Source: Elusimicrobia bacterium HGW-Elusimicrobia-3
GTDB taxonomy: Bacteria; Elusimicrobiota; Elusimicrobia; Elusimicrobiales; UBA9959
Assembly (NCBI GenBank): GCA_002840355.1
Contig: PHAL01000006.1
Span: 3,303 to 67,302 of the forward strand
Direction of reading: 5' to 3'
DNA: 64,000 nucleotides
Shown: positions 1 through 64,000 of the stretch, in pieces
Position numbering within the stretch: the stretch's first letter is position 1
How the letters are laid out: every line of letters begins with the position of its first letter
The notes under the pieces: model-generated
Database searches by the model: none
What the model was told of the DNA's origin: nothing
What the model saw: only the letters and a program-made list of their open reading frames with translations
Made by a program: the position numbers and the translations under genes

Positions 1-1541
1 GAGTCTATGGCGGTCCGGTCCGCGGCGCTCATCGAGTCGCGGCGCTCCAGCTCGTCGCTGACGGCGCCCAGCACCTGCGAGGCGGCGGCGTCCAGCGAGG
101 GCAGGCCTGCATAGTAGCGCTGGCGCACCGTGTTGGCGAATTTTTTGGAACCGTTCATCTCGAACTCGGTGCCCACGTCCAGGCGCTTGGAGGCGTAGGT
201 GGAGAAATCGCGGCTGGAGGTCATGATGCGGCCGAACTCGGGGTCCTTGCGCATCTTCTCGGTGGTGAACAGCCCCTCCAGCGCCATGGCCTCTATCTCG
301 TTCTCCTGCGTGCGGGGCATATAGACGCCGCGGCTGGCGGCCCAGTCGGCCTGCGACTTGTGCGCGGCCTCGTAGACCACGGCCGGGCTCATGTACTTGG
401 CTATCTCGGAGAGTTGCTCCTGGTTGCCCATCACCGAAGAAGCGGTGTAGCCCTTGATGCGCATGTACTGCTGAATGGTCTCGGAATCCAGCACCACCGA
501 GCCGGTGGCCGCGTCGTAGCGGGAATAGCCGCCGCTAACGGGCGCCACGGTGATCCGCAGGCCGCCGGGGAAGGCCGCCAGGGCCCGGTCGCCGGCCTGC
601 GTGCCGGCCAGCTCGCCGGCCACGGCGGTATTGAGCATGGTGCCCAGCACCTGGCGCTGCTGGGAGGGCAGCACTTCCTGGGGCAGCGAGGAGCGGGCGG
701 CGTCCACCCTGGAGCGCAGCGCGGGATCCACGGCGACACTGCTGTTGTCGAACATGTTGCCCAGCAGGTAGAGCTGGTCGCTGAAGGATTTGCCGGAGAG
801 CTGAGACTGCTGGTCGGGGGTCAGCGCGCCGGAGTTGATAAAGGTCCGCATGTCCATATTCAGCGTGCTGTTCTGCCGCGCCGCGGCCAGGCGCTCGTCG
901 TTATAGACCAGGAACTGGGGATCCTGCGCTATGATATTCTCTATGACCGCGTTGCGCTCGCGGATGACCATGGCCTCCCAGGCGGCCTTGGTAACGGTAA
1001 CGCCGCGACCGGAGCCCATGTTGGCCTGGCCCCAGCTCATGGAGCGGGTATCCGTCATGGTGCCGAAGACCACTTCCCACTGCCTTATGGCCTTCTTCAC
1101 CACAGCCGTCTTCGCCTCTTTATAGGAGGGCGCGTAATTCTTCAGCCAGCCCAGCAGCTTCTCGGGCTCGGGGCCAACGCCAAGGCGGACCAGCGGTTTG
1201 CCTACGTCCAAGCGTATGGCGAGGGCCTGGTTGAGCTGGTTGACGCGGGAGGCGTCCCAGCGCAGGGCCATCAGGTCTTTCAGGTCTTTAAGGGCCTCGG
1301 CCTTGCCCAGCAGCGCGGCGGCCTTACGCGGGTCGGCCTCGGCCAGCTCGCGGGCTTCGCCGTCCCTGAGGTAGGCCACGGCCGCGGCGGGGTCGGCGCT
1401 GGCTATGGAAACCTCGTAGGCGGCCAGGCGCTCGGCGGCACCCTTTTCCTCCGTCTCCTGGGCCGAAAGCGGCAGGCCGCAAAGCAGCAGCCCCGCCGAG
1501 AGGGCGGCCAGGCGCAGCGTTTTGGCGGCGGCGGGTTTCAT
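1..1541 (-). CDS. hypothetical exported protein (partial, 3' end beyond window edge)
   Basis: Minus-strand frame is open from the ATG at 1541 (MKPAAAKTLRLAALSAGLLLCGLPLSAQE..., signal-peptide-like) to the window edge. It is absent from the ORF track because it has no stop in the window. Its start lies 1 nt from the stop of the upstream C11 peptidase gene. The + ORF 360..1814 is its shadow. Confidence 0.6.
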   Translation of the reverse strand, partial: MKPAAAKTLRLAALSAGLLLCGLPLSAQETEEKGAAERLAAYEVSIASADPAAAVAYLRDGEARELAEADPRKAAALLGKAEALKDLKDLMALRWDASRVNQLNQALAIRLDVGKPLVRLGVGPEPEKLLGWLKNYAPSYKEAKTAVVKKAIRQWEVVFGTMTDTRSMSWGQANMGSGRGVTVTKAAWEAMVIRERNAVIENIIAQDPQFLVYNDERLAAARQNSTLNMDMRTFINSGALTPDQQSQLSGKSFSDQLYLLGNMFDNSSVAVDPALRSRVDAARSSLPQEVLPSQQRQVLGTMLNTAVAGELAGTQAGDRALAAFPGGLRITVAPVSGGYSRYDAATGSVVLDSETIQQYMRIKGYTASSVMGNQEQLSEIAKYMSPAVVYEAAHKSQADWAASRGVYMPRTQENEIEAMALEGLFTTEKMRKDPEFGRIMTSSRDFSTYASKRLDVGTEFEMNGSKKFANTVRQRYYAGLPSLDAAASQVLGAVSDELERRDSMSAADRTAID

Positions 1542-1542
1542 A

Positions 1543-2841
1543 TTACCTTAACCTCTCGCTCATCATGTCCAGCAGGAAATCGTCCCACAGCGAATCGGCG
1601 GCGAAAGCCATGCGTTCGTAGTTGGCCGAGGCGTAGCGCAGGTCGGGGATGTAGACGGCCAGGCCGTTGGCGGCGGTGTACCTGTTGCCCCTGGCGGGCT
1701 TGGCCACGTTGGCCACCAGCATGCCCCGCACCTGCTCCCTTACGGCCGCGCCGGCGCCCTTTACCGGGCTGCCCTCGGCCAGGCGGGCCTCCACCTTGTC
1801 CAAGTAATCTATAAGGTCTTTAGAATCCTTATAGGCGAAGCGGGAAACCGAGTCCACCAGGGCCGCGTCGGTGGCCGCCGCGAAGGCCTGCGGGTCGGAG
1901 CGCACGGCGCCCACCCAGTTGTCCAGGGCGTCTTTGAAGCCGTCCAGGGCGGAGGTCCTTATGGCCGAAAGGGTGGCGTCGGTGGGGTAGCTGGCGCCGT
2001 AGGCGTCCACTATGGTGCGGCCCAGCTGCTCGGCATCCATGCCGGGGTCGGTGGCCAGCTGCGTGAGTATGGGGGTGTAGGGGTAGCCGTTGCCGGGGAT
2101 GACCTCCTCGGAGCCCACTACCACTTCGGCGGAGTCGCGGAACTCGTAGGCCACGCTGGCCATCTGCATCAGGCAGGCGTCGGTGGCGAAAACGTCGATC
2201 TTCTTGCCCAGGGCCTGCTTGATCTGGCCCAGCGCCTTGCCCAGGGCGTCCACTTCCATATGGTTCTTGCTGACGTCGTCATAGGAGATGCCCAGGCGGC
2301 CGGCGCCGTGGTTCCAGACCACCAGGGCCGTCTTGCGGGCGCGGTGGCCGTTGCGCAGCGCGCGCTTTACGAAGCGCACCAGGTTGGCCTCGCTGCCCAT
2401 GTCGGCGTCGTTGGAGGAGAAGACCACCGGGGAATTTATGCGGTTGGCGTCCACGTCGCGCGTGACGAAGATGGTGCTGGAGCCGCGCTGGAACTGCAGG
2501 TTGCGGTCGCCAGAGCCGTCCTCGCCAAGTATGCCGTATTCCACCACCACCGACATGCGCTCGGTGGAGCCCACTGCCTCCATCTCGTTTATGTCGCTGT
2601 TGGCGAAGCCGAGTATGCCCAGGTCGTTGACGCCGTTTATGAAGACCAGCACCAGCCACTCGCGCTCGCCGGCGGCGGCTTTGGGCATTTCCACGGCGGC
2701 GGGAGCTGAAACCTCGGGGACGGTTACGGCGGAGGGCTGCTGCAGGCTCCTGGAGAAGGAATCAAGCGAACCTTCCTGGGCCTGAAGCCCGGAAGCCAGT
2801 GCGGCTAATGCCGCGAAAGTTACCAACAGCGCCTTGTTCAT
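1543..2841 (-). CDS. peptidase C11 (clostripain-like) family protein with signal peptide
   Basis: N-terminal signal peptide MNKALLVTFAALAALASGLQAQ. His/Cys dyad context typical of clostripain-like proteases (VVWNHGAG ... ATDACLMQM). A GAGG-type RBS precedes the ATG. Confidence 0.7.
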   Translation of the reverse strand: MNKALLVTFAALAALASGLQAQEGSLDSFSRSLQQPSAVTVPEVSAPAAVEMPKAAAGEREWLVLVFINGVNDLGILGFANSDINEMEAVGSTERMSVVVEYGILGEDGSGDRNLQFQRGSSTIFVTRDVDANRINSPVVFSSNDADMGSEANLVRFVKRALRNGHRARKTALVVWNHGAGRLGISYDDVSKNHMEVDALGKALGQIKQALGKKIDVFATDACLMQMASVAYEFRDSAEVVVGSEEVIPGNGYPYTPILTQLATDPGMDAEQLGRTIVDAYGASYPTDATLSAIRTSALDGFKDALDNWVGAVRSDPQAFAAATDAALVDSVSRFAYKDSKDLIDYLDKVEARLAEGSPVKGAGAAVREQVRGMLVANVAKPARGNRYTAANGLAVYIPDLRYASANYERMAFAADSLWDDFLLDMMSERLR

Positions 2842-2967
2842 AAATCCTCAACTATATTCTGCGTCGCCGGTTGACATTAATCAAAGGTCTTAAGCCCCAG
2901 GCCGCAGTAGGTCTTTGGTCCTATACGGCCAAACCTCTCATTGGGAGCATCGACGTCGCCCTAATAT

Positions 2968-2994
2968 TATACGTATATATCTTGACTTGTCAAG
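2968..2994. promoter_or_regulatory. AT-rich divergent control region with two short palindromes (tatacgtata, cttgac-tt-gtcaag)
   Basis: An AT-rich island in otherwise GC-rich DNA, between the divergent peptidase operon (start 2841, -) and the TolC/RND operon (start 3082, +). It holds a perfect 10 bp palindrome at 2968-2977 and a 6-2-6 inverted repeat at 2981-2994 containing TTGACT. Confidence 0.25.
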
Positions 2995-3081
2995 GGTGGA
3001 GGACTTGACCGGACAATAAAAAGCCGGGGTGAAACTTTATGCCCTTGGCCGCATCTCATAAAGGCAGGCAAAGGAGACAGC

Positions 3082-4428
3082 ATGAAGCTTATACTTTCAA
3101 CCCTTATAATACTGTCCGCGCCGGCCCTGGCGCTGGCACAGGCGGAGCTCTCCCTGGAGGAAGCCGTAAACCGGGCGCTCAAGACCGATAATATAGTTCA
3201 GACCGAGGCCGACCGCGTGAGCGGGGCCCGGGCCGGCCTGCGTCAGGCCCGGATGAGCCGCCTGGGCGGCCTGAAGCTTAAAGGCATGTACACGGACGGC
3301 AATGACCCCGTTTACGCTTTCGCCACCGCCATGAAGCAGGGCACCTTCGGCATGGCCTCCCTGGCCACCATAAACGATCCCGACCCGGCCCGCAACTATA
3401 TGGCGGGCATAGAGGCCGGAATACCCCTTTTCACCGGTTTCGCCCTGTCCAACGCGGCCAAGATGGGCAATCTGGGGGTAGAAGCGGCCAGCAGCGGCTA
3501 TGAGCGGGCCCGGGCCGGCATAACCTTCAAGACCACCTACCAGTGGCTGACCGTGGCCCTGCGCGAGCGCCTGGCCGGCCTGGCGGCCGACAGCATAAAG
3601 GCGGCCGAAGAGGAGCTGAAGACGGCCCAGATGTTGAAGGACAAGGGCATGGTGCTGGGCTCGGACTATTTCGGCGCCGAGGCCATACTTTCAACCCTTA
3701 AGGGTTACCAGATCAATTGGGACAGCGCCCTGAGGCTGGAGCGCGAGAAGCTCGGCATAGCCGTGGGCCTGCCCGGCGGCGCCGGCGCGGCCGGCGCGCT
3801 GATAGACCCCGGTTACGGCGTCCTGGACCGCGGCGCCCTGGCCTCGGCCGCCTCCGGCCGCCGCGATGTGCGCGCGCTGGAAAAGCTGGCCGAGATCTCC
3901 AAGGTATCGGTTTCGATGCAGAAGAATTCGGTGCTGCCGGTGGTGGAAGCCTTCGGCGCCTGGGAGACCAATTCCGAAAGCCTGTCCGAATTCAGGGACA
4001 ACCGGCTGCTGGGCATACGCCTGACCATGCCGATAGGCGACCCAGCCTGGTTCGCCAGGCGCGACGGGGCCAAGGCCGAGGCCGCCATGGCGGACGGCCG
4101 GGTACAGGAAGCGCGCCGCCAGGCCTCTATAGAGCTGGCCGAGGCCCTCAGCAACTACGCCGCGGCCAGGGACGGCCTGCCGGTGGCGCAGGAGACCGTG
4201 GACAAGGCCAGGAAATCGCTGGAGCTGTTCCGCCCCCTCTACCGCCAGGGCCGCCAGAGCGTGCTGGAGGTGCTGCGCGCCCAGGCCTCGCTGCTGCAGG
4301 CCGAGGCCGGCTACTATGAGACCCTTTATAAGCTGAACCTCTACCGGGCCCAGGCCCTGCTGGCCTCCGAAACCCTGGACGCCGCCGCGGTTAAAGAACT
4401 GTCTGACAAATTGGGGGCAGAGAATTGA
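3082..4428 (+). CDS. TolC-family outer-membrane efflux protein
   Basis: 448 aa with signal peptide MKLILSTLIILSAPALALAQA. Two-repeat coiled-coil/beta-barrel OEP-like sequence (LSLEEAVNRAL..., LYRQGRQSVLEVLRAQ...). AAGGAG RBS. Confidence 0.85.
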   Translation: MKLILSTLIILSAPALALAQAELSLEEAVNRALKTDNIVQTEADRVSGARAGLRQARMSRLGGLKLKGMYTDGNDPVYAFATAMKQGTFGMASLATINDPDPARNYMAGIEAGIPLFTGFALSNAAKMGNLGVEAASSGYERARAGITFKTTYQWLTVALRERLAGLAADSIKAAEEELKTAQMLKDKGMVLGSDYFGAEAILSTLKGYQINWDSALRLEREKLGIAVGLPGGAGAAGALIDPGYGVLDRGALASAASGRRDVRALEKLAEISKVSVSMQKNSVLPVVEAFGAWETNSESLSEFRDNRLLGIRLTMPIGDPAWFARRDGAKAEAAMADGRVQEARRQASIELAEALSNYAAARDGLPVAQETVDKARKSLELFRPLYRQGRQSVLEVLRAQASLLQAEAGYYETLYKLNLYRAQALLASETLDAAAVKELSDKLGAEN

Positions 4429-4446
4429 AGACTGAAGCCGGCAGGC

Positions 4447-4574
4447 GGTCCGGCCAGGGCACGCCTTCTCCGGGTACGTTCGGCCACACCGTGGCCTCAC
4501 TCTTTCGCTTCGGTTCGGCGCTGCGCAAGCCTCACCTACGCGAGGCCCCTACGAAGGCATACCCTGTCCTGACC
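4447..4574. repeat. ~128 bp intergenic element with imperfect terminal inverted repeats (copy B; reverse orientation relative to copy A at 25061..25191)
   Basis: Ends ggtccggccagggcacgcc / ggcataccctgtcctgacc pair at 15 of 19 positions. The core shares blocks with the reverse complement of 25061..25191: ggccacaccgtggcc, tcactc, tcggcgct[g/a]cgcaagcctc and gagg(g)ccc. Confidence 0.6.
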
Positions 4575-4625
4575 GAGAAGAGCTGCTCAGAATATATTCA
4601 AAGCGGTAAGTTCTAGGAGTCCACA

Positions 4626-7600
4626 ATGCAGAACACTGAACACAAATACGGGATGGCGGGCAAAATGGCGGAGAGCTTTATCGGCTCGCGCCTGACGCCC
4701 ATACTGATAATCACCTTCATACTCCTGGGCGTCTTCTCCACGTTCAAGCTGCCGCGCGAAGAAGAGCCGCAGATCAACGTGCCCATGTTCGATATCATGG
4801 TGCCGTTCTACGGCGCCGCGCCCAACGAGATAGAGAAGCACCTGGTAGAGGTGGGCGAGCGCAAGCTCTGGGAGATCCCCGGCGTGGAATACATCTATTC
4901 CATAGCGCAGCCCAACTTCGCCATGTTCACCGTGCGCTTCAAGGTGGGCACCGCCCCCGAAGCCGCGGCCAATCTGGTCTACACCAAGACGCTCGACAAC
5001 AAGGATATCTTCCCGCGCGGCTCGGGCGAGCCGCTGATCAAATACCGCGCCATCGACGACGTGCCGGTGCTGGCCCTCACGCTGTGGGGCGAGGGCAAGG
5101 ACGGCTATGCCCTGCGGCGGGCCGCCGCGCGCATACAGACCGAGATCAACTCCGTCTCCAACGTCTCCGAGACGCGCATAATAGGCGGCCACAAGCGCCA
5201 GTTCATCGTGCACTTCGACCCGGCCTCCATAGCCCGCCACCGCCTGACGCCGCCCATGCTGGCCGGCATCATCAAGATGTCCAACGCCACGCTGCCGGCC
5301 GGCCACTACAACAAGGGCGACACCCGCCTGCTGGCCGAGACCGACGCCTTCATCCGCAGCGCCGACGACCTGCGCAACATCGTGGTGGGCGTCTACGACG
5401 GGCGGCCCGTGAAGCTCTCCGAGGTGGCCAAGATCACGGACGGCCCCGACGAGGAGGAGCGCTCCGTCACCATGCTGCAGGGCCCGGCCTCGGCCGCGAA
5501 GGCCGCCGCCGCCTCGCCCGCCGTCACCCTCTCCGTGGCCAAGCGCCGCGGCGCCAACGCCACCGAGGTCTCGCGCGAGGTCCTGGCCAAGGTGGAATCG
5601 ATGAAGGGCCGCGAGATCCCCGACGGCATCAGCGTCACCGTCACGCGCAACTACGGCGAGACGGCCAAGGCCAAGAGCGACGAGCTGATCTACCACATGC
5701 TGCTGGCCACGCTCTCCGTCACCCTGCTGATAGCGCTGACCCTGGGCCTGCGCGAGGCGGCCGTGGTGCTGGTGGCCATCCCCGTCACGCTGGCGCTGAC
5801 CATGCTGGTCTATTATCTCTACGGCTATACCCTCAACCGCATCACCCTGTTCGCCCTGATCTTCTCCATCGGCATCTTGGTCGACGACGCCATCGTGGTG
5901 GTGGAGAATATCAACCGCCACTGCGTGCTCAACAGGAAGAATTCCCTGTACCGCAATATCCTCAACGCCGTGGACGAAGTGGGCAACCCGACGATACTAG
6001 CCACCTGGACGGTCATCGCCTCCATCCTGCCGATGGCCTTCGTCAGCGGCATGATGGGCCCGTACATGCGCCCCATCCCCATAGGCGCTTCGGTGGCCAT
6101 GCTGTTCTCGCTGGGGGTGGCCTTCGCCTTCGCGCCCTGGCTGTACGCCCGCGTGGTGGAGAAGTGGCCGGTCAAGCATTGCCATAACGAGCGCGAGGGC
6201 TTCCTGGACCGGATGTACCGCGGCCTGATGAAGAAGCTCATCTACACGCCGGCCAACGGCAAGAAATTCCTGTGGTTCACCACCGGGCTGCTGGCGGTGG
6301 TGCTGGCCATGGTGGCCTTCAGGCTGGTCATTTTCAAGACCCTGCCCTTCGACAACAAGAACGAGTTCCAGGTGATCATCAATATGCCCGAGAGCTCTTC
6401 GCTGCAGCGCACCGAGCGCGCCGCCGGCGAAATGGCCGCCTATCTGGCCGGGGTGCCAGAGGTGCGCGACCTGCAGGTGTACGCCGGCGCCAGCGCACCG
6501 TACAACTTCAACGGCCTTGTGCGGCATTATTTCCTGCGCCGCGAGCCCTACCAGGCCGACATACAGGTGAACCTCTCCGACAAGCACGACCGCAAGCGCC
6601 AGAGCCACGACATAGCCGTGGCCGTGCGCCCGCCGCTCAAGGCCATCGCCGACAAGTACGGCGCCAGGCTGCAGGTGGCCGAGGTGCCGCCGGGCCCGCC
6701 CGTGATGGCCACCCTGCTGGTGGAGGTCTTCGACCCCAACCCCAAGAACCAGCGCGCGCTGGCCGAGCAGATAAAGAACATACTCCGGAACACCGAGGGG
6801 ATAGTCGACGTCGACTCCTACATCCCCGAGGACCAGCCCATCACCCGGCTGCTGGTGGACCGCCAGAAGGCCACCCTTAACGGCGTGGCGGCCGCCGACA
6901 TCGTGCAGACCGCGGCCCTCTCCCTCAACGGCGCCGATATAGACTCGGCCCACGTGGACGACGAGAACGAGGCCGTGGACATACGCCTGCGCCTCTCGCC
7001 GGAGAAGCGCCGCGAGCTGAACACGCTCAAGGAGATCAAGTTCTTCTCGCCCAACGGCACGGCCATCCCCATGGCCAGCTTCGTGCGGGCCGAGGCCGGC
7101 CTGGAGAACCGGCCCATCTACCGCAAGAACCTGCAGCGCGTGGCCTACGTCACCGCCGACATAGCCGGCGGCACCGAGAGCCCGGTCTACGCCGTGCTGG
7201 ACCTGAAGAAGAAGATAGACGAACTCTCCCGCGCCCGCGGGGCCGAGGTGAAGCAGTACTTCACCCGCCAGCCCGTCAGCAATTCCGAGACGGCCATCAA
7301 GTGGGACGGCGAGTGGCATATCACCTACGAGGTGTTCCGGGACCTGGGCCTGGCCTTCGCGATGGTGCTGGTGCTCATCTACATCCTCGTCGTGGCCTGG
7401 TTCGAGGACTTCCTGACGCCGTTCATCATCATGGCCGCCATACCGATGGCGCTGATAGGCATCATCCCGGCCCACTGGGGCATGGGGGCCTTCTTCACCG
7501 CCACGTCCATGATAGGCTTCATAGCCTCGGCGGGCATCGTGGTGCGCAACTCCATCATCCTCGTCGACTTCATCAACCTGAAGGTGCGCGAGGGCATGGA

Positions 7601-7880
7601 ACTCAAGGAAGCCGTGATAGAGGCCGGCGTGGTGAGGTTCAGGCCGATGCTGCTGACCGCGCTGGCGGTCATAGTGGGCGCCGGGGTCATACTCTTCGAC
7701 CCCATCTTCCAGGGCCTGGCCATCTCGCTGATAGCCGGCCAGATAGCCGCCACCCTGCTCAGCCGCGTAGCCGTGCCGGTGCTCTACTACCTGGCCTTCA
7801 AGGACAAGGAATACAAATTAAAGCCCGCCGCGCCCGCGCCCGAACTGCGCGAGGACCTGCTCGGCGCCACCGGAGAATAA
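4626..7880 (+). CDS. RND efflux transporter permease (AcrB/CzcA superfamily)
   Basis: 1084 aa. The N-terminus is typical of RND permeases (AESFIGSRLTPILIITFILLGVFS..LPREEEPQI). 12-TM architecture with two large periplasmic loops. AGGAG RBS. Confidence 0.9.
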   Translation: MQNTEHKYGMAGKMAESFIGSRLTPILIITFILLGVFSTFKLPREEEPQINVPMFDIMVPFYGAAPNEIEKHLVEVGERKLWEIPGVEYIYSIAQPNFAMFTVRFKVGTAPEAAANLVYTKTLDNKDIFPRGSGEPLIKYRAIDDVPVLALTLWGEGKDGYALRRAAARIQTEINSVSNVSETRIIGGHKRQFIVHFDPASIARHRLTPPMLAGIIKMSNATLPAGHYNKGDTRLLAETDAFIRSADDLRNIVVGVYDGRPVKLSEVAKITDGPDEEERSVTMLQGPASAAKAAAASPAVTLSVAKRRGANATEVSREVLAKVESMKGREIPDGISVTVTRNYGETAKAKSDELIYHMLLATLSVTLLIALTLGLREAAVVLVAIPVTLALTMLVYYLYGYTLNRITLFALIFSIGILVDDAIVVVENINRHCVLNRKNSLYRNILNAVDEVGNPTILATWTVIASILPMAFVSGMMGPYMRPIPIGASVAMLFSLGVAFAFAPWLYARVVEKWPVKHCHNEREGFLDRMYRGLMKKLIYTPANGKKFLWFTTGLLAVVLAMVAFRLVIFKTLPFDNKNEFQVIINMPESSSLQRTERAAGEMAAYLAGVPEVRDLQVYAGASAPYNFNGLVRHYFLRREPYQADIQVNLSDKHDRKRQSHDIAVAVRPPLKAIADKYGARLQVAEVPPGPPVMATLLVEVFDPNPKNQRALAEQIKNILRNTEGIVDVDSYIPEDQPITRLLVDRQKATLNGVAAADIVQTAALSLNGADIDSAHVDDENEAVDIRLRLSPEKRRELNTLKEIKFFSPNGTAIPMASFVRAEAGLENRPIYRKNLQRVAYVTADIAGGTESPVYAVLDLKKKIDELSRARGAEVKQYFTRQPVSNSETAIKWDGEWHITYEVFRDLGLAFAMVLVLIYILVVAWFEDFLTPFIIMAAIPMALIGIIPAHWGMGAFFTATSMIGFIASAGIVVRNSIILVDFINLKVREGMELKEAVIEAGVVRFRPMLLTALAVIVGAGVILFDPIFQGLAISLIAGQIAATLLSRVAVPVLYYLAFKDKEYKLKPAAPAPELREDLLGATGE

Positions 7881-7890
7881 GGAGAATTAA

Positions 7891-8079
7891 ATGAAACTTA
7901 ATGACGCGTTGAGGTTACTGGCGGGGACGATGGTGCTGCTCAGCGTTGCGCTGGCCGTTTACGCCGACCCGCGGTGGTACTGGCTGACGGTTTTCGTCGG
8001 CCTGAACCTGCTTCAGTCGGCCTTCACAAAGTGGTGCCCGGCCATCTGGTTCTTCAGGAAACTCGGTTTGCAGGAATAG
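7891..8079 (+). CDS. small membrane protein, DUF2892/YgaP-like
   Basis: 62 aa with two hydrophobic helices and the motif LLQSAFTKWCP typical of DUF2892. AAGGAG RBS 10 nt after the RND stop. Confidence 0.55.
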   Translation: MKLNDALRLLAGTMVLLSVALAVYADPRWYWLTVFVGLNLLQSAFTKWCPAIWFFRKLGLQE

Positions 8080-8095
8080 GGATCAAGGTTAGCGG

Positions 8096-9895
<1,800 letters not shown>

Positions 9896-9994
9896 GGCGA
9901 TGGCGCCGTCCGGTTTACGGCGGACGGCGGACCACTATGATAACATTTAGCCCGCCTCCTGGCGTAATTTCACAAGCGCCCCGGAAGTTTCGCT

Positions 9995-11305
9995 TCAATG
10001 GAACAGGCTGGTCCGCGAAGAGGAGGGAGGCCCTGGCCGCGCCAGGGCAAGCCTGGCCCGCCATTCGTCTATAAGGCCGCACAGTTTATCGCGCGACACG
10101 TTCATTCCCAAATACAAAGCGGGGCTGCCGCCCCCGGCGAACAGCGACCAGTCCATCGAGTCGCCCACCAGGCCCCTTTCTTTGGCCTGGTCCCAGGTTT
10201 TCGTGCCGGGGTAGGGGGCCAGCATGGCCCAATAGGCGTCCCTTATTTTCCCGGCTTCGGCATTGCGGCAGATCTTCTCCAGAGTGGAGTTTATATCTTC
10301 GGCGGTTTCCACCGGCACACCGAACATCAGCAAGGCCAGCACGCCTATGCCCCGGCCGGCCAGCAGGTCCAGAGCGCGCTGGTTTATTTCGCCGCTCAGC
10401 CCGGTCTTGTTCAGAAAGGCCAGCACCTTGTCGCTGAAGCTCTCCAACCCTATAGCCACCTGGTCCATCCCGATGCGGGCTAGCAGGCGGCAGGTTTCCT
10501 CGTCGATCAGGTCGGCCCGCACGGACCCTGAAAAACGGCATTTTCCCGTTAGTCCTCTCTCCTCCAGCCCGGCGGCTATGGCGGACAGGCGGCGCTTGTC
10601 GGCTATGAAAAGATCGTCGTAGAAAACAATTCTTTCGGCCCCTTCCCCCAGGACCAGGCGTTCTATCTCCTCGACCACGAGCCCGGCGGGGAGGGCGCGG
10701 TGGCGCGAGAACAAACGGGAAGAAGAGCAGAAGTCGCAGCGGTAGGGGCAGCCCCTGGCGGAAAAGATGTGGCGCAGCCTTTTACCCCGGTAGTAGGGGG
10801 CCATTTCGCCGCTGGGAAGGGGAAGCTGCGCCAGATCGGCGACGGGTTCGCGCTCCGGGGTCGAATGCAAACGGCCGTCCCGGTAAAAAGCCAGCCCGGG
10901 AACTCCGGCCAGATCGGAGTGATCAAAACGGGAATGCCGCATATAGGACCGCAGCGCTTCCACCAGCGTGAGCTCGCCTTCACCTATCACGGCCAGGTCG
11001 AAACATTTATCCAGAGAACCGGGCGCCATGGAAATGTGTATGCCGCCCAGTATCACCGGCACGCCCAGCTCGGCTTTGATGCTTTTCGCCCATTTTACGG
11101 CGAGGGCGTAGTTATCCGTATTGGCGCTGATCCCTACCAGGCCGGGGGCTTCTTTCAACAGCTGTTCCGGCCTTTCAGCCAGCACCACCTCCGTTCCGGG
11201 CAGGGATCTGTTTATGCTGGCCGCCAGAAAGCCAGGGCCGAGAGGAGGCAGGGAGGTCAGGTCCCCCTCCGCCGCCACTATCAGCCCTATTTTAAGTGTT
11301 TTCAT
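9995..11305 (-). CDS. B12-binding-domain radical SAM enzyme (class B)
   Basis: N-terminal Rossmann-like B12-binding region (KIGLIVAAEG...VPVILGGIHIS) followed by the CxxxCxxC motif ARGCPYRCDFCSS. Start chosen at MKTLKIG (11305) rather than the ORF-track 11338. Confidence 0.8.
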   Translation of the reverse strand: MKTLKIGLIVAAEGDLTSLPPLGPGFLAASINRSLPGTEVVLAERPEQLLKEAPGLVGISANTDNYALAVKWAKSIKAELGVPVILGGIHISMAPGSLDKCFDLAVIGEGELTLVEALRSYMRHSRFDHSDLAGVPGLAFYRDGRLHSTPEREPVADLAQLPLPSGEMAPYYRGKRLRHIFSARGCPYRCDFCSSSRLFSRHRALPAGLVVEEIERLVLGEGAERIVFYDDLFIADKRRLSAIAAGLEERGLTGKCRFSGSVRADLIDEETCRLLARIGMDQVAIGLESFSDKVLAFLNKTGLSGEINQRALDLLAGRGIGVLALLMFGVPVETAEDINSTLEKICRNAEAGKIRDAYWAMLAPYPGTKTWDQAKERGLVGDSMDWSLFAGGGSPALYLGMNVSRDKLCGLIDEWRARLALARPGPPSSSRTSLFH

Positions 11306-11373
11306 TTTCCTGTAACGCCCGGGAATACCGCAGGCCACGGAAATTCTACCTTAAACCCCCGCGCCGCCGGCGC

Positions 11374-11739
11374 TCAGTGGCAGCCGTGCCCCTGGCAGCA
11401 GTCGGTGGCCAGCATCTCCGGAAGTTCGCGCTTCTTGAACAGCTCTATGGCCTGGGCCAGCGGGCCCTGCGGGGCGCGGAAAACCTTTATACCGCCGGCG
11501 TTCAGGTGCTGCAGCGCGCGGGCGCCTATGCCGCCCACCAGTATGCCGCTCACGGCCTTGCCGGTTAGCGCGCCGAGGGGATTGCATTGCCCGTGCTCGT
11601 GGTGCTGGTTGCCGTTGTCGATGAATTCCACCTTGCCGCCTTCCACGTCGCAGATCGCGAAGAAGGGGGCGCTGCCGAAATGGCCGTACACCCTGGACTT
11701 CAGGCCGTCGTTGTTCTCCACCGGTACGCAGATGTTCAT
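11374..11739 (-). CDS. NifB/NifX-type (dinitrogenase FeMo-cofactor-binding-like) domain protein
   Basis: 121 aa. MNICVPVENNDGLKSRVYGHFGSAPFFAICD... and ILVGGIGARALQHLNAGGIKVF match the NifX/NifB C-terminal fold family. Cys/His-rich tail CCQGHGCH. 4-nt overlap with the DUF134 gene. Confidence 0.7.
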   Translation of the reverse strand: MNICVPVENNDGLKSRVYGHFGSAPFFAICDVEGGKVEFIDNGNQHHEHGQCNPLGALTGKAVSGILVGGIGARALQHLNAGGIKVFRAPQGPLAQAIELFKKRELPEMLATDCCQGHGCH

Positions 11740-12056
11740 TTATGTTCTCCTTTACCGGGCGGCCGGCGCAGTTCCACCGGCCCCCCTTCTATCTTCACGG
11801 CCTTGCCGTGCACCACGGCGTCGGCCAGCTTCCGCCTGGCGGAAGCGAGTATGTTGCCGAAGGTCTGCCTCGAGACCTTCATGGCCGCGGCCCCGGAGGC
11901 CTGGTCCCCGCGCTTTACGTCGGCGTGCTCCAGGGCCTGCAGCTCGTCGAGCTGCAGCGTCACTTCCTCCAGCTCGCAAAGCGGCACGGCCCGCGGCTTG
12001 AAATAATAGGCGCGGGGTTCGGCGGTCACTTTCCTGCATTTAATGGGACGCGTCAT
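11736..12056 (-). CDS. DUF134 (UPF0251) family putative DNA-binding protein
   Basis: MTRPIKCRKV..YFKP..V..EEVTLQLDELQALEHAD...AAAMKVSRQTFGNILASARRKLADAV is the characteristic DUF134 pattern (sigma-70 region-4-like HTH). Confidence 0.7.
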   Translation of the reverse strand: MTRPIKCRKVTAEPRAYYFKPRAVPLCELEEVTLQLDELQALEHADVKRGDQASGAAAMKVSRQTFGNILASARRKLADAVVHGKAVKIEGGPVELRRPPGKGEHK

Positions 12057-12086
12057 AGGTTACTGGCATATGCCAATAACCATATA

Positions 12087-13742
12087 CTAACAAGTCGGGC
12101 GGGGCAAGTCAACAGCGGGGCGGATCGCGGCCAGCGCCGCGGCGGGGGAGGTCTCTCCGGTTTTCCAGACGGCGGCGGGTTTAATGCGCCAGCGCGCTAT
12201 CATTTTATCCAGCAGGTAGTCCCTGACCACCAGGACCACGGGCGCCCCGTTCTCCCCCAGCAGGTTCTCCAGCTGGGGGGCCCAGCCGCCGCCTTTCAGT
12301 TCCAGGAAGCCTATCTCGTCGACAAAGACCGCGTCGCAGGAAGCCGTCTTCTCCGGGGAGAGAGCGCAGCGCCCGGCGGCCAGTCCCGCCGTGAAAAAGC
12401 GGAATTCTCCGGCGCGTATTTCTCCGCCCGGCTCCCGGCGGCACAGCGGCGTGCTGGCGCCGGAGCTAAGGTCCAGCAGGTCGAAGCCGGAACGCGTCCT
12501 TCCCTCCCAGCAGCCTTTTGCGATTATACCCGCAGGTTTCTGCCCGCCGGCGCGGATCAGGCCGGCCAGCGCGGCGGCCAGCGTACTCTTGCCGCTGCCG
12601 TGCCCGCCGGTTATGATGAAAACCCGGCGGCGCGGCCGTTCCAGCAGGCAGGGCGCCCGGGAGATTATGGCGCGCAACGAGGCCGCCGGCCGCAGCAGCA
12701 TATCCCTGCCGGACGGCAGCGAGCCCAGCACCAGCGGCAGCGTGGCGAAAGCGTACTCCAGCGTCTCGAAAAAGGCCGGTCCCGCCCGGAGCTCCAGCGC
12801 GCGGCGCACCCGCGGGTTCAGCAGTTCCTGCGCTACCGCGGCAAAGCCCAGCGTCAGCGCGAAAGCCCGGACCGCCATGCGCAGGCCGGAACCCCAGTCG
12901 CCCAGCAGCCAGCCGGCCAGCAGCGAAACCGCCGCTATGCCCGTCCACAGGCCGGCTTTAGCCAGCAGCGCGGCCGAGCGGCGGTAATAGCGGGCGCAGA
13001 CGCAGCCGTAAACCAGGGACAGGCCCAAAAACGCCGGCAGCGGCAGCCGGCCGGAAACCATCAGGCCGGCTACGGCAGCCAGGTGCAGGAGCAGAAAAAA
13101 AGCCGAGTAGTAGCCGGCGGCGCCGCCGCCCCGCGGGAACAGTTCCGCGCCGCCGGAGCGCAGCGGCACCAGCTCGCCGTCGGCCGCCGCCCGCAGGCCC
13201 AGCAGCGCGGCGGCAAAGCCGGCCAGGAAATAGGCGGCCAGTACCGCCAGCAGCGGCGCCCACAACCCGCCAGGTTGCCCCAGACAGGCCCGCAGCTTTT
13301 CCAGACCTTTAACATACAGCGCCAGCGAGTCAGGCCCGTAGAAGAGGTAAAGCTTTCCGATCTTATGGATAAGGCCCCAGCTCATGGCCAGGCCGCCGGC
13401 GAGCAGGTATCCGGCAAGATTGCCGCCCAGCAGCCGTACGGCCGCCTCGGCCAGCAGGCCCTCCGCGAAGATCGCCACCATGGGACTGAGCAGCACGGCG
13501 CTGGGCGAGACCGATTTCATGGCGGCGCAGATCAGGCCGGCGCGCCACAACAGGCCCCGCTCCGGCCAGAGGCGGTGGCCGGCTACCAGTATAGCTATCC
13601 CTATGCCGGTCAGCAGCAGCCCGGCGAAAGGGATATGGGCGTTCTTCAGGAAACTGCCCAGCAAGATCTCAGACGCGGCCCAGAGGCTGCCGAGCACGGC
13701 AGCCTTGCGCCAGAGCAGAGCTCCACAAGCGGGTAGGTTCAT
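12087..13742 (-). CDS. fusion protein: ~9-10 TM membrane domain + C-terminal THEP1/DUF2478-like P-loop NTPase
   Basis: The N-terminal ~330 aa are strongly hydrophobic with multiple TM segments. The C-terminal ~200 aa carry Walker A (ITGGHGSGKST) and Walker B (VFVDEIGFLELKG), as in THEP1-type NTPases. Confidence 0.6.
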   Translation of the reverse strand: MNLPACGALLWRKAAVLGSLWAASEILLGSFLKNAHIPFAGLLLTGIGIAILVAGHRLWPERGLLWRAGLICAAMKSVSPSAVLLSPMVAIFAEGLLAEAAVRLLGGNLAGYLLAGGLAMSWGLIHKIGKLYLFYGPDSLALYVKGLEKLRACLGQPGGLWAPLLAVLAAYFLAGFAAALLGLRAAADGELVPLRSGGAELFPRGGGAAGYYSAFFLLLHLAAVAGLMVSGRLPLPAFLGLSLVYGCVCARYYRRSAALLAKAGLWTGIAAVSLLAGWLLGDWGSGLRMAVRAFALTLGFAAVAQELLNPRVRRALELRAGPAFFETLEYAFATLPLVLGSLPSGRDMLLRPAASLRAIISRAPCLLERPRRRVFIITGGHGSGKSTLAAALAGLIRAGGQKPAGIIAKGCWEGRTRSGFDLLDLSSGASTPLCRREPGGEIRAGEFRFFTAGLAAGRCALSPEKTASCDAVFVDEIGFLELKGGGWAPQLENLLGENGAPVVLVVRDYLLDKMIARWRIKPAAVWKTGETSPAAALAAIRPAVDLPRPTC

Positions 13743-13782
13743 TGGTCCGGATGGTTCACGTAGTCCGCGCCTTCGAGCGCGG

Positions 13783-14199
13783 TCAGAGGGGCGCTATTAT
13801 GGAGAAGGAGCCGTGGGTGACGCCTTTGAGGGCTCGCAGGGCGTCCGCCAGGCGCTGCAGCCTTGCCGGGCGGCCGGTGAGGGTGACGGTGCAGAGAACT
13901 TTTCCGCCGCGCAGCTGGTGTACCTGCGAAGACAGCGCGCACTTGGAGTTGGCGCGCAGCAGCTTCTCCAGCCCGCGCCCCGGGCGGCCGTCGGAGGGAT
14001 CGTAGACCACGGAGACGGTGGCGGCGCACTCGCGGCCGCCGCGCCAGTCCTTCCGGACTATAGCGCGGCGAATGAAGTCGGCCAGGGCCTGGGAGCGGCT
14101 GGGATAACCGCGCTCGGAGGAGATCTCGTCGAGACGGCCCAGCAGGCCCTTCTCCAGACAGACGGTAAAGCGGTCGAGGGAAGTTTTTCTCATATTCAT
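13783..14199 (-). CDS. NikR-family (ribbon-helix-helix + ACT-like) transcriptional regulator, divergent metal site
   Basis: N-terminal RHH region (RFTVCLEKGLLGRLDEISSERGYPSRSQALADFIRRAI) and a C-terminal domain ending GVTHGSFSIIAPL, like the NikR ending (GV.HG.L...P). The canonical HxH...C nickel ligands are not in register. Confidence 0.6.
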   Translation of the reverse strand: MNMRKTSLDRFTVCLEKGLLGRLDEISSERGYPSRSQALADFIRRAIVRKDWRGGRECAATVSVVYDPSDGRPGRGLEKLLRANSKCALSSQVHQLRGGKVLCTVTLTGRPARLQRLADALRALKGVTHGSFSIIAPL

Positions 14200-14243
14200 A
14201 CTATTCTACACAATAATATGAATAGCGGGCATGGCCAAGGCGT

Positions 14244-14274
14244 AAAAAGGGGGCCCCGGCTGCCCGGGGCCCCT
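14244..14274 (-). terminator. intrinsic terminator downstream of the peroxiredoxin gene
   Basis: On the minus strand: GGGGCCCCGG-gcag-CCGGGGCCCCC hairpin followed by TTTTT. Confidence 0.6.
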
Positions 14275-14292
14275 TGGTCGCTCGTTGTCCGT

Positions 14293-15045
14293 TTATTTCC
14301 GGTCTTTTTTGGGCTCGTCCTTGGGCAGCGGCTTGAAGCACATGAACCAGTCGTTGCAGTGGTAGCCGCCGGAGGTCTGGCTCTCCACCCTTTCCTTGGC
14401 GCCGCCGCAGGAACCGGGCGGAGGCACTATCACCTCGTCGCCGGGGCGCCAGTCGGCCGGGGTGGCCACCTTGTACTTGTCGGCGGTCTGCATGGCGATC
14501 AGCAGGCGCTTGATCTCGTCGAAGTTGCGCCCGTTGGACAGCGGGTAGTAGATGAGGGCGCGGATCTTGCCCGCGGGGTCCACAAAGAACACGGCGCGCA
14601 CGGCCTTGGTGTCGGAGGCGTTGGCTTGCACCATGCCGTACTTCTTGGCCACGTCCATTTTTATGTCCGCTATCAGCGGGAACGTGACCTCCATGTTCTT
14701 CATGTCCTTGTACTGGATCTTCTCCTTGATGGTGCGCAGCCAGGCAACGTGGCTGTAGATGCTGTCGATGGACAGCCCTACCACCTCGGTGTTGAGCGCC
14801 TTGAACTCCGGCATCATCTTAGCGAAGGTCATGAACTCCGTGGTGCAGACGGGCGTGAAGTCAGCCGGGTGGCTGAACAGGATGGCCCATTTACCCTTGT
14901 AGTCCGCAGGGAAGTTTATGGTCCCCTGGGTGGTTTCGGCCGTAAAGGCCGGGGCGTCGTCGCCGATAAGCGGCACGCCCTCCGCGAACAGCGGCTGAGC
15001 AGCGAACACTGCCGCGAGCAGCGGCAGTACTATCAGTTTTTTCAT
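14293..15045 (-). CDS. peroxiredoxin (Prx6/archaeal-type AhpC/TSA family) with N-terminal signal peptide
   Basis: Peroxidatic Cys motif HPADFTPVCTTE. C-terminal Cys-containing extension (GSCGG...HCNDWFMCF). Start at MKKLIVLPLLAAVFAAQPLFA (15045) has a GGGGGAG RBS. The ORF-track start at 15093 lacks one. Confidence 0.85.
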   Translation of the reverse strand: MKKLIVLPLLAAVFAAQPLFAEGVPLIGDDAPAFTAETTQGTINFPADYKGKWAILFSHPADFTPVCTTEFMTFAKMMPEFKALNTEVVGLSIDSIYSHVAWLRTIKEKIQYKDMKNMEVTFPLIADIKMDVAKKYGMVQANASDTKAVRAVFFVDPAGKIRALIYYPLSNGRNFDEIKRLLIAMQTADKYKVATPADWRPGDEVIVPPPGSCGGAKERVESQTSGGYHCNDWFMCFKPLPKDEPKKDRK

Positions 15046-15160
15046 TTTTCTCCCCCTTATTGGCGCCTGGAGCGCCCAAAAACCACTATACAAACTTTTC
15101 AGGTTTTCCCGCCGCAGTTCTTATACATGCGGCAAAGCGAAAGGTTTACTGGCCGGAGGG

Positions 15161-16027
15161 TTAAAAGGGCAGGGTAAGCCCCAGCGATAGATAATCGCTC
15201 CTTGACGCGCCGCCGCCCGGATTAAAATTCTCCCAGCCGGCGGAGAGCTCGGCCGCGGACAGTTTCACGCTCAACCCAACCGCAAAACTTTCGGAAGAAG
15301 GCTGGTCCAGCAGGTAATTGGTGCGGGAGTAGCCTGCCTCCGGCACCACGGGCAGGCCGGGCACGCGCAGGCGCGCGGAAACAGCCGTATCGGGGAAACC
15401 GCTGGTGCCTATGCCGCCTATGTCCAACGGCAGTTCCCTGTTCTCGGCGGTAATATCCTCGCTGTAGGCCGTCTTGGTGAAGCGGCCGCTGGCCCGCACG
15501 CCGAAAAACTTAACGCCGGCGGTAAAGCCGTAGTCGGTCTGGTTAAGTCTGAAGGCGTCGGTAAGGGCAGCTACGGAGGCGCCGCGCCGGCCCACGGACA
15601 CGGTGGCGGTAGAGGCGGCGTAAAGGTCCTCGTGCATGGTAAGCCCGGCAAAGGCCCCGAGAGAAGCGTCCTGAAACAACGCGGCTTCGTCCGGGGCCGG
15701 CAGCAGGTTGTAGGTGAAGTCCGCGTATAAGCCCTGATTCTGGTACCCGCCTGTTTCGGGGGTCAGGGAAACTTCCCCGCCAAGGCTCCAGCGATCCCGG
15801 TCCAGGCCGGCGCCAAAAGAGTAAGTGGAGAACCTGTCGGCCAGGTCGCTCGCGTAGGTATTAAGGGAAGGGCGCAGATAATATTCGTCGTTGCCCCATT
15901 CGGCGAAAGCGCTGACCCCGCCGTAACCGTCCGGTCCCGCGGTATATTTGGCCCCTATGTCCGTATAGGCCGGGGCCGAAACGGCCGCGCATAAAAAAAA
16001 CAAGGCCGATAAGATCAGTCTTTTCAT
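15161..16027 (-). CDS. putative outer-membrane beta-barrel protein
   Basis: Signal peptide MKRLILSALFFLCAAVSAPA, alternating beta-strand pattern, aromatic C-terminus LGLTLPF. GGGGAG RBS. Confidence 0.55.
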   Translation of the reverse strand: MKRLILSALFFLCAAVSAPAYTDIGAKYTAGPDGYGGVSAFAEWGNDEYYLRPSLNTYASDLADRFSTYSFGAGLDRDRWSLGGEVSLTPETGGYQNQGLYADFTYNLLPAPDEAALFQDASLGAFAGLTMHEDLYAASTATVSVGRRGASVAALTDAFRLNQTDYGFTAGVKFFGVRASGRFTKTAYSEDITAENRELPLDIGGIGTSGFPDTAVSARLRVPGLPVVPEAGYSRTNYLLDQPSSESFAVGLSVKLSAAELSAGWENFNPGGGASRSDYLSLGLTLPF

Positions 16028-16078
16028 ATTCTCCCCTGGTTCGCCGCCGCCCCGAGGGGGCGGCGGTTCTCAGCGCCG

Positions 16079-16630
16079 TTAACGGCCGCGCTTGCCGCCG
16101 CCATTGCCGCCGCGGCTCTGGCGCTTTTCGGAACGCAGCTCCTTGCGGTCCTCCCTGCGCTCCTTGCGCTGTTCCTTAATTTCCTTCTTCTCCTGCTTGC
16201 GCTCCTGCTTCTTCAGGGCTTTCTCGCCCTTCTCGCCGGCTTTTTCGGCCTTCTTCAGGGCTTTCTCCTCCCCGGCGTTCTCGGCGCGCTCGCGCACGGT
16301 CTCGCCCTTGCCCTTGTCTTCGCCGCTCCTGGCGCGGGTCTGCTCTTTAACCTGCTCCTTGTCGCCGGTCTCTTCTCCGGCTTTTTCCTCGTTCAGGCGG
16401 GCCTGCTCGCGGGTTTGTATGCCTTCACCGTCAGTCAGGCGCTCCTGATCGCGTACCTGGTCCCGCGTCTGCAGTTTGTCCTGGACTTTCAGCTTGTCCT
16501 GGGTCTGCAGCTGCTCCCGGGTCCGCAGTTGGTCCTGCTCTTTAACCGCGTCCTCGGCATTTACGGCTGCCGTAGCGAAAAACACGGAAACCAGGCCGAG
16601 GGCGGCTACTGCTATTATCTTGGTGTTCAT
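16079..16630 (-). CDS. exported low-complexity K/E/R/Q-rich protein
   Basis: Signal/anchor MNTKIIAVAALGLVSVFFATAAVNA, then degenerate repeats (EQLQTQDKLKVQDKLQTRDQVRDQERL; KALKKAEKAGEKGEKALKKQERKQEKKE). Strong AAGGAGGAG RBS. Confidence 0.5.
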   Translation of the reverse strand: MNTKIIAVAALGLVSVFFATAAVNAEDAVKEQDQLRTREQLQTQDKLKVQDKLQTRDQVRDQERLTDGEGIQTREQARLNEEKAGEETGDKEQVKEQTRARSGEDKGKGETVRERAENAGEEKALKKAEKAGEKGEKALKKQERKQEKKEIKEQRKERREDRKELRSEKRQSRGGNGGGKRGR

Positions 16631-16704
16631 AACTCCTCCTTGTGCGGGGCGACTCTCCGCCTCCTTATATGCTGACGCTCCGGGTTGCGATATGGTTTAG
16701 TCGC

Positions 16705-17127
16705 TCAGCGGCGGTTCCGGCCCCCGCCCCCCTGGCCGTTGCGGCGTTCTATCGTTTTGCCCCGGCGGTACTCCTTGCGCAGCTCGTCGCGGCGCTCCTT
16801 GGTCAATTTCTGCCATTTGCCGAATTTTTTCATCAGCTTTTTCTGGTCCGCCGGCGGCATGGCCTGAAAGCGCTTCCAGCGGGCCCTGAGCTCGGCCTGC
16901 TTTTCCGCCGGCATGGCGCGGAACCGCGCGAACTTCTTTTTCAGTTCCTCTTTCTTCCCCTCTTTCAGCCCCTTCCACTGCTCGTAGTTGGCCAGCACGC
17001 GCTTTTTTTCAGCCTCGGGCAGCTTCTCCCAGGCGGCCTGCCCGGCGGCCTGGCGCTCGTCGGCGGCCAGCGCGGCCGGCGCCGACATCAGGAATATCCC
17101 CAGCAGCAGCAGGTTAAGGCTTTTCAT
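16705..17127 (-). CDS. DUF3106-like exported helical-repeat protein
   Basis: Signal peptide MKSLNLLLLGIFLMSAPAALA. Repeats of the type RFRAMPAEKQAELRARW / RFQAMPPADQKKLMKKF typical of DUF3106, a family often linked to ECF sigma operons. Confidence 0.55.
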   Translation of the reverse strand: MKSLNLLLLGIFLMSAPAALAADERQAAGQAAWEKLPEAEKKRVLANYEQWKGLKEGKKEELKKKFARFRAMPAEKQAELRARWKRFQAMPPADQKKLMKKFGKWQKLTKERRDELRKEYRRGKTIERRNGQGGGGRNRR

Positions 17128-17395
17128 ATACCCTCCAGGTCGCGGTGGACGCCGTTACCGTCCCGGTAGATAACGGGGCTGTCACGGCGGCGGTGGACAA
17201 AGCGGGCGCGGTGGAAACCGAGACTACCGCGCTTCCCAGCTCCGCGCTTTCGATCAGTTCCAGGTTGTACAGTAATTCATAATCGCTGAAGAAATCCAGA
17301 TTGTTCAGCACCTCGGCCGGCGCGCTTACCGCCGCGGCCATCGCGGCGGCCGTGAGCGCCAGGCCCAGCCAGAAACTCAAAGCCCGCTTCCTCAT
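17114..17395 (-). CDS. hypothetical exported protein
   Basis: 93 aa with a signal-like N-terminus (LSFWLGLALTAAAMAAAVSA). Translationally coupled to the flanking genes (4-nt and 14-nt overlaps). Confidence 0.4.
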   Translation of the reverse strand: MRKRALSFWLGLALTAAAMAAAVSAPAEVLNNLDFFSDYELLYNLELIESAELGSAVVSVSTAPALSTAAVTAPLSTGTVTASTATWRVYEKP

Positions 17396-17691
17396 AATTC
17401 TTCCTCCGGTATAGCCTCGAGCACGTCCATATCGGCCAGCAGGTCCAAATGCTCTATGAAAGCCGCGCTGACGGCCCCCGGGCCGTCCGGCGACCGCTCT
17501 TGCGGGCCGCGGGCCAGCACCAGCACCAGTATGACGGCCAGGGCGGCGGCGGGGGCTAGCAGCCAGGCGCGCCGCGGCCCCCGCTCTTCGCCGGCAGCCC
17601 GCAATATGGCGGCCTTCTGGCGCGGCCAGAAGGCGGCGCCGCGGCGTACCGCCAGCAGCGAAACAAGTTTTTCCTCTTTCTCGTAGTTCAT
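17392..17691 (-). CDS. putative membrane-anchored anti-sigma factor
   Basis: 99 aa with a single TM segment (AWLLAPAAALAVILVLVLA). Immediately follows the ECF sigma gene and overlaps it by 4 nt. No zinc-finger (HxxxCxxC) motif. Confidence 0.4.
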   Translation of the reverse strand: MNYEKEEKLVSLLAVRRGAAFWPRQKAAILRAAGEERGPRRAWLLAPAAALAVILVLVLARGPQERSPDGPGAVSAAFIEHLDLLADMDVLEAIPEEEL

Positions 17692-18296
17692 AAGTATTCC
17701 CCCAGCGAGGCCCCGAGTTTGCGCCTGGCCTCGAACCAGTGGGCCTTTACGGTGCCCTCGGCCATCCCCAGCGCGGCGCCTATTTCCGCCATGCTTACCC
17801 CTTGCGACCGCAGCACGGCCACTTCGCGCTGCCGGGGCGGCAGGGCGTTTATGGCGGCCTGCACCCGGCGCTCCAGTTCGGCGGCCAGCGCCGCCTGTTC
17901 GGGGCGGCCGGCGGGGTCGTCGGGCAGCAGGTCTTCCAGCGCCGTCCCTTCCCCGTCCTCGCCCCTGTCCGCCAGCCCCACCCAGGCCCGCAGCCGCCGC
18001 CAGCGCCAGTAGGAGCGGGCCTTGTTGGCCGCTATACGCAGCAGCCAGGTCTTCAAAGAACTTTCGCCGCGGAAATCCTTAAGGTGCCGCCAGGCGGCTA
18101 TGAAAGTCTCCTGGGTGATGTCCTCGGCCGCCGCCGTATTGCCGCAAAGCCTGAGCGCCACGGCGTAGACCAGGCGCTGTTGCTCCTCTACCAGCAGGGC
18201 AAAGGCGCTGTCCGCGTCTTCAGCGCCGGGGCCCTGCGGCCCGGCCTTTTTTTCGGTCTCCATTAAGTTTTCCACATTAGTACTGACGCCCCCCAT
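17688..18296 (-). CDS. ECF-type RNA polymerase sigma-70 family factor
   Basis: Region 2 (AEDITQETFIAAWRHLKDFRGESSLKTWLLRIAANKARSYWR) and region 4 HTH (LPPRQREVAVLRSQGVSMAEIGAALGMAEGTVKAHWFEARRKL). The start may instead be METEKK at 18263. Confidence 0.85.
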   Translation of the reverse strand: MGGVSTNVENLMETEKKAGPQGPGAEDADSAFALLVEEQQRLVYAVALRLCGNTAAAEDITQETFIAAWRHLKDFRGESSLKTWLLRIAANKARSYWRWRRLRAWVGLADRGEDGEGTALEDLLPDDPAGRPEQAALAAELERRVQAAINALPPRQREVAVLRSQGVSMAEIGAALGMAEGTVKAHWFEARRKLGASLGEYL

Positions 18297-18324
18297 GGCA
18301 GGATAGTTTAGCCCCTGCCTTGAT

Positions 18325-18353
18325 TATATAGGGGAAAGGGCCGCTGTATCAAA
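18325..18353 (-). promoter_or_regulatory. candidate sigma-70-type promoter for the ECF sigma operon (TTTGAT-17-TATATA)
   Basis: Minus strand reads TTTGAT acagcggccctttcccc TATATAAT, ~30 nt upstream of the sigma start. Confidence 0.35.
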
Positions 18354-18384
18354 CAGAAAGACCCCGCGGGCGCGGGGTCTTTCA
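18352..18384 (-). terminator. intrinsic terminator after the FadL-like gene
   Basis: Minus strand: AGACCCCGCG..CGCGGGGTCT hairpin followed by TTCTGTTT. Lies 16 nt after the stop at 18400. Confidence 0.55.
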
Positions 18385-18399
18385 TCTGCCGCAAGTCTT

Positions 18400-19590
18400 T
18401 TAGAACTTGAAGGTGAGGCCGATGTCGTAGGCGTCCTCGGAGAGCTCGGACTCCAGCGTGATCGTGCCGGAGCTATCCGTCTCTTTTATCGTCTTGGCCA
18501 GGGCTTTCTTGTAACCGAGGTTCAGGGCGAACCTGGGCGAGAACTCGTAGCCGGCGCCCAGGGTCAGGTGATGCTCGGTCACGCCGGGAAAGCCGATGAC
18601 GCGGAAATACTCGTAGCCGAAGGTGCTCATGGACGTACCCTGGATGTCGGTGTTGCCCATCGAGTTGAAGTTCTGATGCTCTTTCACCGGGCTCTTGCCG
18701 TAATTCCAGCCGGCGCGCAGCGTCAGCTTGTCGGTGGCCTTGTTCTGCACGCCCACCGCGTACACGGTCTGGGACTCCCAGTCGAAGTCCTTGTAACCGT
18801 CGGCATTGGCCCAGTCCAGGTACTTGATCTCGGCTGAGAAAAGCCACTTATCGAGGCCCTTGTAGGCCGCGCCGGCCGCGTACTGGGCGGGGTTCTCCAG
18901 CTTCAGGTCGTCGATGGCGCCCGCGGAGTCAAAGTCGTAAATGCGCTTATGCTCCACGTTCTGCGGGGTAACGTAAGTGGCGCCGAAAGCCCAATCGCCC
19001 ATAGCGTAGGCGGCGCCCAGGCGCAGGCCCATGGCGTAATTGTGGGAAAGGCCGCTGCCGAAATCGGCCGCCTGATAGTCTATGTCGAGGCCCGCGCCGT
19101 AAGAGAGGTTTCCGCTCTTGTAGGCAACGGCGGGCACGAATTTCATTACGGACACCTTGGTATTGGTATCCATGGGGTCCTTATTCCGGTAATCGACGCC
19201 CATGCCGGACACGCCGTAGGCGGCTATGCCGAAGGTCACTTTTTCGTTGACCGGGGTGGACAGGCCGATGGCCGGGATAGCGTAGTCCGCGTCCTGGCTT
19301 TCAGCGTTCCAGTTGCCGGGCATGCCGCCGCCGGACGGGGCCAGCACCGTGGCCTTCACCGTGGGGGCGAACACCGTGCCCGCGAAGTTGAACTGCGAAC
19401 CCTCTATCTGCGAGAGCGCCGCAGGGTTGGAGAAGATGGCGCTGATGGCGTCCTGCGGGGCCGCTATGCCGGTGCCGCCCATCGCGCGCGAGGTGGGGCC
19501 CACGCCGATAAGGTTGTCGCCGTTGGTAGCGTAACCGTTCGCCGCGAAGGCGGCCACTAACACCGCCGCTAACAGTTTGGATCTTTTCAT
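18400..19590 (-). CDS. FadL/TodX (OMPP1) family outer-membrane transporter for hydrophobic compounds
   Basis: Signal peptide, then the hatch-domain motif NGDNLIGVGPTSRAMGGTGIAAPQDAISAIFSNPAAL. Beta-barrel pattern with C-terminal GLTFKF. Confidence 0.8.
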   Translation of the reverse strand: MKRSKLLAAVLVAAFAANGYATNGDNLIGVGPTSRAMGGTGIAAPQDAISAIFSNPAALSQIEGSQFNFAGTVFAPTVKATVLAPSGGGMPGNWNAESQDADYAIPAIGLSTPVNEKVTFGIAAYGVSGMGVDYRNKDPMDTNTKVSVMKFVPAVAYKSGNLSYGAGLDIDYQAADFGSGLSHNYAMGLRLGAAYAMGDWAFGATYVTPQNVEHKRIYDFDSAGAIDDLKLENPAQYAAGAAYKGLDKWLFSAEIKYLDWANADGYKDFDWESQTVYAVGVQNKATDKLTLRAGWNYGKSPVKEHQNFNSMGNTDIQGTSMSTFGYEYFRVIGFPGVTEHHLTLGAGYEFSPRFALNLGYKKALAKTIKETDSSGTITLESELSEDAYDIGLTFKF

Positions 19591-19615
19591 TTAACCTCCG
19601 TGAATTTTTCCGAAA

Positions 19616-20167
19616 TTATATGAACAGCGAAGACTTGCTGCTGCCGGCCTCGGCCAGGAACTTGCCCACGCCGGCGCTCTTGAGATTCGGGTAGTCCACC
19701 ATCTCCTCCATCTTGTAGCCCATCAGGTCCATGCTCATCTGGCAGACGTAGATCTGCACGCCGGAGTCGGCGGCGGTCTTCATCAGCTGCTCCAGGCTCA
19801 TCACGTTGTGCTTCTTCATGATGGACTTGATCATGGCCTTGCCCATGCCGCCCATGTTCATCTGGCTGAGCTTGGTGCCGGCCGCCCCGTTGGGCAGCAT
19901 CAGCTCGAACATCTTGGAGACCGTGTCCTTGGAGACGGTCTTCTTCGGGTCCTTCAGGGCCGGGATGGACCAGAAGGTGAAGAACATGACCACCTTCTCG
20001 AACATGGCCGCGGCGCCAGTGGCGATGATGAAAGAAGCGAGGAGTTTATCCATGTCGCCGCTCATCACCACCATCGAGAGCTTGTCCTCGGGCGCGTTGG
20101 CCTTCAATGTTTCCACGTCGGCCTTGAGGGCCGCTACCTGCGCTTCCAGTTCCTTGATTTCCGCCAT
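19616..20167 (-). CDS. DsrE/DsrF-like (DrsE_2, COG2210-type) sulfur-carrier-like protein with N-terminal coiled-coil
   Basis: KLSMVVMSGDMDKLLASFIIATGAAAM and the conserved-Cys context IYVCQMSMDLMG are typical of the DsrE_2 family. The N-terminal ~25 aa are heptad-like (IKELEAQVAALKADVETLK). Confidence 0.65.
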   Translation of the reverse strand: MAEIKELEAQVAALKADVETLKANAPEDKLSMVVMSGDMDKLLASFIIATGAAAMFEKVVMFFTFWSIPALKDPKKTVSKDTVSKMFELMLPNGAAGTKLSQMNMGGMGKAMIKSIMKKHNVMSLEQLMKTAADSGVQIYVCQMSMDLMGYKMEEMVDYPNLKSAGVGKFLAEAGSSKSSLFI

Positions 20168-20176
20168 ATTGTCTCC

Positions 20177-21271
20177 TTATTTGCCTAAAGAAAGCGTGAA
20201 AGCCGTGCCGGCCTCAGCCTCTTTTTTAACGTGCTGAAAATAGACAGCTAGCGGCCTGAAGAAGATGTGTATCCACTTGGTGAACGGCACGATGAGCAGT
20301 ATCCACACCGTCTCTATGGCGATGTTGAAGCGGTACACCTTGGCGAGCAGCGGGTCCCCTGGGCCGTAGGCCACGTTGAGGTAATGGGTGAACAGCAGGC
20401 TCGCGCCGATCAGGAACATCGTCACCACGAACAGCCAGTCGCTCGGGTGCGAGAACTTGGAGGATTCCGCGCTCTTGAACATGCGCCGCAGCGACATGAT
20501 GCCGCCGCCGACGAGGATGGCCAGGCCGGCGTACCAGACCAGCAGGCTCACCGGGCCGAAGGCGCCGTAATGATCGTCCAGCGGCGACAGCAAATGCAGG
20601 TTGGAGATCAGCAGCGTCAGCACATAGCCGCTCATGACCAGCAAATGCGCTATCCAGCGGGTCCAGTCCGTCTCCTCGCAGCCGTTGAAGTTCTTCTGCG
20701 TGAAGCCGTGCACCAGGGTCTCGTAAATGTGCGCGGGCTTGAGCGAGGCCTTTATGCCGCCCAGCGGTTTCACTATCACGTGGCGGTACATGTTGACGAT
20801 ATAGCCGCCCAGCGCTATGGTGACATAGACCGGGAAGGCCAGCTCTATTTTCCCGGCGAGCGCGCCGAAGTCGCCCGTATAGGAGGCGTACAGCCAGTAG
20901 AAAGCCGCCAGCATGCCCAGGGCCAGCCAGGTCTGCAGCCAGCCGTTCTTGTAAAAGATTTTAGAGAGACCGGTGATATCGTATTTGGCGATGAGATAGC
21001 GGCGCAGGGTCATCATGTACTCGCCGGGCTGGGCCTCGCGCGGGCAGGTGGACGAGCACTCGCCGCAATAGTAGCAATGCCAGGGCTCGATGGCGGAGTT
21101 TATTTTCTCCTCCATGCCCACGTGGCCGGCGCGTATCAGCTTGCGCGGAAAGGAGGCGTCCTCTTTGGACAGCGGGCAGACCGCCGTGCAGTTGCCGCAG
21201 TTAAAGCAGGCGGAGATGTCGAAAGCGCCGTACTTTTTTATCTCGTCTATGAGTTCCGGGTTCACCTTCAT
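20177..21271 (-). CDS. QmoC-like subunit: HdrC-like 2x[4Fe-4S] domain fused to HdrE/NarI-like multi-TM (heme b-type) domain
   Basis: CFNCGNCTAVCP and CYYCGECSSTCP motifs in the first ~90 aa, then ~6 TM helices with conserved-looking His residues (MYRHVIV, WIAHLLVMSGY, LFTHYLN, KWIHIFFRP). Confidence 0.75.
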   Translation of the reverse strand: MKVNPELIDEIKKYGAFDISACFNCGNCTAVCPLSKEDASFPRKLIRAGHVGMEEKINSAIEPWHCYYCGECSSTCPREAQPGEYMMTLRRYLIAKYDITGLSKIFYKNGWLQTWLALGMLAAFYWLYASYTGDFGALAGKIELAFPVYVTIALGGYIVNMYRHVIVKPLGGIKASLKPAHIYETLVHGFTQKNFNGCEETDWTRWIAHLLVMSGYVLTLLISNLHLLSPLDDHYGAFGPVSLLVWYAGLAILVGGGIMSLRRMFKSAESSKFSHPSDWLFVVTMFLIGASLLFTHYLNVAYGPGDPLLAKVYRFNIAIETVWILLIVPFTKWIHIFFRPLAVYFQHVKKEAEAGTAFTLSLGK

Positions 21272-21564
21272 TATTTAGCCTCCCCGGCCTTCAGCTCGTA
21301 CTTGGGCCAGTCGCCGCGGCCGGGCACGTCGGAGATCTTGCCGTACTTGCGCAGGCCGGCCACGTACCAGATGGCCAGGTCGTGGGGCAGGCCGGCCGCG
21401 GCCGCCAGCTCGGGCGCCGTCTTGGGCCCCTCTTTCAGAGCGTCGAGGATGGCTTTCTGCGCCTTGTTCTGCGCGGCCACCCGGTCGCGCAGTTCCTGCG
21501 GCACGGGGCCGCGGAGCTCGTTGAGTCTTTTCAGCTGTTCGGCGAGTTTTTTTGCGTCGGCCAT
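21271..21564 (-). CDS. small hypothetical protein (possible winged-helix fold), Cys-free
   Basis: 97 aa, tightly coupled on both sides (1-nt gap upstream, 1-nt overlap downstream). The segment APELAAAAGLPHDLAIWYVAGLRKYGKI resembles a wHTH recognition region. Confidence 0.4.
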   Translation of the reverse strand: MADAKKLAEQLKRLNELRGPVPQELRDRVAAQNKAQKAILDALKEGPKTAPELAAAAGLPHDLAIWYVAGLRKYGKISDVPGRGDWPKYELKAGEAK

Positions 21565-21565
21565 A

Positions 21566-23359
21566 TTATTCCTTGGCGATGGCGTCCACCATCGCGTCGA
21601 ACTGGTCCAGCGTCCAACCGGCCACGTTGATGGCCCGCACGGGGCAGACCGCCACGCAGGCGCCGCAGCCTTTGCACAGCGCCGGGTTCACCACGGCCAC
21701 CTTCTTGCCGTTATGCTCGCCCATCATCAGGGCGCCGTCGTAGGAGCACTCGGGCGGGCACAGGCCGCAGCCGGTGCACTTGTGCTCGTCGACCACGGCG
21801 ACGAAAGGCTCGAGCGGGATATCCGGCTCGGCCAGCAGGATAGCGGCCTTGGCGGCCGCGGTGCCGGCGGCGGCCATGGCCTCGGTGACGTCCATCGGGT
21901 ACTGGGCGGTGCCGGCCACGAAGATGCCGGAGTTGGCCAGTTCCACCGGCCGCAGTTTTAAGTGCACTTCCTGCAGGAAACGGTCCGCGCTCGACGGCAG
22001 CTTCAGCTGGGATTTGATCAGGGAGATGTCGGCCGGCATCATGCCGGTGACCAGCACTACCAGGTCGGCCTTTACCTCCAGCTCTTCGCCCCAGGTCAGC
22101 ACGTCCTTCACCTTAACGGTATGGCCGGTGCGGTCGGAAGCGACTACGGGCTGGTCGGCCTCGTTGTGGCGCATGAACAGCACGCCGTCCTTGGAGGCTT
22201 TGTCGTAATACTCCTCATGCTGCATGCCGTAGGTGCGTATGTCGCGGTAAATATCGTAGACCCGCACGCCGGGATATTTGTCCTTCAACTGGTTGACCGT
22301 GTGCAGGGCGGCGGTGCAGCAGACGCGCGAGCAATAGTCGTTGATCTTGCCGTCGGCCTGGGGCTTGTGCACCCCTTCCACCTGGCGCGAGCCCACGCAA
22401 TGTATCAGGGCCAGGCTCTTTATCTCCTTGCCGGCCAGCGCCAGCCGGCCCGCCGGGGAATTCTTCATCAGCGCTATGAACTCGGGCAGCGTGACCACGT
22501 TGGCGTCCTCGCCGTAACCGAACTCGCCTTTCGCGGGTTTGTAATGCTCGTAGCCCGTGGCCATCACGATGGCGCCGGCTTTCACCTGTTCGGATCTGCC
22601 GTCGGCTTTCTTGAAATTGATCTTAAAGTTGCCCACGAAGCCGCTGACGAAGTCTATGTCGACGGCGGTATGCACGGTGATCCGGCTGTCGGCGCGCACC
22701 AGCGCCTCCAGCTTGCCGGCCACGGCGGCGCCCTCTTCGCCCGACGGGTATAGCCGGCCGAGTTCCAGCAGTTTGCCGCCCAGCGCCGGACCCTTCTCTA
22801 TGATGACGGCCTCGAGCCCTTTGCCCGCGGCCGACAGCGCCGCGCGCATGCCGGCCGCGCCGCCGCCTATCACGGCCACGCGCTGCTCGGCCGCCACGCG
22901 GATGGCGTTGAGCGCGTCCTTGCGCAGCACCTTCTCCACGCCGGCCTGCGCCAGCTTGATGGCCTTGGCGGTGGCGCCGGCCTTGTCGAACTTGTGCACC
23001 CAGCTGGCCTGCTCGCGGATATTGATATGCTCGTGCAGGTAGGGGTTCACGCCGGCGCGCTGCAGTACGTTGCGGAAGGTGAGTTCGTGCAGGCTGGGCG
23101 AGCAGGCCGCCACCACGGTGCGGTTGACGCCCAGGTTCTTTATGTCCTCGGCTATCAGGTCCTGCCCGTTGGAGGAGCACATGAAGGCATACTCGCGGGC
23201 GACCGCCACGCCGGGATACCGGGCCAGCGCCGCGGCCACCGCTTTCACGTCGATGATGTCGGAGATGTTGCCGCCGCAGTGGCAGACGTACACCCCGACC
23301 TTCGGCTCCTGCCGGAAATTATCCTTGGCGGCTTCGTCCCGTGTTTTTTCGTCCATCAC
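21566..23359 (-). CDS. HdrA/QmoB-like FAD and Fe-S flavoprotein (HdrA N-terminal Cys domain + TrxR-like FAD domain + C-terminal 2x[4Fe-4S] ferredoxin domain)
   Basis: VGVYVCHCGGNISDIIDV...FMCSSNGQ...VVAACSP (HdrA N-domain), GGGAAGMRAAL dinucleotide fold, CVGSR...YCSRVCC, and CTGCGLCPPEC / CKGCGACVAVCP. Confidence 0.85.
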   Translation of the reverse strand: MMDEKTRDEAAKDNFRQEPKVGVYVCHCGGNISDIIDVKAVAAALARYPGVAVAREYAFMCSSNGQDLIAEDIKNLGVNRTVVAACSPSLHELTFRNVLQRAGVNPYLHEHINIREQASWVHKFDKAGATAKAIKLAQAGVEKVLRKDALNAIRVAAEQRVAVIGGGAAGMRAALSAAGKGLEAVIIEKGPALGGKLLELGRLYPSGEEGAAVAGKLEALVRADSRITVHTAVDIDFVSGFVGNFKINFKKADGRSEQVKAGAIVMATGYEHYKPAKGEFGYGEDANVVTLPEFIALMKNSPAGRLALAGKEIKSLALIHCVGSRQVEGVHKPQADGKINDYCSRVCCTAALHTVNQLKDKYPGVRVYDIYRDIRTYGMQHEEYYDKASKDGVLFMRHNEADQPVVASDRTGHTVKVKDVLTWGEELEVKADLVVLVTGMMPADISLIKSQLKLPSSADRFLQEVHLKLRPVELANSGIFVAGTAQYPMDVTEAMAAAGTAAAKAAILLAEPDIPLEPFVAVVDEHKCTGCGLCPPECSYDGALMMGEHNGKKVAVVNPALCKGCGACVAVCPVRAINVAGWTLDQFDAMVDAIAKE

Positions 23360-24645
23360 AGTTTCCTCATATAGCTGGCGGCTTCCATCGCGGCCGAGCC
23401 GGCGTCCACCACCGAGTCGGGAATGTCGCGCGGCCCCTTGACCACGCCCGCGGCGAACACGCCGGCCCCGGCCGTGACGGCCGAAGACACCATCTCGTCG
23501 GAAAGCTTCACGAAACCATAGTCGTTGTTCTCCGCGCCGAGGCCGAAAGCGGCCGCGTCATGGCCGGGCACCAGGCCCTGCGACAGCACCACCAGCTCAT
23601 GCTGCACCTCGGCGGGGGCGGAATCCCCCTCCTGCCGCTCTATGCGCAGTATTGGGTTATGCTTCTCGTCCTCGGTGATGCGGGCCACCTTGGCTTTCAC
23701 GAAGTTGATGCCCATGGCCCGGGCGTTGTTGTAGAACTGCTCGTAGCCCTTGCCGAAGGCGCGGATGTCCATGTAGTAAATGGTGATGTCGGCTATCGGC
23801 AGCGACCCGGAGAGCAAAATGGCCTGCTTGATGGCGTACATGCAGCAGACGCGGCTGCAGTAGGGCACGCCTATGCTCTTGTCTCGCGAGCCGGCGCACT
23901 GCACGTAGGCGATGGAGCCGGGCACCATGCCGTCGGAGGGCCGCAGCACGCGGCCGTAGGGGCCGTGCGGCGCCAGCAGGCGCTCGGCGGCCATCGGAGA
24001 GATCACATTGGGCAGTTTGCCCAGGCCGTACTGTTTCTTGGCCGTCATCGGCGTGGTTTCGTAGCCGGTGGCGAGTATTACGGACTTGGCCTTTATCTCC
24101 ACGGGGGCCGGCTCCTGCAGGAACTCTATGCAGTCCTTGGGGCAGGCGCGCGCGCAAGCGCCGCAGCGTATGCAATGCTCGGGGTGCATGACGGGGTACT
24201 GCGGTATCGCGTTGGTAAAGGGTATCGAGATGGTCTTCTTGGCGCCCATGCCCTGCTCGTATTCGTCGGGCAGGTAGACGGGGCAGACCTCTTCGCAGCG
24301 CTTGCACGAGATGCATTCCTTCTCGTCGATATAGCGCGGTTTGCGGGTCACGGAAGCGGTGAAGGATTTGCCCTCGCGCTTTATGGCGTCCACGGTGCTG
24401 TATGTAAGGGTAGTAATGCGCGGGTGATGCGAGACCGAGGCCATGCGCGGGGTGGTGATGCAGCTGGCGCAATCCAGGGTGGGGAACACCTTGCTCAGCG
24501 AGATCATCTTGCCGCCGATGCTGGGCGCTTTCTCGACTATCGCCACGGAGTAACCCTGGTCGGCCAGGTCCAGCGCGCTCTGCAGCCCGGCGATGCCCGA
24601 GCCCACCACCAGCGTGTCCACTTCTATCTTTTCAATGTCGCTCAT
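23356..24645 (-). CDS. HdrA/QmoA-like FAD flavoprotein with inserted 2x[4Fe-4S] ferredoxin domain
   Basis: VVGSGIAGLQSALDLA...VEKAPSIGGKM...LDCASCI (HdrA signature), inserted CISCKRCEEVCP / CIRCGACARACP, and CAGSRD...YCSRVCC. Confidence 0.85.
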   Translation of the reverse strand: MSDIEKIEVDTLVVGSGIAGLQSALDLADQGYSVAIVEKAPSIGGKMISLSKVFPTLDCASCITTPRMASVSHHPRITTLTYSTVDAIKREGKSFTASVTRKPRYIDEKECISCKRCEEVCPVYLPDEYEQGMGAKKTISIPFTNAIPQYPVMHPEHCIRCGACARACPKDCIEFLQEPAPVEIKAKSVILATGYETTPMTAKKQYGLGKLPNVISPMAAERLLAPHGPYGRVLRPSDGMVPGSIAYVQCAGSRDKSIGVPYCSRVCCMYAIKQAILLSGSLPIADITIYYMDIRAFGKGYEQFYNNARAMGINFVKAKVARITEDEKHNPILRIERQEGDSAPAEVQHELVVLSQGLVPGHDAAAFGLGAENNDYGFVKLSDEMVSSAVTAGAGVFAAGVVKGPRDIPDSVVDAGSAAMEAASYMRKL

Positions 24646-25019
24646 ACGGCGGCCACCGCCTTTTCCATTTCGGAGATTTCCTTCAGGAAGGCCGCGCGGC
24701 AGACCGTGCAGATAGTGGTCAGCTTGAGCCGGTTGGCGGCTATGCCCTTGGCCCGCATCTGCTCGTAAACCCGGGCCACGCGTTTGGAGAGCCGCTCGTA
24801 GGCGCCCTCATAAGGACAATCCGAGCCCGAGGACATGATGATGATGCCCCCGATGCCCCTGTCGAAAGCCCGCAGGTAGAAATCCTCCGGGAACATCACC
24901 GGGTCCGGCACGCGTATGATATAAGTGTTGGCGCTGTACCCCATCCGGGCCTGCCCCACCGCGTCCGCCCCCGGATAAGAGCTGTGGTTAGTAGTAATAA
25001 TCAGTATTTTTTTTGACAT
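24642..25019 (-). CDS. MvhD/FlpD-like (hydrogenase delta-subunit-like) protein with degenerate cluster-binding cysteines
   Basis: The family-like backbone is kept (KILIITTNHSSYPGADAVG...IIRVP...FYLRAFDRGIGGIIIMSSGSDCPYEGAYE..RV...M...GI...RLKL), but most positions usually occupied by Cys are T/H/S/P. Confidence 0.6.
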   Translation of the reverse strand: MSKKILIITTNHSSYPGADAVGQARMGYSANTYIIRVPDPVMFPEDFYLRAFDRGIGGIIIMSSGSDCPYEGAYERLSKRVARVYEQMRAKGIAANRLKLTTICTVCRAAFLKEISEMEKAVAAV

Positions 25020-25060
25020 GCTAAAAAGTACCGTTCAAGAAAGACTTGCCGTCTCTCGGA

Positions 25061-25191
25061 GGTGAGGCAGGGTCATGGGTTCCGAGGGCCCTCACGGAAG
25101 GCGAGGCTTGCGTAGCGCCGAGCCTGAGTGAGGAGGGGCGGCCACGGTGTGGCCGACCCCGTGCCCGAGTGTCCCATGACCCTGCCTCACC
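25061..25191. repeat. 131 bp intergenic element with perfect 19 bp terminal inverted repeats (copy A)
   Basis: ggtgaggcagggtcatggg (25061-25079) and cccatgaccctgcctcacc (25173-25191) are exact reverse complements. An internal palindrome ggccacggtgtggcc is present. Homologous in reverse orientation to 4447..4574. Confidence 0.65.
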
Positions 25192-25227
25192 GACTCCGCA
25201 TCTCGCGGATCAAGATAGTGGTTCGAC

Positions 25228-25473
25228 TTACTTCTTACGGGTCACAAACAGGGAATCATATCCGTCGCGTTCGAGCACGCCCATGTACTCGTGGCCGGAC
25301 TTGCCGCACCACGCGGGGATGTCCTCGCGGCTGCCCTTGTCGCCGGACTGTATCTCCAGCACGCCGCCCACCGGCACGCCGGCTATCCCCTTCTTCGCTT
25401 CTAGCAGCGGGCCGGGGCAGGCCATCGAGCGGGCATCCACCACTTTCGCGGGTTTTATCTGGCTAAGGTCCAT
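25228..25473 (-). CDS. TusA/SirA-family sulfurtransferase
   Basis: CPxP active-site motif (ARSMACPGPLLEAKK) and a two-layer alpha/beta sandwich-size protein (81 aa). Start at MDLSQIK has a GGAGGA RBS. Confidence 0.8.
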   Translation of the reverse strand: MDLSQIKPAKVVDARSMACPGPLLEAKKGIAGVPVGGVLEIQSGDKGSREDIPAWCGKSGHEYMGVLERDGYDSLFVTRKK

Positions 25474-25490
25474 ATATCCTCCGTTAACTC

Positions 25491-25793
25491 TCAAAGGTCG
25501 AAATTAGGGCAATAGAGCTTCTTGATCCTGGAGACAAGCTCCTCCAGGTTGGGGTCTTTGATGCTATAGAAGATGCGGTTGCCGTCGCGGCGCTTCTGTA
25601 TAAGGCCGCGGTCGGCAAGGACGCGCAGGTGCTGCGAGATGTTCCCCTTGGTCGTGCCGAGCTTTTCGATAACCTCGTGCACGAACATTTCCCTCTTCAA
25701 CAGCATACAAATTATCATAAGCCGGGAGGGATGCGCAATACAGGACAGCATACCCGCTATCCCCTCCGCCTTGGCCTGCATCGTCTTGTTCAT
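25491..25793 (-). CDS. ArsR/SmtB-family transcriptional regulator (candidate thiol/persulfide-responsive type)
   Basis: wHTH region HPSRLMIICMLLKREMFVHEVIEKLGTTKGNISQHLRVLADRGLIQKRRDGNRIFYSI. Cys in alpha2 (IICML) and near the C-terminus (LYCPN). Start is uncertain: 25793, 25781 or the ORF-track 25835. Confidence 0.75.
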   Translation of the reverse strand: MNKTMQAKAEGIAGMLSCIAHPSRLMIICMLLKREMFVHEVIEKLGTTKGNISQHLRVLADRGLIQKRRDGNRIFYSIKDPNLEELVSRIKKLYCPNFDL

Positions 25794-25797
25794 GTAT

Positions 25798-25829
25798 AGT
25801 AGTTTAGCAGGTACTAAACTAGTTGTCAA
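25798..25829 (-). promoter_or_regulatory. candidate promoter (TTGACA-17-TAAACT) overlapped by an inverted repeat operator (TAGTTTAG-6-CTAAACTA)
   Basis: Minus strand reads TTGACA actagtttagtacctgc TAAACT actatac ATG. The 8 bp perfect inverted repeat (10 bp with one mismatch) fills the spacer and -10 region. Confidence 0.4.
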
Positions 25830-25919
25830 GCCCATGGCTGTGCCGTATCAAGCGCTATGCGCGACAGGCGGCTAGCTGCCAGCCGGGGCCGGGGGCCCCG
25901 GGGCGGGATATTTTGGGAT

Positions 25920-26579
25920 CTATTTAAGCGCTTCGGAGGCGAAAGCCTTGGCTTCCTCTATGAAGAGCATCCAGTCTTCCACCGGCAGGCGCCGGTTGTC
26001 CTTGAAGAGCAGCGCGTGGCCGGGAGCGCCCTGCACGCGCAGGCCGGGGCGGGACTCGAACCAGGCCGCTCGGCGCGGCGTGAAGAACAGGTGCACCGCC
26101 GCCTCGTCGGGTCCGGTCAGGCGGTATTTCTCGGAGAAAAGCGGAAAGGCGGGCAGGTCTATATCCCTGAAGCCCACCAACTCGCCGATCTTATACATGA
26201 AAGTCTCGGGCTTCAGGTCGAAATGCGGCACGCTGCTGCCGCAGGCGATCAGCGCCACGGTAAAATTATGCGTGTGCGAGTGTTTTCCGGAGCCGGTGAT
26301 ATACCGGTAGTCGAAAACCCGGATCTGCCCGCCGGAGGAGGAGACCTCTATCATATTGACGGCCTTGCGCGAACGGCCCAGGCGGAACAGCTCGATCTGC
26401 GTGCCCTCCAGCGAATAAAGGTCGGGGCCCTCGGGCGAGAACCTCAAGCCCATGGAGGCGGCCAGGGCCATCAGGTCGCTGCGGCGCTTGCGCTCCAGCC
26501 AGAAGGCCAGGGCTATCACCAGCGCCATGGCGCCGATGATCAGCGGGATGGTATAAGTCTCGAGAAAAGCGGCGTCCAT
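25920..26579 (-). CDS. hypothetical membrane-anchored protein
   Basis: 219 aa with an N-terminal TM segment (TIPLIIGAMALVIALAFWL). Start abuts the stop of the upstream lipoprotein gene. Confidence 0.5.
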   Translation of the reverse strand: MDAAFLETYTIPLIIGAMALVIALAFWLERKRRSDLMALAASMGLRFSPEGPDLYSLEGTQIELFRLGRSRKAVNMIEVSSSGGQIRVFDYRYITGSGKHSHTHNFTVALIACGSSVPHFDLKPETFMYKIGELVGFRDIDLPAFPLFSEKYRLTGPDEAAVHLFFTPRRAAWFESRPGLRVQGAPGHALLFKDNRRLPVEDWMLFIEEAKAFASEALK

Positions 26580-26867
26580 TTACTCCCCCTCAAGGCTGGA
26601 AGCGTCCAATGCGTCGGCCCTGTTCTTGGCGGCGTCCTCGTAAACAGCGGCGGCGGCCTTGGCCTTCTGCACCTGGCCGACCGTGGTCTTCAGGTAATTC
26701 CCGGGGGCGGTCAGCGGATTTTGCGACGGGGCCGGGGCGGCCGGCTCGGCGGCGGAAACGGCGGCCGCGGCGGGCTCAGCCTTGGGCACCGGGATATTCT
26801 CCGGTTCTTTCTTTTTACAGCCAACGGCGAAAACCGCGACCAGCAGTACGGCAATTATCTTTCCCAT
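26580..26867 (-). CDS. small putative lipoprotein
   Basis: MGKIIAVLLVAVFAVGCKKK: signal peptide with a lipobox-like AVGC. Ala/Pro-rich linker. Confidence 0.5.
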   Translation of the reverse strand: MGKIIAVLLVAVFAVGCKKKEPENIPVPKAEPAAAAVSAAEPAAPAPSQNPLTAPGNYLKTTVGQVQKAKAAAAVYEDAAKNRADALDASSLEGE

Positions 26868-26875
26868 ATCCCCCC

Positions 26876-27883
26876 CTAAAGTTTTACGATACGCTCGGCT
26901 ATCTGCACCGAGTTGAGCGCCGCGCCCTTATACAGGTTGTCCGACACCACCCAGAGCTGGTACTCGTTGGCGGCGGTCTTGGCCCGGCGCAGGCGCCCGG
27001 CGTAAACCACGTCGGTGCGGTCGCCGTGCTTCAGCGGTGTCGGATAATCTTCCGGCTTCTCGAAGAAGGCCAGGCCGTCGGTGCGCCGCAGTTCAGCCCT
27101 GAGGGCGGCCGGGGAGCACGGACGGGCGGTCTTGAACCAGAGCGCGAGCGAATGGCCGCGCAGCACGGGCACGCGCACCGATGTGCAGCTGATCTTCACC
27201 CGGCTGTCGCCCCAGATCTTCTTCAGCTCAGCCTCCACCTTGTTCTCCTCTCCGGTATTGCCGGCGGCGTCGAAGCCGCCCACCTGCGGGAAAAGGTTGA
27301 AAGCGATGGGATGAGGGAACTTGCGGTCCTTCAGAACCGGCACGCGGCCGGTCTTAAAGTAACCCCTGAGCTCCTCCTCCAGGCAGCGCATGGCGGCCTT
27401 GCCGGCGCCGGAAACGGCCTGGTAGGTGGCGATGCGCAGCTCGGTCACCCGGAATTTGCGGTGTATGCCGGCCAGCGCCACGGCCGCGCCGGTAAGGGTG
27501 CAGTTGGGGCCGGCTATCAGCCGGCGCGCCGGCTTTAGTTCCGCGCCGTTGACCTCGGGGATCACCAGCGGCACGCCCGCGGCCAGGCGGAACTGCGAGG
27601 AATCGTCCACGCACCAGACGCCGGCGGCGGCCAGGCGAGGGGCGAACTTTTCGGAGACTTCCTCGTTGGAGACGAAAAAGGCGATATCGGCCTTGCGCAG
27701 CGCCTCGAAGGACGGTGCGGAGCAGGCGTACTTTTTGCCGCGGAAGATCACCCTGGCCGGCTTGCGGCCGGAGTTGAAAGCGTAGAATTCACCGACGGGG
27801 AAGCGCCTGCTCTCCAGCAGGCCAAGCAGCTCCCCGCCCACCATGCCCGAAGCCCCCACCACCGCGATATTGTATTTTTTCAT
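26876..27883 (-). CDS. asd: aspartate-semialdehyde dehydrogenase
   Basis: NIAVVGASGMVGGELL NAD(P) fold, active-site region IAGPNCTLTG, and TYQAVSGAG motif. Confidence 0.85.
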   Translation of the reverse strand: MKKYNIAVVGASGMVGGELLGLLESRRFPVGEFYAFNSGRKPARVIFRGKKYACSAPSFEALRKADIAFFVSNEEVSEKFAPRLAAAGVWCVDDSSQFRLAAGVPLVIPEVNGAELKPARRLIAGPNCTLTGAAVALAGIHRKFRVTELRIATYQAVSGAGKAAMRCLEEELRGYFKTGRVPVLKDRKFPHPIAFNLFPQVGGFDAAGNTGEENKVEAELKKIWGDSRVKISCTSVRVPVLRGHSLALWFKTARPCSPAALRAELRRTDGLAFFEKPEDYPTPLKHGDRTDVVYAGRLRRAKTAANEYQLWVVSDNLYKGAALNSVQIAERIVKL

Positions 27884-27886
27884 GCC

Positions 27887-28945
27887 TTATTCCCCGGCCG
27901 CCTGCTCCTGCCAGCCGGCCGCCTCTTCGGGGGCCGGGGCGGCGGGTATGGCCGGCACCGTTATCTCCCTGGAATAGCCGATATTCTCGAGGTTGTCCAC
28001 GGCGGCGGCCCGCAGGTAGAACATGTCCTTAGAGATGGCGTCGCGGGCGAAAGTCCAGAAATACGGGGCCCGGTAGAAGTAACGGGTCACCCGCTGCCAG
28101 TCGAACTTATCGTAGGAGACCTCCAGCCAGGCGGCGCGCACGTCCTCGCCTATGGCGGTGAAAGAAACCTCTATCTCCTCGGCGCTGAGCTCGGCGGCGA
28201 AGCCCTTTATGAAAACTTTATACTCGTTAAGCGGCACCAGCTTGATGGCCATGGCCGGCTTCAGGCCCGAGATCGGGGTCTCCAGCACGCCCTCTCCCGA
28301 CGGGGAATTGCCCCGGATAGAGCGGTTCAGCCAGACGTTCTCCTCGCCCTGCCCCCCCATCGCGGCCGCTATGATGGGGGCGCTGGAGGCGGCGGTGAAG
28401 AAGCGCGAAGAGGACCACAGCGCGAGGTAATTGTCCTTCTCGGCGGAAATGCGGGAAAGGGGCACCTCGGCCCACACCCAACGCGACGAGTCCACCCCGT
28501 CGAGAGAGTCATTGGGCAGGGGCTCGCGCGGCAGGTCTTCAGCCTCGGCCAGGAAATAGGTATGGTCGGAATTAAAGGTGGGCGCCTGGTTGAGCGCCAT
28601 GTAGATCTTGCCCGGGATGGGCTCCGTGTCCCAGGAAGCCGGCCAGGATTTTATCTTGGCCCGCCCCAGCTTGGCGCCGACGAAGGCGCGCGCGTAGCCG
28701 CCGGTGGCGGACGGCGGCAGTTTCACGATCCAGCAGTTGTTGTAGCCCACATACCAGTCGGCGTGGAAGCCGCCGTCGGCGTAAAGGTAGTACCTGCCCA
28801 GGTTCTTCTCGGGCGCCACGTAAGACGGCACGAAGGCGGCGGCGGCGGCCGAAAAGGCCGGCGCCTTGCCCGCGTCGGCCTGCTGGGCCTTGGCGGCGCC
28901 GCCGCAGAAAGCCAGCAGGGCCGCGGCCAGTAAATTGCGCATCAT
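27887..28945 (-). CDS. hypothetical exported protein
   Basis: Signal peptide MMRNLLAAALLAFCGGAAKAQQ with a GGAGAGGAG RBS. I found no recognisable motifs. Start could be 28942 or 28945; the ORF-track start at 28963 overlaps parB. Confidence 0.5.
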   Translation of the reverse strand: MMRNLLAAALLAFCGGAAKAQQADAGKAPAFSAAAAAFVPSYVAPEKNLGRYYLYADGGFHADWYVGYNNCWIVKLPPSATGGYARAFVGAKLGRAKIKSWPASWDTEPIPGKIYMALNQAPTFNSDHTYFLAEAEDLPREPLPNDSLDGVDSSRWVWAEVPLSRISAEKDNYLALWSSSRFFTAASSAPIIAAAMGGQGEENVWLNRSIRGNSPSGEGVLETPISGLKPAMAIKLVPLNEYKVFIKGFAAELSAEEIEVSFTAIGEDVRAAWLEVSYDKFDWQRVTRYFYRAPYFWTFARDAISKDMFYLRAAAVDNLENIGYSREITVPAIPAAPAPEEAAGWQEQAAGE

Positions 28946-28959
28946 CGCTCCTCTCCGTG

Positions 28960-29829
28960 TCACTTCTTGATAATTTGTGTTACCCTGTCGAGGTCGTCCA
29001 GGGAAAAATAATGTATCACGATCCGCCCGTTCTGCGGGCCGGGGCCGGGGCAGACCTCCACCTTGGTGCCCAGCGTCTTTTCCAGCGTGGATTCCAGCTC
29101 CACCGCCTCCGGCGTGCGGCGAGAGCCCGCGCGGGGGGCGCGCTGGGCCCGCGGCTTCTGGGCGTGGAAGCCCTGCGCGAAGCTCTCCACGTCGCGCACG
29201 CTCAGTTTCTCGGCCATGATGCGCTGGTAGAACTCCCGGCGCTTGGAAGAATCGGGGATGGAGATCAGCGCGCGGGCGTGGCCCTCGCTGATGGAGCCGG
29301 ACTGTATGCCCTGGCGAATGTCGGCGTCCAGTTCCAGCAGGCGCAGCGTGTTGGAGACGGCCGCGCGGGACTTGCCGACGCGCTTGGCCAGGTCCGCCTG
29401 CGAGACGCCGAAGGCGTCCATCAGCTGCCGGTAGGCCAGCGCCGTGTCCACGGCGTTGAGGTCCTCGCGCTGTATATTCTCTATCAGGGACAGGCCCAGC
29501 TTCTGCTCGTCGTCGAGGTCCCGCTTCACTATGGCGTCTATCTCGGCCAGGCCGGCCAGCTTGGAGGCGCGCAGGCGCCGCTCGCCGGCTATAAGCTCGT
29601 AATGATCCTCGCCGTGGTCCTTCCAGACGGAGATCGGCTGCAGCAGCCCCCGCTCCTTGATGGACTCGGACAGCTCCGCCAACGCCGCGTCGTCGAAGAT
29701 GCGCCGCGGCTGGAAGCGGTTGGGCCGTATGCGGCCAAGGGGAATTTTCTGCACCATGTCCCCGGAAATATCGTTGTTCTGAACCTTGGTTATCAGGGAG
29801 TCTATGCCCCGTCCTAAAGCTTTCCTCAT
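28960..29829 (-). CDS. parB: chromosome partitioning protein ParB/Spo0J
   Basis: MRKALGRGIDSLI..., LRPNRFQPRR box, GLLQPI, ELIAGERRLRA, and HTH region (QADLAKRVGKSRAAVSNTLRLL). AAGGAG RBS at the chosen start. Confidence 0.9.
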   Translation of the reverse strand: MRKALGRGIDSLITKVQNNDISGDMVQKIPLGRIRPNRFQPRRIFDDAALAELSESIKERGLLQPISVWKDHGEDHYELIAGERRLRASKLAGLAEIDAIVKRDLDDEQKLGLSLIENIQREDLNAVDTALAYRQLMDAFGVSQADLAKRVGKSRAAVSNTLRLLELDADIRQGIQSGSISEGHARALISIPDSSKRREFYQRIMAEKLSVRDVESFAQGFHAQKPRAQRAPRAGSRRTPEAVELESTLEKTLGTKVEVCPGPGPQNGRIVIHYFSLDDLDRVTQIIKK

Positions 29830-29855
29830 TATGTTCTCCTTATATATAGGGGCGC

Positions 29856-30692
29856 TCAACCGCCGAGATCGTATTCCAGCTCTTCTTCGTTGACGTAGAG
29901 GTCCGACTTCTTATAGCCGGAAATATCCACGCCGCGGCGGGCCAGGAACTCGAGCGTAAGTTCCTTGTAGGCCAGGGCTCCCCGGGAGCTGGGGTCGTAG
30001 ACGAAAATTGACTGGCCGTAGCTGGGCGCTTCCGCCAGGCGCACATTGCGGGGGATCACCGTCTTGTAGAGCTTGTCCCCGTAATACTTGCCTATCTCTT
30101 CGCGCACCTGGTTGGCCAGGTTTATGCGGGAATCGTACATGGTTATAACGCCGCCGTCCACCTTGAGGCCGGGGTTTATGGCCTGGCGGATCTTATCCAC
30201 GGTATTCATGAAGTAAGCCAGGCCTTCCATGGCGTAATATTCGCACTGCACCGGGGTAATAACGGAATCAGAGGCGTTCAGGGCGTTCACCGTCAGCAGG
30301 CCCAGCGACGGGGGGCAGTCTATGATGATGAACTTGTACATCCCCCGCACCTTGTCGAGGGAGCGCTTGAGCACAGACTCCCGGGAGAATTCGCTTACCA
30401 GCTCTATTTCGGCGCCGGCCAGGTTGTGGCTGGTAGGGATGATGTCCAGCCACTCCACCGAGGTCTGGTGTATGGCAGACTCCACCGGGGCGCGGTTGCA
30501 GAGCACGTCGTAAATATTCTTATTGTTCTTGGTAATGTCCACCCCGAGGCCGGAGGTGGAGTTGCTCTGGGGATCGAAGTCTATCAAGAGCGTCTCATAA
30601 TCGAAAGCGGCCAAGGCAACAGCCAGGTTTATAGCCGTGGTTGTTTTCCCCACCCCGCCCTTCTGGTTAGCTACAGCTACTATTTCAGCCAT
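29856..30692 (-). CDS. parA: chromosome partitioning ATPase ParA/Soj
   Basis: Deviant Walker A (VANQKGGVGKTTTAINLA), IIIDCPPSLG, and typical Soj length plus a ~25 aa C-terminal extension. Confidence 0.9.
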   Translation of the reverse strand: MAEIVAVANQKGGVGKTTTAINLAVALAAFDYETLLIDFDPQSNSTSGLGVDITKNNKNIYDVLCNRAPVESAIHQTSVEWLDIIPTSHNLAGAEIELVSEFSRESVLKRSLDKVRGMYKFIIIDCPPSLGLLTVNALNASDSVITPVQCEYYAMEGLAYFMNTVDKIRQAINPGLKVDGGVITMYDSRINLANQVREEIGKYYGDKLYKTVIPRNVRLAEAPSYGQSIFVYDPSSRGALAYKELTLEFLARRGVDISGYKKSDLYVNEEELEYDLGG

Positions 30693-30713
30693 AATGCTCC
30701 CTTAACGCGCTAC

Positions 30714-30731
30714 TGTTTTCACGTGAAAACA
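30714..30731. other. parS centromere-like ParB-binding site (18 bp palindrome TGTTTTCACGTGAAAACA)
   Basis: Contains the core of the conserved parS consensus TGTTNCACGTGAAACA. Lies 22 nt upstream of the parA start. Confidence 0.8.
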
Positions 30732-30799
30732 GCCCCCATATATATTAGGGTTTCCTTATTCTATAGTTTTGCCAGGGGCCTGTCAATTCCCCTCCCCCA

Positions 30800-30816
30800 T
30801 GTTTCACGTGAAAACA
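30800..30816. other. parS site (TGTTTCACGTGAAAACA; canonical left half, extended right half)
   Basis: Same core, 86 bp from site 1. Confidence 0.8.
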
Positions 30817-30894
30817 CCACCGAGGCAGCAACTGCCACAAAGACCTCCCGGCAATTAACCCACCCATCCTGCTCATGGCCAATTCCCCGCCAGG

Positions 30895-30912
30895 TGTTTT
30901 CACGTGAAAACA
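30895..30912. other. parS site (TGTTTTCACGTGAAAACA)
   Basis: Identical to site 1, 95 bp from site 2. Confidence 0.8.
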
Positions 30913-30989
30913 CCCTGGCAAAACAAAGGGCCCCCAAATCTTACACTTTGGGGGCCCAGAAATGCTTCATGGTATTTTCAGGAGGGCAT

Positions 30990-31006
30990 TGTTTTCACGT
31001 GAAACA
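30990..31006. other. parS site (TGTTTTCACGTGAAACA; extended left half, canonical right half)
   Basis: Same core, 95 bp from site 3. Confidence 0.8.
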
Positions 31007-31015
31007 ACTCCGGAG

Positions 31016-31375
31016 CTACTCTAAAAATATTTCCACCCTGTCCCCCCCATCACGCACATCCACCAAGCCTGCCGGCCTGGCCGCCTGCACGGCGTCATAT
31101 ATCTTGCCGGTGTCCAGAGTGTGTCCCTTGGCCGCCAGATCCCCGGCTATCTTGCCCTCTATGAACGGGGCCAGGAATTTCGCCCAGGCCAGCGGGACCT
31201 TTATATTTGCCCTGGGCTCAGAGCTGCCCCGGGAATAAACACGCACGCGCAGGCTAACGCCCCCCCGCCCAGCACCCGGCGCGGCACCCATGGCCTCCAG
31301 GATCTCCTGGGCCTCGGAAGAAGTGATAACCCCCTTCTCCAGCAATTCCAGCGTCTTAAGCTTGTCCTGCTCCAT
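31016..31375 (-). CDS. hypothetical protein with SHOCT-like N-terminal helix pair (DUF2089-associated)
   Basis: KTLELLEKGVITSSEAQEILEAM resembles a SHOCT-type short oligomerisation motif. Follows the DUF2089 gene by 8 nt. Confidence 0.45.
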   Translation of the reverse strand: MEQDKLKTLELLEKGVITSSEAQEILEAMGAAPGAGRGGVSLRVRVYSRGSSEPRANIKVPLAWAKFLAPFIEGKIAGDLAAKGHTLDTGKIYDAVQAARPAGLVDVRDGGDRVEIFLE

Positions 31376-31383
31376 ATTCCCCC

Positions 31384-31752
31384 CTATTCCTCGAGCCGGC
31401 GAAGCTGGGCGACAGCCTCCCCGGCCTTTATCTCGCCTCGCTCCAGGCGCTGCAGCACCTCGAGACGGCGCTCCCTGGCGGCGGCCCTCATCGAGCCGAG
31501 GCCCAGCGAGTTCAGCAAGGATTCCAGCCTGGCCTTAACGGTAGGGTAGGAAATACCGAGCTGCGCCCCCACCTCCTTTACGCTGCCGCGCGCGGCCAAA
31601 AAAACGCGCAGGAAATTTTCTTCTTCAACCGGCAGGGTCGATAATTCCGAAAGGTCGAATTCACCGCGCACACTTGCCCGGCAATCCGAGCAGCAAAATT
31701 CGGCGATTATCAGTCGCCCGTCGCAAGAAGGACATTTTTTAGGCATTTTCAT
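31384..31752 (-). CDS. DUF2089-family protein (zinc ribbon + HTH)
   Basis: CPSCDGRL...CSDCRASV zinc-ribbon, then FLRVFLAARGSVKEVGAQLGISYPTVKARL, typical of DUF2089. Confidence 0.65.
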   Translation of the reverse strand: MKMPKKCPSCDGRLIIAEFCCSDCRASVRGEFDLSELSTLPVEEENFLRVFLAARGSVKEVGAQLGISYPTVKARLESLLNSLGLGSMRAAARERRLEVLQRLERGEIKAGEAVAQLRRLEE

Positions 31753-31986
31753 TTTATTAACCTGTATATTGATTTTATTGATTCCGTATTAACTATTCTA
31801 TCATAAACCAAAAAACGCCACAAGTCCGCGCCACGGCGTTTTTAAAAGATTAAAAGGGCAATGGCAGGCAGGGGGGCAAAAGACCAGCCTTAAGCCTCCC
31901 AGGGCCCGCCATAGCGGTGGGGCCACGCGAGGCCATAGGGGAAAAAGGGCCTTAATTGAAAATCCAAAAAGCGGGGGGGCGTCAGG

Positions 31987-32016
31987 CAAAAAAAGGGGCC
32001 CGGATCTCCGGGCCCC
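31987..32016 (-). terminator. intrinsic terminator after the small G/D-rich peptide gene
   Basis: Minus strand: GGGGCCCGGA-ga-TCCGGGCCCC (10 bp perfect stem) followed by TTTTTTT. Confidence 0.65.
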
Positions 32017-32035
32017 TCTGTCGGGTCTCAGCAGC

Positions 32036-32278
32036 CTAAAAGTCGGTGCCGCCGCCGGAACCGTCGGGGTCAGCGCCGCCGCCGTCCGAACCGCCGCCGC
32101 CGCAACCGCCGTCGTCGCTGGTGTCGTCGGGGCCGCCATTGCCGCTATCGTCCGAATCGCCGCCGTCGGGCATGGTATCGGCGGCGTAAGCGCTGCCGCA
32201 GAGCAGGCCGGCGCCGCTAACGGTGCCGTAAGCCAGGGCCACGAACATAAGCAGAAAAGCCATAAACAGTTTTTTCAT
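32036..32278 (-). CDS. small exported Gly/Asp/Ser-rich peptide
   Basis: 80 aa with signal peptide MKKLFMAFLLMFVALAYGTVSG...SAYA, then a ~45 aa tail of almost only G, D, S, P, T plus one Cys. It has its own terminator. Confidence 0.45.
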   Translation of the reverse strand: MKKLFMAFLLMFVALAYGTVSGAGLLCGSAYAADTMPDGGDSDDSGNGGPDDTSDDGGCGGGGSDGGGADPDGSGGGTDF

Positions 32279-32399
32279 CTTCCCTCCTAGAGTTAAGGAC
32301 TATTTTAACAAAAATCCCCCGCCGTAGCGGGGGACTTTGGGCCCGGCGCGAGGCGGCTTTACGCCCTATTGCGCGGGGGGACTTTGGACACTTGCCCTG

Positions 32400-33272
32400 T
32401 CAACGCTTGGCGTCGAGCGAGACGAAAGGCACGCCGGCGCCGACGTAACCGGGCAGCACGCCGTTCCACTTCTCGATGGCTTTCAGCTGGGCGTCCACCT
32501 TGCGCAACTCTATGAGCATGGGGGTAACCTGCTCGCGCTGCATGCGCAGGGCCTCGGCCTCGCCGCGCGACTTGGCGATGGCCTGCTCGGCGTCGCGCTT
32601 GGCTTTCACGACGAGCTTTTCGGACATCATGGCCTGCTGCTCGGCCACCTGCTTGTCCTCGACGGCCTTCAGGAACTGGTCGGTGAAGTCCAGGTCGGTA
32701 ACCGAGATATCAGTCACTATTATTTCCTTTTTGCTGAGGCGCTCTTTTACCTCGACGTTAATGGCCTCCACGAGCTCGTTGCGCTCGGAGATGATCCTCT
32801 CGGCGGAATAACGGGCGGAGATGGCCTTAAAGACCTCCTGGACGGCCGGGTCCACGATATTGGAAACATAGCGGGGGCCGAGGTTACGGTAAATGCTGAC
32901 CACGGTCTCCTTCTGTATGCGATGGTTCACCACCAGGCCGACATTCATTGTCTGCAGGTCCTTGGAGAAGGCCTGCGTCTTGATGTCGGCGCGCTGTATC
33001 TGTATGGAGAACTTGGTGATGGACTCGAGCAGCGGCATTTTAAAATGCATACCCTCGCTGTAAGAGTCAACGATGGCCCCGAGGCGGGTCTTAACGGCCA
33101 CCTCTCCGGGCGGCACGATAAAGAAGGCCGACAGGCCGAGCACGGCCGCCGCCACAAGTATCACCGGCACCATCAGTTTGCCTAAAAAGTCTTTTTCCAT
33201 TTTTCCTCCCTGGTTCGGTTTACCCAACTCGTCGAAAAGCCCTTTCAGGTCTTCAAAGAATGAATTGTCCAT
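32400..33272 (-). CDS. SPFH/band-7 (prohibitin-like) membrane protein
   Basis: N-terminal TM segment (LMVPVILVAAAVLGLSAFFIV), SPFH core (FIVPPGEVAVKTRLGAI...) and a C-terminal coiled-coil (AEQQAMMSEKLVVKAKRDAEQAIAKSRGEAEAL). Confidence 0.85.
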   Translation of the reverse strand: MDNSFFEDLKGLFDELGKPNQGGKMEKDFLGKLMVPVILVAAAVLGLSAFFIVPPGEVAVKTRLGAIVDSYSEGMHFKMPLLESITKFSIQIQRADIKTQAFSKDLQTMNVGLVVNHRIQKETVVSIYRNLGPRYVSNIVDPAVQEVFKAISARYSAERIISERNELVEAINVEVKERLSKKEIIVTDISVTDLDFTDQFLKAVEDKQVAEQQAMMSEKLVVKAKRDAEQAIAKSRGEAEALRMQREQVTPMLIELRKVDAQLKAIEKWNGVLPGYVGAGVPFVSLDAKR

Positions 33273-33309
33273 GGGATGATTATATATATAAAGCCGGCGT
33301 CAAACAACC

Positions 33310-33564
33310 TTAATCCCAGCCCATAGAATCCATTTCGGCGTCGGCCGCCGGAGCGGATTCTCCTTCTTTCACGACGGGCGGGGGAGGAACGGCGGAGAGC
33401 GCAACGGCGGGAGCGGCAGCGGGCAAAGCGGAGGCCGGCACGGCCCAGTTGCGGCCTATGCGCAGAGCCGACAACTGGCCCTTTCTAACCCGCTTGAATA
33501 CCGCGATGCGGCTTATGCCGAGCAAAGCGGCAACTTCGGGTAATGAATAAAATTCCCGGGCCAT
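33310..33564 (-). CDS. helix-turn-helix DNA-binding protein (excisionase/MerR-like HTH_17 type)
   Basis: YSLPEVAALLGISRIAVFKRVRKGQLSALRIGRNWAV is the typical excisionase-family HTH. The tail is Ala/Pro-rich. Confidence 0.6.
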   Translation of the reverse strand: MAREFYSLPEVAALLGISRIAVFKRVRKGQLSALRIGRNWAVPASALPAAAPAVALSAVPPPPVVKEGESAPAADAEMDSMGWD

Positions 33565-33774
33565 GCAAAATATTAACTTATGTTAACCTTTTTTACAAGC
33601 AGGCGAGATATCCCGAGCGGCAACGAGGATATTTTGACACAACCTTGGACAATAGTTAACCTGTGTTACCCTGCACCAGGACCAGCGCCGCCGGCCGGCA
33701 GCAGACAGGCGGCCCACTGCGCGCAGGCCCGCGACTGAAGCCCGGCTGAAAAATTTATATACTATTAATACCTT

Positions 33775-34767
33775 ATGCGCATACTGATACTCGGCGGCAC
33801 CAGCTTCTTCGGCAAAGAAGCCGCCATACGCCTGCACAAAGCCGGCAACGAGGTCACCGTTTTCTCCAGGCGCGCCCCCGTGGACGGCCTGCCGCTGGAC
33901 ATACGCCAGTCCCGCGGGGAACGCACGGCCGAAATAGACCTGTCGCGCATGTCCGTGGAGCCCTGGGACGTCATCATAGACAATATCTGCTACTCGGCGG
34001 AGGACGCCGAGAAGGCGGTGCGCGTTTTCAACGGCAGGACCGGTCTGTATATCTTCACCTCCTCCGCCTCGGTCTACCCGCTGCTGGAAGGCGCGGCTTC
34101 GCCCTTCCGCGAGAACCAGACGGAGCTGCTGAAGCTCAAAGACCCGCTCAAGGAAAAATACGCCTACGGCCTGGGCAAATATGCGGCGGAGCGGGTTTTC
34201 CTCCAGGCCTTCGCGGAAAAAAGGTTTCCGGCCGCGATAGTGCGCCCTCCGGTGGTGATCGGCCCCAACGACCCCTCGCTGCGCGCCTACTCGTACTGGC
34301 TGCGCCTGGCCGACGGCGGCCCGCTGTTCCTGCCGGGCGCCTCCTACCGCAACCGCTACATCTTCTCCGGGGACATGGCGCGGGCCATGGAAACACTGGC
34401 CTACGCGGCCGAGCCCCACGGCAAGACCTACAATTTCGGCGACTCGCAGGCGCTGACGCTGGAGGACTTCGTCAAGGTGTCCGCCCGCATCCTGCACCGC
34501 GATGCCGAGATCCTCTACCCCGAGTACGCCTGGCTCAAGGAGAACGGCTTCAACTTCGAGGCCACCCCGTTCACGATGGGGGGGGATTTCGTGCTGGACA
34601 TCTCCAAGGCGGAGAAAGAACTGGACTGGGCCTCCACCCCGGCTGCCGGCTGGCTGGAGACCTGCATAAACTGGTACCTCTTCAGCTACACCGGGCCGGC
34701 CCCGAAGAATTACGCCTCGCGCAAGCAGGAGCTTGAGCTGGCAGTCAAATGGAAATTACGCACATGA
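33775..34767 (+). CDS. NAD-dependent epimerase/dehydratase family protein
   Basis: MRILILGGTSFFGKE Rossmann motif. SDR-extended catalytic YxxxK context (YAYGLGKYAAE). Confidence 0.8.
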   Translation: MRILILGGTSFFGKEAAIRLHKAGNEVTVFSRRAPVDGLPLDIRQSRGERTAEIDLSRMSVEPWDVIIDNICYSAEDAEKAVRVFNGRTGLYIFTSSASVYPLLEGAASPFRENQTELLKLKDPLKEKYAYGLGKYAAERVFLQAFAEKRFPAAIVRPPVVIGPNDPSLRAYSYWLRLADGGPLFLPGASYRNRYIFSGDMARAMETLAYAAEPHGKTYNFGDSQALTLEDFVKVSARILHRDAEILYPEYAWLKENGFNFEATPFTMGGDFVLDISKAEKELDWASTPAAGWLETCINWYLFSYTGPAPKNYASRKQELELAVKWKLRT

Positions 34768-35372
34768 CAAAAAACTCCGCCGAGCGCGCGAAAAAGATAA
34801 AGATATTCCTGATGGACGTGGACGGCGTCCTGACCGACGGCAAGATGTACTACCTGCCCGGGCGGGACAGCGGCATGGTGGAGTTCAAGGCCTTTCACGC
34901 CCTCGACGGCATAGGCCTGCGCCTGCTCAACCAGTTCGGCATCATCACCGGCGTCATCACCGGGCGCGAGTCCCCCGGCACCGAAGAGCGCGCCAGGGAT
35001 CTCGGGATGAGCTACGCCTACCAGGGCTTCCTCTCCAAAGTGGACCCGCTCGAGCGCATACTGGCCGAGACCGGCCTGGCGCCGGAGAACGTGGCCTACA
35101 TGGGCGACGACTGGACCGATATCCCCGTGCTCAAGCGCGCCGGCCTGGCCTGCGCCCCGGCCAACGCCCTCGACGAGGTAAAGGCCGCCGCCCAGCTGGT
35201 GACCCGCAAAGAGGGCGGCATGGGCGCCGTGCGCGAGGCCTGCGACCTGATACTCAAGAGCCAGGGCCACTGGGATACCGTGATGGGCTACGTGGAGACG
35301 GCCCACTGGCCCGCGATAAAGAAAGACCCCATGCGGATAGTCCGGCAGTCCGAGCTCGGGAGGAAAGAATGA
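34764..35372 (+). CDS. kdsC: 3-deoxy-D-manno-octulosonate 8-phosphate phosphatase (HAD-IIIA, KdsC family)
   Basis: IKIFLMDVDGVLTDGKMYY, ITGRES, and MGDDWTDIPVLKRAGLACAPANA. Start chosen at 34764 (ATGA overlap with the epimerase stop). Confidence 0.8.
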   Translation: MTKNSAERAKKIKIFLMDVDGVLTDGKMYYLPGRDSGMVEFKAFHALDGIGLRLLNQFGIITGVITGRESPGTEERARDLGMSYAYQGFLSKVDPLERILAETGLAPENVAYMGDDWTDIPVLKRAGLACAPANALDEVKAAAQLVTRKEGGMGAVREACDLILKSQGHWDTVMGYVETAHWPAIKKDPMRIVRQSELGRKE

Positions 35373-35821
35373 AAGCAGCCGCTTACGCCCTCCTGATCGC
35401 CTGCCTGGCCTGTTCCGCCGCGGCCGCCTTCGAGGAAGAGGGCCTTTCCGAAACGCTGGTTTCCACCGACACCGCCCGCGGCGGCGAAGAGGAGGAGGAG
35501 CAGGCGCTGATACAGGAGAGCGACGAGGACCTCGCCGCTTTCGTGGCCGACTATATACGCAAGGACGTGCGGCTGAAGGGGGCCTTCCTGATAGAGAACA
35601 AGGCCACCGGCAAAGTGCTGCGGCTGGAGCTGCTCTCGGTGGACCGCAAGGCCGCCGGCGGCGATAACGGCTCGCGCGCGGTACGCGCAACCTTTAAGGA
35701 CGCTGCCGGCAATAAATATTCCGCCCTGTTCTGGGTGCAGCTCGGCCCCTGGGGCGGGCTGGACATACACAGGATAGAGCTCGGGCCGCAGGGCGGCAAG
35801 CCGGCCGGGGGAAAGAAATAA
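35369..35821 (+). CDS. hypothetical exported protein
   Basis: Real gene hidden in the 3' part of ORF-track entry 34733..35821. Starts at ATG 35369 (ATGA overlap with the kdsC stop) and has signal peptide MKAAAYALLIACLACSAAAA. Confidence 0.5.
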   Translation: MKAAAYALLIACLACSAAAAFEEEGLSETLVSTDTARGGEEEEEQALIQESDEDLAAFVADYIRKDVRLKGAFLIENKATGKVLRLELLSVDRKAAGGDNGSRAVRATFKDAAGNKYSALFWVQLGPWGGLDIHRIELGPQGGKPAGGKK

Positions 35822-36504
35822 TGGGAGAATTCCTGGCCGCTTTCGGCGCGGGCGTGGCGTCGTTCTTCTCGCCGTGCATACTGCCGCTGCTGCCCGCCTA
35901 CTTGTCCATGCTGTCGGGCTTCTCCGCCAGCGAGATCATGAAGGGCGACGCAAAAGTGGCCACGCGCAAGGTGGTGCTGAGCGCCGCCATTTTCATCGCA
36001 GGGTTCACGCTGGCCTTCGCGCTGATGGGAGCCGCCGCCTCCAGCCTGGGCGGGCTGCTGGCCGACTACAAGTATGAACTGATGAAGGTGTTCGGCGTGG
36101 CTATGGTGCTGCTGGGCGTGCACATGACCGGCCTGGTGAACCTGAACTTCCTGAATTACGAGCGTCGCTTCTCCACCCGCGGTCTGGCGCGTGGCCCCCT
36201 GAGCTCCTTCCTGATGGGCTTCGCCTTCGCGCTGGGCTGGTCCCCCTGCATCGGCCCCCTGCTGGCGATGATGCTGGGCATGGCGGCGGTCTCCGGCACG
36301 GCGCTCAAAGGCACCGCGCTGCTGGTGGTCTACGCGGCCGGCCTGGGCCTGCCGCTGCTGGTGGCCGCGGCGCTGACCGTCCGCTTCTTCGCCCTCGTCG
36401 GGCGCTTCAAGGGCGCGATGCGCTACGTGGAGATAGGCGCGGGCGTCGTGCTGGCGGCCGCGGGCGTGCTGCTGTTCTTCGACAGGCTTATTTTCTGGAG
36501 CTAG
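35821..36504 (+). CDS. ccdA: cytochrome c biogenesis / thiol-disulfide electron transfer protein CcdA (DsbD-like TM domain)
   Basis: SFFSPCILPLLPAYL and GWSPCIGPLL motifs. Six TM helices. Confidence 0.85.
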   Translation: MGEFLAAFGAGVASFFSPCILPLLPAYLSMLSGFSASEIMKGDAKVATRKVVLSAAIFIAGFTLAFALMGAAASSLGGLLADYKYELMKVFGVAMVLLGVHMTGLVNLNFLNYERRFSTRGLARGPLSSFLMGFAFALGWSPCIGPLLAMMLGMAAVSGTALKGTALLVVYAAGLGLPLLVAAALTVRFFALVGRFKGAMRYVEIGAGVVLAAAGVLLFFDRLIFWS

Positions 36505-36528
36505 GCCCCCAGGAGGGCAGGCTGTTTA

Positions 36529-36556
36529 CCGGCGCCGGGAGGCGCCGGTTTTATTT
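36529..36556 (+). terminator. intrinsic terminator after ccdA
   Basis: CCGGCGCC-ggga-GGCGCCGG followed by TTTTATTT. Confidence 0.55.
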
Positions 36557-37131
36557 CAGGCGAATTTCCGCGAGCCGGGCTTTACCAGCGGCAGGCCGGC
36601 GGCGCACAGCGGGCATTTTTCCGGCGGGTGCGCGGTCAGCGACAGCCGCAGGAGGCTCAGCGCGGGAAAAGGCAGCGTGCGATCGCCCATGCGGTTGATC
36701 ACGGACATCGCGCCGATGGTCTCGGCGCCGGCGGCGGCGGTCACGGCGGCCGTCTCCAGCGTGGATTTGCCCGTAGTGAACACGTCCTCGACGATGATGA
36801 GTTTGGCGCCCTTCTCCAGCGAGAAGCCGCGGCGCAGCGTCATCATATTATTCTCGCGCTCGGTAAAGATGAAGTCCACGCCGAAAGCGCGGGCCACCTC
36901 GTGGCCTATGATCAGGCCGCCCATGGCGGGCGAGAGCACCAGGTCCGGCTTGGGGCCGTGCCAGCCCTCCGCCAGGGCGGCGCCCATCCTGCCGGCCCAG
37001 AAGGGGTTCTTGAGCGCCTGCGCGCACTGCACGTAATTCGGGCTGTGCAGCCCCGAAGAAAGCTGGAAATGGCCCTCCAGGAAAGCGCCGGAAGAGGCCA
37101 GGTAATCCCTGAGTTCGGCTTCCTCTATCAT
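36556..37131 (-). CDS. pyrE: orotate phosphoribosyltransferase
   Basis: PRPP-binding motif LIIVEDVFTTGKS. FLEGHFQLSSGLHS N-terminal region. Confidence 0.9.
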   Translation of the reverse strand: MIEEAELRDYLASSGAFLEGHFQLSSGLHSPNYVQCAQALKNPFWAGRMGAALAEGWHGPKPDLVLSPAMGGLIIGHEVARAFGVDFIFTERENNMMTLRRGFSLEKGAKLIIVEDVFTTGKSTLETAAVTAAAGAETIGAMSVINRMGDRTLPFPALSLLRLSLTAHPPEKCPLCAAGLPLVKPGSRKFA

Positions 37132-37805
37132 TTAAGCTCCTTCGCTATGGCGGCGGCCGCGGCGGCCGGGTCCGGAGCGGCTATTATCGGCCGCCCCACC
37201 ACGATGAAATCCGCACCGGCGGCCCTGGCCTCGGCGGGCGTCACCGCGCGCTTCTGGTCGTCGCCCAAAGCGGCCGGCCTGATGCCCGGAGTAACCAGTT
37301 TAAGTTTCCCGTCGTGCAGTTTTTTAAGGTCGGCGGCCTCGAGCGGGGAGCAGACCACGCCGTCGGCGCCGTTGGCCAGCCCCAGCGCGGTCAGGTTGCG
37401 CACGGTCTTGGCTATGCCGCAGCGGAAACCCGCGCGGAACAGGTTGTATTCGTCGAAGCTGGTCAGCACCGTGATGCCCCAGAGCTTGGGACGCTTCTCC
37501 AGCTCCGCGCAGGCCTTGAGCATTTCAACCCCGCCGGAGAGGTGCAGGGAGACGGAGTACACGCCCATCGCCGCGGCGTGCCGCACAGCGCCTTTCACAG
37601 TATTGGGGATGTCGTGGTACTTGAGATCGAGGAAGACCTTGCCGCCGCGCTTGTGCACCAAGTCCACCGCGGCAGGGCCGGCCGCCGTGAACAGCACGGA
37701 GCCGATCTTGAAATATTTAACGGTGCCCTCGAGCTTGTCGATCAGGGCGCCGGCCGCCTTCATGGTGTCGGCGTCCAGGGCGGCTATCAGTTCGGTTTTT
37801 TGCAT
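37128..37805 (-). CDS. pyrF: orotidine 5'-phosphate decarboxylase
   Basis: LIAALD...YFKIG..., VFLDLKYHDIPNTV, and ADFIVVGRPI. Confidence 0.9.
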   Translation of the reverse strand: MQKTELIAALDADTMKAAGALIDKLEGTVKYFKIGSVLFTAAGPAAVDLVHKRGGKVFLDLKYHDIPNTVKGAVRHAAAMGVYSVSLHLSGGVEMLKACAELEKRPKLWGITVLTSFDEYNLFRAGFRCGIAKTVRNLTALGLANGADGVVCSPLEAADLKKLHDGKLKLVTPGIRPAALGDDQKRAVTPAEARAAGADFIVVGRPIIAAPDPAAAAAAIAKELK

Positions 37806-37816
37806 AGTCGTAAAAC

Positions 37817-38860
37817 TCAGCGGGCGGAGGGGGACCAGCCGCGGCGATGCAGGTATTCGAGAATGTCTTTTACGATAAAAGGCCCCTCGTAGACCAGACC
37901 GGAGTAGACCTGCACCAGGTCCGCCCCCAGTTTCAGCTTCTCCAGCGCGGTCGGCCCGTCGAAAACGCCGCCCGAGCCGATGACGGGCACGCGGCCCTTC
38001 ACCAGCGCGGCCGTTTTGGCCAGCACGGCGTTGGAGAGCTCGCGCAGGGGGCGCCCGCTGAGGCCGCCCTCGTAGCCGCTCCAGTAGACCGGGACCGAGG
38101 AGCGGCTTACCGTGGTATTGGTGGCGATCAGGCCGAAGCCCTTCTCCACGGCCAGGGCGGCCGCGCCCTCCAGGCCGGCGTCGTCGAGGTCGGGGGCGAT
38201 CTTGACGAAGAAAGGCTTGGTCCGCTTCTGGCCGGCGGCGAAATCCAGCATGGGTTCCAGCAGGCGGCGCAGCTTGTCCCCGCCGTGCAGGCTGCGCAGC
38301 TGCAGCGTGTTGGGGGAGCTGATGTTCACCGCGAAATAGTCGCCGAACTCGTACATCACCTTCAGCGTCTCGAGGTAATTTTTGGGCGCGTCCTCCATGG
38401 AGCAGTCGGCGTTCTTGCCCACGCTGATGCCCACCGGCACCGGCAGCGGCAGCAGGCGCTCGAGCGACTTGGCGGCTTCCCAGGCCCCGGCGTTATTGAA
38501 ACCCATGCGGTTGATGATGGCCTTGTCGTCGCGCAGGCGGAACAGGCGCGGCTTGGGGTTGCCCGGCTGCGGCCGCAGCGTGACGGTGCCGAGTTCGAGG
38601 AAGCCGAAACCGAGGCCGGCCAGGAAACGGGCGGCCTCGCAGTTCTTGTCGAAGCCGGCGGCCAGGCCTACGGGGTTGCGGAATTTAATGCCGGCCACCG
38701 TGACGGGCAGGTCTTTGGCCCGGGCCATCAGGCGCACCACCGAGTTCAGCGCTTCCAGGCCCTGCGCCGCGCGGGCGGCGCGGATGACGGCATCGTGCAC
38801 CGTCTCCGGGTTGAAGTTGAAGAGCAGGCTGCGGATAAGTTTACGGTAGAGGAAGCCCAT
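37817..38860 (-). CDS. pyrD: dihydroorotate dehydrogenase (quinone), class 2
   Basis: N-terminal membrane-association extension. Catalytic-Ser motif VNISSPNT (class 2, not the Cys of class 1). GLIATNTT, GGV motifs. Confidence 0.9.
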   Translation of the reverse strand: MGFLYRKLIRSLLFNFNPETVHDAVIRAARAAQGLEALNSVVRLMARAKDLPVTVAGIKFRNPVGLAAGFDKNCEAARFLAGLGFGFLELGTVTLRPQPGNPKPRLFRLRDDKAIINRMGFNNAGAWEAAKSLERLLPLPVPVGISVGKNADCSMEDAPKNYLETLKVMYEFGDYFAVNISSPNTLQLRSLHGGDKLRRLLEPMLDFAAGQKRTKPFFVKIAPDLDDAGLEGAAALAVEKGFGLIATNTTVSRSSVPVYWSGYEGGLSGRPLRELSNAVLAKTAALVKGRVPVIGSGGVFDGPTALEKLKLGADLVQVYSGLVYEGPFIVKDILEYLHRRGWSPSAR

Positions 38861-38893
38861 AGTTGTCTGACAATTCTAGCAAAAGGCCCGCGG

Positions 38894-40168
38894 CTATTGG
38901 GCGCCGCGCGCGGCCACCAGGCCGCCGACCACGGTCAGCGCCGGCCAGCCGCGCAGTACGCGGCCGCAAAAGGGCGAATTCGACGACCTGGAGACAAAAC
39001 GCTCCGGTACGCGCCGGGCGCGGCGCGGGTCCAGCACGGTTATGTCCGCGTCATAGCCGGGCAGCAGGCGGCCCTTGCGCCGAAGCCCCAGCAGCCGCGC
39101 CGGGTTGAGGCTCGCCAGGGCCGCCAGGCGCTGCGGAGTAAGGCGCCGCTTGAGCACGAGCTCGGTGACGCAGAGCGGGGCCAGCGTCTCCAGGCCTATG
39201 ATGCCGAACGGCGCCCGGCGGAAGCCGCCGGCCTTCAGCCGCGCCTCGTGCGGGGCGTGGTCGCTGGCGATCAGGTCTATGGTGCCGTCGGCAAGGCCCG
39301 CCAGCACCGCCTCGCGGTCCGCCTGCGAGCGCAGAGGCGGTTTCATTTTATAGTCGGCGTCGTCGCGGCGTATGTCGGCGTCCGACAGCGCGAAGTAATG
39401 GGGGCAGGTCTCGCCGGTAACGGGCCAGCCCAGGCGCCTGGCCTCCCTGAGCGCCGCCACCGAAGCGGCCAGGCTCAAGTGCTGCAGGTGCACGGGCCCG
39501 GCGGCCGCCGCGGCCAGTATGTCGCGCAGTACCGCCAGGCTCTCGGCCTCGGGCGGTATGCCGGGCAGCCCCAGCCGGCGCGCGGCGCGCCCGGAGTTGA
39601 TAACGCCGCGGCCGGCGCGGGCGAAGTCCTCGGCGTGGTCGAGCAGCGGCAGGCCCAGCGCCGCGGCCCGGCGCAGCAGGCCGTCGAGCAGCCCCGCGGG
39701 CAGGCAGCCGCCGTCGTCGGTGAAGGCCAGCGCGCCGGCCCTCTTCAGGCCGGCCAGGTCCGCCGCGGCGCGCCCGGCGCGGCCTCGCGTAGCGGCGGCG
39801 GCAAAGAACAAATTGACGGGCAGCCCTTCGGCCCGGCGGCGCAGGCGGCGCAGCAGCGCCGGGCTGTCGATGGCCGGGCTGGTGTTGGGCATCAGCAGCG
39901 CCGAGGTGATGCCGCCGGCGGCGGCGGCCCCCGCGGCGCTGGCCAGGGTCTCCGCGGCTTCGGCGCCGGGCTCGCGCGCGTGCACGTGCGCGTCTATGAA
40001 GCCCGGGAAGACCCAGAGGCCGGAGGCGTCGAAAGTATCGCAGGCGGGGGGCGCGGAGAGCCGCGCGGCGCGGCGGGCTATGCGCCCGCGGGCCAGCAGC
40101 AGGTCGCCGCGGGACGGGCCCGCGACGGGATCAATCAGCAGTCCGTTCTTTATCAGCAGGCTTCGCAT
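38894..40168 (-). CDS. pyrC: dihydroorotase
   Basis: IKNGLLIDP..., metal-binding GFIDAHVHAREPG, and the later DHAPH motif (ASDHAPHEA). Confidence 0.85.
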   Translation of the reverse strand: MRSLLIKNGLLIDPVAGPSRGDLLLARGRIARRAARLSAPPACDTFDASGLWVFPGFIDAHVHAREPGAEAAETLASAAGAAAAGGITSALLMPNTSPAIDSPALLRRLRRRAEGLPVNLFFAAAATRGRAGRAAADLAGLKRAGALAFTDDGGCLPAGLLDGLLRRAAALGLPLLDHAEDFARAGRGVINSGRAARRLGLPGIPPEAESLAVLRDILAAAAAGPVHLQHLSLAASVAALREARRLGWPVTGETCPHYFALSDADIRRDDADYKMKPPLRSQADREAVLAGLADGTIDLIASDHAPHEARLKAGGFRRAPFGIIGLETLAPLCVTELVLKRRLTPQRLAALASLNPARLLGLRRKGRLLPGYDADITVLDPRRARRVPERFVSRSSNSPFCGRVLRGWPALTVVGGLVAARGAQ

Positions 40169-40817
40169 TATTCAGGGCCCCGGCTGGCGGCGCCGCCGGC
40201 GCGGCCTCTATCGTGATCAGCCTGGGGGCGAAAGCTTCGTCGCTCTCCCGGTAGGAAACCAGCTGCAGCCCGGTTATCATCAGCAGCACGGCCCAGGCCA
40301 GCCCGAGTGAGCGCTTGGGGAGGAACAGGGCCGCGGTCTTGGCCGCCACGGCGAGCAGCAGCGTGGCCCCGATGGCGGAATGCCAGACCAGCACCTCGCG
40401 CCAGGCCGCCGGGTTTACGCGCCAGGCCATGACGAAATACAGCGCGGCCGCGAAGGCCAGCAGCGCCAGGAAGATGACCTGCCAACCGGAACCGCGGCGC
40501 TCCAGGGCCTCGTGCGTGAGCAGGCTGAAGCCGGCGGCGGCGTAGACGAAAGCGAAAGCTATGAAGAGGTAGAAGCCGCGCCGCAGGGTCAGGGCTTCGC
40601 CCAGCCGCTCGAAGCTCCACCCGCCGGGCAGGCCCAGCACGGCTAGGAACACGACGGCCCCGGACACGGCCAGAGCCGCGGCCGCCGCAATGGTCAGGCG
40701 CCGGCTTTTATTGTCCAGCGCCCAGGCCTCGGCCGCGCCCAGCAACAGCAGCGCCGCGCCTTGCGCGGTGTGCGCCAGGTTGGAAGCCCTCGTGAAATCG
40801 GCAAAATCCAGCGTCAT
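40131..40817 (-). CDS. hypothetical polytopic membrane protein
   Basis: ~6 hydrophobic helices. Start chosen at MTLDFADF (ATGA overlap with the upstream gene stop at 40814). The 3' end overlaps the pyrC start by 38 nt. Confidence 0.5.
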   Translation of the reverse strand: MTLDFADFTRASNLAHTAQGAALLLLGAAEAWALDNKSRRLTIAAAAALAVSGAVVFLAVLGLPGGWSFERLGEALTLRRGFYLFIAFAFVYAAAGFSLLTHEALERRGSGWQVIFLALLAFAAALYFVMAWRVNPAAWREVLVWHSAIGATLLLAVAAKTAALFLPKRSLGLAWAVLLMITGLQLVSYRESDEAFAPRLITIEAAPAAPPAGALNNAKPADKERTAD

Positions 40818-41185
40818 TTGCGCCTTCCCCTTTTGCGGCCGGCGCCCAGGTATAAATACAGTCCGGCCAGGACGCCGCCTACGAAGAGCAGCCACAGCGG
40901 GCTGCCCAGTTGTTCACTAACAGGCCTAGCCTCCGGCGCTACGGGCGCTTGCGCAGGTTCAGCTTCTGGCGCGGCCGGCACGGCGGCCGGGGCGGCCTGC
41001 CGCAAAGCGGCTTTCTTTCCGCCCGAGCCGGGGGAGGCGGGCGGCAGCGGCTCCCTGAGGGAAGCCGCTGCAAAAGGGGAGGTGACTTTGCTGCCGGCGC
41101 AGGCGTCGAGGCTTTTGGAGCAGTCTTCAGCGGCGCGCGCGGCGGGGCAGAGAGCCAGCATTAAGGGGAGGAGATATTTGATCAT
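40814..41185 (-). CDS. hypothetical exported protein with C-terminal TM anchor
   Basis: Signal peptide MIKYLLPLMLALCPAARA, Ala/Pro-rich linker, and C-terminal TM plus basic tail (LWLLFVGGVLAGLYLYLGAGRKRGRRK). Confidence 0.45.
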   Translation of the reverse strand: MIKYLLPLMLALCPAARAAEDCSKSLDACAGSKVTSPFAAASLREPLPPASPGSGGKKAALRQAAPAAVPAAPEAEPAQAPVAPEARPVSEQLGSPLWLLFVGGVLAGLYLYLGAGRKRGRRK

Positions 41186-41736
41186 GGCTTATTGTAGGAA
41201 CCGAACGCCTCTTTGGGCTTGCGCGGCCGGGGGGCCGGGCTTTCCGCCGGGTAGCCCAGCGAGATCAGCACTTCCACCTTGCGGCCGGAGCCGAGGCCGA
41301 GGGCCTTGGCCGCGCCCTTGGCGCTGAACCAGCCTATCCAGCAGGTGCCCAGCCCCTGCTCGGCCGCGGCCAGCACGAAATGCTCCGCGGCTATGCCGAT
41401 GTCCACCAGGCGGAAATTAGTGTCCTGCACCTGGTTGCCCAGCCAGGCGCTGAGCTTGCCGGTGTCGGCGACCACGGCCACCATTACGGGGGCGGCGGCG
41501 GCGAAGCGGGTGGCGGAATAAACGCCGGTGAAAGCCGCGGCGCAGAACTTCTCGCGCAGCGCCGGCTCGTCGATGATGATGAATTTGCAAGGCTGGGCAT
41601 TGCAGGCCGAAGGAGCCAGGCGGGCGGCCTCCAGGCAGAGGTCCAGCTTCTCCCGCTCTACGGGGTCGGCCTTGTATTTGCGCACGCTGCGGCGGGCGGC
41701 CGCGAGTTCCAGGAAACGCGATTCGGGCATAGCCAT
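41182..41736 (-). CDS. nitroreductase family protein
   Basis: RRSVRKYK motif near the N-terminus. PSACNAQP, and a typical ~180 aa FMN nitroreductase fold sequence. Confidence 0.8.
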   Translation of the reverse strand: MAMPESRFLELAAARRSVRKYKADPVEREKLDLCLEAARLAPSACNAQPCKFIIIDEPALREKFCAAAFTGVYSATRFAAAAPVMVAVVADTGKLSAWLGNQVQDTNFRLVDIGIAAEHFVLAAAEQGLGTCWIGWFSAKGAAKALGLGSGRKVEVLISLGYPAESPAPRPRKPKEAFGSYNKP

Positions 41737-41781
41737 ATTTTATAATATAGAAAGCGCCGGGGGGACTGCTACGGAGGCTTT

Positions 41782-42135
41782 ATGAAAAACTGGAAAGACG
41801 GCGTGAACTTCGCCATCACGGTCTGCGATTCGGAAGGGAAGATACTAGAGATGAACGCCAAGTCCGGCGCCACCTTCGCCAAAAGCGGGGGAAACAGCCT
41901 GGTAGGCGGCAATTTGCTGGACTGCCACCCGGAGCCCTCGAAAACGAAATTAAAGAAAATGCTGGCCGAGCCCTATACCAACGCCTACACGATAGAAAAG
42001 AACGGGATCAGGAAATTGATATACCAGACCCCGTGGCTGAAGGACGGCCGCCCGGCCGGCCTGGTGGAACTGTCGCTGGAGATACCCGCCGAGATGCCGC
42101 ACTTCGTGCGCAAACCCGCCCAGCCTAACGAGTAA
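41782..42135 (+). CDS. stand-alone PAS-like domain protein
   Basis: 117 aa. The ITVCDSEGKILEMNAKSGATFA...G.NLLDCHP pattern is consistent with a single PAS fold. There is no output domain. Confidence 0.45.
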   Translation: MKNWKDGVNFAITVCDSEGKILEMNAKSGATFAKSGGNSLVGGNLLDCHPEPSKTKLKKMLAEPYTNAYTIEKNGIRKLIYQTPWLKDGRPAGLVELSLEIPAEMPHFVRKPAQPNE

Positions 42136-43435
42136 CGTCGGTAGGCTGCACGCCGGTGGGCCGTATGCCGCCGGAGTTCAGCCGGCCGCCGAAAGAGCCG
42201 GTACGCGCGCCGCCCGAAATGGGCCGCAGGCGCGGCAATGAGGACCGCGCGCCCGAGCTGCCGCCCGCGGGAGAACCCATCATGCCGGCTATCCTGGCGC
42301 CCTGGGATCTATTGAAAGCGGCGGTCTCCGCCTCGGCGTCGGTGCCGGAAGCGGCGGGCAGCGCCACGGGGGGCGGCTGGTAGGACACCGTTTCCCCCTG
42401 GGCCCGCGCGCCGCCGCCGGCGCCCGAAGCTCCCAGCGCGGCGAACACCTGCTTGAGCATCAGGAAGATCAGCAGGAAACAGGCCGGGGCCAGCGCGGCG
42501 ATGACGCCGATCTTGAAAACATTGGTCAGGATCTTGAGGCGGTGCAGGTGCCGGGCCTGCGCGGCCTTGCCCAGCCGCAGCATGGTATCGTCCAGCCAGC
42601 CGGCCTTCTCGGCCATCTCCAGCCCCTGCGCGTCCTCTTCCGGCATCAGCGGGGCCATGCTCTCGGTAAAACCCTTGCCGGCGGCGAACAGGTCGGCGGC
42701 GCGCGCGAAGCGGCGGCGGTCCACCGGGTCGTCCTGCGCGAACTGTATCATCACTTCCATCAGGGTGCCCAGCGGCAGGCCGGCCTTGAGCAGCAGGCCG
42801 ATAGTGGTGTAGGTCTGCGAGAGCCGCCCCTGGCTGAGCGCGAAGCGGAAGCCCGGCAGCCAGTGGCCGGCCAGCGACAAAGCTTTGCGGCCCAGGGCCG
42901 AGCGGAGCGAGGAGCGGACCAGGAGGAAAGCGGCTATGGCCGAGACCAGCGCCAGCGGCCAGTTGGCCTTCAGCCAGGCCGCGGCGGCCAGGGCCCAGGC
43001 CGGCCCGGCGTCGCCGCCGCCGGCCTCGCGCAGAGGCTCCGTGATGGCCGGCAGCGCCACGAAGAGGAAGAAGACGAAAAGTCCGGCGGCCGCCAGCACC
43101 GCCACGGCGGGATAGAGCATGGCCCGGCGGATGCGCCGCCCGAACTCCAGCCGCACGTCCAGGCAGTCCGCGTACAGGTCCAGGAATTCCACGGTCTTGC
43201 CGCTCTCCTCGCCGGCGCGCAGCAGCGCCAGGAAGACAGGCGGGAAGCCGCCCTGCGCGGCCAGCGCCTCGTGCATCATCGCACCGCCGGAGGTGAGGGC
43301 GGCGGCGCGGGCTATCAGCCGCCCGTGCTTGCGGGATTTAGCCAGCGTTTCGAAGGCGGAGTTCAGCGGCAGGCCGCTGCGCACGGCGTCGGAGAGCGCC
43401 CTGCAGAAGTTGATGAGCCTTTCTTCGGAGATCAT
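42125..43435 (-). CDS. type II secretion / type IV pilus platform protein family (GspF/PilC-like) with Gly/Ser/Ala-rich C-terminal tail
   Basis: Two T2SSF-like repeats (LSDAVRSGLPLNSAFETLA...; LLKAGLPLGTLMEVM...) with three TM segments. The last ~100 aa are low complexity. Confidence 0.65.
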   Translation of the reverse strand: MISEERLINFCRALSDAVRSGLPLNSAFETLAKSRKHGRLIARAAALTSGGAMMHEALAAQGGFPPVFLALLRAGEESGKTVEFLDLYADCLDVRLEFGRRIRRAMLYPAVAVLAAAGLFVFFLFVALPAITEPLREAGGGDAGPAWALAAAAWLKANWPLALVSAIAAFLLVRSSLRSALGRKALSLAGHWLPGFRFALSQGRLSQTYTTIGLLLKAGLPLGTLMEVMIQFAQDDPVDRRRFARAADLFAAGKGFTESMAPLMPEEDAQGLEMAEKAGWLDDTMLRLGKAAQARHLHRLKILTNVFKIGVIAALAPACFLLIFLMLKQVFAALGASGAGGGARAQGETVSYQPPPVALPAASGTDAEAETAAFNRSQGARIAGMMGSPAGGSSGARSSLPRLRPISGGARTGSFGGRLNSGGIRPTGVQPTDVTR

Positions 43436-43436
43436 A

Positions 43437-45200
43437 TCAGGCGGCGGTGCCGCGCTGGAAGCGGCGCGCGATGTCGCCCCCGGAGAGGTGGAACAGCGTG
43501 GGCCGCCCGTGCGGGCAGTGGTAGCTGTCCTTGGTCTTCCTGAGGTCGTCCATCAGCCGCAGGGCCTCCTGCGGCTTCACGAAGTCGTGCGCCTTGATGG
43601 ATTTCTTGCAGGCCATCGTGGCGATCACGTTGCGCTTGATGTCCTCGGCGGCCCGCTCGGGCTCGCCCAGCACCTCGGACAGGTAGCCCAGGAATTCGGC
43701 GAAGGCCGGCTGGGAGAAATAGAAGAGGGCCGGCGCGGCGCGCAGCAGCGCCACGGCGGGGCCGCGCTGGTCTATCTCGAAACCGGCGGACTTCATCCAG
43801 TCCCGCCATTTCAGCACGGTCTCCATCTGCGAGCGCGACAGCTCGGCCTCGAGAGGCACCAGCAGCGGCTGCACCTTTACCGCGCCCTTGGAAAATTCGT
43901 CCAGGTATTTCTCGAACAGCACGCGCTCCTGCGCCGCGTGCTGGTCCACCACCAGCAGGCCGCCGTCGGCTTCGAACAGCAGGTAGCTCTTGGCCAGCTG
44001 GCCGAGGTAGGCCAGGTCGCGCGCGCGCCAGTCGGGCTGCTCCGCGGCGGAGGCGGGGGAGAGTTGAGGGGCCGCGCCGAACAGGCTGCCGGTCTCGGCG
44101 GCCGGGGCCGGCGGCGCGGCGGCCTCGCGGTAGGCGGGTACGTCGGGCGCGGTGAACTGCCGGCCGGCCTCAGGGGCGGCCATTGCCACCGAGGCGGTCT
44201 GCTTGCTGAGCAGCTCCTCGTAGACTGTGTTGGAGACTGTCTTGAAGATCTCGTTCTCGGAGGAGAATTTCACGTCGCGCTTCTGCGGGTGGATATTGGC
44301 GTCGAAGGCGCCGGGGTCGAGCTCCACGAAGACGGCGCAGGCCGGGTGGCGGCCGGTGAGCATGTGGCCGTAGCCGCGGTACAGGGCCTGCCGCAGCAGC
44401 GCTGAGGACACCGGGCGGCGGTTGACGAAATAGTGCTGGTTGGCGCGCGTGGCACCCAGCGCGTCGGGCCGCGAGACCAGGCCGTAGACGGCCATGCCGG
44501 GGGTCTTGCCCTCCACGCGGGCCAGACCGGCGTAGACGCTTTTGCCGAAGATCGCGGCGGCGCGGTTCTTCAGGTTCTCCCACAGCCCGCCGGGCAGGGC
44601 CGGCAGGTTCAGGATCTCGGCGCCGTCTATCACCAGGCGGAAGGACACTCCGGCGTTGGCCAGCGCGGCCTCCTCCACGGTCTTTATCAAATGCGAGCGC
44701 TCCGCGGCGTCGCTCTTCATGAACTTGGCGCGGGCCGGCGTGTTGAAGAACAGGTCGGCGGCCTCTATCGTGGTGCCCTTCACGGGCGCGGCCGGCAGTT
44801 CGGCTATCACCCGGCCGCCCTCGCCTTCTATGGAATAGCCGGAGTCGGCGCCCGGCTTGAAGGAAGTCAGTTTCAGGCGCGAGACGGCGAAGACGGAATA
44901 CAGCGCCTCGCCCCTGAAACCGAAGGTGGCCAGCGAATAAAGGTCGTCGAAAACGTTGAGCTTGCTGGTGGCGTGGCGGCCGAGGGCCAGGCGCAGGTCC
45001 TCGCGGTCCATGCCGCGCCCGTCGTCGTGCACGCGGATGAGGCCGCGACCGGCTTTCTGTATCTCTATGTCCACGCGGCCGGCCCCGGCGTCCAGGGAAT
45101 TCTCTATGAGTTCCTTCAAGACCGAGGCGGGGCGCTCTATGACCTCGCCGGCGGCGATCTTGGACACCACGTCTTCGGGAAGGACTTTTATTTCCGGCAT
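43437..45200 (-). CDS. mutL: DNA mismatch repair endonuclease MutL
   Basis: GHKL ATPase N-terminus (IAAGEVIERPASVLKELIENSLDAG), endonuclease motif DQHAAQERVLFE, and C-terminal CPHGRP. Confidence 0.9.
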   Translation of the reverse strand: MPEIKVLPEDVVSKIAAGEVIERPASVLKELIENSLDAGAGRVDIEIQKAGRGLIRVHDDGRGMDREDLRLALGRHATSKLNVFDDLYSLATFGFRGEALYSVFAVSRLKLTSFKPGADSGYSIEGEGGRVIAELPAAPVKGTTIEAADLFFNTPARAKFMKSDAAERSHLIKTVEEAALANAGVSFRLVIDGAEILNLPALPGGLWENLKNRAAAIFGKSVYAGLARVEGKTPGMAVYGLVSRPDALGATRANQHYFVNRRPVSSALLRQALYRGYGHMLTGRHPACAVFVELDPGAFDANIHPQKRDVKFSSENEIFKTVSNTVYEELLSKQTASVAMAAPEAGRQFTAPDVPAYREAAAPPAPAAETGSLFGAAPQLSPASAAEQPDWRARDLAYLGQLAKSYLLFEADGGLLVVDQHAAQERVLFEKYLDEFSKGAVKVQPLLVPLEAELSRSQMETVLKWRDWMKSAGFEIDQRGPAVALLRAAPALFYFSQPAFAEFLGYLSEVLGEPERAAEDIKRNVIATMACKKSIKAHDFVKPQEALRLMDDLRKTKDSYHCPHGRPTLFHLSGGDIARRFQRGTAA

Positions 45201-45218
45201 AGGTTAATTTTACCTAAA

Positions 45219-45956
45219 TTACAGGAGGGCTTTCAGCGAGACGGAAACCACGTTGACCAGGGAATGCAGCATGATGTTGACGGGCAGGCGCCGCTCCCGT
45301 TCGTAGACCCAGCAGAAATAAACGCCCACCGGCAGTATGACCGGGGCCGCGGCGCCGTGGAAGAGGGCGAACACCAGCCCGGAGAGGAGCGCGCTGGGCC
45401 AGAAGCCGTTGCGGCGCCTTATGGCCGAATAAAAGATGCGCCGGAAAAAAAGTTCCTCCACCGCCGGGCCAAGCACGAAAGCCGCCAGCAGCGCCGGCAG
45501 CGCGCGCAGCCAGGAAGCCGAGGCGGCGCCGTTAAGCATGGCCGCCTCGGCCGCGCTGTTCTCTGAAATGGGCGCCATGGCCGTCCTCGCCCCGTCGCCG
45601 CCGAACCAGGCCAGCGCCAGCAGCGCCACGGCCAGCGAGAGGCCGATCAGGACATAGCCGCCGAAATACTTTACCGCCAGGACCGCGTCGCGGGGGAAGT
45701 TGCGGGTCCAGTCCGCCAAAGCATGGCGCCAGGAAACCCCCAGGCCGCCCAGTACGGCGACCGAAGCCAGGCCGGTGGCCAGCAGGGCGGGGATATAGGC
45801 TTCGAAGGAATTCAGCCCGAAGTCCCAGCGCCGCCCGGCGGCCAGGCCCAGCGCCGAAGCCCCGGCCTGCAGCAGCACGACGGCGGCGGTAAGGGCCCAG
45901 AGGCGGCCGTAATGGCCGTAGGTTGGCGTCCCGTCGAAAGGGTTTTTGTCTTGCAT
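45219..45956 (-). CDS. CPBP (CAAX) family intramembrane glutamic endopeptidase
   Basis: EELFFRR motif, FALFH motif and HSLVN motif within a multi-TM protein. Confidence 0.75.
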   Translation of the reverse strand: MQDKNPFDGTPTYGHYGRLWALTAAVVLLQAGASALGLAAGRRWDFGLNSFEAYIPALLATGLASVAVLGGLGVSWRHALADWTRNFPRDAVLAVKYFGGYVLIGLSLAVALLALAWFGGDGARTAMAPISENSAAEAAMLNGAASASWLRALPALLAAFVLGPAVEELFFRRIFYSAIRRRNGFWPSALLSGLVFALFHGAAAPVILPVGVYFCWVYERERRLPVNIMLHSLVNVVSVSLKALL

Positions 45957-46004
45957 AAGAAAAGAACCCGGGCTGGCTGCCCGGGTTCGCCGAGGCCGGG
46001 CGCC

Positions 46005-47168
46005 CTAGAGCGGCGGCTGAGCCGGGCCGTTCTGGCCGGCCTTCGCGGCGTAGTCCAGCGCGTAAGTATAGGAACCGAGCGAGCCCGTTACGGCCGAGCC
46101 GAGCACCGGCAGGCCGGCGGCGCTAAAAGCGGCCGCCTTGGCGGCCAGCGCCTCCTCGGCCTCGCGCTCGAAAGTAAAAGTCTCGGAAGCCTGGTAAGTC
46201 TGCACGGCCGCGGAAGGGATCACGCCGCCCTGCTGGTAGATGTTGCCCACCAGGAAATCCACGGCGTACGAATAGTCGCGGCCGGCGGGGCGCACGACGG
46301 AAGAGAGCGGGGGCAGACCGGCCCTGGCGAAGGCGGGCAGCGCGGCCCGGCCGGCCTTGGCGGCTTCCTTGTCGAAAGCGAAGGTTTCCCTGGCGTCGTA
46401 GCGGACCACCGCGTACTGGGGCCGTCGGCCGGAGGCATTGGTCCTAACGGCGTATTCCACTTCCACCGAGTAGTCTCGGTCGGGGCGGCGCACGGCGCGG
46501 CCGCGGATGGCCGTCAATCCGGCCCGCTTGAACAGCGCCAGGTAGGAGGGGACCGCCTCCTCGGCCTCGCGCTCGAAGGTAAACTTGCCGCCCGTATATT
46601 TATCGAATTTTACCGCGTACTCCCGGGAAGGGCGCAGCAGGTTCTTCACCACATAATCCACGGCGAAAGCCTCGTCGTTGCCAACGTCGTAAAGATAGGA
46701 GCCCAGCACGGCCAGGCGAGCGGCGCGGAAATTAGCCGCGGCGGCCCGCATGGCCTCCTCCGCCTCTTTGGTCAGCCAGTAGGCCTCGCCGTTCCTGTAG
46801 GTTTCCACCAGCACGGCGGGCGGCAGGGCGGCGTCGCCTTTTACCGAGGGCAGGTACTCGATGACGAAAGTATAATCGTTGCCCCGCTCCGTCACGCGGC
46901 CGCCCAGCGTGGTCACGCCGGCGGCGCGCAGCGCGGCCACGCGGGCGTTCAGGGCCTCCTCGGCCTCGCTCTCGAAAGTGAATTCCTCTTCGGTGGTATA
47001 GTTGGCGATGGTCACGCCGGGAGGCGTTACCGGGGCGGGGCCGTGGGGCTGCACGTAAGGGACCGGCGGCAGGTCGCCCGCCGAATACGAGCCGAGCTCG
47101 AAAGAGCCGGCGAAAGAAAGCGTGGAGAAGATTATTACGGACAGAACTGCGGCGGCGGTTTTGAACAT
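46005..47168 (-). CDS. exported protein built of five tandem ~67 aa repeats
   Basis: Signal peptide MFKTAAAVLSVIIFSTLSFA. Repeats share Y..x.E.FTFE[RS]EAEEA...AG[LV]....V...G.DY...[VI][DE]Y. Confidence 0.55.
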   Translation of the reverse strand: MFKTAAAVLSVIIFSTLSFAGSFELGSYSAGDLPPVPYVQPHGPAPVTPPGVTIANYTTEEEFTFESEAEEALNARVAALRAAGVTTLGGRVTERGNDYTFVIEYLPSVKGDAALPPAVLVETYRNGEAYWLTKEAEEAMRAAAANFRAARLAVLGSYLYDVGNDEAFAVDYVVKNLLRPSREYAVKFDKYTGGKFTFEREAEEAVPSYLALFKRAGLTAIRGRAVRRPDRDYSVEVEYAVRTNASGRRPQYAVVRYDARETFAFDKEAAKAGRAALPAFARAGLPPLSSVVRPAGRDYSYAVDFLVGNIYQQGGVIPSAAVQTYQASETFTFEREAEEALAAKAAAFSAAGLPVLGSAVTGSLGSYTYALDYAAKAGQNGPAQPPL

Positions 47169-47272
47169 TGGGCCTCCCTCTTACCCTTTAATTATAATAA
47201 GTAAAGGCCGCCGCCGTATGGGCCATTGGGCCATAAATCCGGTGGGTCCTAAGGACGGAAGACAAGCGGCGC

Positions 47273-47626
47273 TCAGTCGGGGGCGCGCTCGGCCTGGGCT
47301 ATATATTCGTTGATATGCGGCAGCAGCCGCTCCACGGCGCTGCGCACCTCGGGCACCAGGGACAGCTCCCTGCGGGAGGCTTTCTCCACCAGCACCAGCG
47401 TCTTAAACAGCAGCCCCCTGGCGGTGTAGAGGTAATGCATGCGGCCGTGGCGGCTGCGGTGGCTGTGGCTTTCGGCTATACTGGCGTTGACCGAGTCTAT
47501 GCTGTTGACCAGCTCTTTGCCTATGGTGTCGCGGCAAAAAAGATCCCAGTTCAGCACATCCTTCCAGATGCTGTCGGAGATATTCTCGGATTCCCTGAAT
47601 ATATGCAGTTCTTTGATTGTTTCCAT
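47273..47626 (-). CDS. four-helix-bundle protein (23S rRNA intervening-sequence-protein-like family)
   Basis: IWKDVLNWD..., GKELVNSIDSVNASIAESHSHRS....Y.ARG...L pattern is typical of this family. Start chosen at METIKEL, which has a G-rich RBS. Confidence 0.55.
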   Translation of the reverse strand: METIKELHIFRESENISDSIWKDVLNWDLFCRDTIGKELVNSIDSVNASIAESHSHRSRHGRMHYLYTARGLLFKTLVLVEKASRRELSLVPEVRSAVERLLPHINEYIAQAERAPD

Positions 47627-47761
47627 GGTCCCCCCGGACGCGGCAACGCCGGCCGGCTGCACCTGCGGCGCCGGCTCTGCGGTCCTTGCCTTGTCTTAAA
47701 ACCCCACGGGTAGTCTATTTAAAATGCGCGGACCCGTCAACAACCCGGCCGGGCGGCCGGG

Positions 47762-50338
47762 CTAATCTTTCAGGCGGCGCTTCCAGTCGGCGAGGGCGGA
47801 CAGGGCCTGCAGGGGCGTCATGTTGTCGGCGTCGCACTGCTTGACCTCGTCCAGGACGGGGTGGCCGGAGAAGAGCGGGAACAGCGGGGTCTGGTTCTCG
47901 TCGGAGGCCGCCACCTTGATGTTGCCCTTGGTCTCCAGCGTGTGCAGGATCTCGCGGGCGCGGTTGATGGCGCTCTCGGGCAGGCCGGCCAGCTGGGCCA
48001 CGTGGATGCCGTAGGACTTGTCGGCGGGGCCGTTGGCGATCTTGTGCAGGAACACCACCTCGGTCTTGCCGAGGGCGTTGGTCCATTCCTTGACGGCGAT
48101 GTTGCAGTTCTTGACGCCCGAGAACTTCTCGGCCAGCTCGGTCAGTTCGAAATAATGGGTGGCGAACAGCACCTTGGGGCCGCCCTCGGGCTTGTAGAGG
48201 TGCTCGACCACGGCCCAGGCGATGGAGATGCCGTCGAAGGTGGAGGTGCCGCGGCCCACCTCGTCGAGCAGCAGCAGGCTCCTGGGGGTGGCCAGGCGCA
48301 TGATCGCCGAGGTCTCGCGCATCTCCACCATGAAGGTGGACTCGCCGCGCGACATCCGGTCCTGCGCGCCGATGCGGGTCATGATGCGGTCCACCACGCC
48401 TATCTCGGCGGCGCGGGCCGGCACGAAGGAGCCGATCTGGGCCAGGATCACCGTGACGGCGGCCTGGCGCAGGTAGACGCTCTTGCCGCTCATGTTGGGG
48501 CCGGTGAGGATGATGACGCTGGCGCCCTCGCCGCCGAGCTCCAGGTCGTTGGGCACGAAGGTGCCCGGGGGCAGGAAGCGCTCCACGGCGGGGTGGCGCC
48601 CCTCCTCGACCTTCAGCAGGCCGCCGGAATTCACCTTGGGGCGGGAGAACTCGTAGCGCACGGCGCTCTCGGACAGCGCGTAGAACACGTCCAGCTCGGC
48701 GGCGCCGGAGGCGAAGACCTTGATCTCGCCGAGCGAGGCCTTGACCTTCTCGCGCAGCCCGCCGAAGAGGTGCGTCTCCAGCTTGGACATCTTCTCCTCG
48801 GCGCCCAGGATCTTGTTCTCCAGGACCTTGAGCTCCTCGGTGATGTAGCGCTCGGCGTTGACGAGCGTCTGCTTGCGCACGAAATAATGGGGCACGCGCT
48901 GCGACTGGGCCTTGGACACCTCGATAAAATAGCCGAAGACGCTGTTATAGCCCACCTTCAGCGTGGCGATGCCCGTCTTCTCCCGCTCGCGCAGCTCGAT
49001 GTCGGTCAGCAGCTTCTGGCTGTCGCGGCGCACGAGGCGCAGCTCGTCCAGCTCGGGGCTGTAGCCGTCGCGGACCACGCCGCCGTCCGAGAGGCGGGCC
49101 GGCGGGTTATCGGCCAGGGCGCGCTCCAGCTCGGCGCGCAGGCTGTTGAGCGCGTGCGAGGCGGCGTCCAGTCGGCTGGCCAGCTCGGGCGCGCACTCGA
49201 AGAAGCCGGCCGAGCTCAGCAGCAGCTTCAGGCGCGGGAGCTGGGAGAGGGCCTTGCGCACGGCTCCTAGGTCGCGCGGGGAGGCGGAAAGGTTGATCAC
49301 GCGGCCGAGCAGCCGCTCTATGTCGGGCACCTGCGACAGGATCTCGCCGAGCTGCTCGCGGCTCTCGCGGCCCTCGGCCAGGAAGGCCGTGAAGGCCTGG
49401 CGGGAATGGATCTCGCGCAGGTCGGTCAGCGGCTCCAGGATCCAGCGCCGCAGCAGGCGCGAGCCCATGGAGGTGCGGCACAGGTCCAGCACGCCCCAGA
49501 GCGTCTTGGAATCGTCGCCGTCGGGCCCGGTGACCAGCTCCAGCGTCTTGATGGCGGACTCGTCGAGCTGCAGCCGGTTGGCCGGCTCGTAATAGGACGG
49601 GGCGAAGACTTCCTTGAGCCCGGGCTGCGTCTGCCGCACGTAGGCGGCGGCCTTAAGCGCGGTCTTCATGGCCAGCTTGTGGTTCTGCCAGACGCCCTGA
49701 GAGGCCCAGGCGGGGGGGGCGGCGTCGCCGCGTGAGAACTCGGTGAGCGGCACCGCGCCGAAGGTCAGGCCGCGCCGCTGTATCTCCTTCATCGTGCGCG
49801 CGTCGGCCAGGATCTCGGCCGGACCGGTCTTGGAGACGAAGGACAGCAGCTGGTAAAAATCGGGGTCGTTGAGGTTCTGCGTGGCCAGGAAGTCGCCGGT
49901 GGACACGTCGAAAGAGGCCAGGCCCCAGCCGACGATGTCGAGCTCGAGGGCCACCAGGTAGCGGCTGTTGCGGGGCTGCAGCAGCTCGTCCTCCACCACG
50001 GTGCCGGGAGTGATCAGGCGCACCACCTCGCGCCTGAACAGCTTGGTCTTCTTGGAGTCGCCGGAGGGCGCGACCTGCTCGCAGATGGCCACCTTGTGGC
50101 CGGCGGCCAGCAGGCGGGCGATATAGTTAGTGGCGGAATGGTGCGGCACGCCGCACATCGGCACGCTCTGGCGCGCGGTCAGCGTCAGGCCCAGCTCGGC
50201 GCTGGCCGTCCTGGCGTCGTCGTAAAAGAGTTCGTAGAAGTCGCCCAGGCGGAAGAAGAGCAGGGCGTGAGGATAGGCGTTCTTCAGCGCCTGGTACTGC
50301 TGCATCAGCGGGGTCTCGGGAGTTTCAACCTGGGTCAT
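47762..50338 (-). CDS. mutS: DNA mismatch repair protein MutS
   Basis: TPLMQQY..K......LLFFRLGDFYELF mismatch-binding domain, Walker A GPNMSGKS, and DEVGRGTST. Confidence 0.95.
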   Translation of the reverse strand: MTQVETPETPLMQQYQALKNAYPHALLFFRLGDFYELFYDDARTASAELGLTLTARQSVPMCGVPHHSATNYIARLLAAGHKVAICEQVAPSGDSKKTKLFRREVVRLITPGTVVEDELLQPRNSRYLVALELDIVGWGLASFDVSTGDFLATQNLNDPDFYQLLSFVSKTGPAEILADARTMKEIQRRGLTFGAVPLTEFSRGDAAPPAWASQGVWQNHKLAMKTALKAAAYVRQTQPGLKEVFAPSYYEPANRLQLDESAIKTLELVTGPDGDDSKTLWGVLDLCRTSMGSRLLRRWILEPLTDLREIHSRQAFTAFLAEGRESREQLGEILSQVPDIERLLGRVINLSASPRDLGAVRKALSQLPRLKLLLSSAGFFECAPELASRLDAASHALNSLRAELERALADNPPARLSDGGVVRDGYSPELDELRLVRRDSQKLLTDIELREREKTGIATLKVGYNSVFGYFIEVSKAQSQRVPHYFVRKQTLVNAERYITEELKVLENKILGAEEKMSKLETHLFGGLREKVKASLGEIKVFASGAAELDVFYALSESAVRYEFSRPKVNSGGLLKVEEGRHPAVERFLPPGTFVPNDLELGGEGASVIILTGPNMSGKSVYLRQAAVTVILAQIGSFVPARAAEIGVVDRIMTRIGAQDRMSRGESTFMVEMRETSAIMRLATPRSLLLLDEVGRGTSTFDGISIAWAVVEHLYKPEGGPKVLFATHYFELTELAEKFSGVKNCNIAVKEWTNALGKTEVVFLHKIANGPADKSYGIHVAQLAGLPESAINRAREILHTLETKGNIKVAASDENQTPLFPLFSGHPVLDEVKQCDADNMTPLQALSALADWKRRLKD

Positions 50339-50358
50339 AATGTGGCCTTTCCGCGGTT

Positions 50359-51333
50359 TTACCTCGTATATTGTATCAAAAGCTCTTCCGCCTCTTTAAG
50401 GGTCTTGAGGCTCATGAAGGCCCCGCGCGCGGCGGCCGCGCCGGGCAGGCCCTTGAGCCAGTAGCCGACCAGCTTGCGGGCCCTGGCCAGGCCGTGCTCC
50501 TCGCCGTAGATGCCGGCGTTGAGCTCGAGGAAGCGCAGAAAAAGGCGGACGCGCTCGGCGTCGGAAGGCGGCGGCATTTCGCCGCCGGAGAGGCCGGCCG
50601 CTATCTCGGAGAAGACGGCCGGGTTGAAGACCGCGGCGCGGCCCACGGCCACGCCGGCGCAGCCGGCCTCCAGCAGGGCGCGCGCGCCGGCCGCGTTCTC
50701 CACGCCGCCGTTGCCGAAAACGGGGATGCCGGCCGCGGCGGCGGTTTCGGCCATATAGTCCAGGTTCACCGGGCCGGTATGGAACTGCGTGGCGGGGCGG
50801 CCGTGCAGCGTGATGGCCGAGGCCCCGGCTTCCTCCGACACCCGGGCCAGCAGCGGGCCGAGGTTCTCGCCGGCCTCCAGGCCCACGCGGAACTTAACCG
50901 TGACGGGGATCTTCACGCTTTTGACCATGCGGGAGAGTATGTCCCCCAGCAGCAGGGGCGCCTTCATCAGTTCGGCGCCGGCGCCGGAGCGCCGCACCTT
51001 CCTGACCGGGCAGCCGGCGTTGACGTCCACGAGGGCCGCGCCGGCGCGCTCGGCGGCCTGCGCCGCGTGCGCCATGGTGGCGGGGTCCGCGCCGAATACC
51101 TGTATCGCCACAGGGCCCTCGCCGGGCCGCAGGTCCAGCATACGGAAGGATTTCTTGTTGCCGTACTTGATGCTGTCGGCCGAGACCATCTCGGTGACCA
51201 CCAGGCCGGCGCCGCCGCCGGCCGCCAGGATGCGGAAGGCCGCGTTGGTGATGCCGGCCATCGGGGCCAGCGCCAGGTTGTTCTTTAAATTAACGCCGCC
51301 CAGCGTGAGCGGACGGAGCAGCGGTGTGGTCAC
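50359..51333 (-). CDS. dus: tRNA-dihydrouridine synthase
   Basis: LAPMAGITNAAFR, VDVNAGCPV (catalytic Cys), and a TIM-barrel FMN pattern (ITLHGR). Confidence 0.85.
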   Translation of the reverse strand: MTTPLLRPLTLGGVNLKNNLALAPMAGITNAAFRILAAGGGAGLVVTEMVSADSIKYGNKKSFRMLDLRPGEGPVAIQVFGADPATMAHAAQAAERAGAALVDVNAGCPVRKVRRSGAGAELMKAPLLLGDILSRMVKSVKIPVTVKFRVGLEAGENLGPLLARVSEEAGASAITLHGRPATQFHTGPVNLDYMAETAAAAGIPVFGNGGVENAAGARALLEAGCAGVAVGRAAVFNPAVFSEIAAGLSGGEMPPPSDAERVRLFLRFLELNAGIYGEEHGLARARKLVGYWLKGLPGAAAARGAFMSLKTLKEAEELLIQYTR

Positions 51334-52088
51334 GGTTTGATGGTGTAATTGCCGTCGTGGGCCAGGTGGAAATCGCGCGGGGCGCGGCGGAACAGCGGTC
51401 CGGTCTCGCGGGCGGGCGCGCCTATCTTCTTCAGGACGTTAAGCTGGAAGGTCATCGCGCGGTCCTCCACGTACAGGATCGCGTCCATGCCCTTGTAGTC
51501 GAGGCTCATGGGATTCGCCTCCACGGCGAAGTCGGCCTTCTCTCCGGGCGGGGGGACGCCGCGGCCTTTTTTCCTGCCGGTGGACCGCTCGTAGGCGGCG
51601 TGCCAGGCCTGGTGGGCCAGCACCCCGGCGCACCAGGTGAGGGAGCGGAAAGCGTGGTCGGCCGACAGCGCCGCCACCGGCTTGCCGTCCTCCAGGTAAA
51701 AGCCGGTCAGGTTATCCTGCCTGACCACGTAAATGTTCCTGCGGATGAAAAGGAAGGTCTCCCGGTCGGCCATCCAGATGAGCTTCAGCGCCCCGGTGAC
51801 CTGGCTCTTGAAGGCCGGCGGGCCCTGTATGTCCAGGCCGGCCTTGGGGTCATAAGCCTCGGGGAGCACGCTGGCCGGCGCGGCCGCGGCGGGGGCCGGC
51901 GCGGCCCCGGCCTCTTCCTGCGAGGCGGTGCCGAAGATAGCGGCGCTGCCGGCGGCCGGCGCGGCCTCGTGGGAGCCCGGCAGGCGGCCCTGGACAAAAT
52001 ACCAGACGCCGGCGCCCATCAGCGCCAGCGGCAGCAGGGCCAGCGCCTTGCGGGTGAAGAAAGAGTTCCTGTGCTCGGTTTCGGGCAT
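51330..52088 (-). CDS. hypothetical membrane-anchored protein
   Basis: N-terminal TM segment (ALALLPLALMGAGVWYFV). 4-nt overlap with the dus start. I found no recognisable motif. Confidence 0.45.
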   Translation of the reverse strand: MPETEHRNSFFTRKALALLPLALMGAGVWYFVQGRLPGSHEAAPAAGSAAIFGTASQEEAGAAPAPAAAAPASVLPEAYDPKAGLDIQGPPAFKSQVTGALKLIWMADRETFLFIRRNIYVVRQDNLTGFYLEDGKPVAALSADHAFRSLTWCAGVLAHQAWHAAYERSTGRKKGRGVPPPGEKADFAVEANPMSLDYKGMDAILYVEDRAMTFQLNVLKKIGAPARETGPLFRRAPRDFHLAHDGNYTIKP

Positions 52089-52166
52089 AGCTCTGAAAAA
52101 CGGAAAGCGGAAACGGCAAAGATCAAAAGCACCTTTCGTTCCCGCTTTCCGGCTTGCGCCTCGCGC

Positions 52167-52568
52167 TTACTTCAGCGCTTTGAGGTAGGACTTGTAAAAA
52201 GCCTGCAGCTCGTTGTCGGGGTCCTGGAACTCCAGCACGTGCTTCTTGCAGCCGCGGCGCGAGCAGATCTGCACCTGGCCGCCGGCCTTCAGTTCGAAAG
52301 CCACCATGTGGGAACCGCAGGCGTCGCACTTGCGGGTGCTCTTCAGGTCGCCGTCGCAGTGGGGGCAGCGGAAACCGGCGACCTTGCCGGCCGGGATCGG
52401 CAGGGAGGTCTCGACGAGGTAGCTGCCGTAAAGGGAGCTCATGTAGAGCGGGGCGTGCTTGCCGGCATAGGTCAGGTTGACCTCTATCGAGGAAACCTTG
52501 TCCAGTTTCTTGGACGAATTCATCAGGGATTTGCCGCAATGCGGGCACTTTACCAGTACGCTTACCAT
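52167..52568 (-). CDS. Cys-rich zinc-ribbon protein
   Basis: CPHCG ... CPHCDG ... CDACG ... CSRRGC: paired CxxC motifs. Confidence 0.5.
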   Translation of the reverse strand: MVSVLVKCPHCGKSLMNSSKKLDKVSSIEVNLTYAGKHAPLYMSSLYGSYLVETSLPIPAGKVAGFRCPHCDGDLKSTRKCDACGSHMVAFELKAGGQVQICSRRGCKKHVLEFQDPDNELQAFYKSYLKALK

Positions 52569-52646
52569 AGGGACCTCCAGGAACCGTGTTGCTCGCCGCG
52601 GGCGGTTTCCGCCCGGGCGTCCTATAATATATCAAATTATAGCCGG

Positions 52647-54596
52647 CTATTCGTACCGCAGCGCCTCTATGGGGGACAGCAGGGAAGCCTTGCGCGCGGG
52701 CCAGAAGCCGAAAACTATGCCCACCCCGGCCGAGAAGCCGAAAGCCAGCGCCACCGAGAACGGGGAGATGTAGACGGCCCAGCCCGAGATCTTGGAGAGC
52801 AGCAGCGAGCTGCCGGCGCCTATGGCGATGCCCAGCACGCCGCCGACCACCGACACGATGACGGCCTCGATGAGGAACTGCAGCAGCACCGCGCGGCTGG
52901 TGGCGCCTATGGCCTTGCGCAGGCCTATCTCCTTGGTGCGCTCGCTCACGCTGACGAGCATGATGTTCATGATGCCGATGCCGCCGACGATCAGCGAGAT
53001 GCCCGCTATCATGCCCAGCAGCGTGCTGAAGGTCTTGATCGTGCCGGTCAGCATGGTCTGCAGCTCGGCCATGTTCATCAGCATCACGCTGTCGTCCTTG
53101 TGGGCCGGCACGTTGTGGCGCTTGCGCATCAGCCGCTTCACTTCGCCCTGCACCTGGTCCATCTTGGTGTAGTCGGAGACTTCCAGCCAGACCGAATCCA
53201 CGTAGTTCTTGCCCAGCACGATCTTCATCGCGGTCTGCAGCGGCACCACCACCACGTCGTCCTGGTCGCGCGGCCCCTGCGCGCCCTTGAGCGGCAGCAC
53301 GCCGATCACGGTGAAGTTCTTGCGGTTGATCTTTATGGTCTTGCCCACCGGGTTCTCGGTCCCGAACAGCTCCTTGACCACGGTATTGCCGAGCAGGGCC
53401 ACCTTGGCCAGGCGAGACCCCTCGGCGTCGGAGAAGAAGCGGCCGTAGTAGGGCTTGGCGTTGCGCATGGTGGCGTAGACCGCGCCGGCGCCCAGCACCG
53501 AGGTGCGCGTGTTCTTGGCGCCGTAGACCGCCTGCGCGCTGCCGCTCACGTTGGAGTCGGTGCGGGTGACATACTCCAGCCCGGCGATGGCCTTGGCGTC
53601 CTCGGTGGTGAGGCGGGTCACCGCGCCGGCGCCCATGCTGGCGCCGCCGGGGCCCCTGAACATGCCGGGCATGACGGCCAGCAGATTGGTGCCCAGCGAG
53701 GACATCTGCTTCTGTATGGCCTTCTGCGCGCCCGTGCCTACGGCCAGCATGGCGATCAGCGCGCCCACGCCGATGATGATGCCGAGCATGGTCAGCAGGG
53801 AGCGGGTCTTATTGCTGACTATGGAGGTGACGGAGGAGGCCAGGTTCTCGGCCACCTCGCGCCAGCTCAGGAAAAAGGTCTTGGGAATGTGCAGCCGCTT
53901 GGGCTCCCTGACCTCGCGCGGGGCCTTGCGCGCCGTGTCCTCGATGATCAGGCCGTCCTTGAGCCGGATGACCCGGTCCGCCCAGGCGGCGATGTCGGGC
54001 TCGTGGGTGACCATGACGATGGTGATGCCCTGCTCGTCGTTGAGGCGGCGGAAGATGCCCATGATCTCCTTGGACTGGTCGCTCGCCAGGTTGCCGGTGG
54101 GCTCGTCGGCGAAGATGATCTTGGGGTCGTTGACCAGCGAGCGGGCTATCGCCACGCGCTGCTGCTGGCCGCCGGAGAGCTGGTTGGGGCGGTGGCCGGC
54201 GCGGTCGCCGAGGCCCACCTGCTCCAGGTACTTGATGGCCTCGTGCGGGCGGCTCTTCTCGCCCAGGTAGATCTGCGGCAGCGCCACGTTGGCGGCCGCC
54301 GTCATGCGGGGCAGCAGATTGAACTGCTGGAACACGAAACCCAGGATGCGGGCCCGCAGGTAGGAGAGTTCCACGTCGTCGAGGTCCGCCACCTCGCGGC
54401 CGAACAGCCGGAAGGAGCCGGCGCTGGGCCGGTCGAGCAGGCCGAGGATATGCATCAGCGTGGACTTGCCGGAGCCGGACGGGCCCATGATGGCGACGAA
54501 TTCGCCCTCCTTCACGCTCAGGTCCACGCCCTTGAGAACCTCGAGGGGCTCGCCGCCCATCTGGTACACTTTTTTTACGCCTTTAAGTTCGATCAT
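52647..54596 (-). CDS. macB: MacB-type ABC transporter (fused ATPase + FtsX-like permease)
   Basis: Walker A GPSGSGKST, LSGGQQQRVAIARSL, then four TM helices with a large periplasmic domain. Confidence 0.9.
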   Translation of the reverse strand: MIELKGVKKVYQMGGEPLEVLKGVDLSVKEGEFVAIMGPSGSGKSTLMHILGLLDRPSAGSFRLFGREVADLDDVELSYLRARILGFVFQQFNLLPRMTAAANVALPQIYLGEKSRPHEAIKYLEQVGLGDRAGHRPNQLSGGQQQRVAIARSLVNDPKIIFADEPTGNLASDQSKEIMGIFRRLNDEQGITIVMVTHEPDIAAWADRVIRLKDGLIIEDTARKAPREVREPKRLHIPKTFFLSWREVAENLASSVTSIVSNKTRSLLTMLGIIIGVGALIAMLAVGTGAQKAIQKQMSSLGTNLLAVMPGMFRGPGGASMGAGAVTRLTTEDAKAIAGLEYVTRTDSNVSGSAQAVYGAKNTRTSVLGAGAVYATMRNAKPYYGRFFSDAEGSRLAKVALLGNTVVKELFGTENPVGKTIKINRKNFTVIGVLPLKGAQGPRDQDDVVVVPLQTAMKIVLGKNYVDSVWLEVSDYTKMDQVQGEVKRLMRKRHNVPAHKDDSVMLMNMAELQTMLTGTIKTFSTLLGMIAGISLIVGGIGIMNIMLVSVSERTKEIGLRKAIGATSRAVLLQFLIEAVIVSVVGGVLGIAIGAGSSLLLSKISGWAVYISPFSVALAFGFSAGVGIVFGFWPARKASLLSPIEALRYE

Positions 54597-54623
54597 AGGT
54601 TTTCCGGCCGCCGGGCCGCCGCC

Positions 54624-55604
54624 CTAACGGCCGCGCACCGCGCGCTGCTGCTGCCTGTTCATCGACGGGCGCTTGGGCATCAGCGGGTTGCTGCCTCCGG
54701 ACTCCACCTGCGGGGCGTAGCCGCCGGCGCGGTAATACACCGTCTCGCCGGCGGTGAGCCCCGAAACGATCTCCACCCGGTCGCCCTCGTTCTGCCCGGT
54801 CCGCACCCGGGCGTAGACCGGCTGGCCTTTCTCGAGCCGCCTGACCACGGCCGTCTCGCCCTGCGGGTCGGTGGTGACCGCGGCGGCCGGCAGCAGCAGG
54901 ATATCCCTGCGCTCCGAGATCCTGACCTTGATATTGGCCGTCATCTGCGAGCGGAAGAACGGCGGCACGCGCGCCGGGCGTAGCTTGACGGTGTAGGTCA
55001 CCACGTTGTTCTTGGTAGTGCCCTCGTCGAGGATCTTGAAAACGGCGGCGCGCACCGGCTTGTCCGGGTAGGAGTCGAGCACGATGGTCGCCCGCTGGCC
55101 CATCTTGATCCTGCCGATGTCGGACTCGTCGAGGCTGGCCGAGACGATGAGCTTGTCGGAGATGGCGAACAGCACCGTGTTGGCGTTTACGGTCTGGCCC
55201 TGCACGACGTTGCGCAGGATCAGCGTGCCGTCTATCGGCGAGATGACCTTGATGGGCTTGTAGGTCTCCTGCCACTGCTTGTACTGCTCCTCCCCGGCCG
55301 CGCGGGCGGCGTCGAGGATGGCTACCCGGTCGGAGGAGCTCATCAGCGCCAGCACCTGGCCGGCCTTGATCTTGTCGCCTTCCTCGGCGAGGATCTCCTC
55401 TATGCGGCCGGAGGAGGAGGGCTGTATCTCCACGCGGTTCTCCGGCTCCACCACGCCGGTGGTATCCACGAGTTCGGAGAGGTCCGCCAGCTCGGCCTGC
55501 ACGGCCTGGTAGCGCGGCGCGCTATCCCCGGTCTTGCGGCCGAAGGCGTACCACCCTCCGCCGGCCAGCGCGGCCGCGACGAGGACGATGAGGATCTTTT
55601 TCAT
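54624..55604 (-). CDS. macA: periplasmic adaptor (membrane fusion protein, HlyD/MacA family) with very short alpha-hairpin
   Basis: Lipoyl half-motifs (GRIEEILAEEGDKIKAGQVLALM ... VISPIDGTLILRNVVQGQTV) are separated by only ~27 aa. Beta-barrel and MP domains follow. Confidence 0.75.
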   Translation of the reverse strand: MKKILIVLVAAALAGGGWYAFGRKTGDSAPRYQAVQAELADLSELVDTTGVVEPENRVEIQPSSSGRIEEILAEEGDKIKAGQVLALMSSSDRVAILDAARAAGEEQYKQWQETYKPIKVISPIDGTLILRNVVQGQTVNANTVLFAISDKLIVSASLDESDIGRIKMGQRATIVLDSYPDKPVRAAVFKILDEGTTKNNVVTYTVKLRPARVPPFFRSQMTANIKVRISERRDILLLPAAAVTTDPQGETAVVRRLEKGQPVYARVRTGQNEGDRVEIVSGLTAGETVYYRAGGYAPQVESGGSNPLMPKRPSMNRQQQRAVRGR

Positions 55605-55613
55605 ATGTTTCCC

Positions 55614-56876
55614 TTATTCTCCGTGTTCCATGGCGACGCCCAGCAGTTGTTCCAGCGAGTTCTTGCGGGCGTGGGCGGTGCGGGCGTAGTCCAGCTGGTT
55701 CAGGTCCGAATCCACGAAATTCTGTTCCACGTTCACGAGGTCGATGAAGCTGATCTTGCCGGCCATGTACTTGATCTGCGCTTCCTTGTATCGCTCCTCG
55801 TTGGCCGCCAGCAGGCCGACGCCCGCCCCCGCCGTCTCGGCGGCGCTGAGATAGCTGTCGTAGCCGGAACGCAGCGAGGCGGCCAGCGCTATGCGCGCGG
55901 CCTTGTAGTCCTGCTCGGCCGCCGTCAGCGCCTTCTTATAGGCGGAGAGGTTGTTGACGTAGTAAGTCGGGCCGCCTGCGAAGAGCGGCAGGCTGAGGCT
56001 CAGGCCCATGGACCAGTTCTTGTCCCGGGGGAATTCGGTGTCGCCGCTCCAGCCATAGGAGCCGCTGGCCCGCAGCGAGGGATAGGCGTAATAGCGCGCC
56101 GAGCTGACCCGCTCCCTGGCCGCTTCCAGCGTTTTTTTTGCCGCAACGATGCGGGGCGACTGCTCCAGCGCAGAGTCTACCGCGGCGCCGTCCAGCGAGA
56201 AATCCGGCACTTCTATACCGCCCTTGGCGGCCAGGGCCGGGCTGCCCTCCAGGCCTATGGCCTCGGCCAGGGCGCGCCGAGCCGAGGACAGGTCCCGCTC
56301 CGCCCGTTTCACGGCCACGGCGGCGTTGCCGGCCAGCGCCTCGGCATACAGGGCGTTGCCCTTGGATTCCATGCCGCTCTCGTACTTGAGGCGGATAAGC
56401 TTGGCGTTCTCCAGCCGGATGCCGTGGATCTTGCGCTGCACTTCGACGCGCCGCTGGGCGAACAGCAGGTCGGCGAAGGCGTTGGCCAGCGCCTGGCGGG
56501 CCGAGGCCGACGCGGCGAAGTAATCCGCTTCTGCTTTCTCCCTGGAGATGCGGGCGTTCTTCACCGTGGAGACGGTGCGCAGGTTCAGCAGCTCCTGCGA
56601 AGCCGAGACGGAGGCCGACCAGCGGTCGGAGGGGGAGGAATTATCCCCGCCGCTGCGGTTCACCGAGTGGGAGACGCTGACCTGCGGCAGGTAGGAGTTC
56701 ACGCTGGCCAGGTAGCTGTAGCCGGCCTGCTCCATGGCTGCCCGCGCCGCCTTCACCGAGGGATTGTGCTCCAGCGCCAGCCGGCGCGAGTCTTCCCAGG
56801 ACAAGTCCTGGGCGCCCAGCGGGCCGGCCGCGAGCAGCGCCGCCGCCAGGGCAAAGAATGTTTTTTTCATGGTCAT
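55614..56876 (-). CDS. TolC-family outer-membrane efflux protein
   Basis: Signal peptide and OEP repeats (SWEDSRRLALEHNPSVKAA..., LIRLKYESG..., KYMAGKISFIDLVNVEQ). Confidence 0.85.
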   Translation of the reverse strand: MTMKKTFFALAAALLAAGPLGAQDLSWEDSRRLALEHNPSVKAARAAMEQAGYSYLASVNSYLPQVSVSHSVNRSGGDNSSPSDRWSASVSASQELLNLRTVSTVKNARISREKAEADYFAASASARQALANAFADLLFAQRRVEVQRKIHGIRLENAKLIRLKYESGMESKGNALYAEALAGNAAVAVKRAERDLSSARRALAEAIGLEGSPALAAKGGIEVPDFSLDGAAVDSALEQSPRIVAAKKTLEAARERVSSARYYAYPSLRASGSYGWSGDTEFPRDKNWSMGLSLSLPLFAGGPTYYVNNLSAYKKALTAAEQDYKAARIALAASLRSGYDSYLSAAETAGAGVGLLAANEERYKEAQIKYMAGKISFIDLVNVEQNFVDSDLNQLDYARTAHARKNSLEQLLGVAMEHGE

Positions 56877-56958
56877 AGTCCCGTATAAATCGCCGTCTGC
56901 CCTATTACAACGCGGAGGGGGGCGGTTTTATTGCATTTTTTTACCGCTCGGTAGATAA

Positions 56959-56987
56959 ATTATACAGGTTGGGGCGGGCAGCGTCAA
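56959..56987 (-). promoter_or_regulatory. sigma-70-type promoter for the tolC-macA-macB operon (TTGACG-17-TATAAT)
   Basis: Minus strand reads TTGACG ctgcccgccccaacctg TATAAT, ~80 nt upstream of the TolC start. Confidence 0.5.
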
Positions 56988-57015
56988 TGAAAAGGCCCTC
57001 CCGGAGGGGAGGGCC
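56987..57015 (-). terminator. intrinsic terminator after the FAD oxidoreductase pair
   Basis: Minus strand: GGCCCTCCC-ctcc-GGGAGGGCC hairpin followed by TTTTC. Lies 22 nt after the stop at 57037. Confidence 0.55.
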
Positions 57016-57036
57016 TCTCACGCGGGGCGGCGGCCG

Positions 57037-58194
57037 CTACTTCAGCTTCTCCTGGCCGGCAAAGCTGCGTTCCAGCCGGAACCCGGCGAGTATATCCCTG
57101 TCCTCCCGGGACGGCGCGCCGGCCATGTGCGCCGCCAGGGCCGAGCCCAGGCCGGGCCCCAGCATGAAGCCCTGTCCGCACATGCCCACCGCCAGCACGT
57201 AGCCCTTCAGCGCGGCGGGGAAATCCACTACCGGGAAGCCGTCGGGGGTCATCGGGTACAGGCCGCGCCAGGTGCGGCGCACCTTGAGGGTGGCCAGGTT
57301 GGGCATCAGCGAGATCATGCGGCGCGAGACCTCCGGCAGGAACTCGGAGGTGGAGCGCCGGTCGTGGCCCCAGATGGGCGGCTGCGGCGTCAGGCAGAAT
57401 ACGATCTGCCCTTCCCAGTTCTGGTAGAAGTAATAGTTCTTGGATTTGTCGCCGGGGCGGATGTCCACCACCATCGGGTCGAAGAAGCGCGCGGCGGGCT
57501 CGGTGATGCCGGCCTCGTGGCAGTCGGGCTTCACCGGCACCGCCACGCCGGCCCGCTCCGAGACGGGGGCGGCGTCGGCGCCGGCCGCGTTGACCACCCA
57601 CCTGGCCCCGTAGCGCCCTTGCGGCGTCAGCACGCCGGTCACGGCCCCGCCGTCCTTCAAGATTTCTTTCACCGGCTCATGGAAGCGGAACTCGGCGCCC
57701 AGCTTTACCGCGCGCCGGAAGAAGGCGTTGACCGAGAGCAGCGGCGAGGCGGAACCGTCGCCGGGGGACCAGGTGCCGCCGCGCAGGTCCTTGTCGGCGA
57801 TGCCGGGCACCAGACGCTTTACCTCTTCGGCGCCGATCCAGTCTATATCGAGGCCGAGGCCCCGCTGCACCTTCAGCAGCTCACGCAGCACGCGCTCGTC
57901 GCTCTCGGTATAGACCGGGAACAGGTAACCGCCCCGGATCCAGCCGATGTCGTCGCCGTGCTTCTCCTTCCAGGTGGAGAAAACCTCCAGGCTGCGCAGG
58001 CAGGCCTTGATCTTGGAACCGTCGGAGTGCGTGGCGCGCACGCCGCCGATGGCGCATTTGTTCTGGCCCTGGCCGGGGGAAGCGTCCTTCTCCAGCACCA
58101 GCGTTTTGAGCCGGCGCTCCGCCAGCTCCATCGCCAGCGGCGTGCCCACGCTGCCCGCGCCTATGATGATGACGTCGTAATTGTTTTCAGCCAT
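57037..58194 (-). CDS. FAD-dependent oxidoreductase (sarcosine oxidase beta / HcnC / OoxB / proline dehydrogenase beta-like, DAO family)
   Basis: YDVIIIGAGSVGTPLAMELA dinucleotide fold; DAO-family length. Start chosen at MAENNYD (58194), 8 nt after the upstream stop. Confidence 0.8.
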   Translation of the reverse strand: MAENNYDVIIIGAGSVGTPLAMELAERRLKTLVLEKDASPGQGQNKCAIGGVRATHSDGSKIKACLRSLEVFSTWKEKHGDDIGWIRGGYLFPVYTESDERVLRELLKVQRGLGLDIDWIGAEEVKRLVPGIADKDLRGGTWSPGDGSASPLLSVNAFFRRAVKLGAEFRFHEPVKEILKDGGAVTGVLTPQGRYGARWVVNAAGADAAPVSERAGVAVPVKPDCHEAGITEPAARFFDPMVVDIRPGDKSKNYYFYQNWEGQIVFCLTPQPPIWGHDRRSTSEFLPEVSRRMISLMPNLATLKVRRTWRGLYPMTPDGFPVVDFPAALKGYVLAVGMCGQGFMLGPGLGSALAAHMAGAPSREDRDILAGFRLERSFAGQEKLK

Positions 58195-58202
58195 AGCTTC
58201 CT

Positions 58203-60299
58203 TTAAAATCCGCTCCAGCTGGCTTTCTCGTCGGCTTCGGTGCGGCATTTCACGCCGGAGAAGACGCCCAGAGGCGCCTCCACGAACAGCGGCCGCCGGG
58301 TGAAGGCCGTGACCGTTTTAGGATCCACGCCCTCGCTGCGGAAGATGTTCATCAGCATCGCCGAGCAGGTCTTGGAGCCGCAGGCGCCCATGCCGGCGCG
58401 CGTGACGGCCTTGAGCTGGTTGAGGTCGCGCATGCCCGAGCGGATGGCCCTGCGCACCTCGCCCAGCGAGACGCGCTCGCAGCGGCAGATAATGGTCTCA
58501 TCTTCCGCCTTGGCCAGGTCGGCGGGGGCCTTTGCGCCCGCTTCGGCCTCGAAGAGCCGCAGCGAGACGGCTTTGTCGGCCGTCTCGGGCGTGGCCTTCA
58601 CTATGACTATCATCGTATTCTCGGCCTTGAAATCCTTCACGTCCAGCACCTCGGCCTCTCCGAGGTCGGCGCCCTCCCAGCCGGTCAGGCGCACCCGGTC
58701 GCCCTTCTTCACCAGGCCGCGGCCTATCTCGAAAGGCAAGGCCACCGACGGGCTGGCGGGATCCTTGCGGTAGTCCACGATAGTAATGGCCAGGCCGGGG
58801 CAGATGACCAGGCATTTATAGCAGCCGATACAGTCCCCGGTGAACTGCGGAGTGTTCATGATGCTCTCGCCGGAAAGTTTAATGGATTTCTTGGGGCAGA
58901 CGGTAACGCAGGGGTTGCAGGGGATCTCCTGCCGGCAGTGCAGCACCGGGTAGACTTTCCGGTCGTGGTCCTTCGCGGCCGGCGCCTTGGTGATCCCGGG
59001 GCGGGACTTGAGCACATCGAGCCGGTCGAACCAGAAGCCGGGCACCGGCGCGGCCATCACGCCCAGCGACTTCAGCACCTTGTGCGCGGTGATCTTGCCG
59101 CTGAACATGGCGGCCGAGGCCTCGGCTATCTCTTCGGCGTCGCCGCAGACGAAGGCTTCCATGCCGGCCTCGCGGGCCTGCGCGTGGAACTCGTCCACGG
59201 AAGAAAGGCCCACCGCGATCAGCAGCGTGTCGGCCTCGAAAGTCCGTTCGGTGCCGGGCAGCACCTTGAACTTCTCGTCCACGGCGGCTATCGTTACCCG
59301 CTCCAGGCCGTCCCTGCCGTCGGCGCGCACTATAGTGTGGCGCGTGTACACCGGCACGCCCAGGCGCCGGATCTTGTCCTCGTGCACCTTGTAGCCGCCG
59401 CAGCGCTCCTGCGCCTCTATCAGGCCCACCACGGAGATGCCGGCCTGCAGCGCGTGGTAGGCCGCTATCAGGCCCACGTTGCCGCCGCCGACGATGAAAA
59501 GCCGTTTGGCCGGGCGCACCAGGTCGCGGTTGACCAGCGTCTGGAAGGCGCCGGCGCCGTAGACGCCGGGCAGCGTGTTGCCGGGGAAGCCCAGGGATTT
59601 CTCGCGGGCGCCGGTGGCGCTTATAATGGCCTTGGGCCGCACCAGGCAGTACTGGTCGCCGCGCAGCACCCCCGCTTTCCTGTCGGAGAACACGGCCAGG
59701 CAGGTGGCGTTGGTCCAGGCCTTTACCGACGGGTAGTCCTTCAGCTGGTCCTCCAGCTTGCCGGCTATGTCCACGCCGCGCGTGCCGGCGTAGCAGTCCT
59801 CCACCGAACCGAAGAATTTATGCGTCTGCAGCACCAGCTTGCCGCCGAAGCGGTCCTTATCGTCCACTATCAGGGTGTTCACGCCCAGCTTGCCCAGCTC
59901 GGCCGCGGCCGCCAGCCCGGACGGGCCGCCGCCTACGATCAGCGCGTCGACGTCCAGCTCCTCCACCCGCCCGAACTCCTGCACGCAGGCCACGCGGGGC
60001 AGCCGCGCCTCTCCGCGCAGCGTCTCCACGCGCAGGCCCTCGCGCACCGGCGTCACGCAGGATTTCACGGTCAGGCCGTCGGCGATGACCGAGCATTGCG
60101 CGCACTGGCCGTTGGCGCAGAAGATGCCCTGCGGGGCGCCGTCCTTGTGGTGGCGGCTGAAGATCTTGACGCCGTTGGCGAACAGCGCGCTGGAGATCAT
60201 TTCTCCTTCCAGCGCCTCGCACGGTTTCCCGTCGAAAGCGAATTTCACGGTCTTCCGTTCTTCCGGCTGAAGAACGGGGTGTTCGGTTATTCTTTCCAT
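58203..60299 (-). CDS. multidomain oxidoreductase: 2Fe-2S (SoxA/HcnA-like) + pyridine-nucleotide-disulfide oxidoreductase (HcnB/OoxA-like) + 4Fe-4S region + BFD-like [2Fe-2S] domain
   Basis: N-terminal F.GK.C.A.EGE.I..AL...G... and CANGQCAQC. LIVGGGPSGLAAA and IVGGGNVGL FAD/NAD folds. Cys clusters (CRQEIPCNPCVTVCP; CIGCYKCLVICP). CRCERVSLGEVRRAI...GACGSKTC. Confidence 0.7.
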   Translation of the reverse strand: MERITEHPVLQPEERKTVKFAFDGKPCEALEGEMISSALFANGVKIFSRHHKDGAPQGIFCANGQCAQCSVIADGLTVKSCVTPVREGLRVETLRGEARLPRVACVQEFGRVEELDVDALIVGGGPSGLAAAAELGKLGVNTLIVDDKDRFGGKLVLQTHKFFGSVEDCYAGTRGVDIAGKLEDQLKDYPSVKAWTNATCLAVFSDRKAGVLRGDQYCLVRPKAIISATGAREKSLGFPGNTLPGVYGAGAFQTLVNRDLVRPAKRLFIVGGGNVGLIAAYHALQAGISVVGLIEAQERCGGYKVHEDKIRRLGVPVYTRHTIVRADGRDGLERVTIAAVDEKFKVLPGTERTFEADTLLIAVGLSSVDEFHAQAREAGMEAFVCGDAEEIAEASAAMFSGKITAHKVLKSLGVMAAPVPGFWFDRLDVLKSRPGITKAPAAKDHDRKVYPVLHCRQEIPCNPCVTVCPKKSIKLSGESIMNTPQFTGDCIGCYKCLVICPGLAITIVDYRKDPASPSVALPFEIGRGLVKKGDRVRLTGWEGADLGEAEVLDVKDFKAENTMIVIVKATPETADKAVSLRLFEAEAGAKAPADLAKAEDETIICRCERVSLGEVRRAIRSGMRDLNQLKAVTRAGMGACGSKTCSAMLMNIFRSEGVDPKTVTAFTRRPLFVEAPLGVFSGVKCRTEADEKASWSGF

Positions 60300-60354
60300 C
60301 AGAGGCCTCTCTACCGCGGCGTATAACTTCTATATACTATAATAAAAGTGCCTT

Positions 60355-62856
60355 ATGGAAAAACAACGGAAAGAGTCCCGCGCGGCGCGTTTTCTGCTGC
60401 CCGCGTTGGCCCTGCTGGCCGCGGCCGCGGCCGCCCGCCAGCTGGTCTCCGGCCGGGTCTACTCCGTGCAGGATTTCTCCCATTACGCCGACCGCGGCGA
60501 GATGCTGTTCCACGCTTTCGCCGACAAAGCCGTCAGCTACAGCATGCCCCTGCTGAGCCTGCTGGTCTCCACCGCGCAGTACCACCTCGGCCTCCACCCC
60601 GCGGCGCTGGTCAAAGCCGCCGGACTGCTGCTCTGCCTGCCGGCTTACGCCATGGGCGCGCGCGGCGGCGGCCGGGCCCGCGGGGCGCTGTTCGCGCTGG
60701 CGGTGCTGGCCGTCAACCTGGGCTATGCCGCCCAGGAGGCCGAGCAGACCATCTACTCCCTCACGCTGCTGGTGTTCCTTAACGCCGAGCTGCTGCGGCA
60801 GGCTCGCGGCGGCCTGGCCCTGGCCGGCCTCAGCGGCCTGGCCGCGGGCGTAACGCTGCTGGTTCGTTCACCGCTGTTCGCTTTCCCGCCGCTGGCCGCG
60901 GCCTTCCATTACTTCTCGCGGCGGCCGCCCGCAAAAAAATGGCTGCTGGCCTCCGGCCTGCTGCTGGCCTGCGCCTACCTGCCGCTGGCGCCATGGGCCA
61001 GGCTCAATTACGGACTGTTCGGCCGCCTCATCCCCTTCGAGGAGGAGCGCTCCACCTGCAATATCATCACCGGCGCCGCCGGCGTGATCTACACCATAGA
61101 GGGCGACGCGCGCGCCTACGCCGGGCTCTCGCGCACCGAGAGCCCTTACCCGTGGGCGATAAGAAAGATAGCCGGCGCCCCGCTGAACTACGCCGGGGCC
61201 GTAGTCAAACGGGTCTGGCAGACGCTGCTGATGTTCCCGGGGCTGTTCGCGCTGGCCGGGCTCGGTCTGTTCCTCTCCCGCCGGCGGCGGGAGGCGCGCT
61301 TCATAGCTTTCCTGTCCTCCTATTACGTGCTCCTGCATTGCCTGCTCTCGATCGAAGAACGCTACTTCTTCCCGCTGCGCTACCTGCTGGCGCTGCTGGC
61401 GGCCGGCGGCGCCTGGGAACTGCTGGCCCGCGCCGGCCTGACCCGCGAGGAGGCCGGCCCGCGCGAACGCCTGACGCCGGCGCTGACGGCCGCCCTGGGG
61501 CTGGCCGCCGCCCTCACGCTGGGGGTGGTCTGGCGTTACCCCTCCGCCGCGCGGCCGGGCCTGATAGCGGCGCAGGAGGAACTGAAGAAGCACCCGCGCG
61601 ACGCCTGGCTGCACAAGAAAAAAGGCGAGACGCTGCTGGCCCTGAACCTGACCGCCCCCGGGCTGGCGTCCCTGCGCGAGGCCTGCCTGCTGGGCGCCGG
61701 CCACGATGTCTGCTGGCTGACCGGTGCGCTGGACGGCGTCCCCAACAACCCGCCCCGCTACGAGAACCATTACGAGCTGCTGCTGCTCAAGACGCTGCGC
61801 GAGCTGCAGCTGGGCCGCCGCGCCGAAGCCGCGGCGACCTTCGCCGAAGCCGAGGCGTTCTGGAGCACGGCGCGCAACGGCATCAAGGCCATCCCCTACG
61901 AGGCCGACCTGGCCCACCTGCGCAGGATACGCGAGACCAACAAGACGCTCTGGGACATGGACCTGCACGGCGCGCTTTTCTATTTCCCCGCCGCCGAGCG
62001 GCCGGAGATCCTGCGCCGCCTGGGGCGCCTGACCCCGCTTACGCCCCGACTGAGCGCGATGATAAAAGAACCCGCCGGGCTAGAGCACGAAGGCTATGAC
62101 CTGGCGCTGGCCTACACCGGCGCGCTGCTGGAACGGGCGCACCTGGCCCCGGCTCCGGACGCCGGGCTGCCGGCGGCTGAAGGCGCTTTCATGCGCGCGC
62201 TGGCCGCGGCGGCCGGGCGCGGGGAGCTGGCCCGCCTGCTGATGACGGCGGCCCCAACCCCGGGCCAGGCCGCCTGGCTGTACCTGAATTCAGAGAACGC
62301 CGCCGAGGCGTACGCCGGAGAGGACCCGCTGACCGCGGCGGTGCGCTTCCTGGCCCTGCGGGGCCGGGACGGCGGCGGGCTGGTGAAGGCGCTGCGGAAG
62401 GCGCCGCTGGTGGCGCTGGCCGCGGCGCGCGAGCTCGCAGGCAGCGACCCGGCGGGCGCTCGGACCCTTATCGGAACCGCTCTCTCATCGGCGGAACGCT
62501 TCGAGTCCGCCAGGGCCGAAGCCGCGCTGCTCTACCAGGAACTGGGCGACCACGCCGCCAGCGCCGCGCTGAACCGGGCGCTGCTGGGCAAGAACCCCGG
62601 CTATCCCGGCATTTTCAATAACCTGGGGGTCTCGCTGCTGTTCCTGGGCAGGGAGCGCGAAGCCGAGGCCGCCTTCCGGCGGGCCCTGGCGGCGGAGCCC
62701 GGGGCCTACTCCCCGGCGCTTAATCTCGCCGCTCTGCTGGCGCGCCGCGGCGACGCCGCCGCTGCCGAAAGCTTCTACCGCGCCGCGCTGGCCAACCCGG
62801 CCCTGCCGCGGGCGGAGCGCGAACGCGTGGAACGGGAACTGGCCGGCATGAAATGA
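60355..62856 (+). CDS. membrane glycosyltransferase-like (GT39/ArnT/PMT-type multi-TM) protein with C-terminal TPR repeats
   Basis: The N-terminal ~400 aa contain ~10 TM helices. The C-terminal part has TPR-like repeats (LYQELGDHAASAALNRALLGKNPGYPGIFNNLGVSLLFLGREREAEAAFRRALAAEPG). Confidence 0.55.
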   Translation: MEKQRKESRAARFLLPALALLAAAAAARQLVSGRVYSVQDFSHYADRGEMLFHAFADKAVSYSMPLLSLLVSTAQYHLGLHPAALVKAAGLLLCLPAYAMGARGGGRARGALFALAVLAVNLGYAAQEAEQTIYSLTLLVFLNAELLRQARGGLALAGLSGLAAGVTLLVRSPLFAFPPLAAAFHYFSRRPPAKKWLLASGLLLACAYLPLAPWARLNYGLFGRLIPFEEERSTCNIITGAAGVIYTIEGDARAYAGLSRTESPYPWAIRKIAGAPLNYAGAVVKRVWQTLLMFPGLFALAGLGLFLSRRRREARFIAFLSSYYVLLHCLLSIEERYFFPLRYLLALLAAGGAWELLARAGLTREEAGPRERLTPALTAALGLAAALTLGVVWRYPSAARPGLIAAQEELKKHPRDAWLHKKKGETLLALNLTAPGLASLREACLLGAGHDVCWLTGALDGVPNNPPRYENHYELLLLKTLRELQLGRRAEAAATFAEAEAFWSTARNGIKAIPYEADLAHLRRIRETNKTLWDMDLHGALFYFPAAERPEILRRLGRLTPLTPRLSAMIKEPAGLEHEGYDLALAYTGALLERAHLAPAPDAGLPAAEGAFMRALAAAAGRGELARLLMTAAPTPGQAAWLYLNSENAAEAYAGEDPLTAAVRFLALRGRDGGGLVKALRKAPLVALAAARELAGSDPAGARTLIGTALSSAERFESARAEAALLYQELGDHAASAALNRALLGKNPGYPGIFNNLGVSLLFLGREREAEAAFRRALAAEPGAYSPALNLAALLARRGDAAAAESFYRAALANPALPRAERERVERELAGMK

Positions 62857-62905
62857 GCCGGACCGGCGGGGCTATTTGTTATAATAATCCTGTATGGAGG
62901 GTACA

Positions 62906-63430
62906 ATGAAAAAAATTATTTTGACGGCCGCCTGCGCCCTGTTCGCCGGCAGCCTTAACGCGGCGGAATTCGAACTCAACGGCGCCAGCCTGGTGGACCA
63001 GGTAGTCGCCTCGGCCCCCGAGGTAAAGATCCCCGAGGCCCCCAAGCCGGCCAGGGCCAAAACCGGCAGCTATGTGCAGCTCTCCGGCTACGTCAGTCTG
63101 AGCGGCAGCGGCTGGATACACGGCGACAACGGCGGTTTCACCAGCGTTACGCTCTCCGGCTGGGGCAATTTCCGCGACTCTTCCGGCAGGATCACCAGCA
63201 ACAGCACGCACATCAGCGCCACCGCCTCTTTCTGGGTCCGCCCCAACCAGTCCATCTTCGAAACGGTGCGCCCCAACGTCTACGTGACGTTCTACCGCGA
63301 CGGCAGGATGGTCGGCTCCACGAGCATGACCGGCAGCATCTCCGTCAACGGCTGGCCCAGCTCCAACTATTTCAGCCTCAGCGGCTCCGGCTACCTGAAC
63401 GGCTCGATGTACGTGGAGGACGCGGACTAA
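62906..63430 (+). CDS. hypothetical exported protein
   Basis: Start at MKKIILTAACALFAGSLNA with a GGAGGG RBS. Ser/Gly-rich beta-type sequence. Confidence 0.5.
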   Translation: MKKIILTAACALFAGSLNAAEFELNGASLVDQVVASAPEVKIPEAPKPARAKTGSYVQLSGYVSLSGSGWIHGDNGGFTSVTLSGWGNFRDSSGRITSNSTHISATASFWVRPNQSIFETVRPNVYVTFYRDGRMVGSTSMTGSISVNGWPSSNYFSLSGSGYLNGSMYVEDAD

Positions 63431-63449
63431 AGGCCGCGCCTGCGCTGGG

Positions 63450-63479
63450 AGGGCGGCTTCAAAAGGCCGCCCTTTTTTA
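63450..63479 (+). terminator. intrinsic terminator
   Basis: GGGCGGC-ttcaaaag-GCCGCCC followed by TTTTTTATT. Confidence 0.55.
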
Positions 63480-63493
63480 TTATCATTCAAACT

Positions 63494-64000
63494 ATGAAGA
63501 TACTCGAAGGCAAAACCCTCTCGGCCGAAATACTCGGCGCGCTGCCGGCCCGCGTGGAGGCCGTGAAGGCCCGCCTGGGCAGGCCCCCGTCGCTGGCCAT
63601 CATCAATTACTTCGCCGACTCGCCCTCGGCCGTTTACGTCAAGCGCAAGATCGCCGCCTGCGAGAAGCTCGGCATCGCAGTTAAACTGTTCGCCCCGAAG
63701 CCCGAGGAAGGCTACCCGGCCTTCAAGGCGCTGCTGGCCAGGCTGGGGGCCGACGCGGCCTACGACGCCGTCATGATAGAGCGGCCGCTGCCTGACGGCT
63801 TCGAAACCAGGGAGACCTGGGACGCCGTGCCCGCCGCCAAGGACGTGGACGGCCTCTCCTCGCTGAACATGGGCCGCCTGTTCATCGCCAAGAAGTTTTC
63901 CGAGATAGAGAACGGCGGCTTCTTCTCGCCGTGCACCGCGCTGGCCGTGATACGCCTGCTGCGCTTCCACGGCATAGACCCGGCCGGCATGAACATAGCC
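63494..64000 (+). CDS. folD: bifunctional methylenetetrahydrofolate dehydrogenase/cyclohydrolase (partial, 3' end beyond window)
   Basis: MKILEGKTLSAEI...P.LA.I.......S..YV..K..ACE..GI and DVDGL...N.G.L, PCT motifs. The frame is open to the window edge, so it is absent from the ORF track. Confidence 0.9.
   Translation, partial: MKILEGKTLSAEILGALPARVEAVKARLGRPPSLAIINYFADSPSAVYVKRKIAACEKLGIAVKLFAPKPEEGYPAFKALLARLGADAAYDAVMIERPLPDGFETRETWDAVPAAKDVDGLSSLNMGRLFIAKKFSEIENGGFFSPCTALAVIRLLRFHGIDPAGMNIA

Follow-up and report, generated by a model that had tools for sequence, protein, structure and literature searches.

The locus comprises five open reading frames, all on the minus strand, within a window of 64 kb (the whole stretch of DNA analysed). 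In 5' to 3' gene order, they encode a NikR-like regulator (13783-14199), a membrane::NTPase fusion (12087-13742), a small predicted DNA-binding protein of the DUF134 family (11736-12056), a NifX-like protein of the NifX/ORP/IssA-type Nitro_FeMo-Co family (11374-11739), and a B12 radical-SAM protein (9995-11305 if translated from an AGGA-preceded ATG, or 9995-11338 from a GTG). An ORF check of the window found these genes where the earlier note had placed them and bore out its description of five co-directional genes separated by at most 68 nt with one 4-nt overlap: the successive gaps are 40, 30, −4 (an ATGA overlap between DUF134 and nifX-like) and 68 nt, so that the genes that do not overlap lie 30-68 nt apart. 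The GC3 of 0.73-0.88, against a GC2 of 0.41-0.54 across the genes, supports taking all five reading frames as coding, and the domains first assigned to them proved correct, every one exceeding its Pfam gathering score. Upstream lies the expected intrinsic terminator of a secreted peroxiredoxin gene (14250-14273, minus strand), a strong one that reads from 14273 to 14250 as a 10-bp all-GC stem and T-run (GGGGCCCCGG-GCAG-CCGGGGCCCC, then CTTTTT), and this terminator sets the 5' boundary of the nikR-like unit.

Structurally, the NikR-like protein consists of an N-terminal ribbon-helix-helix and a C-terminal, ACT-like NikR_C domain (PF08753; 38.7 bits against a cutoff of 22, E 1.2e-9), aligns over its full length with the NikR structures of P. 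horikoshii, H. pylori and E. coli, and matches P. horikoshii NikR over residues 8-132 (phmmer, 4e-16). It missed all NCBIfam NikR equivalog cutoffs, with a best score of 68.2 bits against 105 (NF003381) and 54 against 175 for TIGR02793. None of the four ligands of the square-planar nickel site (E. coli H76', H87, H89 and C95) is conserved in at least 20 orthologues, the corresponding columns holding, in this protein as in its orthologues, R, a gap or Q, a variable H or N/L, and K/R. Evolutionarily, these NikR-like proteins form a clade of their own, in which every named sequence comes from Elusimicrobia, and canonical NikR paralogues, with GTGTTAC-type boxes of their own, coexist in the same related genomes and retain all four ligands (H, H, H and C in L002, L003 and L005). 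Since all four ligands are lost, canonical nickel sensing is unlikely; the NikR-family assignment made in the earlier note holds. We predict that the protein, which lacks the canonical nickel site, is an autorepressor.

The candidate operator for such autorepression is an inverted repeat, TTCATA-N16-TATGAA, at 14195-14222 (no strand assigned), a NikR-type repeat that had been anticipated upstream of 14199 and that is conserved across loci. With arms reaching 13 nt (14193-14224), it holds a −10-like TAGAAT at 14208-14203 on the minus strand, the ATG of the NikR-like gene sits inside its right half-site, and it is the single match in the 64-kb window with up to two mismatches allowed. In 25 related loci the core TCATA-N16-TATGA recurs without a mismatch, as one copy per locus but for L012, which has two, and in the related loci inspected the operator covers both a TAnAAT box and the start codon of the NikR-like gene. 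L004 has a further copy across the start of a gene for a TonB-dependent outer-membrane receptor (TBDT) that is transcribed divergently, and in L082, L043 and L084 a copy immediately precedes the membrane gene; because extra copies precede both genes when these are separately transcribed, the TBDT and the membrane gene are probable operator targets. The half-sites match the enterobacterial NikR box except that their orientation is reversed, an arrangement documented in D. psychrophila (PMC545781).

Both the full-length NikR-family membership of the regulator and the NikR-type geometry of the operator (28 bp, N16, TCATA/TATGA half-sites) would suit a nickel (or cobalt) uptake operon, in which a NikR orthologue senses nickel and represses a TonB-dependent nickel importer, as in H. 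pylori, whose NikR is reported to control TonB-dependent receptors. We consider this highly improbable, however, given ligands unconserved in at least 20 orthologues, four-ligand paralogues with GTGTTAC-type boxes in the same genomes, a regulator that scores under every NikR equivalog cutoff, and no linked hydrogenase, urease or CODH genes.

The second gene encodes a fusion of a membrane domain (aa 1-368; 12639-13742, minus strand), for which a confident AlphaFold model (pLDDT 82-86) predicts about 10 TM helices, to a THEP1/NTPCR-type P-loop NTPase domain (aa 374-545; 12108-12623, minus strand). The NTPase matches NTPase_1 (PF03266) at aa 375-515 with 64.4 bits against a cutoff of 23.9 (E 1.5e-17) and resembles PDB entries 2i3b and 1ye8 in both sequence (1.9e-9 and 1.9e-6) and fold (Foldseek TM 0.64-0.66, E 4e-5 and 6.5e-5). 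Its Walker A (G379/G384/K385) and Walker B (D475/E476) residues are invariant in 51 sequences, and the positive-inside count places it in the cytoplasm. It is missing from 13 of 128 copies and from many database members of the membrane family, and since such NTPase-less copies exist, NTP hydrolysis cannot be essential to the function of the membrane domain.

The membrane domain has many invariant intramembrane polar residues (E25, N34, R67, K76, S79 and M88). It found no Pfam match at E ≤ 10 and no NCBIfam match; a PDB profile search returned P-loop matches only, a Foldseek search of the PDB with the membrane domain gave no fold match (best E 1e-2, TM 0.15-0.2), and no internal repeat was found between its two halves. 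The domain resembles no solved transporter, and the view that the membrane::NTPase matches no known transporter family is upheld by the Pfam, NCBIfam and PDB structure searches. At E ≤ 1e-3 the family counts 1,231 50%-identity cluster representatives, the distant members of which occur in heterogeneous contexts; we propose that this unnamed family is one of permeases. Its lack of fold or sequence similarity to any transporter, those heterogeneous contexts, and a weak likeness of the NTPase domain to the P-loop N-domain of the sensor KdpD (Foldseek rank 18) would also fit a protein that is not itself a transporter but sits beside uptake genes as a membrane-bound sensor, a signalling NTPase or an assembly factor. 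This strikes us as decidedly unlikely for a protein with ten TM helices, invariant charged or polar intramembrane residues and no output domain, which in relatives is translationally coupled to DUF364, abuts TBDTs and holds the position usual for an inner-membrane transporter.

Downstream, DUF134 (PF02001; 69.1 bits against a cutoff of 27, E 5.2e-19) and the NifX-like protein (PF02579, Nitro_FeMo-Co; 76.3 bits against 26.3, E 2.3e-21), the latter with a weak NCBIfam match to the C-terminal domain of MrpORP, are encoded by a gene pair that recurs with the identical 4-nt overlap in related loci and is extended in relatives by MinD/Mrp-Fer4 and NifU-like genes. Among 128 related loci, 15 have DUF134 no more than 300 nt downstream of the membrane gene, and 24 have it within 6 kb. 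The two genes are neighbours rather than obligate operon members, since an opposite-strand methyltransferase separates them from the membrane gene in several loci. In the literature, we found no description of a linkage of this pair to a NikR paralogue and a membrane::NTPase.

Synteny divided the five-gene metal/cofactor module of the earlier note. The recurrent neighbourhood in the 128 related loci runs NikR-like, often TBDT, membrane::NTPase, DUF134 and NifX-like, so that four genes of the proposed module do recur together and the radical-SAM gene falls outside it. The radical-SAM protein has a class B architecture, with the motif CPYRCDFC (CxxxCxxC; Radical_SAM, PF04055, 74.6 bits against 29.5) and an N-terminal B12-binding domain (PF02310, 37 against 32.1), and it scores far below every NCBIfam equivalog cutoff for characterised subfamilies (BchE, ApyD, HpnJ, PhpK and others), the best being ApyD (114 bits against 750) and BchE (107 against 481). 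Its gene was near the other four in 0 of 65 genome loci and 0 of 80 metagenome loci, and its product clusters with no other protein of the related loci (cluster size 1); orthologues neighbour genes for a YgaP-like protein, HD and Znu genes, or UbiA and a flavoprotein. With the lowest GC3 among the genes of the stretch (0.73) and a promoter-like site of its own, it is a chance neighbour outside the conserved unit. A single five-gene pathway, with the class B radical SAM as a member, that methylates or modifies a metal cofactor could draw on the shared direction, the mere 68 nt before the radical-SAM gene with no terminator between, and a precedent from natural-product clusters, where one DUF364 enzyme and a B12-rSAM methylase cooperate (PMC12930334). 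It is extremely improbable, and already largely refuted by synteny: the radical-SAM gene stands beside the other four in no related locus, its orthologues have other contexts, its promoter-like site and GC3 set it apart, and the window lacks the DUF364 gene of that precedent.

Neighbours of the unit in relatives went unremarked in the earlier note, namely the TBDT and DUF364 genes, neither of which occurs in the 64-kb window. Across phyla, the membrane family has TBDT genes and translationally coupled DUF364 genes beside it. A co-directional TBDT gene is adjacent in 27 of the 128 loci and within 6 kb in 43 (among them the Desulfobacterota loci L045 and L064); the adjacent TBDTs were confirmed by Plug and barrel Pfam matches, and in relatives a TBDT is often placed between regulator and membrane gene. 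DUF364/DUF4213 overlaps or abuts the membrane gene in 23 loci, and DUF364 is the top upstream-neighbour family in loci without a NikR-like gene (16 of 132 proteins, against nine for TBDT). Where at least 2.5 kb of upstream sequence was available (n = 93), a TBDT or DUF364 was present in 39 loci, and either of these or a NikR-like gene in 48; about half of the loci with enough flank thus have none of these marker neighbours. DUF364 has been reported beside Mo, W, V and Fe transporters, mostly ABC systems (PMC2954201; bioRxiv 10.1101/2024.03.05.583561), and by position the membrane protein takes the place of the transporter beside DUF364. A TBDT between regulator and membrane gene in relatives and DUF364 directly upstream in distant relatives therefore point to uptake rather than cofactor modification, and because a large unnamed family adjoins TBDTs and "metal-chelation" DUF364 genes, the membrane::NTPase is probably a new inner-membrane metal importer.

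As to what is taken up, genes for AOR, a Mo-bisPGD oxidoreductase, a xanthine-dehydrogenase-family enzyme or XdhC are present in 19 of 128 loci, for the most part no more than 3 kb away (15%, a raw share for which no background rate was set), and L073 has the order nikR-like, membrane::NTPase, XdhC, XDH. Together with the ORP/MrpORP family of the NifX-like partner, these loci make Mo or W, as an oxyanion, thio-anion or chelate, our leading guess for the substrate. Genes for Fur/Zur, ZnuA/B, NifU-like proteins and peroxiredoxin are neighbours as well and speak for Fe, Zn or redox. Were the unit devoted to acquiring and storing iron or iron-sulfur, the TBDT and permease would import an iron species while the NifX-like protein, with its NifU-like and MinD/Mrp-Fer4 neighbours, would act like IssA in thioferrate storage. 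Haem and siderophore receptors are indeed the best TBDT models, Fur-family, NifU_N, MinD-Fer4 and extra downstream NifX-like genes do occur in related loci, and IssA, a NifX-domain protein, offers a precedent for Fe-S storage (PMC5524996). Yet all these TBDT matches lie far below the family cutoffs, the segment from the FRAP-like to the NPNL-like box has no haem-type His, the regulator is not Fur, and the DUF364 literature (PMC2954201; bioRxiv 10.1101/2024.03.05.583561) and the Mo/W enzymes point elsewhere, which leaves iron an improbable substrate.

We posit that the real unit is a four-gene operon of nikR-like, membrane::NTPase, DUF134 and nifX-like genes, conserved in Elusimicrobia and predicted to repress itself, and that it serves repressor-controlled uptake through an inner-membrane transporter of a new type, with a substrate most likely of the Mo/W class; taken as a whole, we give this account slightly less than an even chance. 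The sequence itself establishes the gene layout, the lost nickel ligands, where the operator lies and how it is conserved, how large the family is, and the neighbour counts; transport, its direction, the substrate, the effector and the role of the NTPase are all what we infer for the operon, as follows. A NikR-like tetramer would bind TTCATA-N16-TATGAA, covering the −10 element and its own start codon, and shut the operon when an effector, other than nickel at the canonical site, is present. Upon derepression, the polytopic membrane protein would move some scarce form of a metal through the inner membrane, after a co-transcribed TBDT had, in most relatives, delivered it to the periplasm. The THEP1-type NTPase on the cytoplasmic face may energise or gate transport, FeoB-like gating being as likely as pumping because natural NTPase-less versions exist, and, once the species has reached the cytoplasm, the predicted DNA-binding DUF134 and the NifX/ORP-like carrier may handle it or report on it. 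A broader proposition is that the membrane domain is the founder of a class of inner-membrane importers not recognised before, with a fold that has no PDB match and an optional fused THEP1 NTPase, that this class works with TBDT and DUF364 to acquire Mo/W (or a pterin or chelate form) in anaerobic diderms, and that Elusimicrobia re-tooled a NikR paralogue to a non-nickel signal; taken together, this is unlikely.

Compared with known systems, the regulator shares with NikR of E. coli, H. pylori and P. horikoshii the two-domain architecture and an end-to-end alignment, but its four square-planar nickel ligands are replaced and it belongs to a separate clade that coexists with canonical NikR. The candidate site likewise has the dyad of about 28 bp, 16-nt spacing and TCATA/TATGA half-sites of NikR operators and overlaps the promoter of a putative uptake operon, but its half-sites are reversed relative to the enterobacterial box. 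The C-terminal 170 residues of the fusion are a bona fide PF03266 member, although THEP1, human NTPCR and other known members are soluble, stand-alone enzymes and this one is fused to a 368-residue membrane domain. FeoB, also a polytopic permease with a small cytoplasmic P-loop NTPase in a metal-uptake context, may be a functional analogue only: it shows no homology to the membrane::NTPase in the Pfam and PDB searches, reverses the domain order, and carries a TRAFAC GTPase rather than a THEP1-class domain. To our knowledge, FeoB is also not TonB-linked. With the Cnt/pseudopaline, Znu/ZnuD and Btu TonB-dependent loci, those of relatives have in common a repressor, a TBDT and an inner-membrane component in one operon, but that component is of no known permease type (ABC, MFS or other) and has no periplasmic binding protein with it, and the window is without the TBDT. 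As in DUF364-modABC, tungstate and vanadate neighbourhoods, DUF364 lies directly upstream of a (here putative) transport gene in relatives' loci, its partner being the membrane::NTPase family instead of the ABC system of DUF364-modABC, and the window being without DUF364. Finally, the DUF134 and Nitro_FeMo-Co pair is common to this locus and to the ORP complex, IssA and other NifX-domain carriers.

The five co-directional minus-strand genes that the earlier note had joined into one metal/cofactor module were all located, namely those for a NikR-like regulator (13783-14199), a membrane domain fused to an NTPase (membrane::NTPase, 12087-13742), a DUF134 protein (11736-12056), a NifX-like protein (11374-11739) and a B12-binding radical-SAM enzyme (rSAM, 9995-11305), and each of the domains named there exceeded its Pfam gathering score (NikR_C, NTPase_1, DUF134, Nitro_FeMo-Co, and B12-binding plus Radical_SAM). 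GC3 of 0.73-0.88 versus GC2 of 0.41-0.54 supports coding in all five frames, and the intergenic distances of 40, 30, -4 and 68 nt reproduce the reported gaps of at most 68 nt with one 4-nt overlap, where the 68-nt figure assumes that rSAM starts at ATG 11305, preceded by AGGA. Sequence composition and the top database matches, to Elusimicrobiales MAGs, assign the window to Elusimicrobia. Ahead of the cluster, the terminator ascribed to a peroxiredoxin gene was recovered as a perfect 10-bp GC stem followed by a T-run (14273-14250). That gene (14293-15093, minus strand) encodes a 1-Cys peroxiredoxin whose N-terminal segment resembles a signal peptide, and upstream of it lies a gene (15161-16027, minus strand) for a 288-residue protein without a Pfam match that is probably a beta-barrel outer-membrane protein (OMP); both are kept upstream of the unit across the close clade, with the terminator between them and the unit. 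Also conserved in the clade is a 183-residue secreted protein (16079-16630, minus strand), for which Pfam gave no match and whose sequence is mostly low-complexity repeats rich in Lys, Glu, Arg and Gln. The window further holds a DsrE2, 4Fe-4S and HdrA-like flavoprotein cluster upstream of the unit (19616-23359, minus strand) and a TolC-like OEP with an AcrB/CusA-type RND pump downstream (3082-7880, plus strand).

Gene order was compared across loci with membrane::NTPase relatives (L-numbered below), 65 from genomes and 80 from metagenomes, which yielded 128 scorable copies after duplicate removal and derive from pattern-seeded searches rather than a random sample of the membrane family. Open reading frames in these loci were chosen by GC3-GC2 score; a longest-ORF criterion was discarded for the membrane gene, where it picks an antisense shadow ORF instead of the real gene. 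The order in the close clade is an OMP-like gene, the secreted peroxiredoxin, the NikR-like gene, a 670-residue TonB-dependent receptor (TBDT) with Plug and barrel domains, membrane::NTPase, DUF134 and the NifX-like gene, with thioesterase, Fur-family, NifU-like and MinD/Mrp-Fer4 genes farther downstream. Neither the window's operon nor the remainder of the 64 kb contains the receptor, and the receptor-less arrangement is shared with several relatives, including L006, L012, L027 and L030, and no DUF364, methyltransferase, thioesterase, Fur or NifU-like gene was found elsewhere in the 64-kb window. Because an opposite-strand methyltransferase gene stands between the membrane gene and DUF134/NifX-like in several loci, the latter two are associated with the unit but not obligatory.

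The proposed synteny thus held in part: the NikR-like, membrane::NTPase, DUF134 and NifX-like genes recur together, and rSAM does not. This bears on a rival reading in which all five genes form a cofactor-modification pathway, as their common strand and close spacing would allow. We rejected rSAM as part of the module on synteny, since it has no counterpart beside the module in any related locus (it forms a cluster of size 1, and its sole tblastn match, at 31% identity, lies 7 kb off in L031), its orthologues (59-67% identical) occupy three other settings, its GC3 is the lowest in the stretch and it has its own promoter-like site; it is therefore a neighbour and not a member. In the first setting the orthologue follows a 62-residue YgaP-like gene, with HD, Znu or DsrE2-Hdr-like genes opposite; in the second it comes after UbiA and a flavoprotein, and in the third it adjoins a SPASM-domain gene. 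The enzyme matched no characterised class B subfamily in NCBIfam. In two contigs (L066 196-387; L150 338-526) the gene immediately before the rSAM orthologue encodes a 62-63-residue YgaP-like TM protein, and the window's YgaP-like gene (7891-8079, plus strand) lies 1.9 kb from rSAM on the other strand, past an ABC-F gene. The YgaP-like protein may be the enzyme's real partner. The DsrE2-Hdr-like genes of the window also flank the orthologue in L150, showing local rearrangement between relatives. In L067 (163-3569), genes for a UbiA prenyltransferase and an FAD/NAD-binding oxidoreductase precede a 65% identical orthologue, a context suggestive of an isoprenoid or quinone as the subfamily's substrate.

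Structurally, the 551-residue membrane::NTPase protein was modelled confidently by AlphaFold (pLDDT 86, pTM 0.72), with ~10 TM helices predicted for residues 1-340, then linker helices and an alpha/beta domain. Lys/Arg counts in the loops place both termini in the cytoplasm, and hence the NTPase domain (NTPase_1, Pfam, residues 375-515) would lie on the cytoplasmic side. This domain is a true THEP1/NTPCR member by Pfam, PDB profile and Foldseek, with invariant Walker A and B residues. The membrane domain had been described as matching no recognised transporter, and it indeed gave nothing against Pfam at E<=10 (whole domain, each half and three homologues), had no NCBIfam model, and in PDB profile and Foldseek searches with full-length and domain-only models only the NTPase found matches. 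An ECF-like S-/T-component pair or an internal duplication was considered and rejected (half-versus-half hhalign probability <1%, no ECF fold match). A profile of the membrane domain recovered 1,231 cluster representatives at E<=1e-3 (clusters defined at 50% identity), 323 of them at E<=1e-30, from Elusimicrobia, Desulfobacterota, Bacteroidales, Ignavibacteria/Ignavibacteriales and others; named members are annotated merely "nucleoside-triphosphatase" or "hypothetical". E25, N34, R67, K76, S79, P80 and M88 are among the residues that never vary in 33 diverse members, and H33, C72, M75, S81, E94, R292 and E306 are nearly invariant. Most members have ~570 residues (fused) and a minority ~390 (membrane only); membrane-only versions of ~375-390 aa follow the NikR-like gene in L151 (7399-8526), L152 (7412-8542), L027, L030 and L042, and in the MAG UBA9634 a fused copy (L018) coexists with an unfused one (L042), which adjoins znuA/znuB.

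Over its whole length the NikR-like protein can be aligned to NikR crystal structures, and nickel uptake is accordingly one rival account of the unit. The protein nevertheless lacks the nickel site that defines NikR and scores under every NCBIfam NikR cutoff: aligned against E. coli and H. pylori NikR, it and at least 20 orthologues show no conservation at any of the four nickel-ligand positions, one His being kept in about half of the NikR-like sequences. These nickel-blind paralogues form a clade of 137 clusters (58-100% identity) whose named sequences all come from Elusimicrobia and bear the automated label "nickel-responsive"; such labels are wrong for the whole clade, a naturally occurring example of a metalloregulator whose metal site was lost while the geometry of its DNA binding was kept. 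In two further contigs picked via the regulator, the following gene once more encodes the membrane protein, this time as an NTPase-less version. Paralogues of the canonical NikR type, which retain the four ligands, occur in L002 (645-1106), L003 (695-1111) and L005 (1005-1421), ~5-7 kb upstream of the unit formed by the nickel-blind NikR-like, TBDT and membrane genes, and in L003 and L005 their starts are overlapped by GTGTTAC-N13-ATGACAC, the delta-proteobacterial NikR signal (PMC545781). A single genome can therefore carry two regulators of the NikR family, each with an operator of its own.

The earlier note had proposed a search for an inverted repeat upstream of 14199, and one was found at 14195-14222, a candidate operator TTCATA-N16-TATGAA whose arms reach 13 nt at 92% complementarity and which is the sole match in the 64-kb window even at two mismatches. 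Its exact core recurs in 25 loci, one copy each and two in L012. Compared with the enterobacterial NikR box (GTATGA-N16-TCATAC), the half-sites are the same but swapped, as reported for D. psychrophila (PMC545781). A conserved TAnAAT lies inside the dyad, and the NikR-like start codon falls in the dyad's right arm, so repression by occlusion would be the natural reading. Within 14191-14208 (minus strand), the -10-like TAGAAT ends 3 nt ahead of ATG 14199 and 9 nt ahead of ATG 14193, a geometry kept in orthologous loci; with no space for a Shine-Dalgarno sequence, the nikR-like transcript is probably leaderless. A second dyad copy overlaps the start of the divergent receptor gene in L004, and in L082, L043 and L084 the dyad lies directly ahead of the membrane gene with no regulator gene in between; the predicted regulon thus includes regulator, receptor and membrane gene. 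In L012 (11516-11543) a one-mismatch dyad overlaps the start of a 380-residue OMP-like gene ahead of znuA-znuB, and the regulon may reach a Znu-type transporter in some genomes.

Among the 128 copies, a TBDT was adjacent (<=300 nt, same strand) in 27 and within 6 kb in 43, counts that are lower bounds because many loci are short metagenome contigs; close-clade sequences supplied the receptor HMM, so divergent receptors may escape detection. The corresponding figures were 23 and 25 for DUF364/DUF4213, which when adjacent overlaps or abuts the membrane-gene start, 13 and 30 for the NikR-like gene, 15 and 24 for DUF134, and 3 and 26 for the NifX-like gene. A co-directional receptor or DUF364 was present in 39 of the 93 loci having at least 2.5 kb upstream, and a Pfam scan of 132 upstream neighbours in regulator-less loci ranked DUF364 first (16) and TBDT second (9), all others reaching at most 4. 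Receptor-membrane pairs in Desulfobacterota (L045, L064) indicate that the link is not a clade accident. A non-transport role is a further rival, favoured by the membrane domain's lack of similarity to any transporter and opposed by its place beside DUF364 and TBDT genes.

For the substrate, NCBIfam matches of the TBDT were all far under cutoff, and among 31 receptor orthologues no cluster of Cys, His or Met proved to be conserved. DUF364 adjoins molybdate, tungstate, vanadate and iron transporters (PMC2954201), a modABC-DUF364 operon shows cofitness with nitrogenase (bioRxiv 10.1101/2024.03.05.583561), and the sole characterised DUF364 enzyme cyclises methyl-SAM to an azetidine amino acid (PMC12930334). 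Iron or Fe-S handling, another rival, would suit the Fur-family and NifU-like genes of the close clade; the DUF364 papers count against it. An AOR, Mo-bisPGD oxidoreductase, xanthine-dehydrogenase-family (XDH) enzyme or XdhC occurs in 19 of 128 loci, usually within 3 kb (L073 reads regulator, membrane::NTPase, XdhC, XDH), but as a raw count this is a lead rather than a result. Upstream of membrane-only copies in L053, L061 and L062 are putative purine-catabolism genes, identified by sequence reading (adenosine-deaminase-like, OHCU decarboxylase-like, HIU hydrolase-like and PuuD-like), which in L053 are accompanied by XDH and XdhC. Scanned at Rfam gathering scores, the window and five loci revealed no cobalamin or Moco riboswitch and gave tRNA-Sec alone. 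In L045 (a Desulfobacterota MAG), a tRNA-Sec gene (6897-6985) adjoins a Mo-bisPGD oxidoreductase, 2 kb downstream of the pair of TBDT and membrane::NTPase genes.

Functionally, drawing on sequence, predicted structure and gene neighbourhood, we favour a repressor-controlled uptake operon, a picture to which we give slightly less than an even chance. The membrane protein would provide the inner-membrane step following the TonB-dependent receptor, with the NTPase as its power source or gate, of which the natural NTPase-less versions argue for gating or help in trans, and DUF134 and the NifX/ORP-like protein would act downstream in the cytoplasm. Molybdenum or tungsten is the leading guess for the substrate, at somewhere between one chance in five and one in four; were it so, the family would bear on how sulfidic-groundwater anaerobes acquire these metals. 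If membrane::NTPase is the missing inner-membrane partner of orphan TBDTs, it would add a transporter class comprising a 1,231-cluster family without domain model or structural precedent, and would offer a clue to what DUF364 does beside transporters. To our knowledge, THEP1/NTPCR NTPases have no known role, even in humans, and this would be their first physiological context. Literature on DUF2478, on THEP1 with molybdenum and on TonB-dependent molybdate/tungstate uptake yielded no description of the family; the protein is outside every described transporter family, and the membrane family may be a new transporter class. At the system level the arrangement is familiar: an operon for metal uptake that combines a dyad operator with a repressor of a metalloregulator family.

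Follow-up and report, generated by a model that had tools for sequence, protein, structure and literature searches.

Gene content and domain architecture of the locus

Nine co-directional genes with head-to-tail open reading frames (ORFs) occupy positions 18400-25835 on the minus strand of the window, the whole 64,000-nt stretch of DNA analysed here. The source of the operon is a groundwater Elusimicrobia. The initial annotation spoke of a ten-gene operon, although its own gene list also holds nine, and of six genes from the MvhD-like to the QmoC-like gene where there are five. Its domain assignments were all borne out by Pfam and NCBIfam profile searches, as were its spacings: 17 nt between the ArsR-type and TusA genes, 208 nt between the TusA and MvhD-like genes and, from the MvhD-like gene to the FadL-like gene, -4, -4, +1, -1, +9 and +25 nt.

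Two of the products resemble sulfur carriers. TusA (81 aa, 25228-25473; PF01206, 64 bits against a cut-off of 28.6) bears the active-site motif CPGP, and alignment showed its C19 to be kept in 62 of 62 family members. The DrsE_2 protein (183 aa, 19616-20167; PF13686, 154 bits) combines an N-terminal coiled-coil segment with a single cysteine, C142, retained in 35 of 35 aligned sequences; the active-site cysteine is thus fully conserved in both carriers. The earlier label 'DsrE2-like' holds at the level of the DrsE_2 family but not of the NCBIfam DsrE2 equivalog, whose cut-off was missed (57.8 versus 210), and by its sequence we class the protein as DsrE-superfamily and sulfur-carrier-like.

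Between these carriers lie the subunits of a predicted redox complex. The MvhD/FlpD-like protein (125 aa, 24642-25019; FlpD PF02662, 66 bits) has the FlpD domain and is split off from the QmoB-like subunit, as first described, but lacks the canonical [2Fe-2S] cysteines: aligned to MvhD 9sw2_D, it has other residues where that protein carries its CNWC, C and GC cysteines, and only C68 (94%), C104 and C107 (100% each) are conserved family-wide, the last two as a CxxC motif. HdrA-like 1, in the QmoA position (429 aa, 23356-24645), has an FAD domain resembling thioredoxin reductase, into which a 2x[4Fe-4S] ferredoxin domain is inserted; it matches positions 137-561 of the HdrA2 model (449 bits) and residues 142-562 of methanogen HdrA (E = 9e-111), and contains GxGxxG, DCxxC and two four-cysteine motifs, with C250/C263/C267/C268 at 100% conservation. 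HdrA-like 2, in the QmoB position (597 aa, 21566-23359), opens with the N-terminal cluster domain of HdrA and ends in a ferredoxin domain of the 2x[4Fe-4S] type; its FAD domain lacks the ferredoxin insertion seen in HdrA-like 1, and no MvhD is fused. It matches the HdrA2 model in two stretches (479 bits) and HdrA 8rvu with E = 5e-120. Its cysteines (C26/28/61/86, C321/343/347/348 and eight at the C terminus) are all 96-100% conserved.

The QmoC-like protein (364 aa, 20177-21271) starts with an HdrC-type 2x[4Fe-4S] domain, continues into a NarI/HdrE-like domain of six helices and is colinear over its full length with the qmoC model (135.8 bits; residues 7-344 against 5-359 of 360). Both CxxCxxCxxxCP motifs are 99-100% conserved, as are H188 (98%), H209 and H335 (100% each) and C198 (99%), with H275 at 67%. 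An AF2 model (pLDDT 81) contains six long helices, and the fold search returned no more than weak similarity to NarI; by homology, the complex would be expected to bind haem and interact with quinone through this subunit. Family-wide alignments retain the cofactor-binding cysteines, the FAD motifs and three of the histidines. Translationally coupled between HdrA-like 2 and the QmoC-like protein is a cysteine-free protein of 97 aa (p97, 21271-21564), for which no Pfam or NCBIfam family scored above threshold. Its AF2 model (pLDDT 84) gave weak winged-helix matches of the ArsR/MarR/Zalpha type. The last gene encodes a FadL/TodX-family protein (396 aa, 18400-19590; Toluene_X PF03349, 101 bits) with a signal peptide and the NPA hatch motif.

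Transcriptional boundaries and the regulator

The promoter/operator and terminator said to bound the operon were both verified. On the minus strand at 25794-25829, a sigma-70-like promoter (-35 TTGACA, 25829-25824; -10 TAAACT, 25806-25801; spacing 17) encloses a perfect inverted repeat, TAGTTTAG-N6-CTAAACTA (25821-25800), which lies between the promoter hexamers and is the sole perfect copy within the window, where 0.04 would be expected by chance. This block is invariant in four relatives (L007, L008, L010 and L016) in which the DNA upstream is unalignable. Since it falls inside the long ArsR ORF (25491 to 25835), the real start is the ATG at 25793, a codon conserved in related genomes, giving a protein of 100 aa (25491-25793; HTH_5, 47.9 bits) whose mRNA is probably leaderless. 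At the other end, a minus-strand intrinsic terminator (18383-18356) comprises a 12-bp stem with eight GC pairs and a T-rich tail. The next gene encodes an ECF sigma factor (18296-17688) with its own promoter-like site at 18352-18323.

The regulator passed the NCBIfam HTH_metalloreg model (83 bits); with the BigR model it scored 75.6, below the cut-off of 155. Its best PDB matches are YgaV (3cuo), SqrR (6o8l) and BigR (3pqj), and both sensing cysteines of these proteins align, at C43 ('IICML') and C109 ('LYCP') in long-ORF numbering. The predicted identity as an ArsR-family repressor of the SqrR/BigR/YgaV persulfide-sensing type is well supported, and equally so is putative control of the operon through the operator overlapping the promoter.

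The spacer between the TusA and MvhD-like genes contains a long and very stable hairpin (25061-25191) with perfect 19-nt arms (25061-25079 and 25173-25191) and a spacer folding energy of -112 kcal/mol. Related copies place it in a family of intergenic repeats: one lies at 4480-4574 of the window (76%), others in the corresponding spacers of L007, L008 and L009 (78-83%); a comparison with Rfam gave no match.

A conserved core with lineage-specific additions

Among related genome loci, 61 were sufficiently complete for an assessment of gene order. In 59 of them (57/59 under a stricter completeness rule) the core runs TusA, degenerate MvhD, two HdrA-like flavoproteins, winged-helix protein of about 100 aa, QmoC-like protein, the TusA gene always directly preceding the MvhD-like gene. 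A DsrE-family gene accompanies 56 of the 59 core loci. The order extends over at least six bacterial phyla (Elusimicrobiota, Bacteroidota, Chloroflexota, Planctomycetota, Chlorobiota and Spirochaetota) and to an archaeal-looking contig; because it recurs across phyla, the cluster is more than a chance arrangement. The proposed association of a Qmo-like architecture having a split-off MvhD module with adjoining sulfur carriers is therefore real and strongly conserved. The small protein is a hallmark of the cluster: by blastp, 49 of 57 core loci (stricter rule) have it in the corresponding place, its 67 homologues are almost all Elusimicrobia-type, and distant loci encode proteins of 78-114 aa there.

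The FadL channel, originally counted as part of the synteny, and the ArsR regulator lie outside this core and are lineage-specific. FadL follows DrsE_2 in 10 Elusimicrobia loci, a lineage in which its predicted co-transcription with the complex is well supported; in L087 it follows QmoC and shares 25% identity with the Elusimicrobia protein, indicating that the family was recruited twice independently. ArsR is present in 12 of 80 genome loci and in two Elusimicrobia metagenome loci (L003/L004), and other lineages carry a Rex or Crp regulator. Upstream of about ten Bacteroidales loci lie YeeE/Sulf_transp, three or four exported rhodaneses and Porin_O_P; L005 has a CoA-disulfide-reductase-rhodanese (Npsr-like) gene downstream, and L088 a CoADR-like gene with ArsR regulators upstream. 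L087 encodes Rex, and its HdrA-like 1 is lengthened by an insertion, a GltD/NfnB-like NAD(P)H module; L093 and some six genome loci share this long form. An FCSD/SQR-like flavoprotein is encoded near the L087 cluster. Together, these independent add-ons (YeeE, rhodaneses, porin, CoADR, NAD(P)H module and FadL) point to uptake and reductive use of sulfane sulfur or thiosulfate.

A proposed sulfur-carrier-linked redox complex

The operon is predicted, with good support, to encode a membrane redox complex of Qmo architecture, made up of two HdrA-like FAD/Fe-S subunits, a divergent MvhD-like subunit, the small winged-helix protein and the QmoC-like subunit. That the TusA and DsrE-family carriers, not APS reductase, are its dedicated partners is likewise well supported. 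We infer a quinone-linked complex that exchanges electrons with sulfane sulfur on these carriers, probably with a second port for ferredoxin or NAD(P)H; the oxidoreductase originally suggested, with persulfide, polysulfide or disulfide as its substrate, would fit all the context evidence.

The most likely direction would be reduction of carrier sulfur to sulfide. Sulfur from outside the cell, in a zero-valent or sulfane compound, would cross the outer membrane; candidates are S8 or polysulfide for the Elusimicrobia operon, and thiosulfate or polysulfide for loci with a porin, rhodaneses and YeeE. The sulfur would be loaded as persulfide or thiosulfonate onto the invariant DsrE and TusA cysteines and released as sulfide by the complex. 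QmoC would supply electrons from the quinol pool, and ferredoxin or NAD(P)H would donate through the ferredoxin domain inserted in HdrA-like 1. The cell may gain an electron sink and removal of reactive sulfur, and a rise in persulfide would derepress the operon. We give the complex and this mechanism, taken as a whole, an even chance of being right.

Several observations count against this model. The S0/HS- couple lies at about -270 mV, too low for menaquinol to serve as sole reductant, so the model needs a second, putative donor of low potential. No S-S cleavage site was identified in the complex, which has no HdrB/CCG domain, and the DCxxC of HdrA-like 1 occupies the position of a cluster ligand in methanogen HdrA. 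Haem binding and quinone interaction are predictions from homology, and the NarI similarity of the fold is weak. Genes for sulfide oxidation are often under the control of SqrR-type regulators. Two further points are the flavoprotein encoded near the L087 cluster and a Dsr cluster, DsrEFH included, in at least one Elusimicrobia MAG (supplement of PMC10504309).

Relation to known systems

Two hosts of the cluster, Labilibaculum and Ancylomarina, are fermentative and have been cultured. Isolates that tolerate sulfide and bear a 'heterodisulfide reductase system' are reported to include Ancylomarina euxinus and Labilibaculum euxinus, and sulfide oxidation in culture was not seen for the strains tested (PMC11129491). 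The view that the composition was not a described system was nearly right: the only prior mention we found is of a 'type II Qmo' in organisms without Dsr/Apr (Neukirchen et al.), which was assigned no role there and was not linked to TusA or DsrE. The occurrence of the present cluster in dozens of unrelated anaerobes marks it as a widespread, so far uncharacterised sulfur-handling system.

The initial annotation saw no Apr, Sat or Dsr partner; a search of 30 more large ORFs in the window likewise turned up no such domain, and genes for Apr, Sat, Dsr or CCG/HdrB were found neither in the window nor among the recurrent neighbours of related loci. Whereas the Qmo complex of sulfate respiration serves APS reductase, the present one adjoins TusA and DsrE-family carriers; and whereas HdrABC has HdrB, here a three-port HdrABC-like layout would have a haem/quinone branch in its place.

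Organization of the operon

Nine head-to-tail open reading frames (ORFs) on the minus strand form the operon; the initial annotation had spoken of ten genes, but its own list named nine and no tenth was found. In order, they encode an ArsR-type regulator (25835-25491 as the mechanical ORF, with a preferred start at 25793; HTH_5/ArsR), TusA (25473-25228; PF01206, 64 bits versus a cut-off of 28.6), an MvhD/FlpD-like protein of 125 aa (25019-24642; FlpD, 66 bits), HdrA-like 1 of 429 aa (24645-23356; HdrA2 model, 449 bits, model positions 137-561), HdrA-like 2 of 597 aa (23359-21566; HdrA2 model, 479 bits, N-terminal domain plus positions 306-642), a 97-aa protein, p97 (21564-21271; no family above threshold), a QmoC-like protein of 364 aa (21271-20177; NCBIfam qmoC, 135.8 bits, colinear and full-length), a 183-aa DrsE_2 protein (20167-19616; PF13686, 154 bits versus 25) and a FadL/Toluene_X channel of 396 aa (19590-18400; PF03349, 101 bits versus 29.7). 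Most of what had been proposed for this layout was borne out. The gaps and overlaps measured 17, 208, -4, -4, +1, -1, +9 and +25 nt in gene order, as described initially, and every domain assignment was reproduced, with Pfam or NCBIfam scores for eight proteins and p97 left unassigned. The MvhD module is indeed split off rather than fused to a QmoB-like protein, being a separate upstream gene, and HdrA-like 2 ends in a ferredoxin domain. The bounding signals were both located on the minus strand: a promoter-like TTGACA-17-TAAACT (25829-25801) and a strong intrinsic hairpin terminator (18383-18356). Overlapping genes between a single promoter/operator and a single terminator predict co-transcription. 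Pfam scans of 30 other large ORFs in the window returned housekeeping and efflux genes only, with no Apr, Sat or Dsr partner in view, again as initially stated. Public annotation calls the operon's products "hypothetical", "4Fe-4S ferredoxin" or "aromatic hydrocarbon degradation protein"; the cluster is genuine, conserved and unexplained by existing annotation.

Several other features of the window were recorded alongside. Directly past the terminator, a separate unit (16642-18352) with a near-consensus promoter, TTGATA-18-TATAAT (18352-18323), encodes an ECF sigma factor (18296-17688), a likely anti-sigma factor (17691-17392) and, in addition, several small secreted proteins rich in lysine/arginine. 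In L007-L012 and L016 (L-numbers denote related loci in other genomes or metagenomes), the operon is followed by this set too. On the minus strand at 57037-60299, a DAO-family flavoprotein (403 aa) adjoins a 698-aa protein with Fer2_4, Pyr_redox_2 and BFD-like [2Fe-2S] domains; this pair resembles opine/sarcosine-oxidase or HcnBC-type dehydrogenases and is unrelated to the operon. A 789-aa plus-strand ORF (37847-40216) with atypical codon-position GC overlaps an amidohydrolase gene (minus strand, 38894-40168) for which the support is good; the plus-strand ORF is most likely spurious, an antisense ORF of this GC-rich genome.

Conservation of the cluster with sulfur carriers

The QmoC-like protein has thousands of relatives. 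Scanning one genome per species gave at least 575, of which the best 80 loci formed our comparative set, with the nine window proteins mapped onto them by blastp. The order TusA-MvhD-HdrA1-HdrA2-QmoC recurred in 59 loci, that is, in 59 of the 61 not broken off within the core (a stricter completeness rule leaves 59 loci, 57 of them with the core), and a DsrE-family gene was present in 56 of the 59 core loci. The conserved synteny with TusA and DsrE expected from the initial annotation was therefore confirmed, whereas its FadL part was not: a FadL gene follows DrsE_2 in 10 Elusimicrobia loci only. This DsrE-family gene occurs in three forms: the 183-aa one downstream, one of 140 aa that resembles DrsE_2 and immediately precedes TusA (27 loci), and a DsrE-like one of 122 aa located after QmoC (14 loci). 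HdrA-like 2 and QmoC are always separated by a gene for a small protein (78-114 aa). The genetic association with cysteine-bearing sulfur carriers is obligatory. Neither Apr, Sat or Dsr proteins nor CCG/HdrB appeared among the recurrent neighbours of the 80 loci, and the Pfam-annotated loci likewise contained no aprBA or sat.

Host groups include Elusimicrobiota, many Bacteroidales and other Bacteroidota, Anaerolineales, Phycisphaerae, Chlorobiota, Krumholzibacteriia and Rectinemataceae, with the cultured Labilibaculum euxinus and Ancylomarina longa among the Bacteroidota. The cluster spans six bacterial phyla or more, and its range probably extends to archaea. Two distant QmoC representatives, 28-33% identical to the window's protein, sit in the same cluster type, and one of their contigs has archaeal marker genes (CarS-like and archease). 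Exceptions to the core order were L056 (Methanoperedens) and L081. At L056:8982-17000 (Candidatus Methanoperedens) and in L081, TusA is missing and the QmoC-like genes are arranged differently with respect to the accompanying HdrA- and MvhD-like genes, and L056 has two QmoC-like genes in tandem; both loci probably encode separate membrane Hdr-type complexes.

The NCBIfam qmoC cut-off of 300 bits was rejected as a separator of 'bona fide' Qmo: the QmoC-type representatives P0320 (324 bits) and P0261 (306 bits) exceed it, yet sit in TusA-linked clusters. Their position in TusA/DsrE clusters means that automatic 'QmoC' names imply no APS-reductase partner. The loci concerned are L093 (P0320) and L094 (P0261), and one of the two contigs is archaeal-looking. 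A further representative above the cut-off, P0324, adjoins a NIR_SIR gene.

Lineage-specific additions

Genes added to the core vary by lineage, yet all concern sulfur or reductant. In about ten Bacteroidales loci, the operon is extended upstream with YeeE/Sulf_transp, three or four exported rhodaneses and Porin_O_P. An Npsr-like fusion of CoA-disulfide reductase and rhodanese directly follows the cluster in L005, and ArsR regulators plus a CoADR-like gene lie upstream of it in L088. Some loci have two or three DsrE paralogues and duplicated TusA genes. Regulators differ as well, with ArsR in Elusimicrobia and Anaerolineales, a divergent Crp/FNR regulator in 26 loci, all Bacteroidota going by record title, and LysR, Rex or AsnC in others.

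A distant version of the cluster (L087:2547-17190) starts with a Rex regulator. Its HdrA-like 1 (903 aa) contains an inserted Fer4_20 plus Pyr_redox_2 module of the GltD/NfnB type, which binds NAD(P)H; this long form also occurs in L093 and about six genome loci. Behind QmoC lies an independent FadL-family gene that shares just 25% identity with the window's; next come a TonB-type barrel, another DrsE_2-TusA-DsrE-TusA array (the second in this locus) and an FCSD/SQR-like flavoprotein. Another variant reads HdrA-QmoC-OsmC-rhodanese, then two DsrE genes; at L091:4745-8563, an MmeI-type restriction-modification gene (1272 aa) lies between its rhodanese and DsrE genes. Between QmoC and DrsE_2, L007 and L008 (about 11080-11840) contain two extra genes, for a 122-aa DsrE-like and a CGGC-domain (PF08821) protein, which also occur in L012, L016 and L029. 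The window has neither, and since its closest relatives do, its operon is a reduced version.

Anatomy of the predicted complex

To check cofactor motifs, we aligned 27-82 family members from the related loci. Two HdrA-related flavoprotein subunits, a QmoA/QmoB feature, are present; both match HdrA at E <= 1e-107, both show GxGxxG FAD motifs, and jointly they contain every domain of one methanogen HdrA. HdrA-like 1 combines its FAD motif with DCxxC, two four-cysteine motifs in an inserted ferredoxin domain, and C250/C263/C267/C268, conserved at 100%. HdrA-like 2 has no inserted ferredoxin; its cysteines are the N-terminal cluster set (C26, C28, C61 and C86), C321/C343/C347/C348, and eight more within a ferredoxin domain at the C-terminus.

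In the QmoC-like protein, an HdrC-type 2x[4Fe-4S] domain with two CxxCxxCxxxCP motifs is fused to a NarI/HdrE-like domain with predicted haem b. Residues 7-344 are colinear with positions 5-359 of the 360-position qmoC model, although the score stays below the NCBIfam NF038018 equivalog cut-off (135.8 versus 300 bits). Six long helices appear in the AF2 model (pLDDT 81), for which Foldseek matched HdrC to the N-terminal domain and first listed NarI at rank 29 (probability about 0.65). Conservation is complete for H209 and H335 and reaches 99% for C198, 98% for H188 and 67% for H275. In other superfamily members, QmoC-type modules occur in further fusions, with an HdrD-like Fer4 plus 2xCCG domain in P0196 (771 aa) and an SdhB-like Fer2_3 domain in P0293 (497 aa), and the module is homologous to TcuB (NCBIfam); it looks like a general quinone-coupling device.

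The MvhD-like protein departs from its canonical counterpart. Aligned to PDB 9sw2 MvhD, it retains just one of the five canonical cysteines (CNWC has become TNHS, the C of 'vmCsG' P, and the first C of GChhGdC S). The canonical [2Fe-2S] set is absent and the family keeps C68, C104 and C107 only; these might hold a cluster with a partner ligand or form a redox-active CxxC. Both carriers retain the active-site cysteine on which the initial annotation had made their role depend. TusA has its family fold (PF01206) and CPGP motif, with C19 conserved at 100% and C19, P20 and P22 at >=95%, but scores below the E. coli TusA equivalog cut-off (29.1 versus 78); DrsE_2, of DsrE-superfamily fold, has a single cysteine, C142, also conserved at 100%, and falls below the NCBIfam DsrE2 equivalog cut-off (57.8 versus 210). 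The cysteine-free p97 was modelled (pLDDT 84) as two N-terminal helices followed by a winged helix, with generic ArsR/MarR/Zalpha-type Foldseek matches only. FadL shows a signal peptide, an 'NPA' motif and a Toluene_X barrel with N-terminal hatch. PDB sequence searches returned no Qmo structure, the matches being methanogen Hdr/Mvh chains and sHdrA only.

Regulation

Between the promoter hexamers lies a perfect inverted repeat, TAGTTTAG-N6-CTAAACTA, which is unique in the window and represents the predicted operator. This block and the following ATG are invariant in four related genomes, while the DNA upstream is unalignable, a pattern by which the putative operator is phylogenetically footprinted and for which we place the ArsR start at 25793 (100 aa). 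The mechanical ORF begins 42 nt early, and promoter and operator fall inside the excess (25793-25835). As the conserved ATG comes directly after the -10 element, the regulator mRNA is probably leaderless.

Among solved structures (PDB), the ArsR protein comes closest to E. coli YgaV, Rhodobacter SqrR and Xylella BigR. It shares their winged-helix fold with two sensing cysteines: C43 and C109 (long-ORF numbering) align with the SqrR C41 and C107 positions, within 'lmimCyl' and 'qfCs' of SqrR and 'LCML' and 'YCP' of YgaV. Only the general HTH_metalloreg subfamily model was passed (83.1 versus 55), and the score remained below the NCBIfam BigR equivalog cut-off (75.6 versus 155 bits). With that cut-off failed and both cysteines aligned, the protein is, judged by motif, a member of the persulfide-sensing subgroup and not a BigR orthologue. 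The operon is predicted to be controlled by this regulator of the persulfide-sensor type.

The 208-nt TusA/MvhD spacer (25020-25227) folds into a hairpin with 19-nt perfect arms (about -112 kcal/mol) that belongs to a REP/MITE-like intergenic repeat family. A 76%-identical copy lies at 4480-4574, between OEP and AcrB genes, and related copies occupy the same TusA/MvhD spacer in L007:6097-6208, L008:6114-6208 and L009:6122-6225. The hairpin could serve to uncouple the arsR-tusA portion of the transcript or to stabilise it. A riboswitch in the spacer was discarded as a candidate on an Rfam search of 17.5-26.5 kb, in which the spacer hairpin was unmatched and sub-threshold matches fell on the terminator hairpin only.

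Proposed mechanism and alternative readings

The operon encodes a Qmo-architecture complex with FAD and Fe-S motifs intact, and we are highly confident that it constitutes a dedicated sulfur-carrier-linked redox system. That the complex reduces sulfane sulfur we hold with moderate confidence; to a bifurcating or confurcating mechanism we give low, though not negligible, credence. By homology to the methanogen enzyme (PDB 5ODC and others), FAD in the HdrA core would join three routes. HdrC-type clusters would lead not to HdrB but into the membrane domain, where haem b and quinone presumably follow. The inserted ferredoxin domain of HdrA-like 1 would correspond to the ferredoxin port of methanogens, and the NAD(P)H module of some family members sits exactly at this port. 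The MvhD-like protein and the C-terminal ferredoxin side would match the methanogen donor port; since this side is here encoded beside TusA, we propose, given the three-route wiring, that TusA/DsrE-bound sulfane sulfur is the third redox partner. Imported sulfane sulfur would be reduced to sulfide, serving as an electron sink and for detoxification. We favour reduction because of the Rex and NAD(P)H modules, the Npsr-like neighbours, the importers of oxidised sulfur and the fermentative hosts.

Textbook potentials (S0/HS- about -270 mV, MK about -74 mV, NADH -320 mV, ferredoxin about -450 mV) imply that quinol alone cannot drive S0 reduction, so that a second low-potential donor or a higher-potential substrate is needed; confurcation might provide the former, and a thiosulfonate or disulfide could be the latter. 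FadL proteins are known for hydrophobic solutes. Speculatively, the external substrate might be S8 or organic polysulfanes, entering by the FadL channel, in Elusimicrobia, and polysulfide or thiosulfate, entering by the anion porin, in Bacteroidales. The full reading is a three-port flavin enzyme that confurcates or bifurcates between menaquinone plus ferredoxin (NAD(P)H in the fused variants) and two-electron chemistry on TusA/DsrE-bound sulfur. Sulfur, polysulfide or thiosulfate would then be respired by a membrane-linked route that has so far gone unrecognised and would be widespread among 'fermentative' members of the Bacteroidota, Elusimicrobiota, Chloroflexota and Planctomycetota and in some Archaea. 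The cluster may also represent the ancestral context out of which APS-reductase-linked Qmo arose. Taken jointly, we offer all this as a tentative possibility.

The main rival reverses the same complex, with sulfide or carrier-bound sulfur oxidized to reduce quinone and perhaps, through bifurcation, NAD(P)+ or ferredoxin as well; in sulfide detoxification or lithotrophy it would be the anaerobic equivalent of SQR or sHdr. We consider it unlikely, but energetically sound: by our own arithmetic on textbook potentials, the mean of MQ (-74 mV) and NAD+ (-320 mV) lies above S0/HS- (-270 mV), and bifurcating oxidation to quinone and NAD(P)+ is therefore feasible. SqrR/BigR-type regulators, such as the one found here, classically control sulfide-oxidation genes. 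The FCSD/SQR-like flavoprotein beside the second TusA/DsrE array of L087, an Elusimicrobia MAG with DsrEFH-DsrAB and the speculation that an 'Hdr system' relieves sulfide toxicity (PMC11129491) point the same way. That Black Sea study, however, tested sulfide-tolerant strains and saw no sulfide oxidation in culture. Moreover, the cluster has no HdrB, LbpA or Dsr-type catalytic module, which makes oxidation beyond S0 impossible within it; Rex control and NAD(P)H modules suit reductant disposal better; and the YeeE, rhodanese and porin additions imply import of oxidised sulfur, not sulfide. Alternatively, the substrate could be a carrier-bound thiosulfonate or disulfide instead of a persulfide (TusA-S-S-SO3- from tetrathionate/thiosulfate, or a TusA-DsrE heterodisulfide), making the complex a cytoplasmic quinol:tetrathionate/thiosulfate-type reductase. 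A higher-potential acceptor would remove the thermodynamic problem of the quinol donor, and the extended Bacteroidales operons carry YeeE, whose family is described as taking up thiosulfate, rhodaneses, which are thiosulfate sulfurtransferases, and the anion-selective Porin_O_P. Metallosphaera DsrE3A and TusA, according to what Liu et al. 2014 are said to have found, carry thiosulfate from tetrathionate, which we also count in its favour, as we do a Dissulfuribacter Porin_O_P homologue. The latter is encoded beside ttrBA (PMC13490349). Yet YeeE, rhodaneses and anion porins are all missing from the window's operon, which has a channel of the FadL type, a hydrophobic-substrate family, a persulfide-type sensor is in control, and no sulfite-handling gene recurs beside the cluster in the loci surveyed; we judge this substrate distinctly improbable.

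Two further explanations deny the carriers a role as redox partners. A general ferredoxin or NAD(P)H:quinone oxidoreductase, with TusA/DsrE serving cofactor or tRNA thiolation or Fe-S maintenance of the complex, would fit its great richness in Fe-S clusters and the biosynthetic roles of TusA in other bacteria. It is very hard to reconcile with persulfide-sensor control, with the co-occurring importers, rhodaneses, outer-membrane channels and persulfide-reductase-like genes, or with the multiple DsrE paralogues and duplicated TusA of some loci. An ordinary QmoABC serving an APS reductase encoded elsewhere, with TusA/DsrE as mere neighbours, can draw on the Qmo-like architecture, on the full-length homology to the NCBIfam qmoC model and on P0320 and P0261, which pass its cut-off within the same synteny. 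We regard it as extremely unlikely: chance neighbourhood cannot explain a linkage kept in 56-59 loci across phyla, aprBA and sat are absent from the window and every locus examined, the window's QmoC scores less than half the cut-off, the separate MvhD lacks the canonical cluster cysteines, and Labilibaculum and Ancylomarina are cultured non-sulfate-reducing fermenters.

Implications

In sediments, aquifers and guts, fermenting anaerobes commonly reduce sulfur, polysulfide and thiosulfate, an activity currently assigned to a few enzyme types, namely Psr/Phs molybdoenzymes, NSR/Npsr and MBS. If correct, a quinone-linked Qmo-type complex reducing TusA/DsrE-carried sulfane sulfur would add to the anaerobic sulfur cycle a new module, an Hdr/Qmo-type complex acting on protein-bound sulfur, and would explain the 'orphan' type II Qmo genes of organisms without Apr or Dsr. 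KEGG- or NCBI-style 'QmoC' and 'HdrA' calls would no longer be evidence of sulfate reduction or methanogen-like metabolism, and a testable HdrA-based bifurcating core would be plugged into the membrane rather than into HdrB. Because cultured carriers exist (Labilibaculum, Ancylomarina), the idea is directly testable and worth experimental follow-up.

Comparison with known systems

NADH-dependent persulfide/polysulfide reductases (Npsr, CoA-persulfide reductase) resemble the proposed system in their chemistry, from sulfane sulfur to H2S, and in having a persulfide-responsive repressor (CstR/SqrR-type). Each of these enzymes, however, is one soluble flavoprotein that combines an active-site cysteine with a rhodanese domain, in contrast to the predicted multi-subunit Fe-S/haem membrane complex with separate carriers. 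The sulfur-oxidising sHdr system, reportedly accompanied by TusA, DsrE3 and LbpA (as Koch & Dahl 2018 are said to describe), is likewise an Hdr-derived complex genetically coupled to TusA/DsrE-family carriers, and its sHdrA (PDB 6TJR) is a detectable homologue (E = 5e-37). It differs in having HdrB1/B2, HdrC1/C2 and lipoate-binding proteins, genes that the cluster lacks, and no membrane subunit of the QmoC type.

Methanogen MvhAGD-HdrABC, the heterodisulfide reductase known for electron bifurcation (PDB 5ODC, 8RVU, 7BKB), shares MvhD-like and HdrC-like modules with the cluster, and HdrA-like 1 and 2 together cover its N-terminal, FAD, inserted and C-terminal ferredoxin domains, which suggests, by analogy, the same three-port wiring round FAD. 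Unlike it, the cluster has neither an HdrB/CCG catalytic subunit nor a hydrogenase, its HdrC module is predicted to run into a membrane haem/quinone domain, its HdrA functions are on two polypeptides, and the canonical MvhD cluster ligands are gone. HdrB with CCG domains (PF02754) was found neither in the nine proteins nor among recurrent neighbours, fusions of CCG to QmoC-type modules being confined to other members of the superfamily, P0196 among them. Lacking HdrB/CCG, the system belongs to neither HdrABC nor sHdr.

The closest likeness is to QmoABC, the quinone-interacting membrane-bound oxidoreductase reported, by repute, from sulfate reducers and Chlorobi (Pires 2003; Ramos 2012; Duarte 2016). 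Both have two HdrA-like flavoproteins, a membrane subunit joining an HdrC di-cluster to a NarI/HdrE-like domain, an MvhD module and no HdrB; the system is built like Qmo and would work like Qmo. In APS-reductase-associated QmoB, the MvhD-like domain is fused at the C-terminus. The cluster differs in its separate MvhD gene with another cysteine set, its TusA/DsrE partner genes in place of aprBA/sat, an extra, universally conserved winged-helix protein, persulfide-sensor control, and hosts that are mostly fermentative non-sulfate-reducers. Three features of APS-linked Qmo were missing, namely aprBA linkage (64-kb window, 80 loci), a fused MvhD and, for the window's own protein, a score reaching the qmoC cut-off. 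The HdrA-like proteins are very close to HdrA of methanogens (E about 1e-110 to 1e-120), in agreement with what has been published on type II Qmo, the nearest statement on such genes in the literature (Neukirchen et al. 2023, PMC10504309).

Extended Bacteroidales versions resemble the thiosulfate-uptake system YeeE/YeeD (TsuA/TsuB) and the YTD (YedE-TusA-DsrE) cluster in uniting YeeE-like, TusA and DsrE-like genes in one operon, but the window's operon has no YeeE, and in the YTD cluster of sulfur disproportionators the place of an Hdr/Qmo-type redox complex is taken by conserved hypothetical proteins, two or three in number (PMC12998232). For Black Sea isolates including Labilibaculum and Ancylomarina, a "heterodisulfide reductase system" was named as a possible aid against sulfide toxicity (PMC11129491). 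Neither this study nor PMC10504309 describes the TusA/DsrE link, the winged-helix subunit, the degenerate MvhD or the added genes, and in the open-access literature covered by our search, the six papers that name both QmoC and TusA included, no paper joins QmoC or HdrA to TusA/DsrE in one system. Overall, we would class the cluster as a Qmo/Hdr-type complex whose partner set is new.

Follow-up and report, generated by a model that had tools for sequence, protein, structure and literature searches.

A previously undescribed family of structured interspersed repeats in GC-rich Elusimicrobia

Two related elements in the window

The window, by which we mean the whole 64,000-nucleotide stretch of contig PHAL01000006.1 of Elusimicrobia bacterium HGW-Elusimicrobia-3 that was analysed, carries a non-coding element (copy B) in the spacer between tusA and an flpD/mvhD-like gene, and a related one (copy A) between an OEP/TolC-like and an AcrB-like gene. 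Pfam supports the names tusA and MvhD-like that a first-pass annotation had given to the neighbors of copy B, and finds that two HdrA-like genes come after the latter. The window was also traced to a metagenome contig in ENA (ERZ27239243 k141_97082). Both elements fold into a three-way junction, with a long outer stem (P1), a short closing helix (P1b), and two hairpins (P2 and P3). Their parts and flanking genes are as follows, with the strand where one is assigned; that given for copy B is its “S” strand, which reads GCCACACCGTGGC...GGCGCTACGCAAGCC.

3082-4428, + strand: OEP/TolC-like gene, one flank of copy A
4446-4575, + strand: copy A, whole element, subfamily F2 (covariance-model match 4435-4587, + strand)
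4446-4468, + strand: copy A, P1 5' arm, imperfectly paired with 4553-4575
4482-4496, + strand: copy A, hairpin P2, GGCCAC-ACC-GTGGCC
4504-4544, + strand: copy A, hairpin P3, with the conserved loop GCTGCGCAA at 4520-4528
4553-4575, + strand: copy A, P1 3' arm, partner of 4446-4468
4626-7880, + strand: AcrB-like gene, other flank of copy A
24642-25019, - strand: flpD/mvhD-like gene (PF02662), one flank of copy B
25057-25198, - strand: copy B, whole element, subfamily F3 (covariance-model match 25048-25203, - strand)
25057-25060: copy B, basal extension of P1, paired with 25195-25198, with a 3-nt bulge at 25192-25194
25061-25079: copy B, P1 first arm, 19 perfect pairs with 25173-25191
25086-25089: copy B, P1b, paired with 25163-25166 and closing the three-way junction
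25090-25133: copy B, hairpin P3, an irregular helix
25135-25160: copy B, hairpin P2, core GGCCAC/GTGGCC at 25140-25154, 3-nt loop
25173-25191: copy B, P1 second arm, 100% complementary to the first arm
25228-25494, - strand: tusA (TusA, PF01206), other flank of copy B

The outer arms of copy B, GGTGAGGCAGGGTCATGGG and its counterpart 93 nt away, are exact reverse complements over all 19 nt, confirming the perfect terminal inverted repeats of the first-pass annotation, and the palindrome that it had seen in the core, GGCCACGGTGTGGCC, is found at 25140-25154. With the basal pairs included, both elements are slightly longer than first stated. The P2 core of copy B is lengthened by GGGG/CCCC and has the conserved loop context CAC-ACC-GTG on the S strand, and P3 contains a 2x2 internal loop, pyrimidine on the S strand and tandem G.A on the opposite strand, together with a conserved 9-nt loop at 25108-25116 (GCTACGCAA on the S strand). 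In copy A, P1 contains several C.A and other mismatches on the + strand.

The proposed kinship of the two elements was upheld by three methods. In blastn, the reverse complement of copy B matches 4447-4574 with 75% identity over 108 nt (E 2.5e-14); an nhmmer profile built from copies A and B matches these two sites alone in the window; and a covariance model run over the window without filters scores copy B at 146.6 bits and copy A at 133.5 bits. The blocks listed earlier as common to the two, among them TCGGCCACACCGTGGCC, TCGGCGCT[A/G]CGCAAGCCTC, and GAGG(G)CCC, are all present. The window holds no third copy by the covariance model, whose next match reaches 11 bits (E 0.35), and a fuzzy motif search allowing 3 mismatches on 9-mers returned only noise there. 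Open reading frames of 63 and 153 aa span copies A and B, respectively; 1-nt indels between the copies (a 9- versus a 10-nt P3 loop) show that these are not genes, in agreement with the earlier judgment that the elements are non-coding, and such spurious frames mean that the family can mislead gene callers.

Copy B folds far more stably than its dinucleotide shuffles (z = -7.4 to -8.3), and the mRNA-sense strand of copy A lies barely beyond them (RNA z = -2.0, DNA z = -0.4). No U-tract, promoter consensus, or terminator-like site coincides with either copy.

Family size, fold, and covariation

We asked how common the element is with a two-block pattern, GCCACACCGTGGC followed after a gap of 11-41 nt by GGCGCTNCGCAAGCC, which never matched when the window was shuffled 100 times. 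In a collection of species-representative genomes this pattern finds 86 exact copies; the family is present in at least 21 species-level MAGs of Elusimicrobia, with 5-11 exact copies per genome. Copies A and B are thus members of a large family, and the local duplication that the first-pass annotation had held open is excluded. A sequence profile adds 20 copies beyond the exact pattern, and the covariance model recovers ~110 distinct copies from the 724 kb of DNA retrieved. Nearly all pattern matches fall in Elusimicrobia MAGs of ~56-64% G+C; the sole match elsewhere, in a “Magasanikbacteria” genome, is on a contig that is chimeric, its G+C changing abruptly from 0.30 to 0.60. A viral origin was rejected, there being 0 copies in IMG/VR viral contigs. 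An independent assembly, made from another sample, is interrupted at each of the two window sites (L002 and L098) inside the conserved core, the usual effect of multi-copy repeats on assemblers. A full-text search of the literature on Elusimicrobia repeats and RNA motifs found nothing relevant. The family is real and previously undescribed: it consists of lineage-specific, non-coding, non-autonomous interspersed repeats of a GC-rich Elusimicrobia clade, with a unit of ~130-150 bp.

Every copy is an imperfect palindrome with the same fold, a three-way junction of a single strand, established from folds of each subfamily, a hand-drawn structure, and the covariance model. P1 has ~19-30 pairs interrupted by small internal loops and is often extended by basal GG/CC pairs inside a boundary motif, GG(T)TC|GG...CC|TCC(A). 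P1b, which closes the junction, is 99% paired and shows AU/GC covariation. P2 is a hairpin whose stem has 6-7 bp; P3 is an irregular ~15-bp hairpin, interrupted by 2x2 internal loops and capped by a loop of 9-10 nt. Three subfamilies can be told apart by the inner part of P1, F1 (GCAAAAC/GTTTTGC), F2 (CCGGGTAC), and F3 (CGGGCAC), and some copies contain an optional mini-hairpin of ~25 nt at varying internal positions.

P1 is the part least conserved in sequence, yet its arms are complementary inside each copy: pairing the arms of the same copy gives -55.4 kcal/mol, against -36.2 kcal/mol when arms are swapped between copies, and the own arms beat 10 random partners in 66 of 83 copies. We considered that a conserved core had been inserted into pre-existing target hairpins and rejected this, since the outer stems share a degenerate consensus within a subfamily (for example, GGGCCNGNCGA|GGGTATGGG). 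The stems of the two inner hairpins also vary by compensated changes (GGCCAC/GTGGCC, GCGCAC/GTGCGC, and CGCCAC/GTGGCG in P2; GGC/GCC, CGC/GCG, and CCGG/CCGG at the P3 tip), as is revealed by copies found without the exact pattern, and their loops are nearly constant, with the P2 context CACACCGTG (CAC-ACC-GTG) in 102 and the P3 loop GCU(N1-2)YGCAA in 104 of 107 copies. Thus P1 drifts but stays paired, and the P2 and P3 stems covary around near-invariant loops.

We quantified the covariation in two alignments. In a MAFFT alignment of 34 F2 and F3 copies, scored against the hand-drawn 38-pair structure, 90.7% of cells are paired, compared with 79.3% in shuffles (0 of 500 reach the observed value) and 30-49% in slid registers; both-sided changes occur in 23 pairs versus 13, and the covariation score is 0.295 versus 0.110. 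In a second alignment covering all subfamilies, 91.6% of cells are paired versus 68.9% in shuffles, 33 of 38 pairs show both-sided changes, and the covariation score is 0.479 versus 0.142, counts that lean towards structure because this alignment was fitted to the model. Here all 19 P1 pairs covary, both sides being variable, with up to 6 pair types. A best-partner column scan of a mixed-subfamily MAFFT alignment was too noisy for use. The covariance model and covariation test proposed in the first-pass annotation therefore came out in favor of a conserved structure, and its impression that the stem differences are not compensatory has to be withdrawn: copies A and B alone differ by 9 both-sided changes with 0 broken pairs, and covariation across the family is strong.

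A three-way junction with a conserved core and a variable closing stem resembles small ribozymes and some protein-binding RNAs, which might suggest a family of genes for trans-acting small RNAs or self-cleaving ribozymes. We regard this as highly improbable. A match to an annotated RNA family would also have spoken against a new repeat, and none was found: Rfam 15 gave no match over the whole window at the gathering score, and around both copies, on either strand and with E up to 10, it returned only miRNA models at chance level. The flanks are unconserved and hence offer no promoter or terminator common to the copies; orientation is random (see below); and conservation lies in the hairpin loops and stems, not in the junction nucleotides.

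Genomic placement, strand, and turnover

We examined gene context around 89 exact copies with a codon-statistics caller that reproduces the real genes of the window. Few copies overlap called genes, and the element usually starts 3-60 nt past the upstream stop codon. Between co-directional genes, 25 copies lie in one orientation and 17 in the other (p = 0.28). Convergent spacers contain 20 copies and divergent spacers 1 (p = 2e-5), although these loci have as many spacers of one kind as of the other (45 each). The copies are therefore nearly confined to sites downstream of genes, where they take either orientation, and the intra-operon location described for the two window copies does not stand as a general property, given the 20 copies between convergent genes. 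Both window copies are mRNA-sense, which had hinted at a cis-acting RNA whose orientation is tied to transcription; the 25 to 17 split makes this shared sense a coincidence. Neighboring genes belong to housekeeping families without a common function across loci, and at some other loci (L054 and L073) a separate canonical terminator lies downstream of the element.

Mismatches in the stems at first seemed to single out one strand. On the reference strand, A.C-type mismatches outnumber G.U-type ones by 70 to 24; the strand opposite to GCCAC...GCAAGCC is richer in G.U pairs, has tandem G.A loops, and folds at lower energy in every subfamily. This asymmetry stays the same whichever way the site is transcribed (Fisher p = 0.76), which argues against mRNA selection as the main force. 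Behind the excess are shared mismatches at fixed positions of the stems; among private mismatches, found in no more than two copies, the types are balanced (10 G.U versus 9 A.C), so that the folded strand cannot be named. We accordingly rejected the reading of one strand as the functional single strand, the asymmetry being independent of transcription and gone for private mismatches. Copy orientation likewise has no bias with respect to local GC skew (43 versus 45) or to the coding strand, and together with the symmetric private mismatches this leaves no claim for a strand-specific DNA intermediate. The same 43 to 45 split by GC skew gives no support to replication-coupled single-strand insertion of the IS200/IS605 kind, by what is a weak test on 8-kb flanks, and we set that reading aside.

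Orthologous sites reveal the gain or loss of copies. The spacer between tusA and flpD is filled in the window and in four further loci (L090, L092, L005, and L082), whose FlpD proteins are 85-98% identical, and empty in four others (L091, L093, L094, and L095, with spacers of 61, 69, 49, and 31 nt); in L095, a distant relative, a plain terminator-like hairpin with a T-run stands there instead. At the filled sites P1 has changed and is still paired (CAGGGTCATGGG/CCCATGACCCTG in the window versus GAGGGGCATGGG/CCCATACCCCTC in L090), and the core of the L092 copy has diverged. Pairing has thus been kept at one orthologous site during vertical descent, for which a purely selfish element has no obvious need, and this points to host-level selection or a mutational mechanism. 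In the spacer adjoining lpxC-fabZ-lpxA, two MAGs carry F1 copies and two others F2 copies.

Other arrangements also mark the family as repeats. One genome, STC_50, contains at least 10 copies of a 340-bp composite, 88-95% identical, in which an F1 element is joined to an unrelated 190-nt palindrome. All 9 adjacent pairs of family members stand tail-to-tail with linkers of 36-59 nt, and the covariance model gave a tenth; such pairs often mix subfamilies and have linker and flank motifs in common. The family is thus gained or lost at orthologous sites, has undergone recent bursts, and forms fixed dimers and mosaics with other hairpin repeats.

These observations bear on the main rival to a mobile repeat, namely, that the element is a cis-acting structured RNA of the host: a 3'-end stabilizer, an inter-cistronic processing site (for example, with RNase III acting on the 19-30-bp stem), or a factor-dependent attenuator, the copies being paralogous regulatory sites kept by selection on the transcript. 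The strong covariation, including the compensated changes at the orthologous tusA-flpD site, is what such an RNA would show, as are invariant loops beside covarying stems, a location 3-60 nt past stop codons with exclusion from divergent promoter regions, the simple terminator-like hairpin at the equivalent place in L095, and the very stable folds of copy B. Orientation, however, is random with respect to transcription (25 versus 17), the mismatch pattern does not follow it (p = 0.76), and the mRNA-sense strand of copy A hardly beats shuffles. Moreover, four relatives do without the element at the orthologous site, the neighboring genes lack a common function, no U-tract follows the hairpin, and mosaics, fixed dimers, and the STC_50 burst are the behavior of repeats, not of regulatory sites. 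A cis-acting RNA is on balance unlikely; it would account for the compensation in situ and the L095 terminator, and leaves unexplained the random orientation, the dispensability, the mosaics, and the bursts.

Covariation would be silent on function if the arms were kept complementary by template switching during replication of quasi-palindromes, a documented process that creates and maintains perfect hairpins and produces apparent compensatory changes in one step (PMC8794818). The 19-bp stem of copy B is flawless and those of its orthologues have mismatches, as this process would predict, and the private mismatches show no strand bias. It leaves unexplained, however, the invariant loops beside flipping stems, the fixed three-way architecture across three subfamilies, and the recurrent non-Watson-Crick positions at fixed places in the stems. 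As the whole account we consider it improbable; it is a mechanism of stem maintenance and not an identity for the element, and is compatible with the explanation that we favor.

Proposed origin and comparison with known repeat systems

The first-pass annotation had named three candidate identities, a MITE-like element, a REP/BIME-like element, and a structured RNA, of which the REP/BIME-like behavior stood and the classical MITE did not. A MITE would derive from an insertion sequence by internal deletion and be mobilized by a DDE transposase through recognition of its terminal inverted repeats, and the size of ~130 bp, a terminal inverted repeat in each copy, the multi-copy intergenic distribution, the presence or absence at orthologous sites, and the assembly breaks inside the element all fit that description. 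The termini do not. The outer arms are specific to each copy and are the least conserved part of the element, no terminal repeat is conserved between copies, and what is conserved is the interior with its structured loops. Target-site duplications, which the first-pass annotation had thought worth seeking, are absent from the copies inspected: 59 of 82 have none and 22 of 82 only a TC dinucleotide, which is better read as part of the basal internal loop. Nor did we find a parent insertion sequence, either adjoining the ~110 copies or within 737 kb of fetched DNA. A classical MITE is therefore largely refuted by the variable termini, and we think it very unlikely.

The search for a partner enzyme was equally negative within its reach. 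Clustering of 533 neighboring proteins revealed no recurrent transposase, a six-frame screen of the 737 kb around the copies found no HuH-Y1 motif, and no RAYT gene (a Y1 HuH transposase) was found in these loci, in line with the earlier remark that no transposase lies nearby; this absence is weak evidence, since such genes are usually single-copy per genome and 737 kb were covered. The gene bracketed by two copies at one locus (L029) encodes a radical-SAM enzyme. A phylogenomic study of HuH enzymes does not include Elusimicrobia.

We consider it probable that the family is a structured, non-autonomous repeat of the REP/BIME/REPIN kind that spread through a hairpin intermediate and is tolerated or used at the 3' ends of genes. 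By analogy, the element would spread, or would once have spread, as DNA via a folded single-stranded hairpin, and a candidate protein acting in trans could recognize the hairpin by its two conserved loops, as RAYT enzymes do with REP and REPIN. Insertions would persist only where promoters are undisturbed. The copies may then be transcribed as very stable 3'-end or inter-cistronic hairpins; being co-transcribed with the upstream gene, they would, we propose, be either tolerated by the cell or used by it, protecting the upstream mRNA or damping read-through. Template switching may help to keep the arms complementary (PMC8794818).

A bolder reading, which we rate as unlikely, is that the family represents a new class, a three-way-junction module of single-stranded DNA or RNA that is read at its two loops by a dedicated Elusimicrobia protein, can vary freely in its closing stem, and has the tail-to-tail dimer as its functional or replicative unit. 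The protein in question may be a nuclease or recombinase other than RAYT, or an RNA-binding factor.

Interspersed palindromic repeats are well studied in Proteobacteria and essentially unknown in Elusimicrobia, a phylum known mostly through metagenomes. The family found here has an inverted pattern of conservation, keeping its interior and two loops and having a closing stem that is hypervariable yet paired, and thereby provides a clean natural data set on what keeps repeat hairpins paired, be it template switching or selection, acting either on the transcript or on a transposition intermediate. The family also serves as a lineage marker for this Elusimicrobia clade and breaks metagenome assemblies at predictable places, and if a partner protein exists, the invariant loops offer a direct handle for finding it.

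Several known classes of element were compared with the family. Intrinsic terminators are rejected for both window copies, where no U-tract directly follows the GC-rich hairpin, and integron attC sites because the RYYYAAC/GTTRRRY end boxes are missing and the copies are scattered in both orientations among housekeeping genes. In Mycobacterium tuberculosis, the TRIT motif is a single short sequence-conserved hairpin without a canonical U-tract, repeated downstream of genes in a GC-rich genome. The Elusimicrobia family is like it in being repeated at 3' ends without a U-tract, and unlike it in its three helices, hypervariable covarying stems, dimers, and mosaics.

ERIC/IRU elements (Enterobacteria and Vibrio) and Correia/NEMIS elements (Neisseria) are imperfect palindromes of ~100-155 bp that lie between genes in either orientation, are transcribed with their neighbors, and form long RNA hairpins able to affect mRNA processing and stability. 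Variants of them carry internal insertions at defined places, and both have conserved terminal inverted repeats and TA target duplications; their interiors have no three-way junction with invariant loops. The Elusimicrobia family is of similar size, is also intergenic and in both orientations, and has in its optional mini-hairpin a counterpart of the internal insertions, whereas neither conserved terminal repeats nor target duplications are seen.

The REP/BIME elements of Enterobacteria and Pseudomonas resemble the family in behavior. Like them, the family consists of extragenic, multi-copy, GC-rich imperfect palindromes that occupy convergent and co-directional spacers and almost never divergent ones, can point either way, and are transcribed as part of 3' regions; like BIMEs, its clusters alternate the orientation of units and combine subtypes with characteristic linkers. 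The unit itself is different, with ~120-150 nt and three helices where REP is a single hairpin of 20-40 nt, with the boundary GG(T)TC...TCC(A) in place of a GTAG-type tetranucleotide at the hairpin foot, and with conservation of two hairpin loops beside a hypervariable main stem. An E. coli-type REP is thus ruled out by size, the three helices, and the lack of GTAG.

REPINs are REP doublets that form a hairpin, in which compensatory changes on both sides are common and for which a “clover” with two small hairpins is a proposed alternative fold (Bertels and Rainey 2011, PMC3116915). A REPIN in the strict sense is rejected here: REPINs have conserved inverted REP ends around a variable spacer, whereas in this family the ends vary and the interior is conserved; P2 (GGCCACACCGTGGCC) and the P3 tip (GGCGCTACGCAAGCC) have no relation to each other, which rules out a doublet; and the tail-to-tail dimers join two whole elements, often of different subfamilies. 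In other respects the family is REPIN-like, being made of roughly 100-nt, hairpin-forming, non-autonomous repeats in which compensatory changes keep the hairpin and which combine long vertical persistence with occasional bursts.

Composite and nested modules

The family of ~130-150-bp structured palindromic repeats that we describe in Elusimicrobia also occurs as part of larger units. One Elusimicrobia MAG, STC_50, carries a 340-bp composite repeat in at least 10 copies that share 88-95% identity, each consisting of a member of subfamily F1 and, after it, an unrelated palindrome of ~190 nt that is rich in GC (GGGCGGGGAGGGGTTCCTGGCGAC...GCCAGGGGCCCCTCCCCGCCC). At a further locus, L056, an inverted F2 element takes the place of this palindrome as the second module.

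Composite repeat copies, all in MAG STC_50 (L-numbers denote comparison loci outside the window)
L009:3105-3450
also L027, L033, L035, L039, L050, L068, L076, L079 and L080

Some family copies contain an additional mini-hairpin of ~25 nt, with the sequence AAGAAA GTGGAGC-TTC-GCTCCAC or GTGTCGCTTCGCTCCAC, whose site varies by copy among the 5' strand of inner hairpin P3, the 3' strand of P3, and the interval between the junction helix P1b and inner hairpin P2. This mini-hairpin represents an expansion segment or else a miniature element nested inside the repeat.

Family copies with the mini-hairpin
L090:1309-1486; L062:7067-7220; L007:6092-6245; L072:229-378
L052:583-762; L081:1815-1967; L018:2590-2742; L074:7604-7756

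Recurrent sites and contig breaks

The intergenic region adjoining lpxC-fabZ-lpxA is occupied in four MAGs by members of different subfamilies (L012:207-531, L043:5939-6069, L068:1791-1921, and L078:6434-6564), and the glnS-nadK-recN vicinity is a similar hot spot (L007, L031, L055, and L072). In an independent assembly of another sample, a contig stops within the element's conserved core at each of the two sites in the window (L002, Logan SRR3546449_71614, and L098, SRR3546449_34291; window 25116 and 4490), a repeat-induced contig break in either case. The sole match outside Elusimicrobia, L008 (LBTN01000004.1, labelled Candidatus Magasanikbacteria), lies on a contig with a G+C content of ~0.30 in its first 1.5 kb and ~0.60 in the remainder; this contig is probably chimeric or misbinned.

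Promoter-like match and reading frames over the window copies

Mechanical ORFs run through both window copies, A (F2) and B (F3).

4425-4616, +, 63-aa ORF through copy A
25046-25507, +, 153-aa ORF through copy B
4569-4598, +, weak sigma-70-like match (CTGACC, 18-nt spacer, TATATT; 9/12)

Family members differ by single-nucleotide indels, which rules out both ORFs as coding; they are possible false gene calls. The sigma-70-like match overlaps copy A at its 3' arm, directly upstream of the AcrB-like gene, and is probably due to chance.

The tusA-flpD spacer and its gene cluster

Copy B lies within the following cluster, the synteny of which is kept across Elusimicrobia relatives (L090-L095).

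21566-25835, -, arsR-like regulator, tusA, flpD/mvhD-like gene, and two hdrA-like flavoprotein/ferredoxin genes

In a distant relative (L095), the tusA-flpD spacer, the counterpart of window 25020-25227, is just 31 nt long and is occupied by a hairpin and T-run resembling a canonical terminator (L095:1470-1500; GGGGCGG-GAAA-CCGCCCC-TTTTT), hinting at a functional hairpin at this position within the arsR-tusA-flpD-hdrA-like cluster. The window cluster itself is a sulfur-relay or heterodisulfide-reductase-like module.
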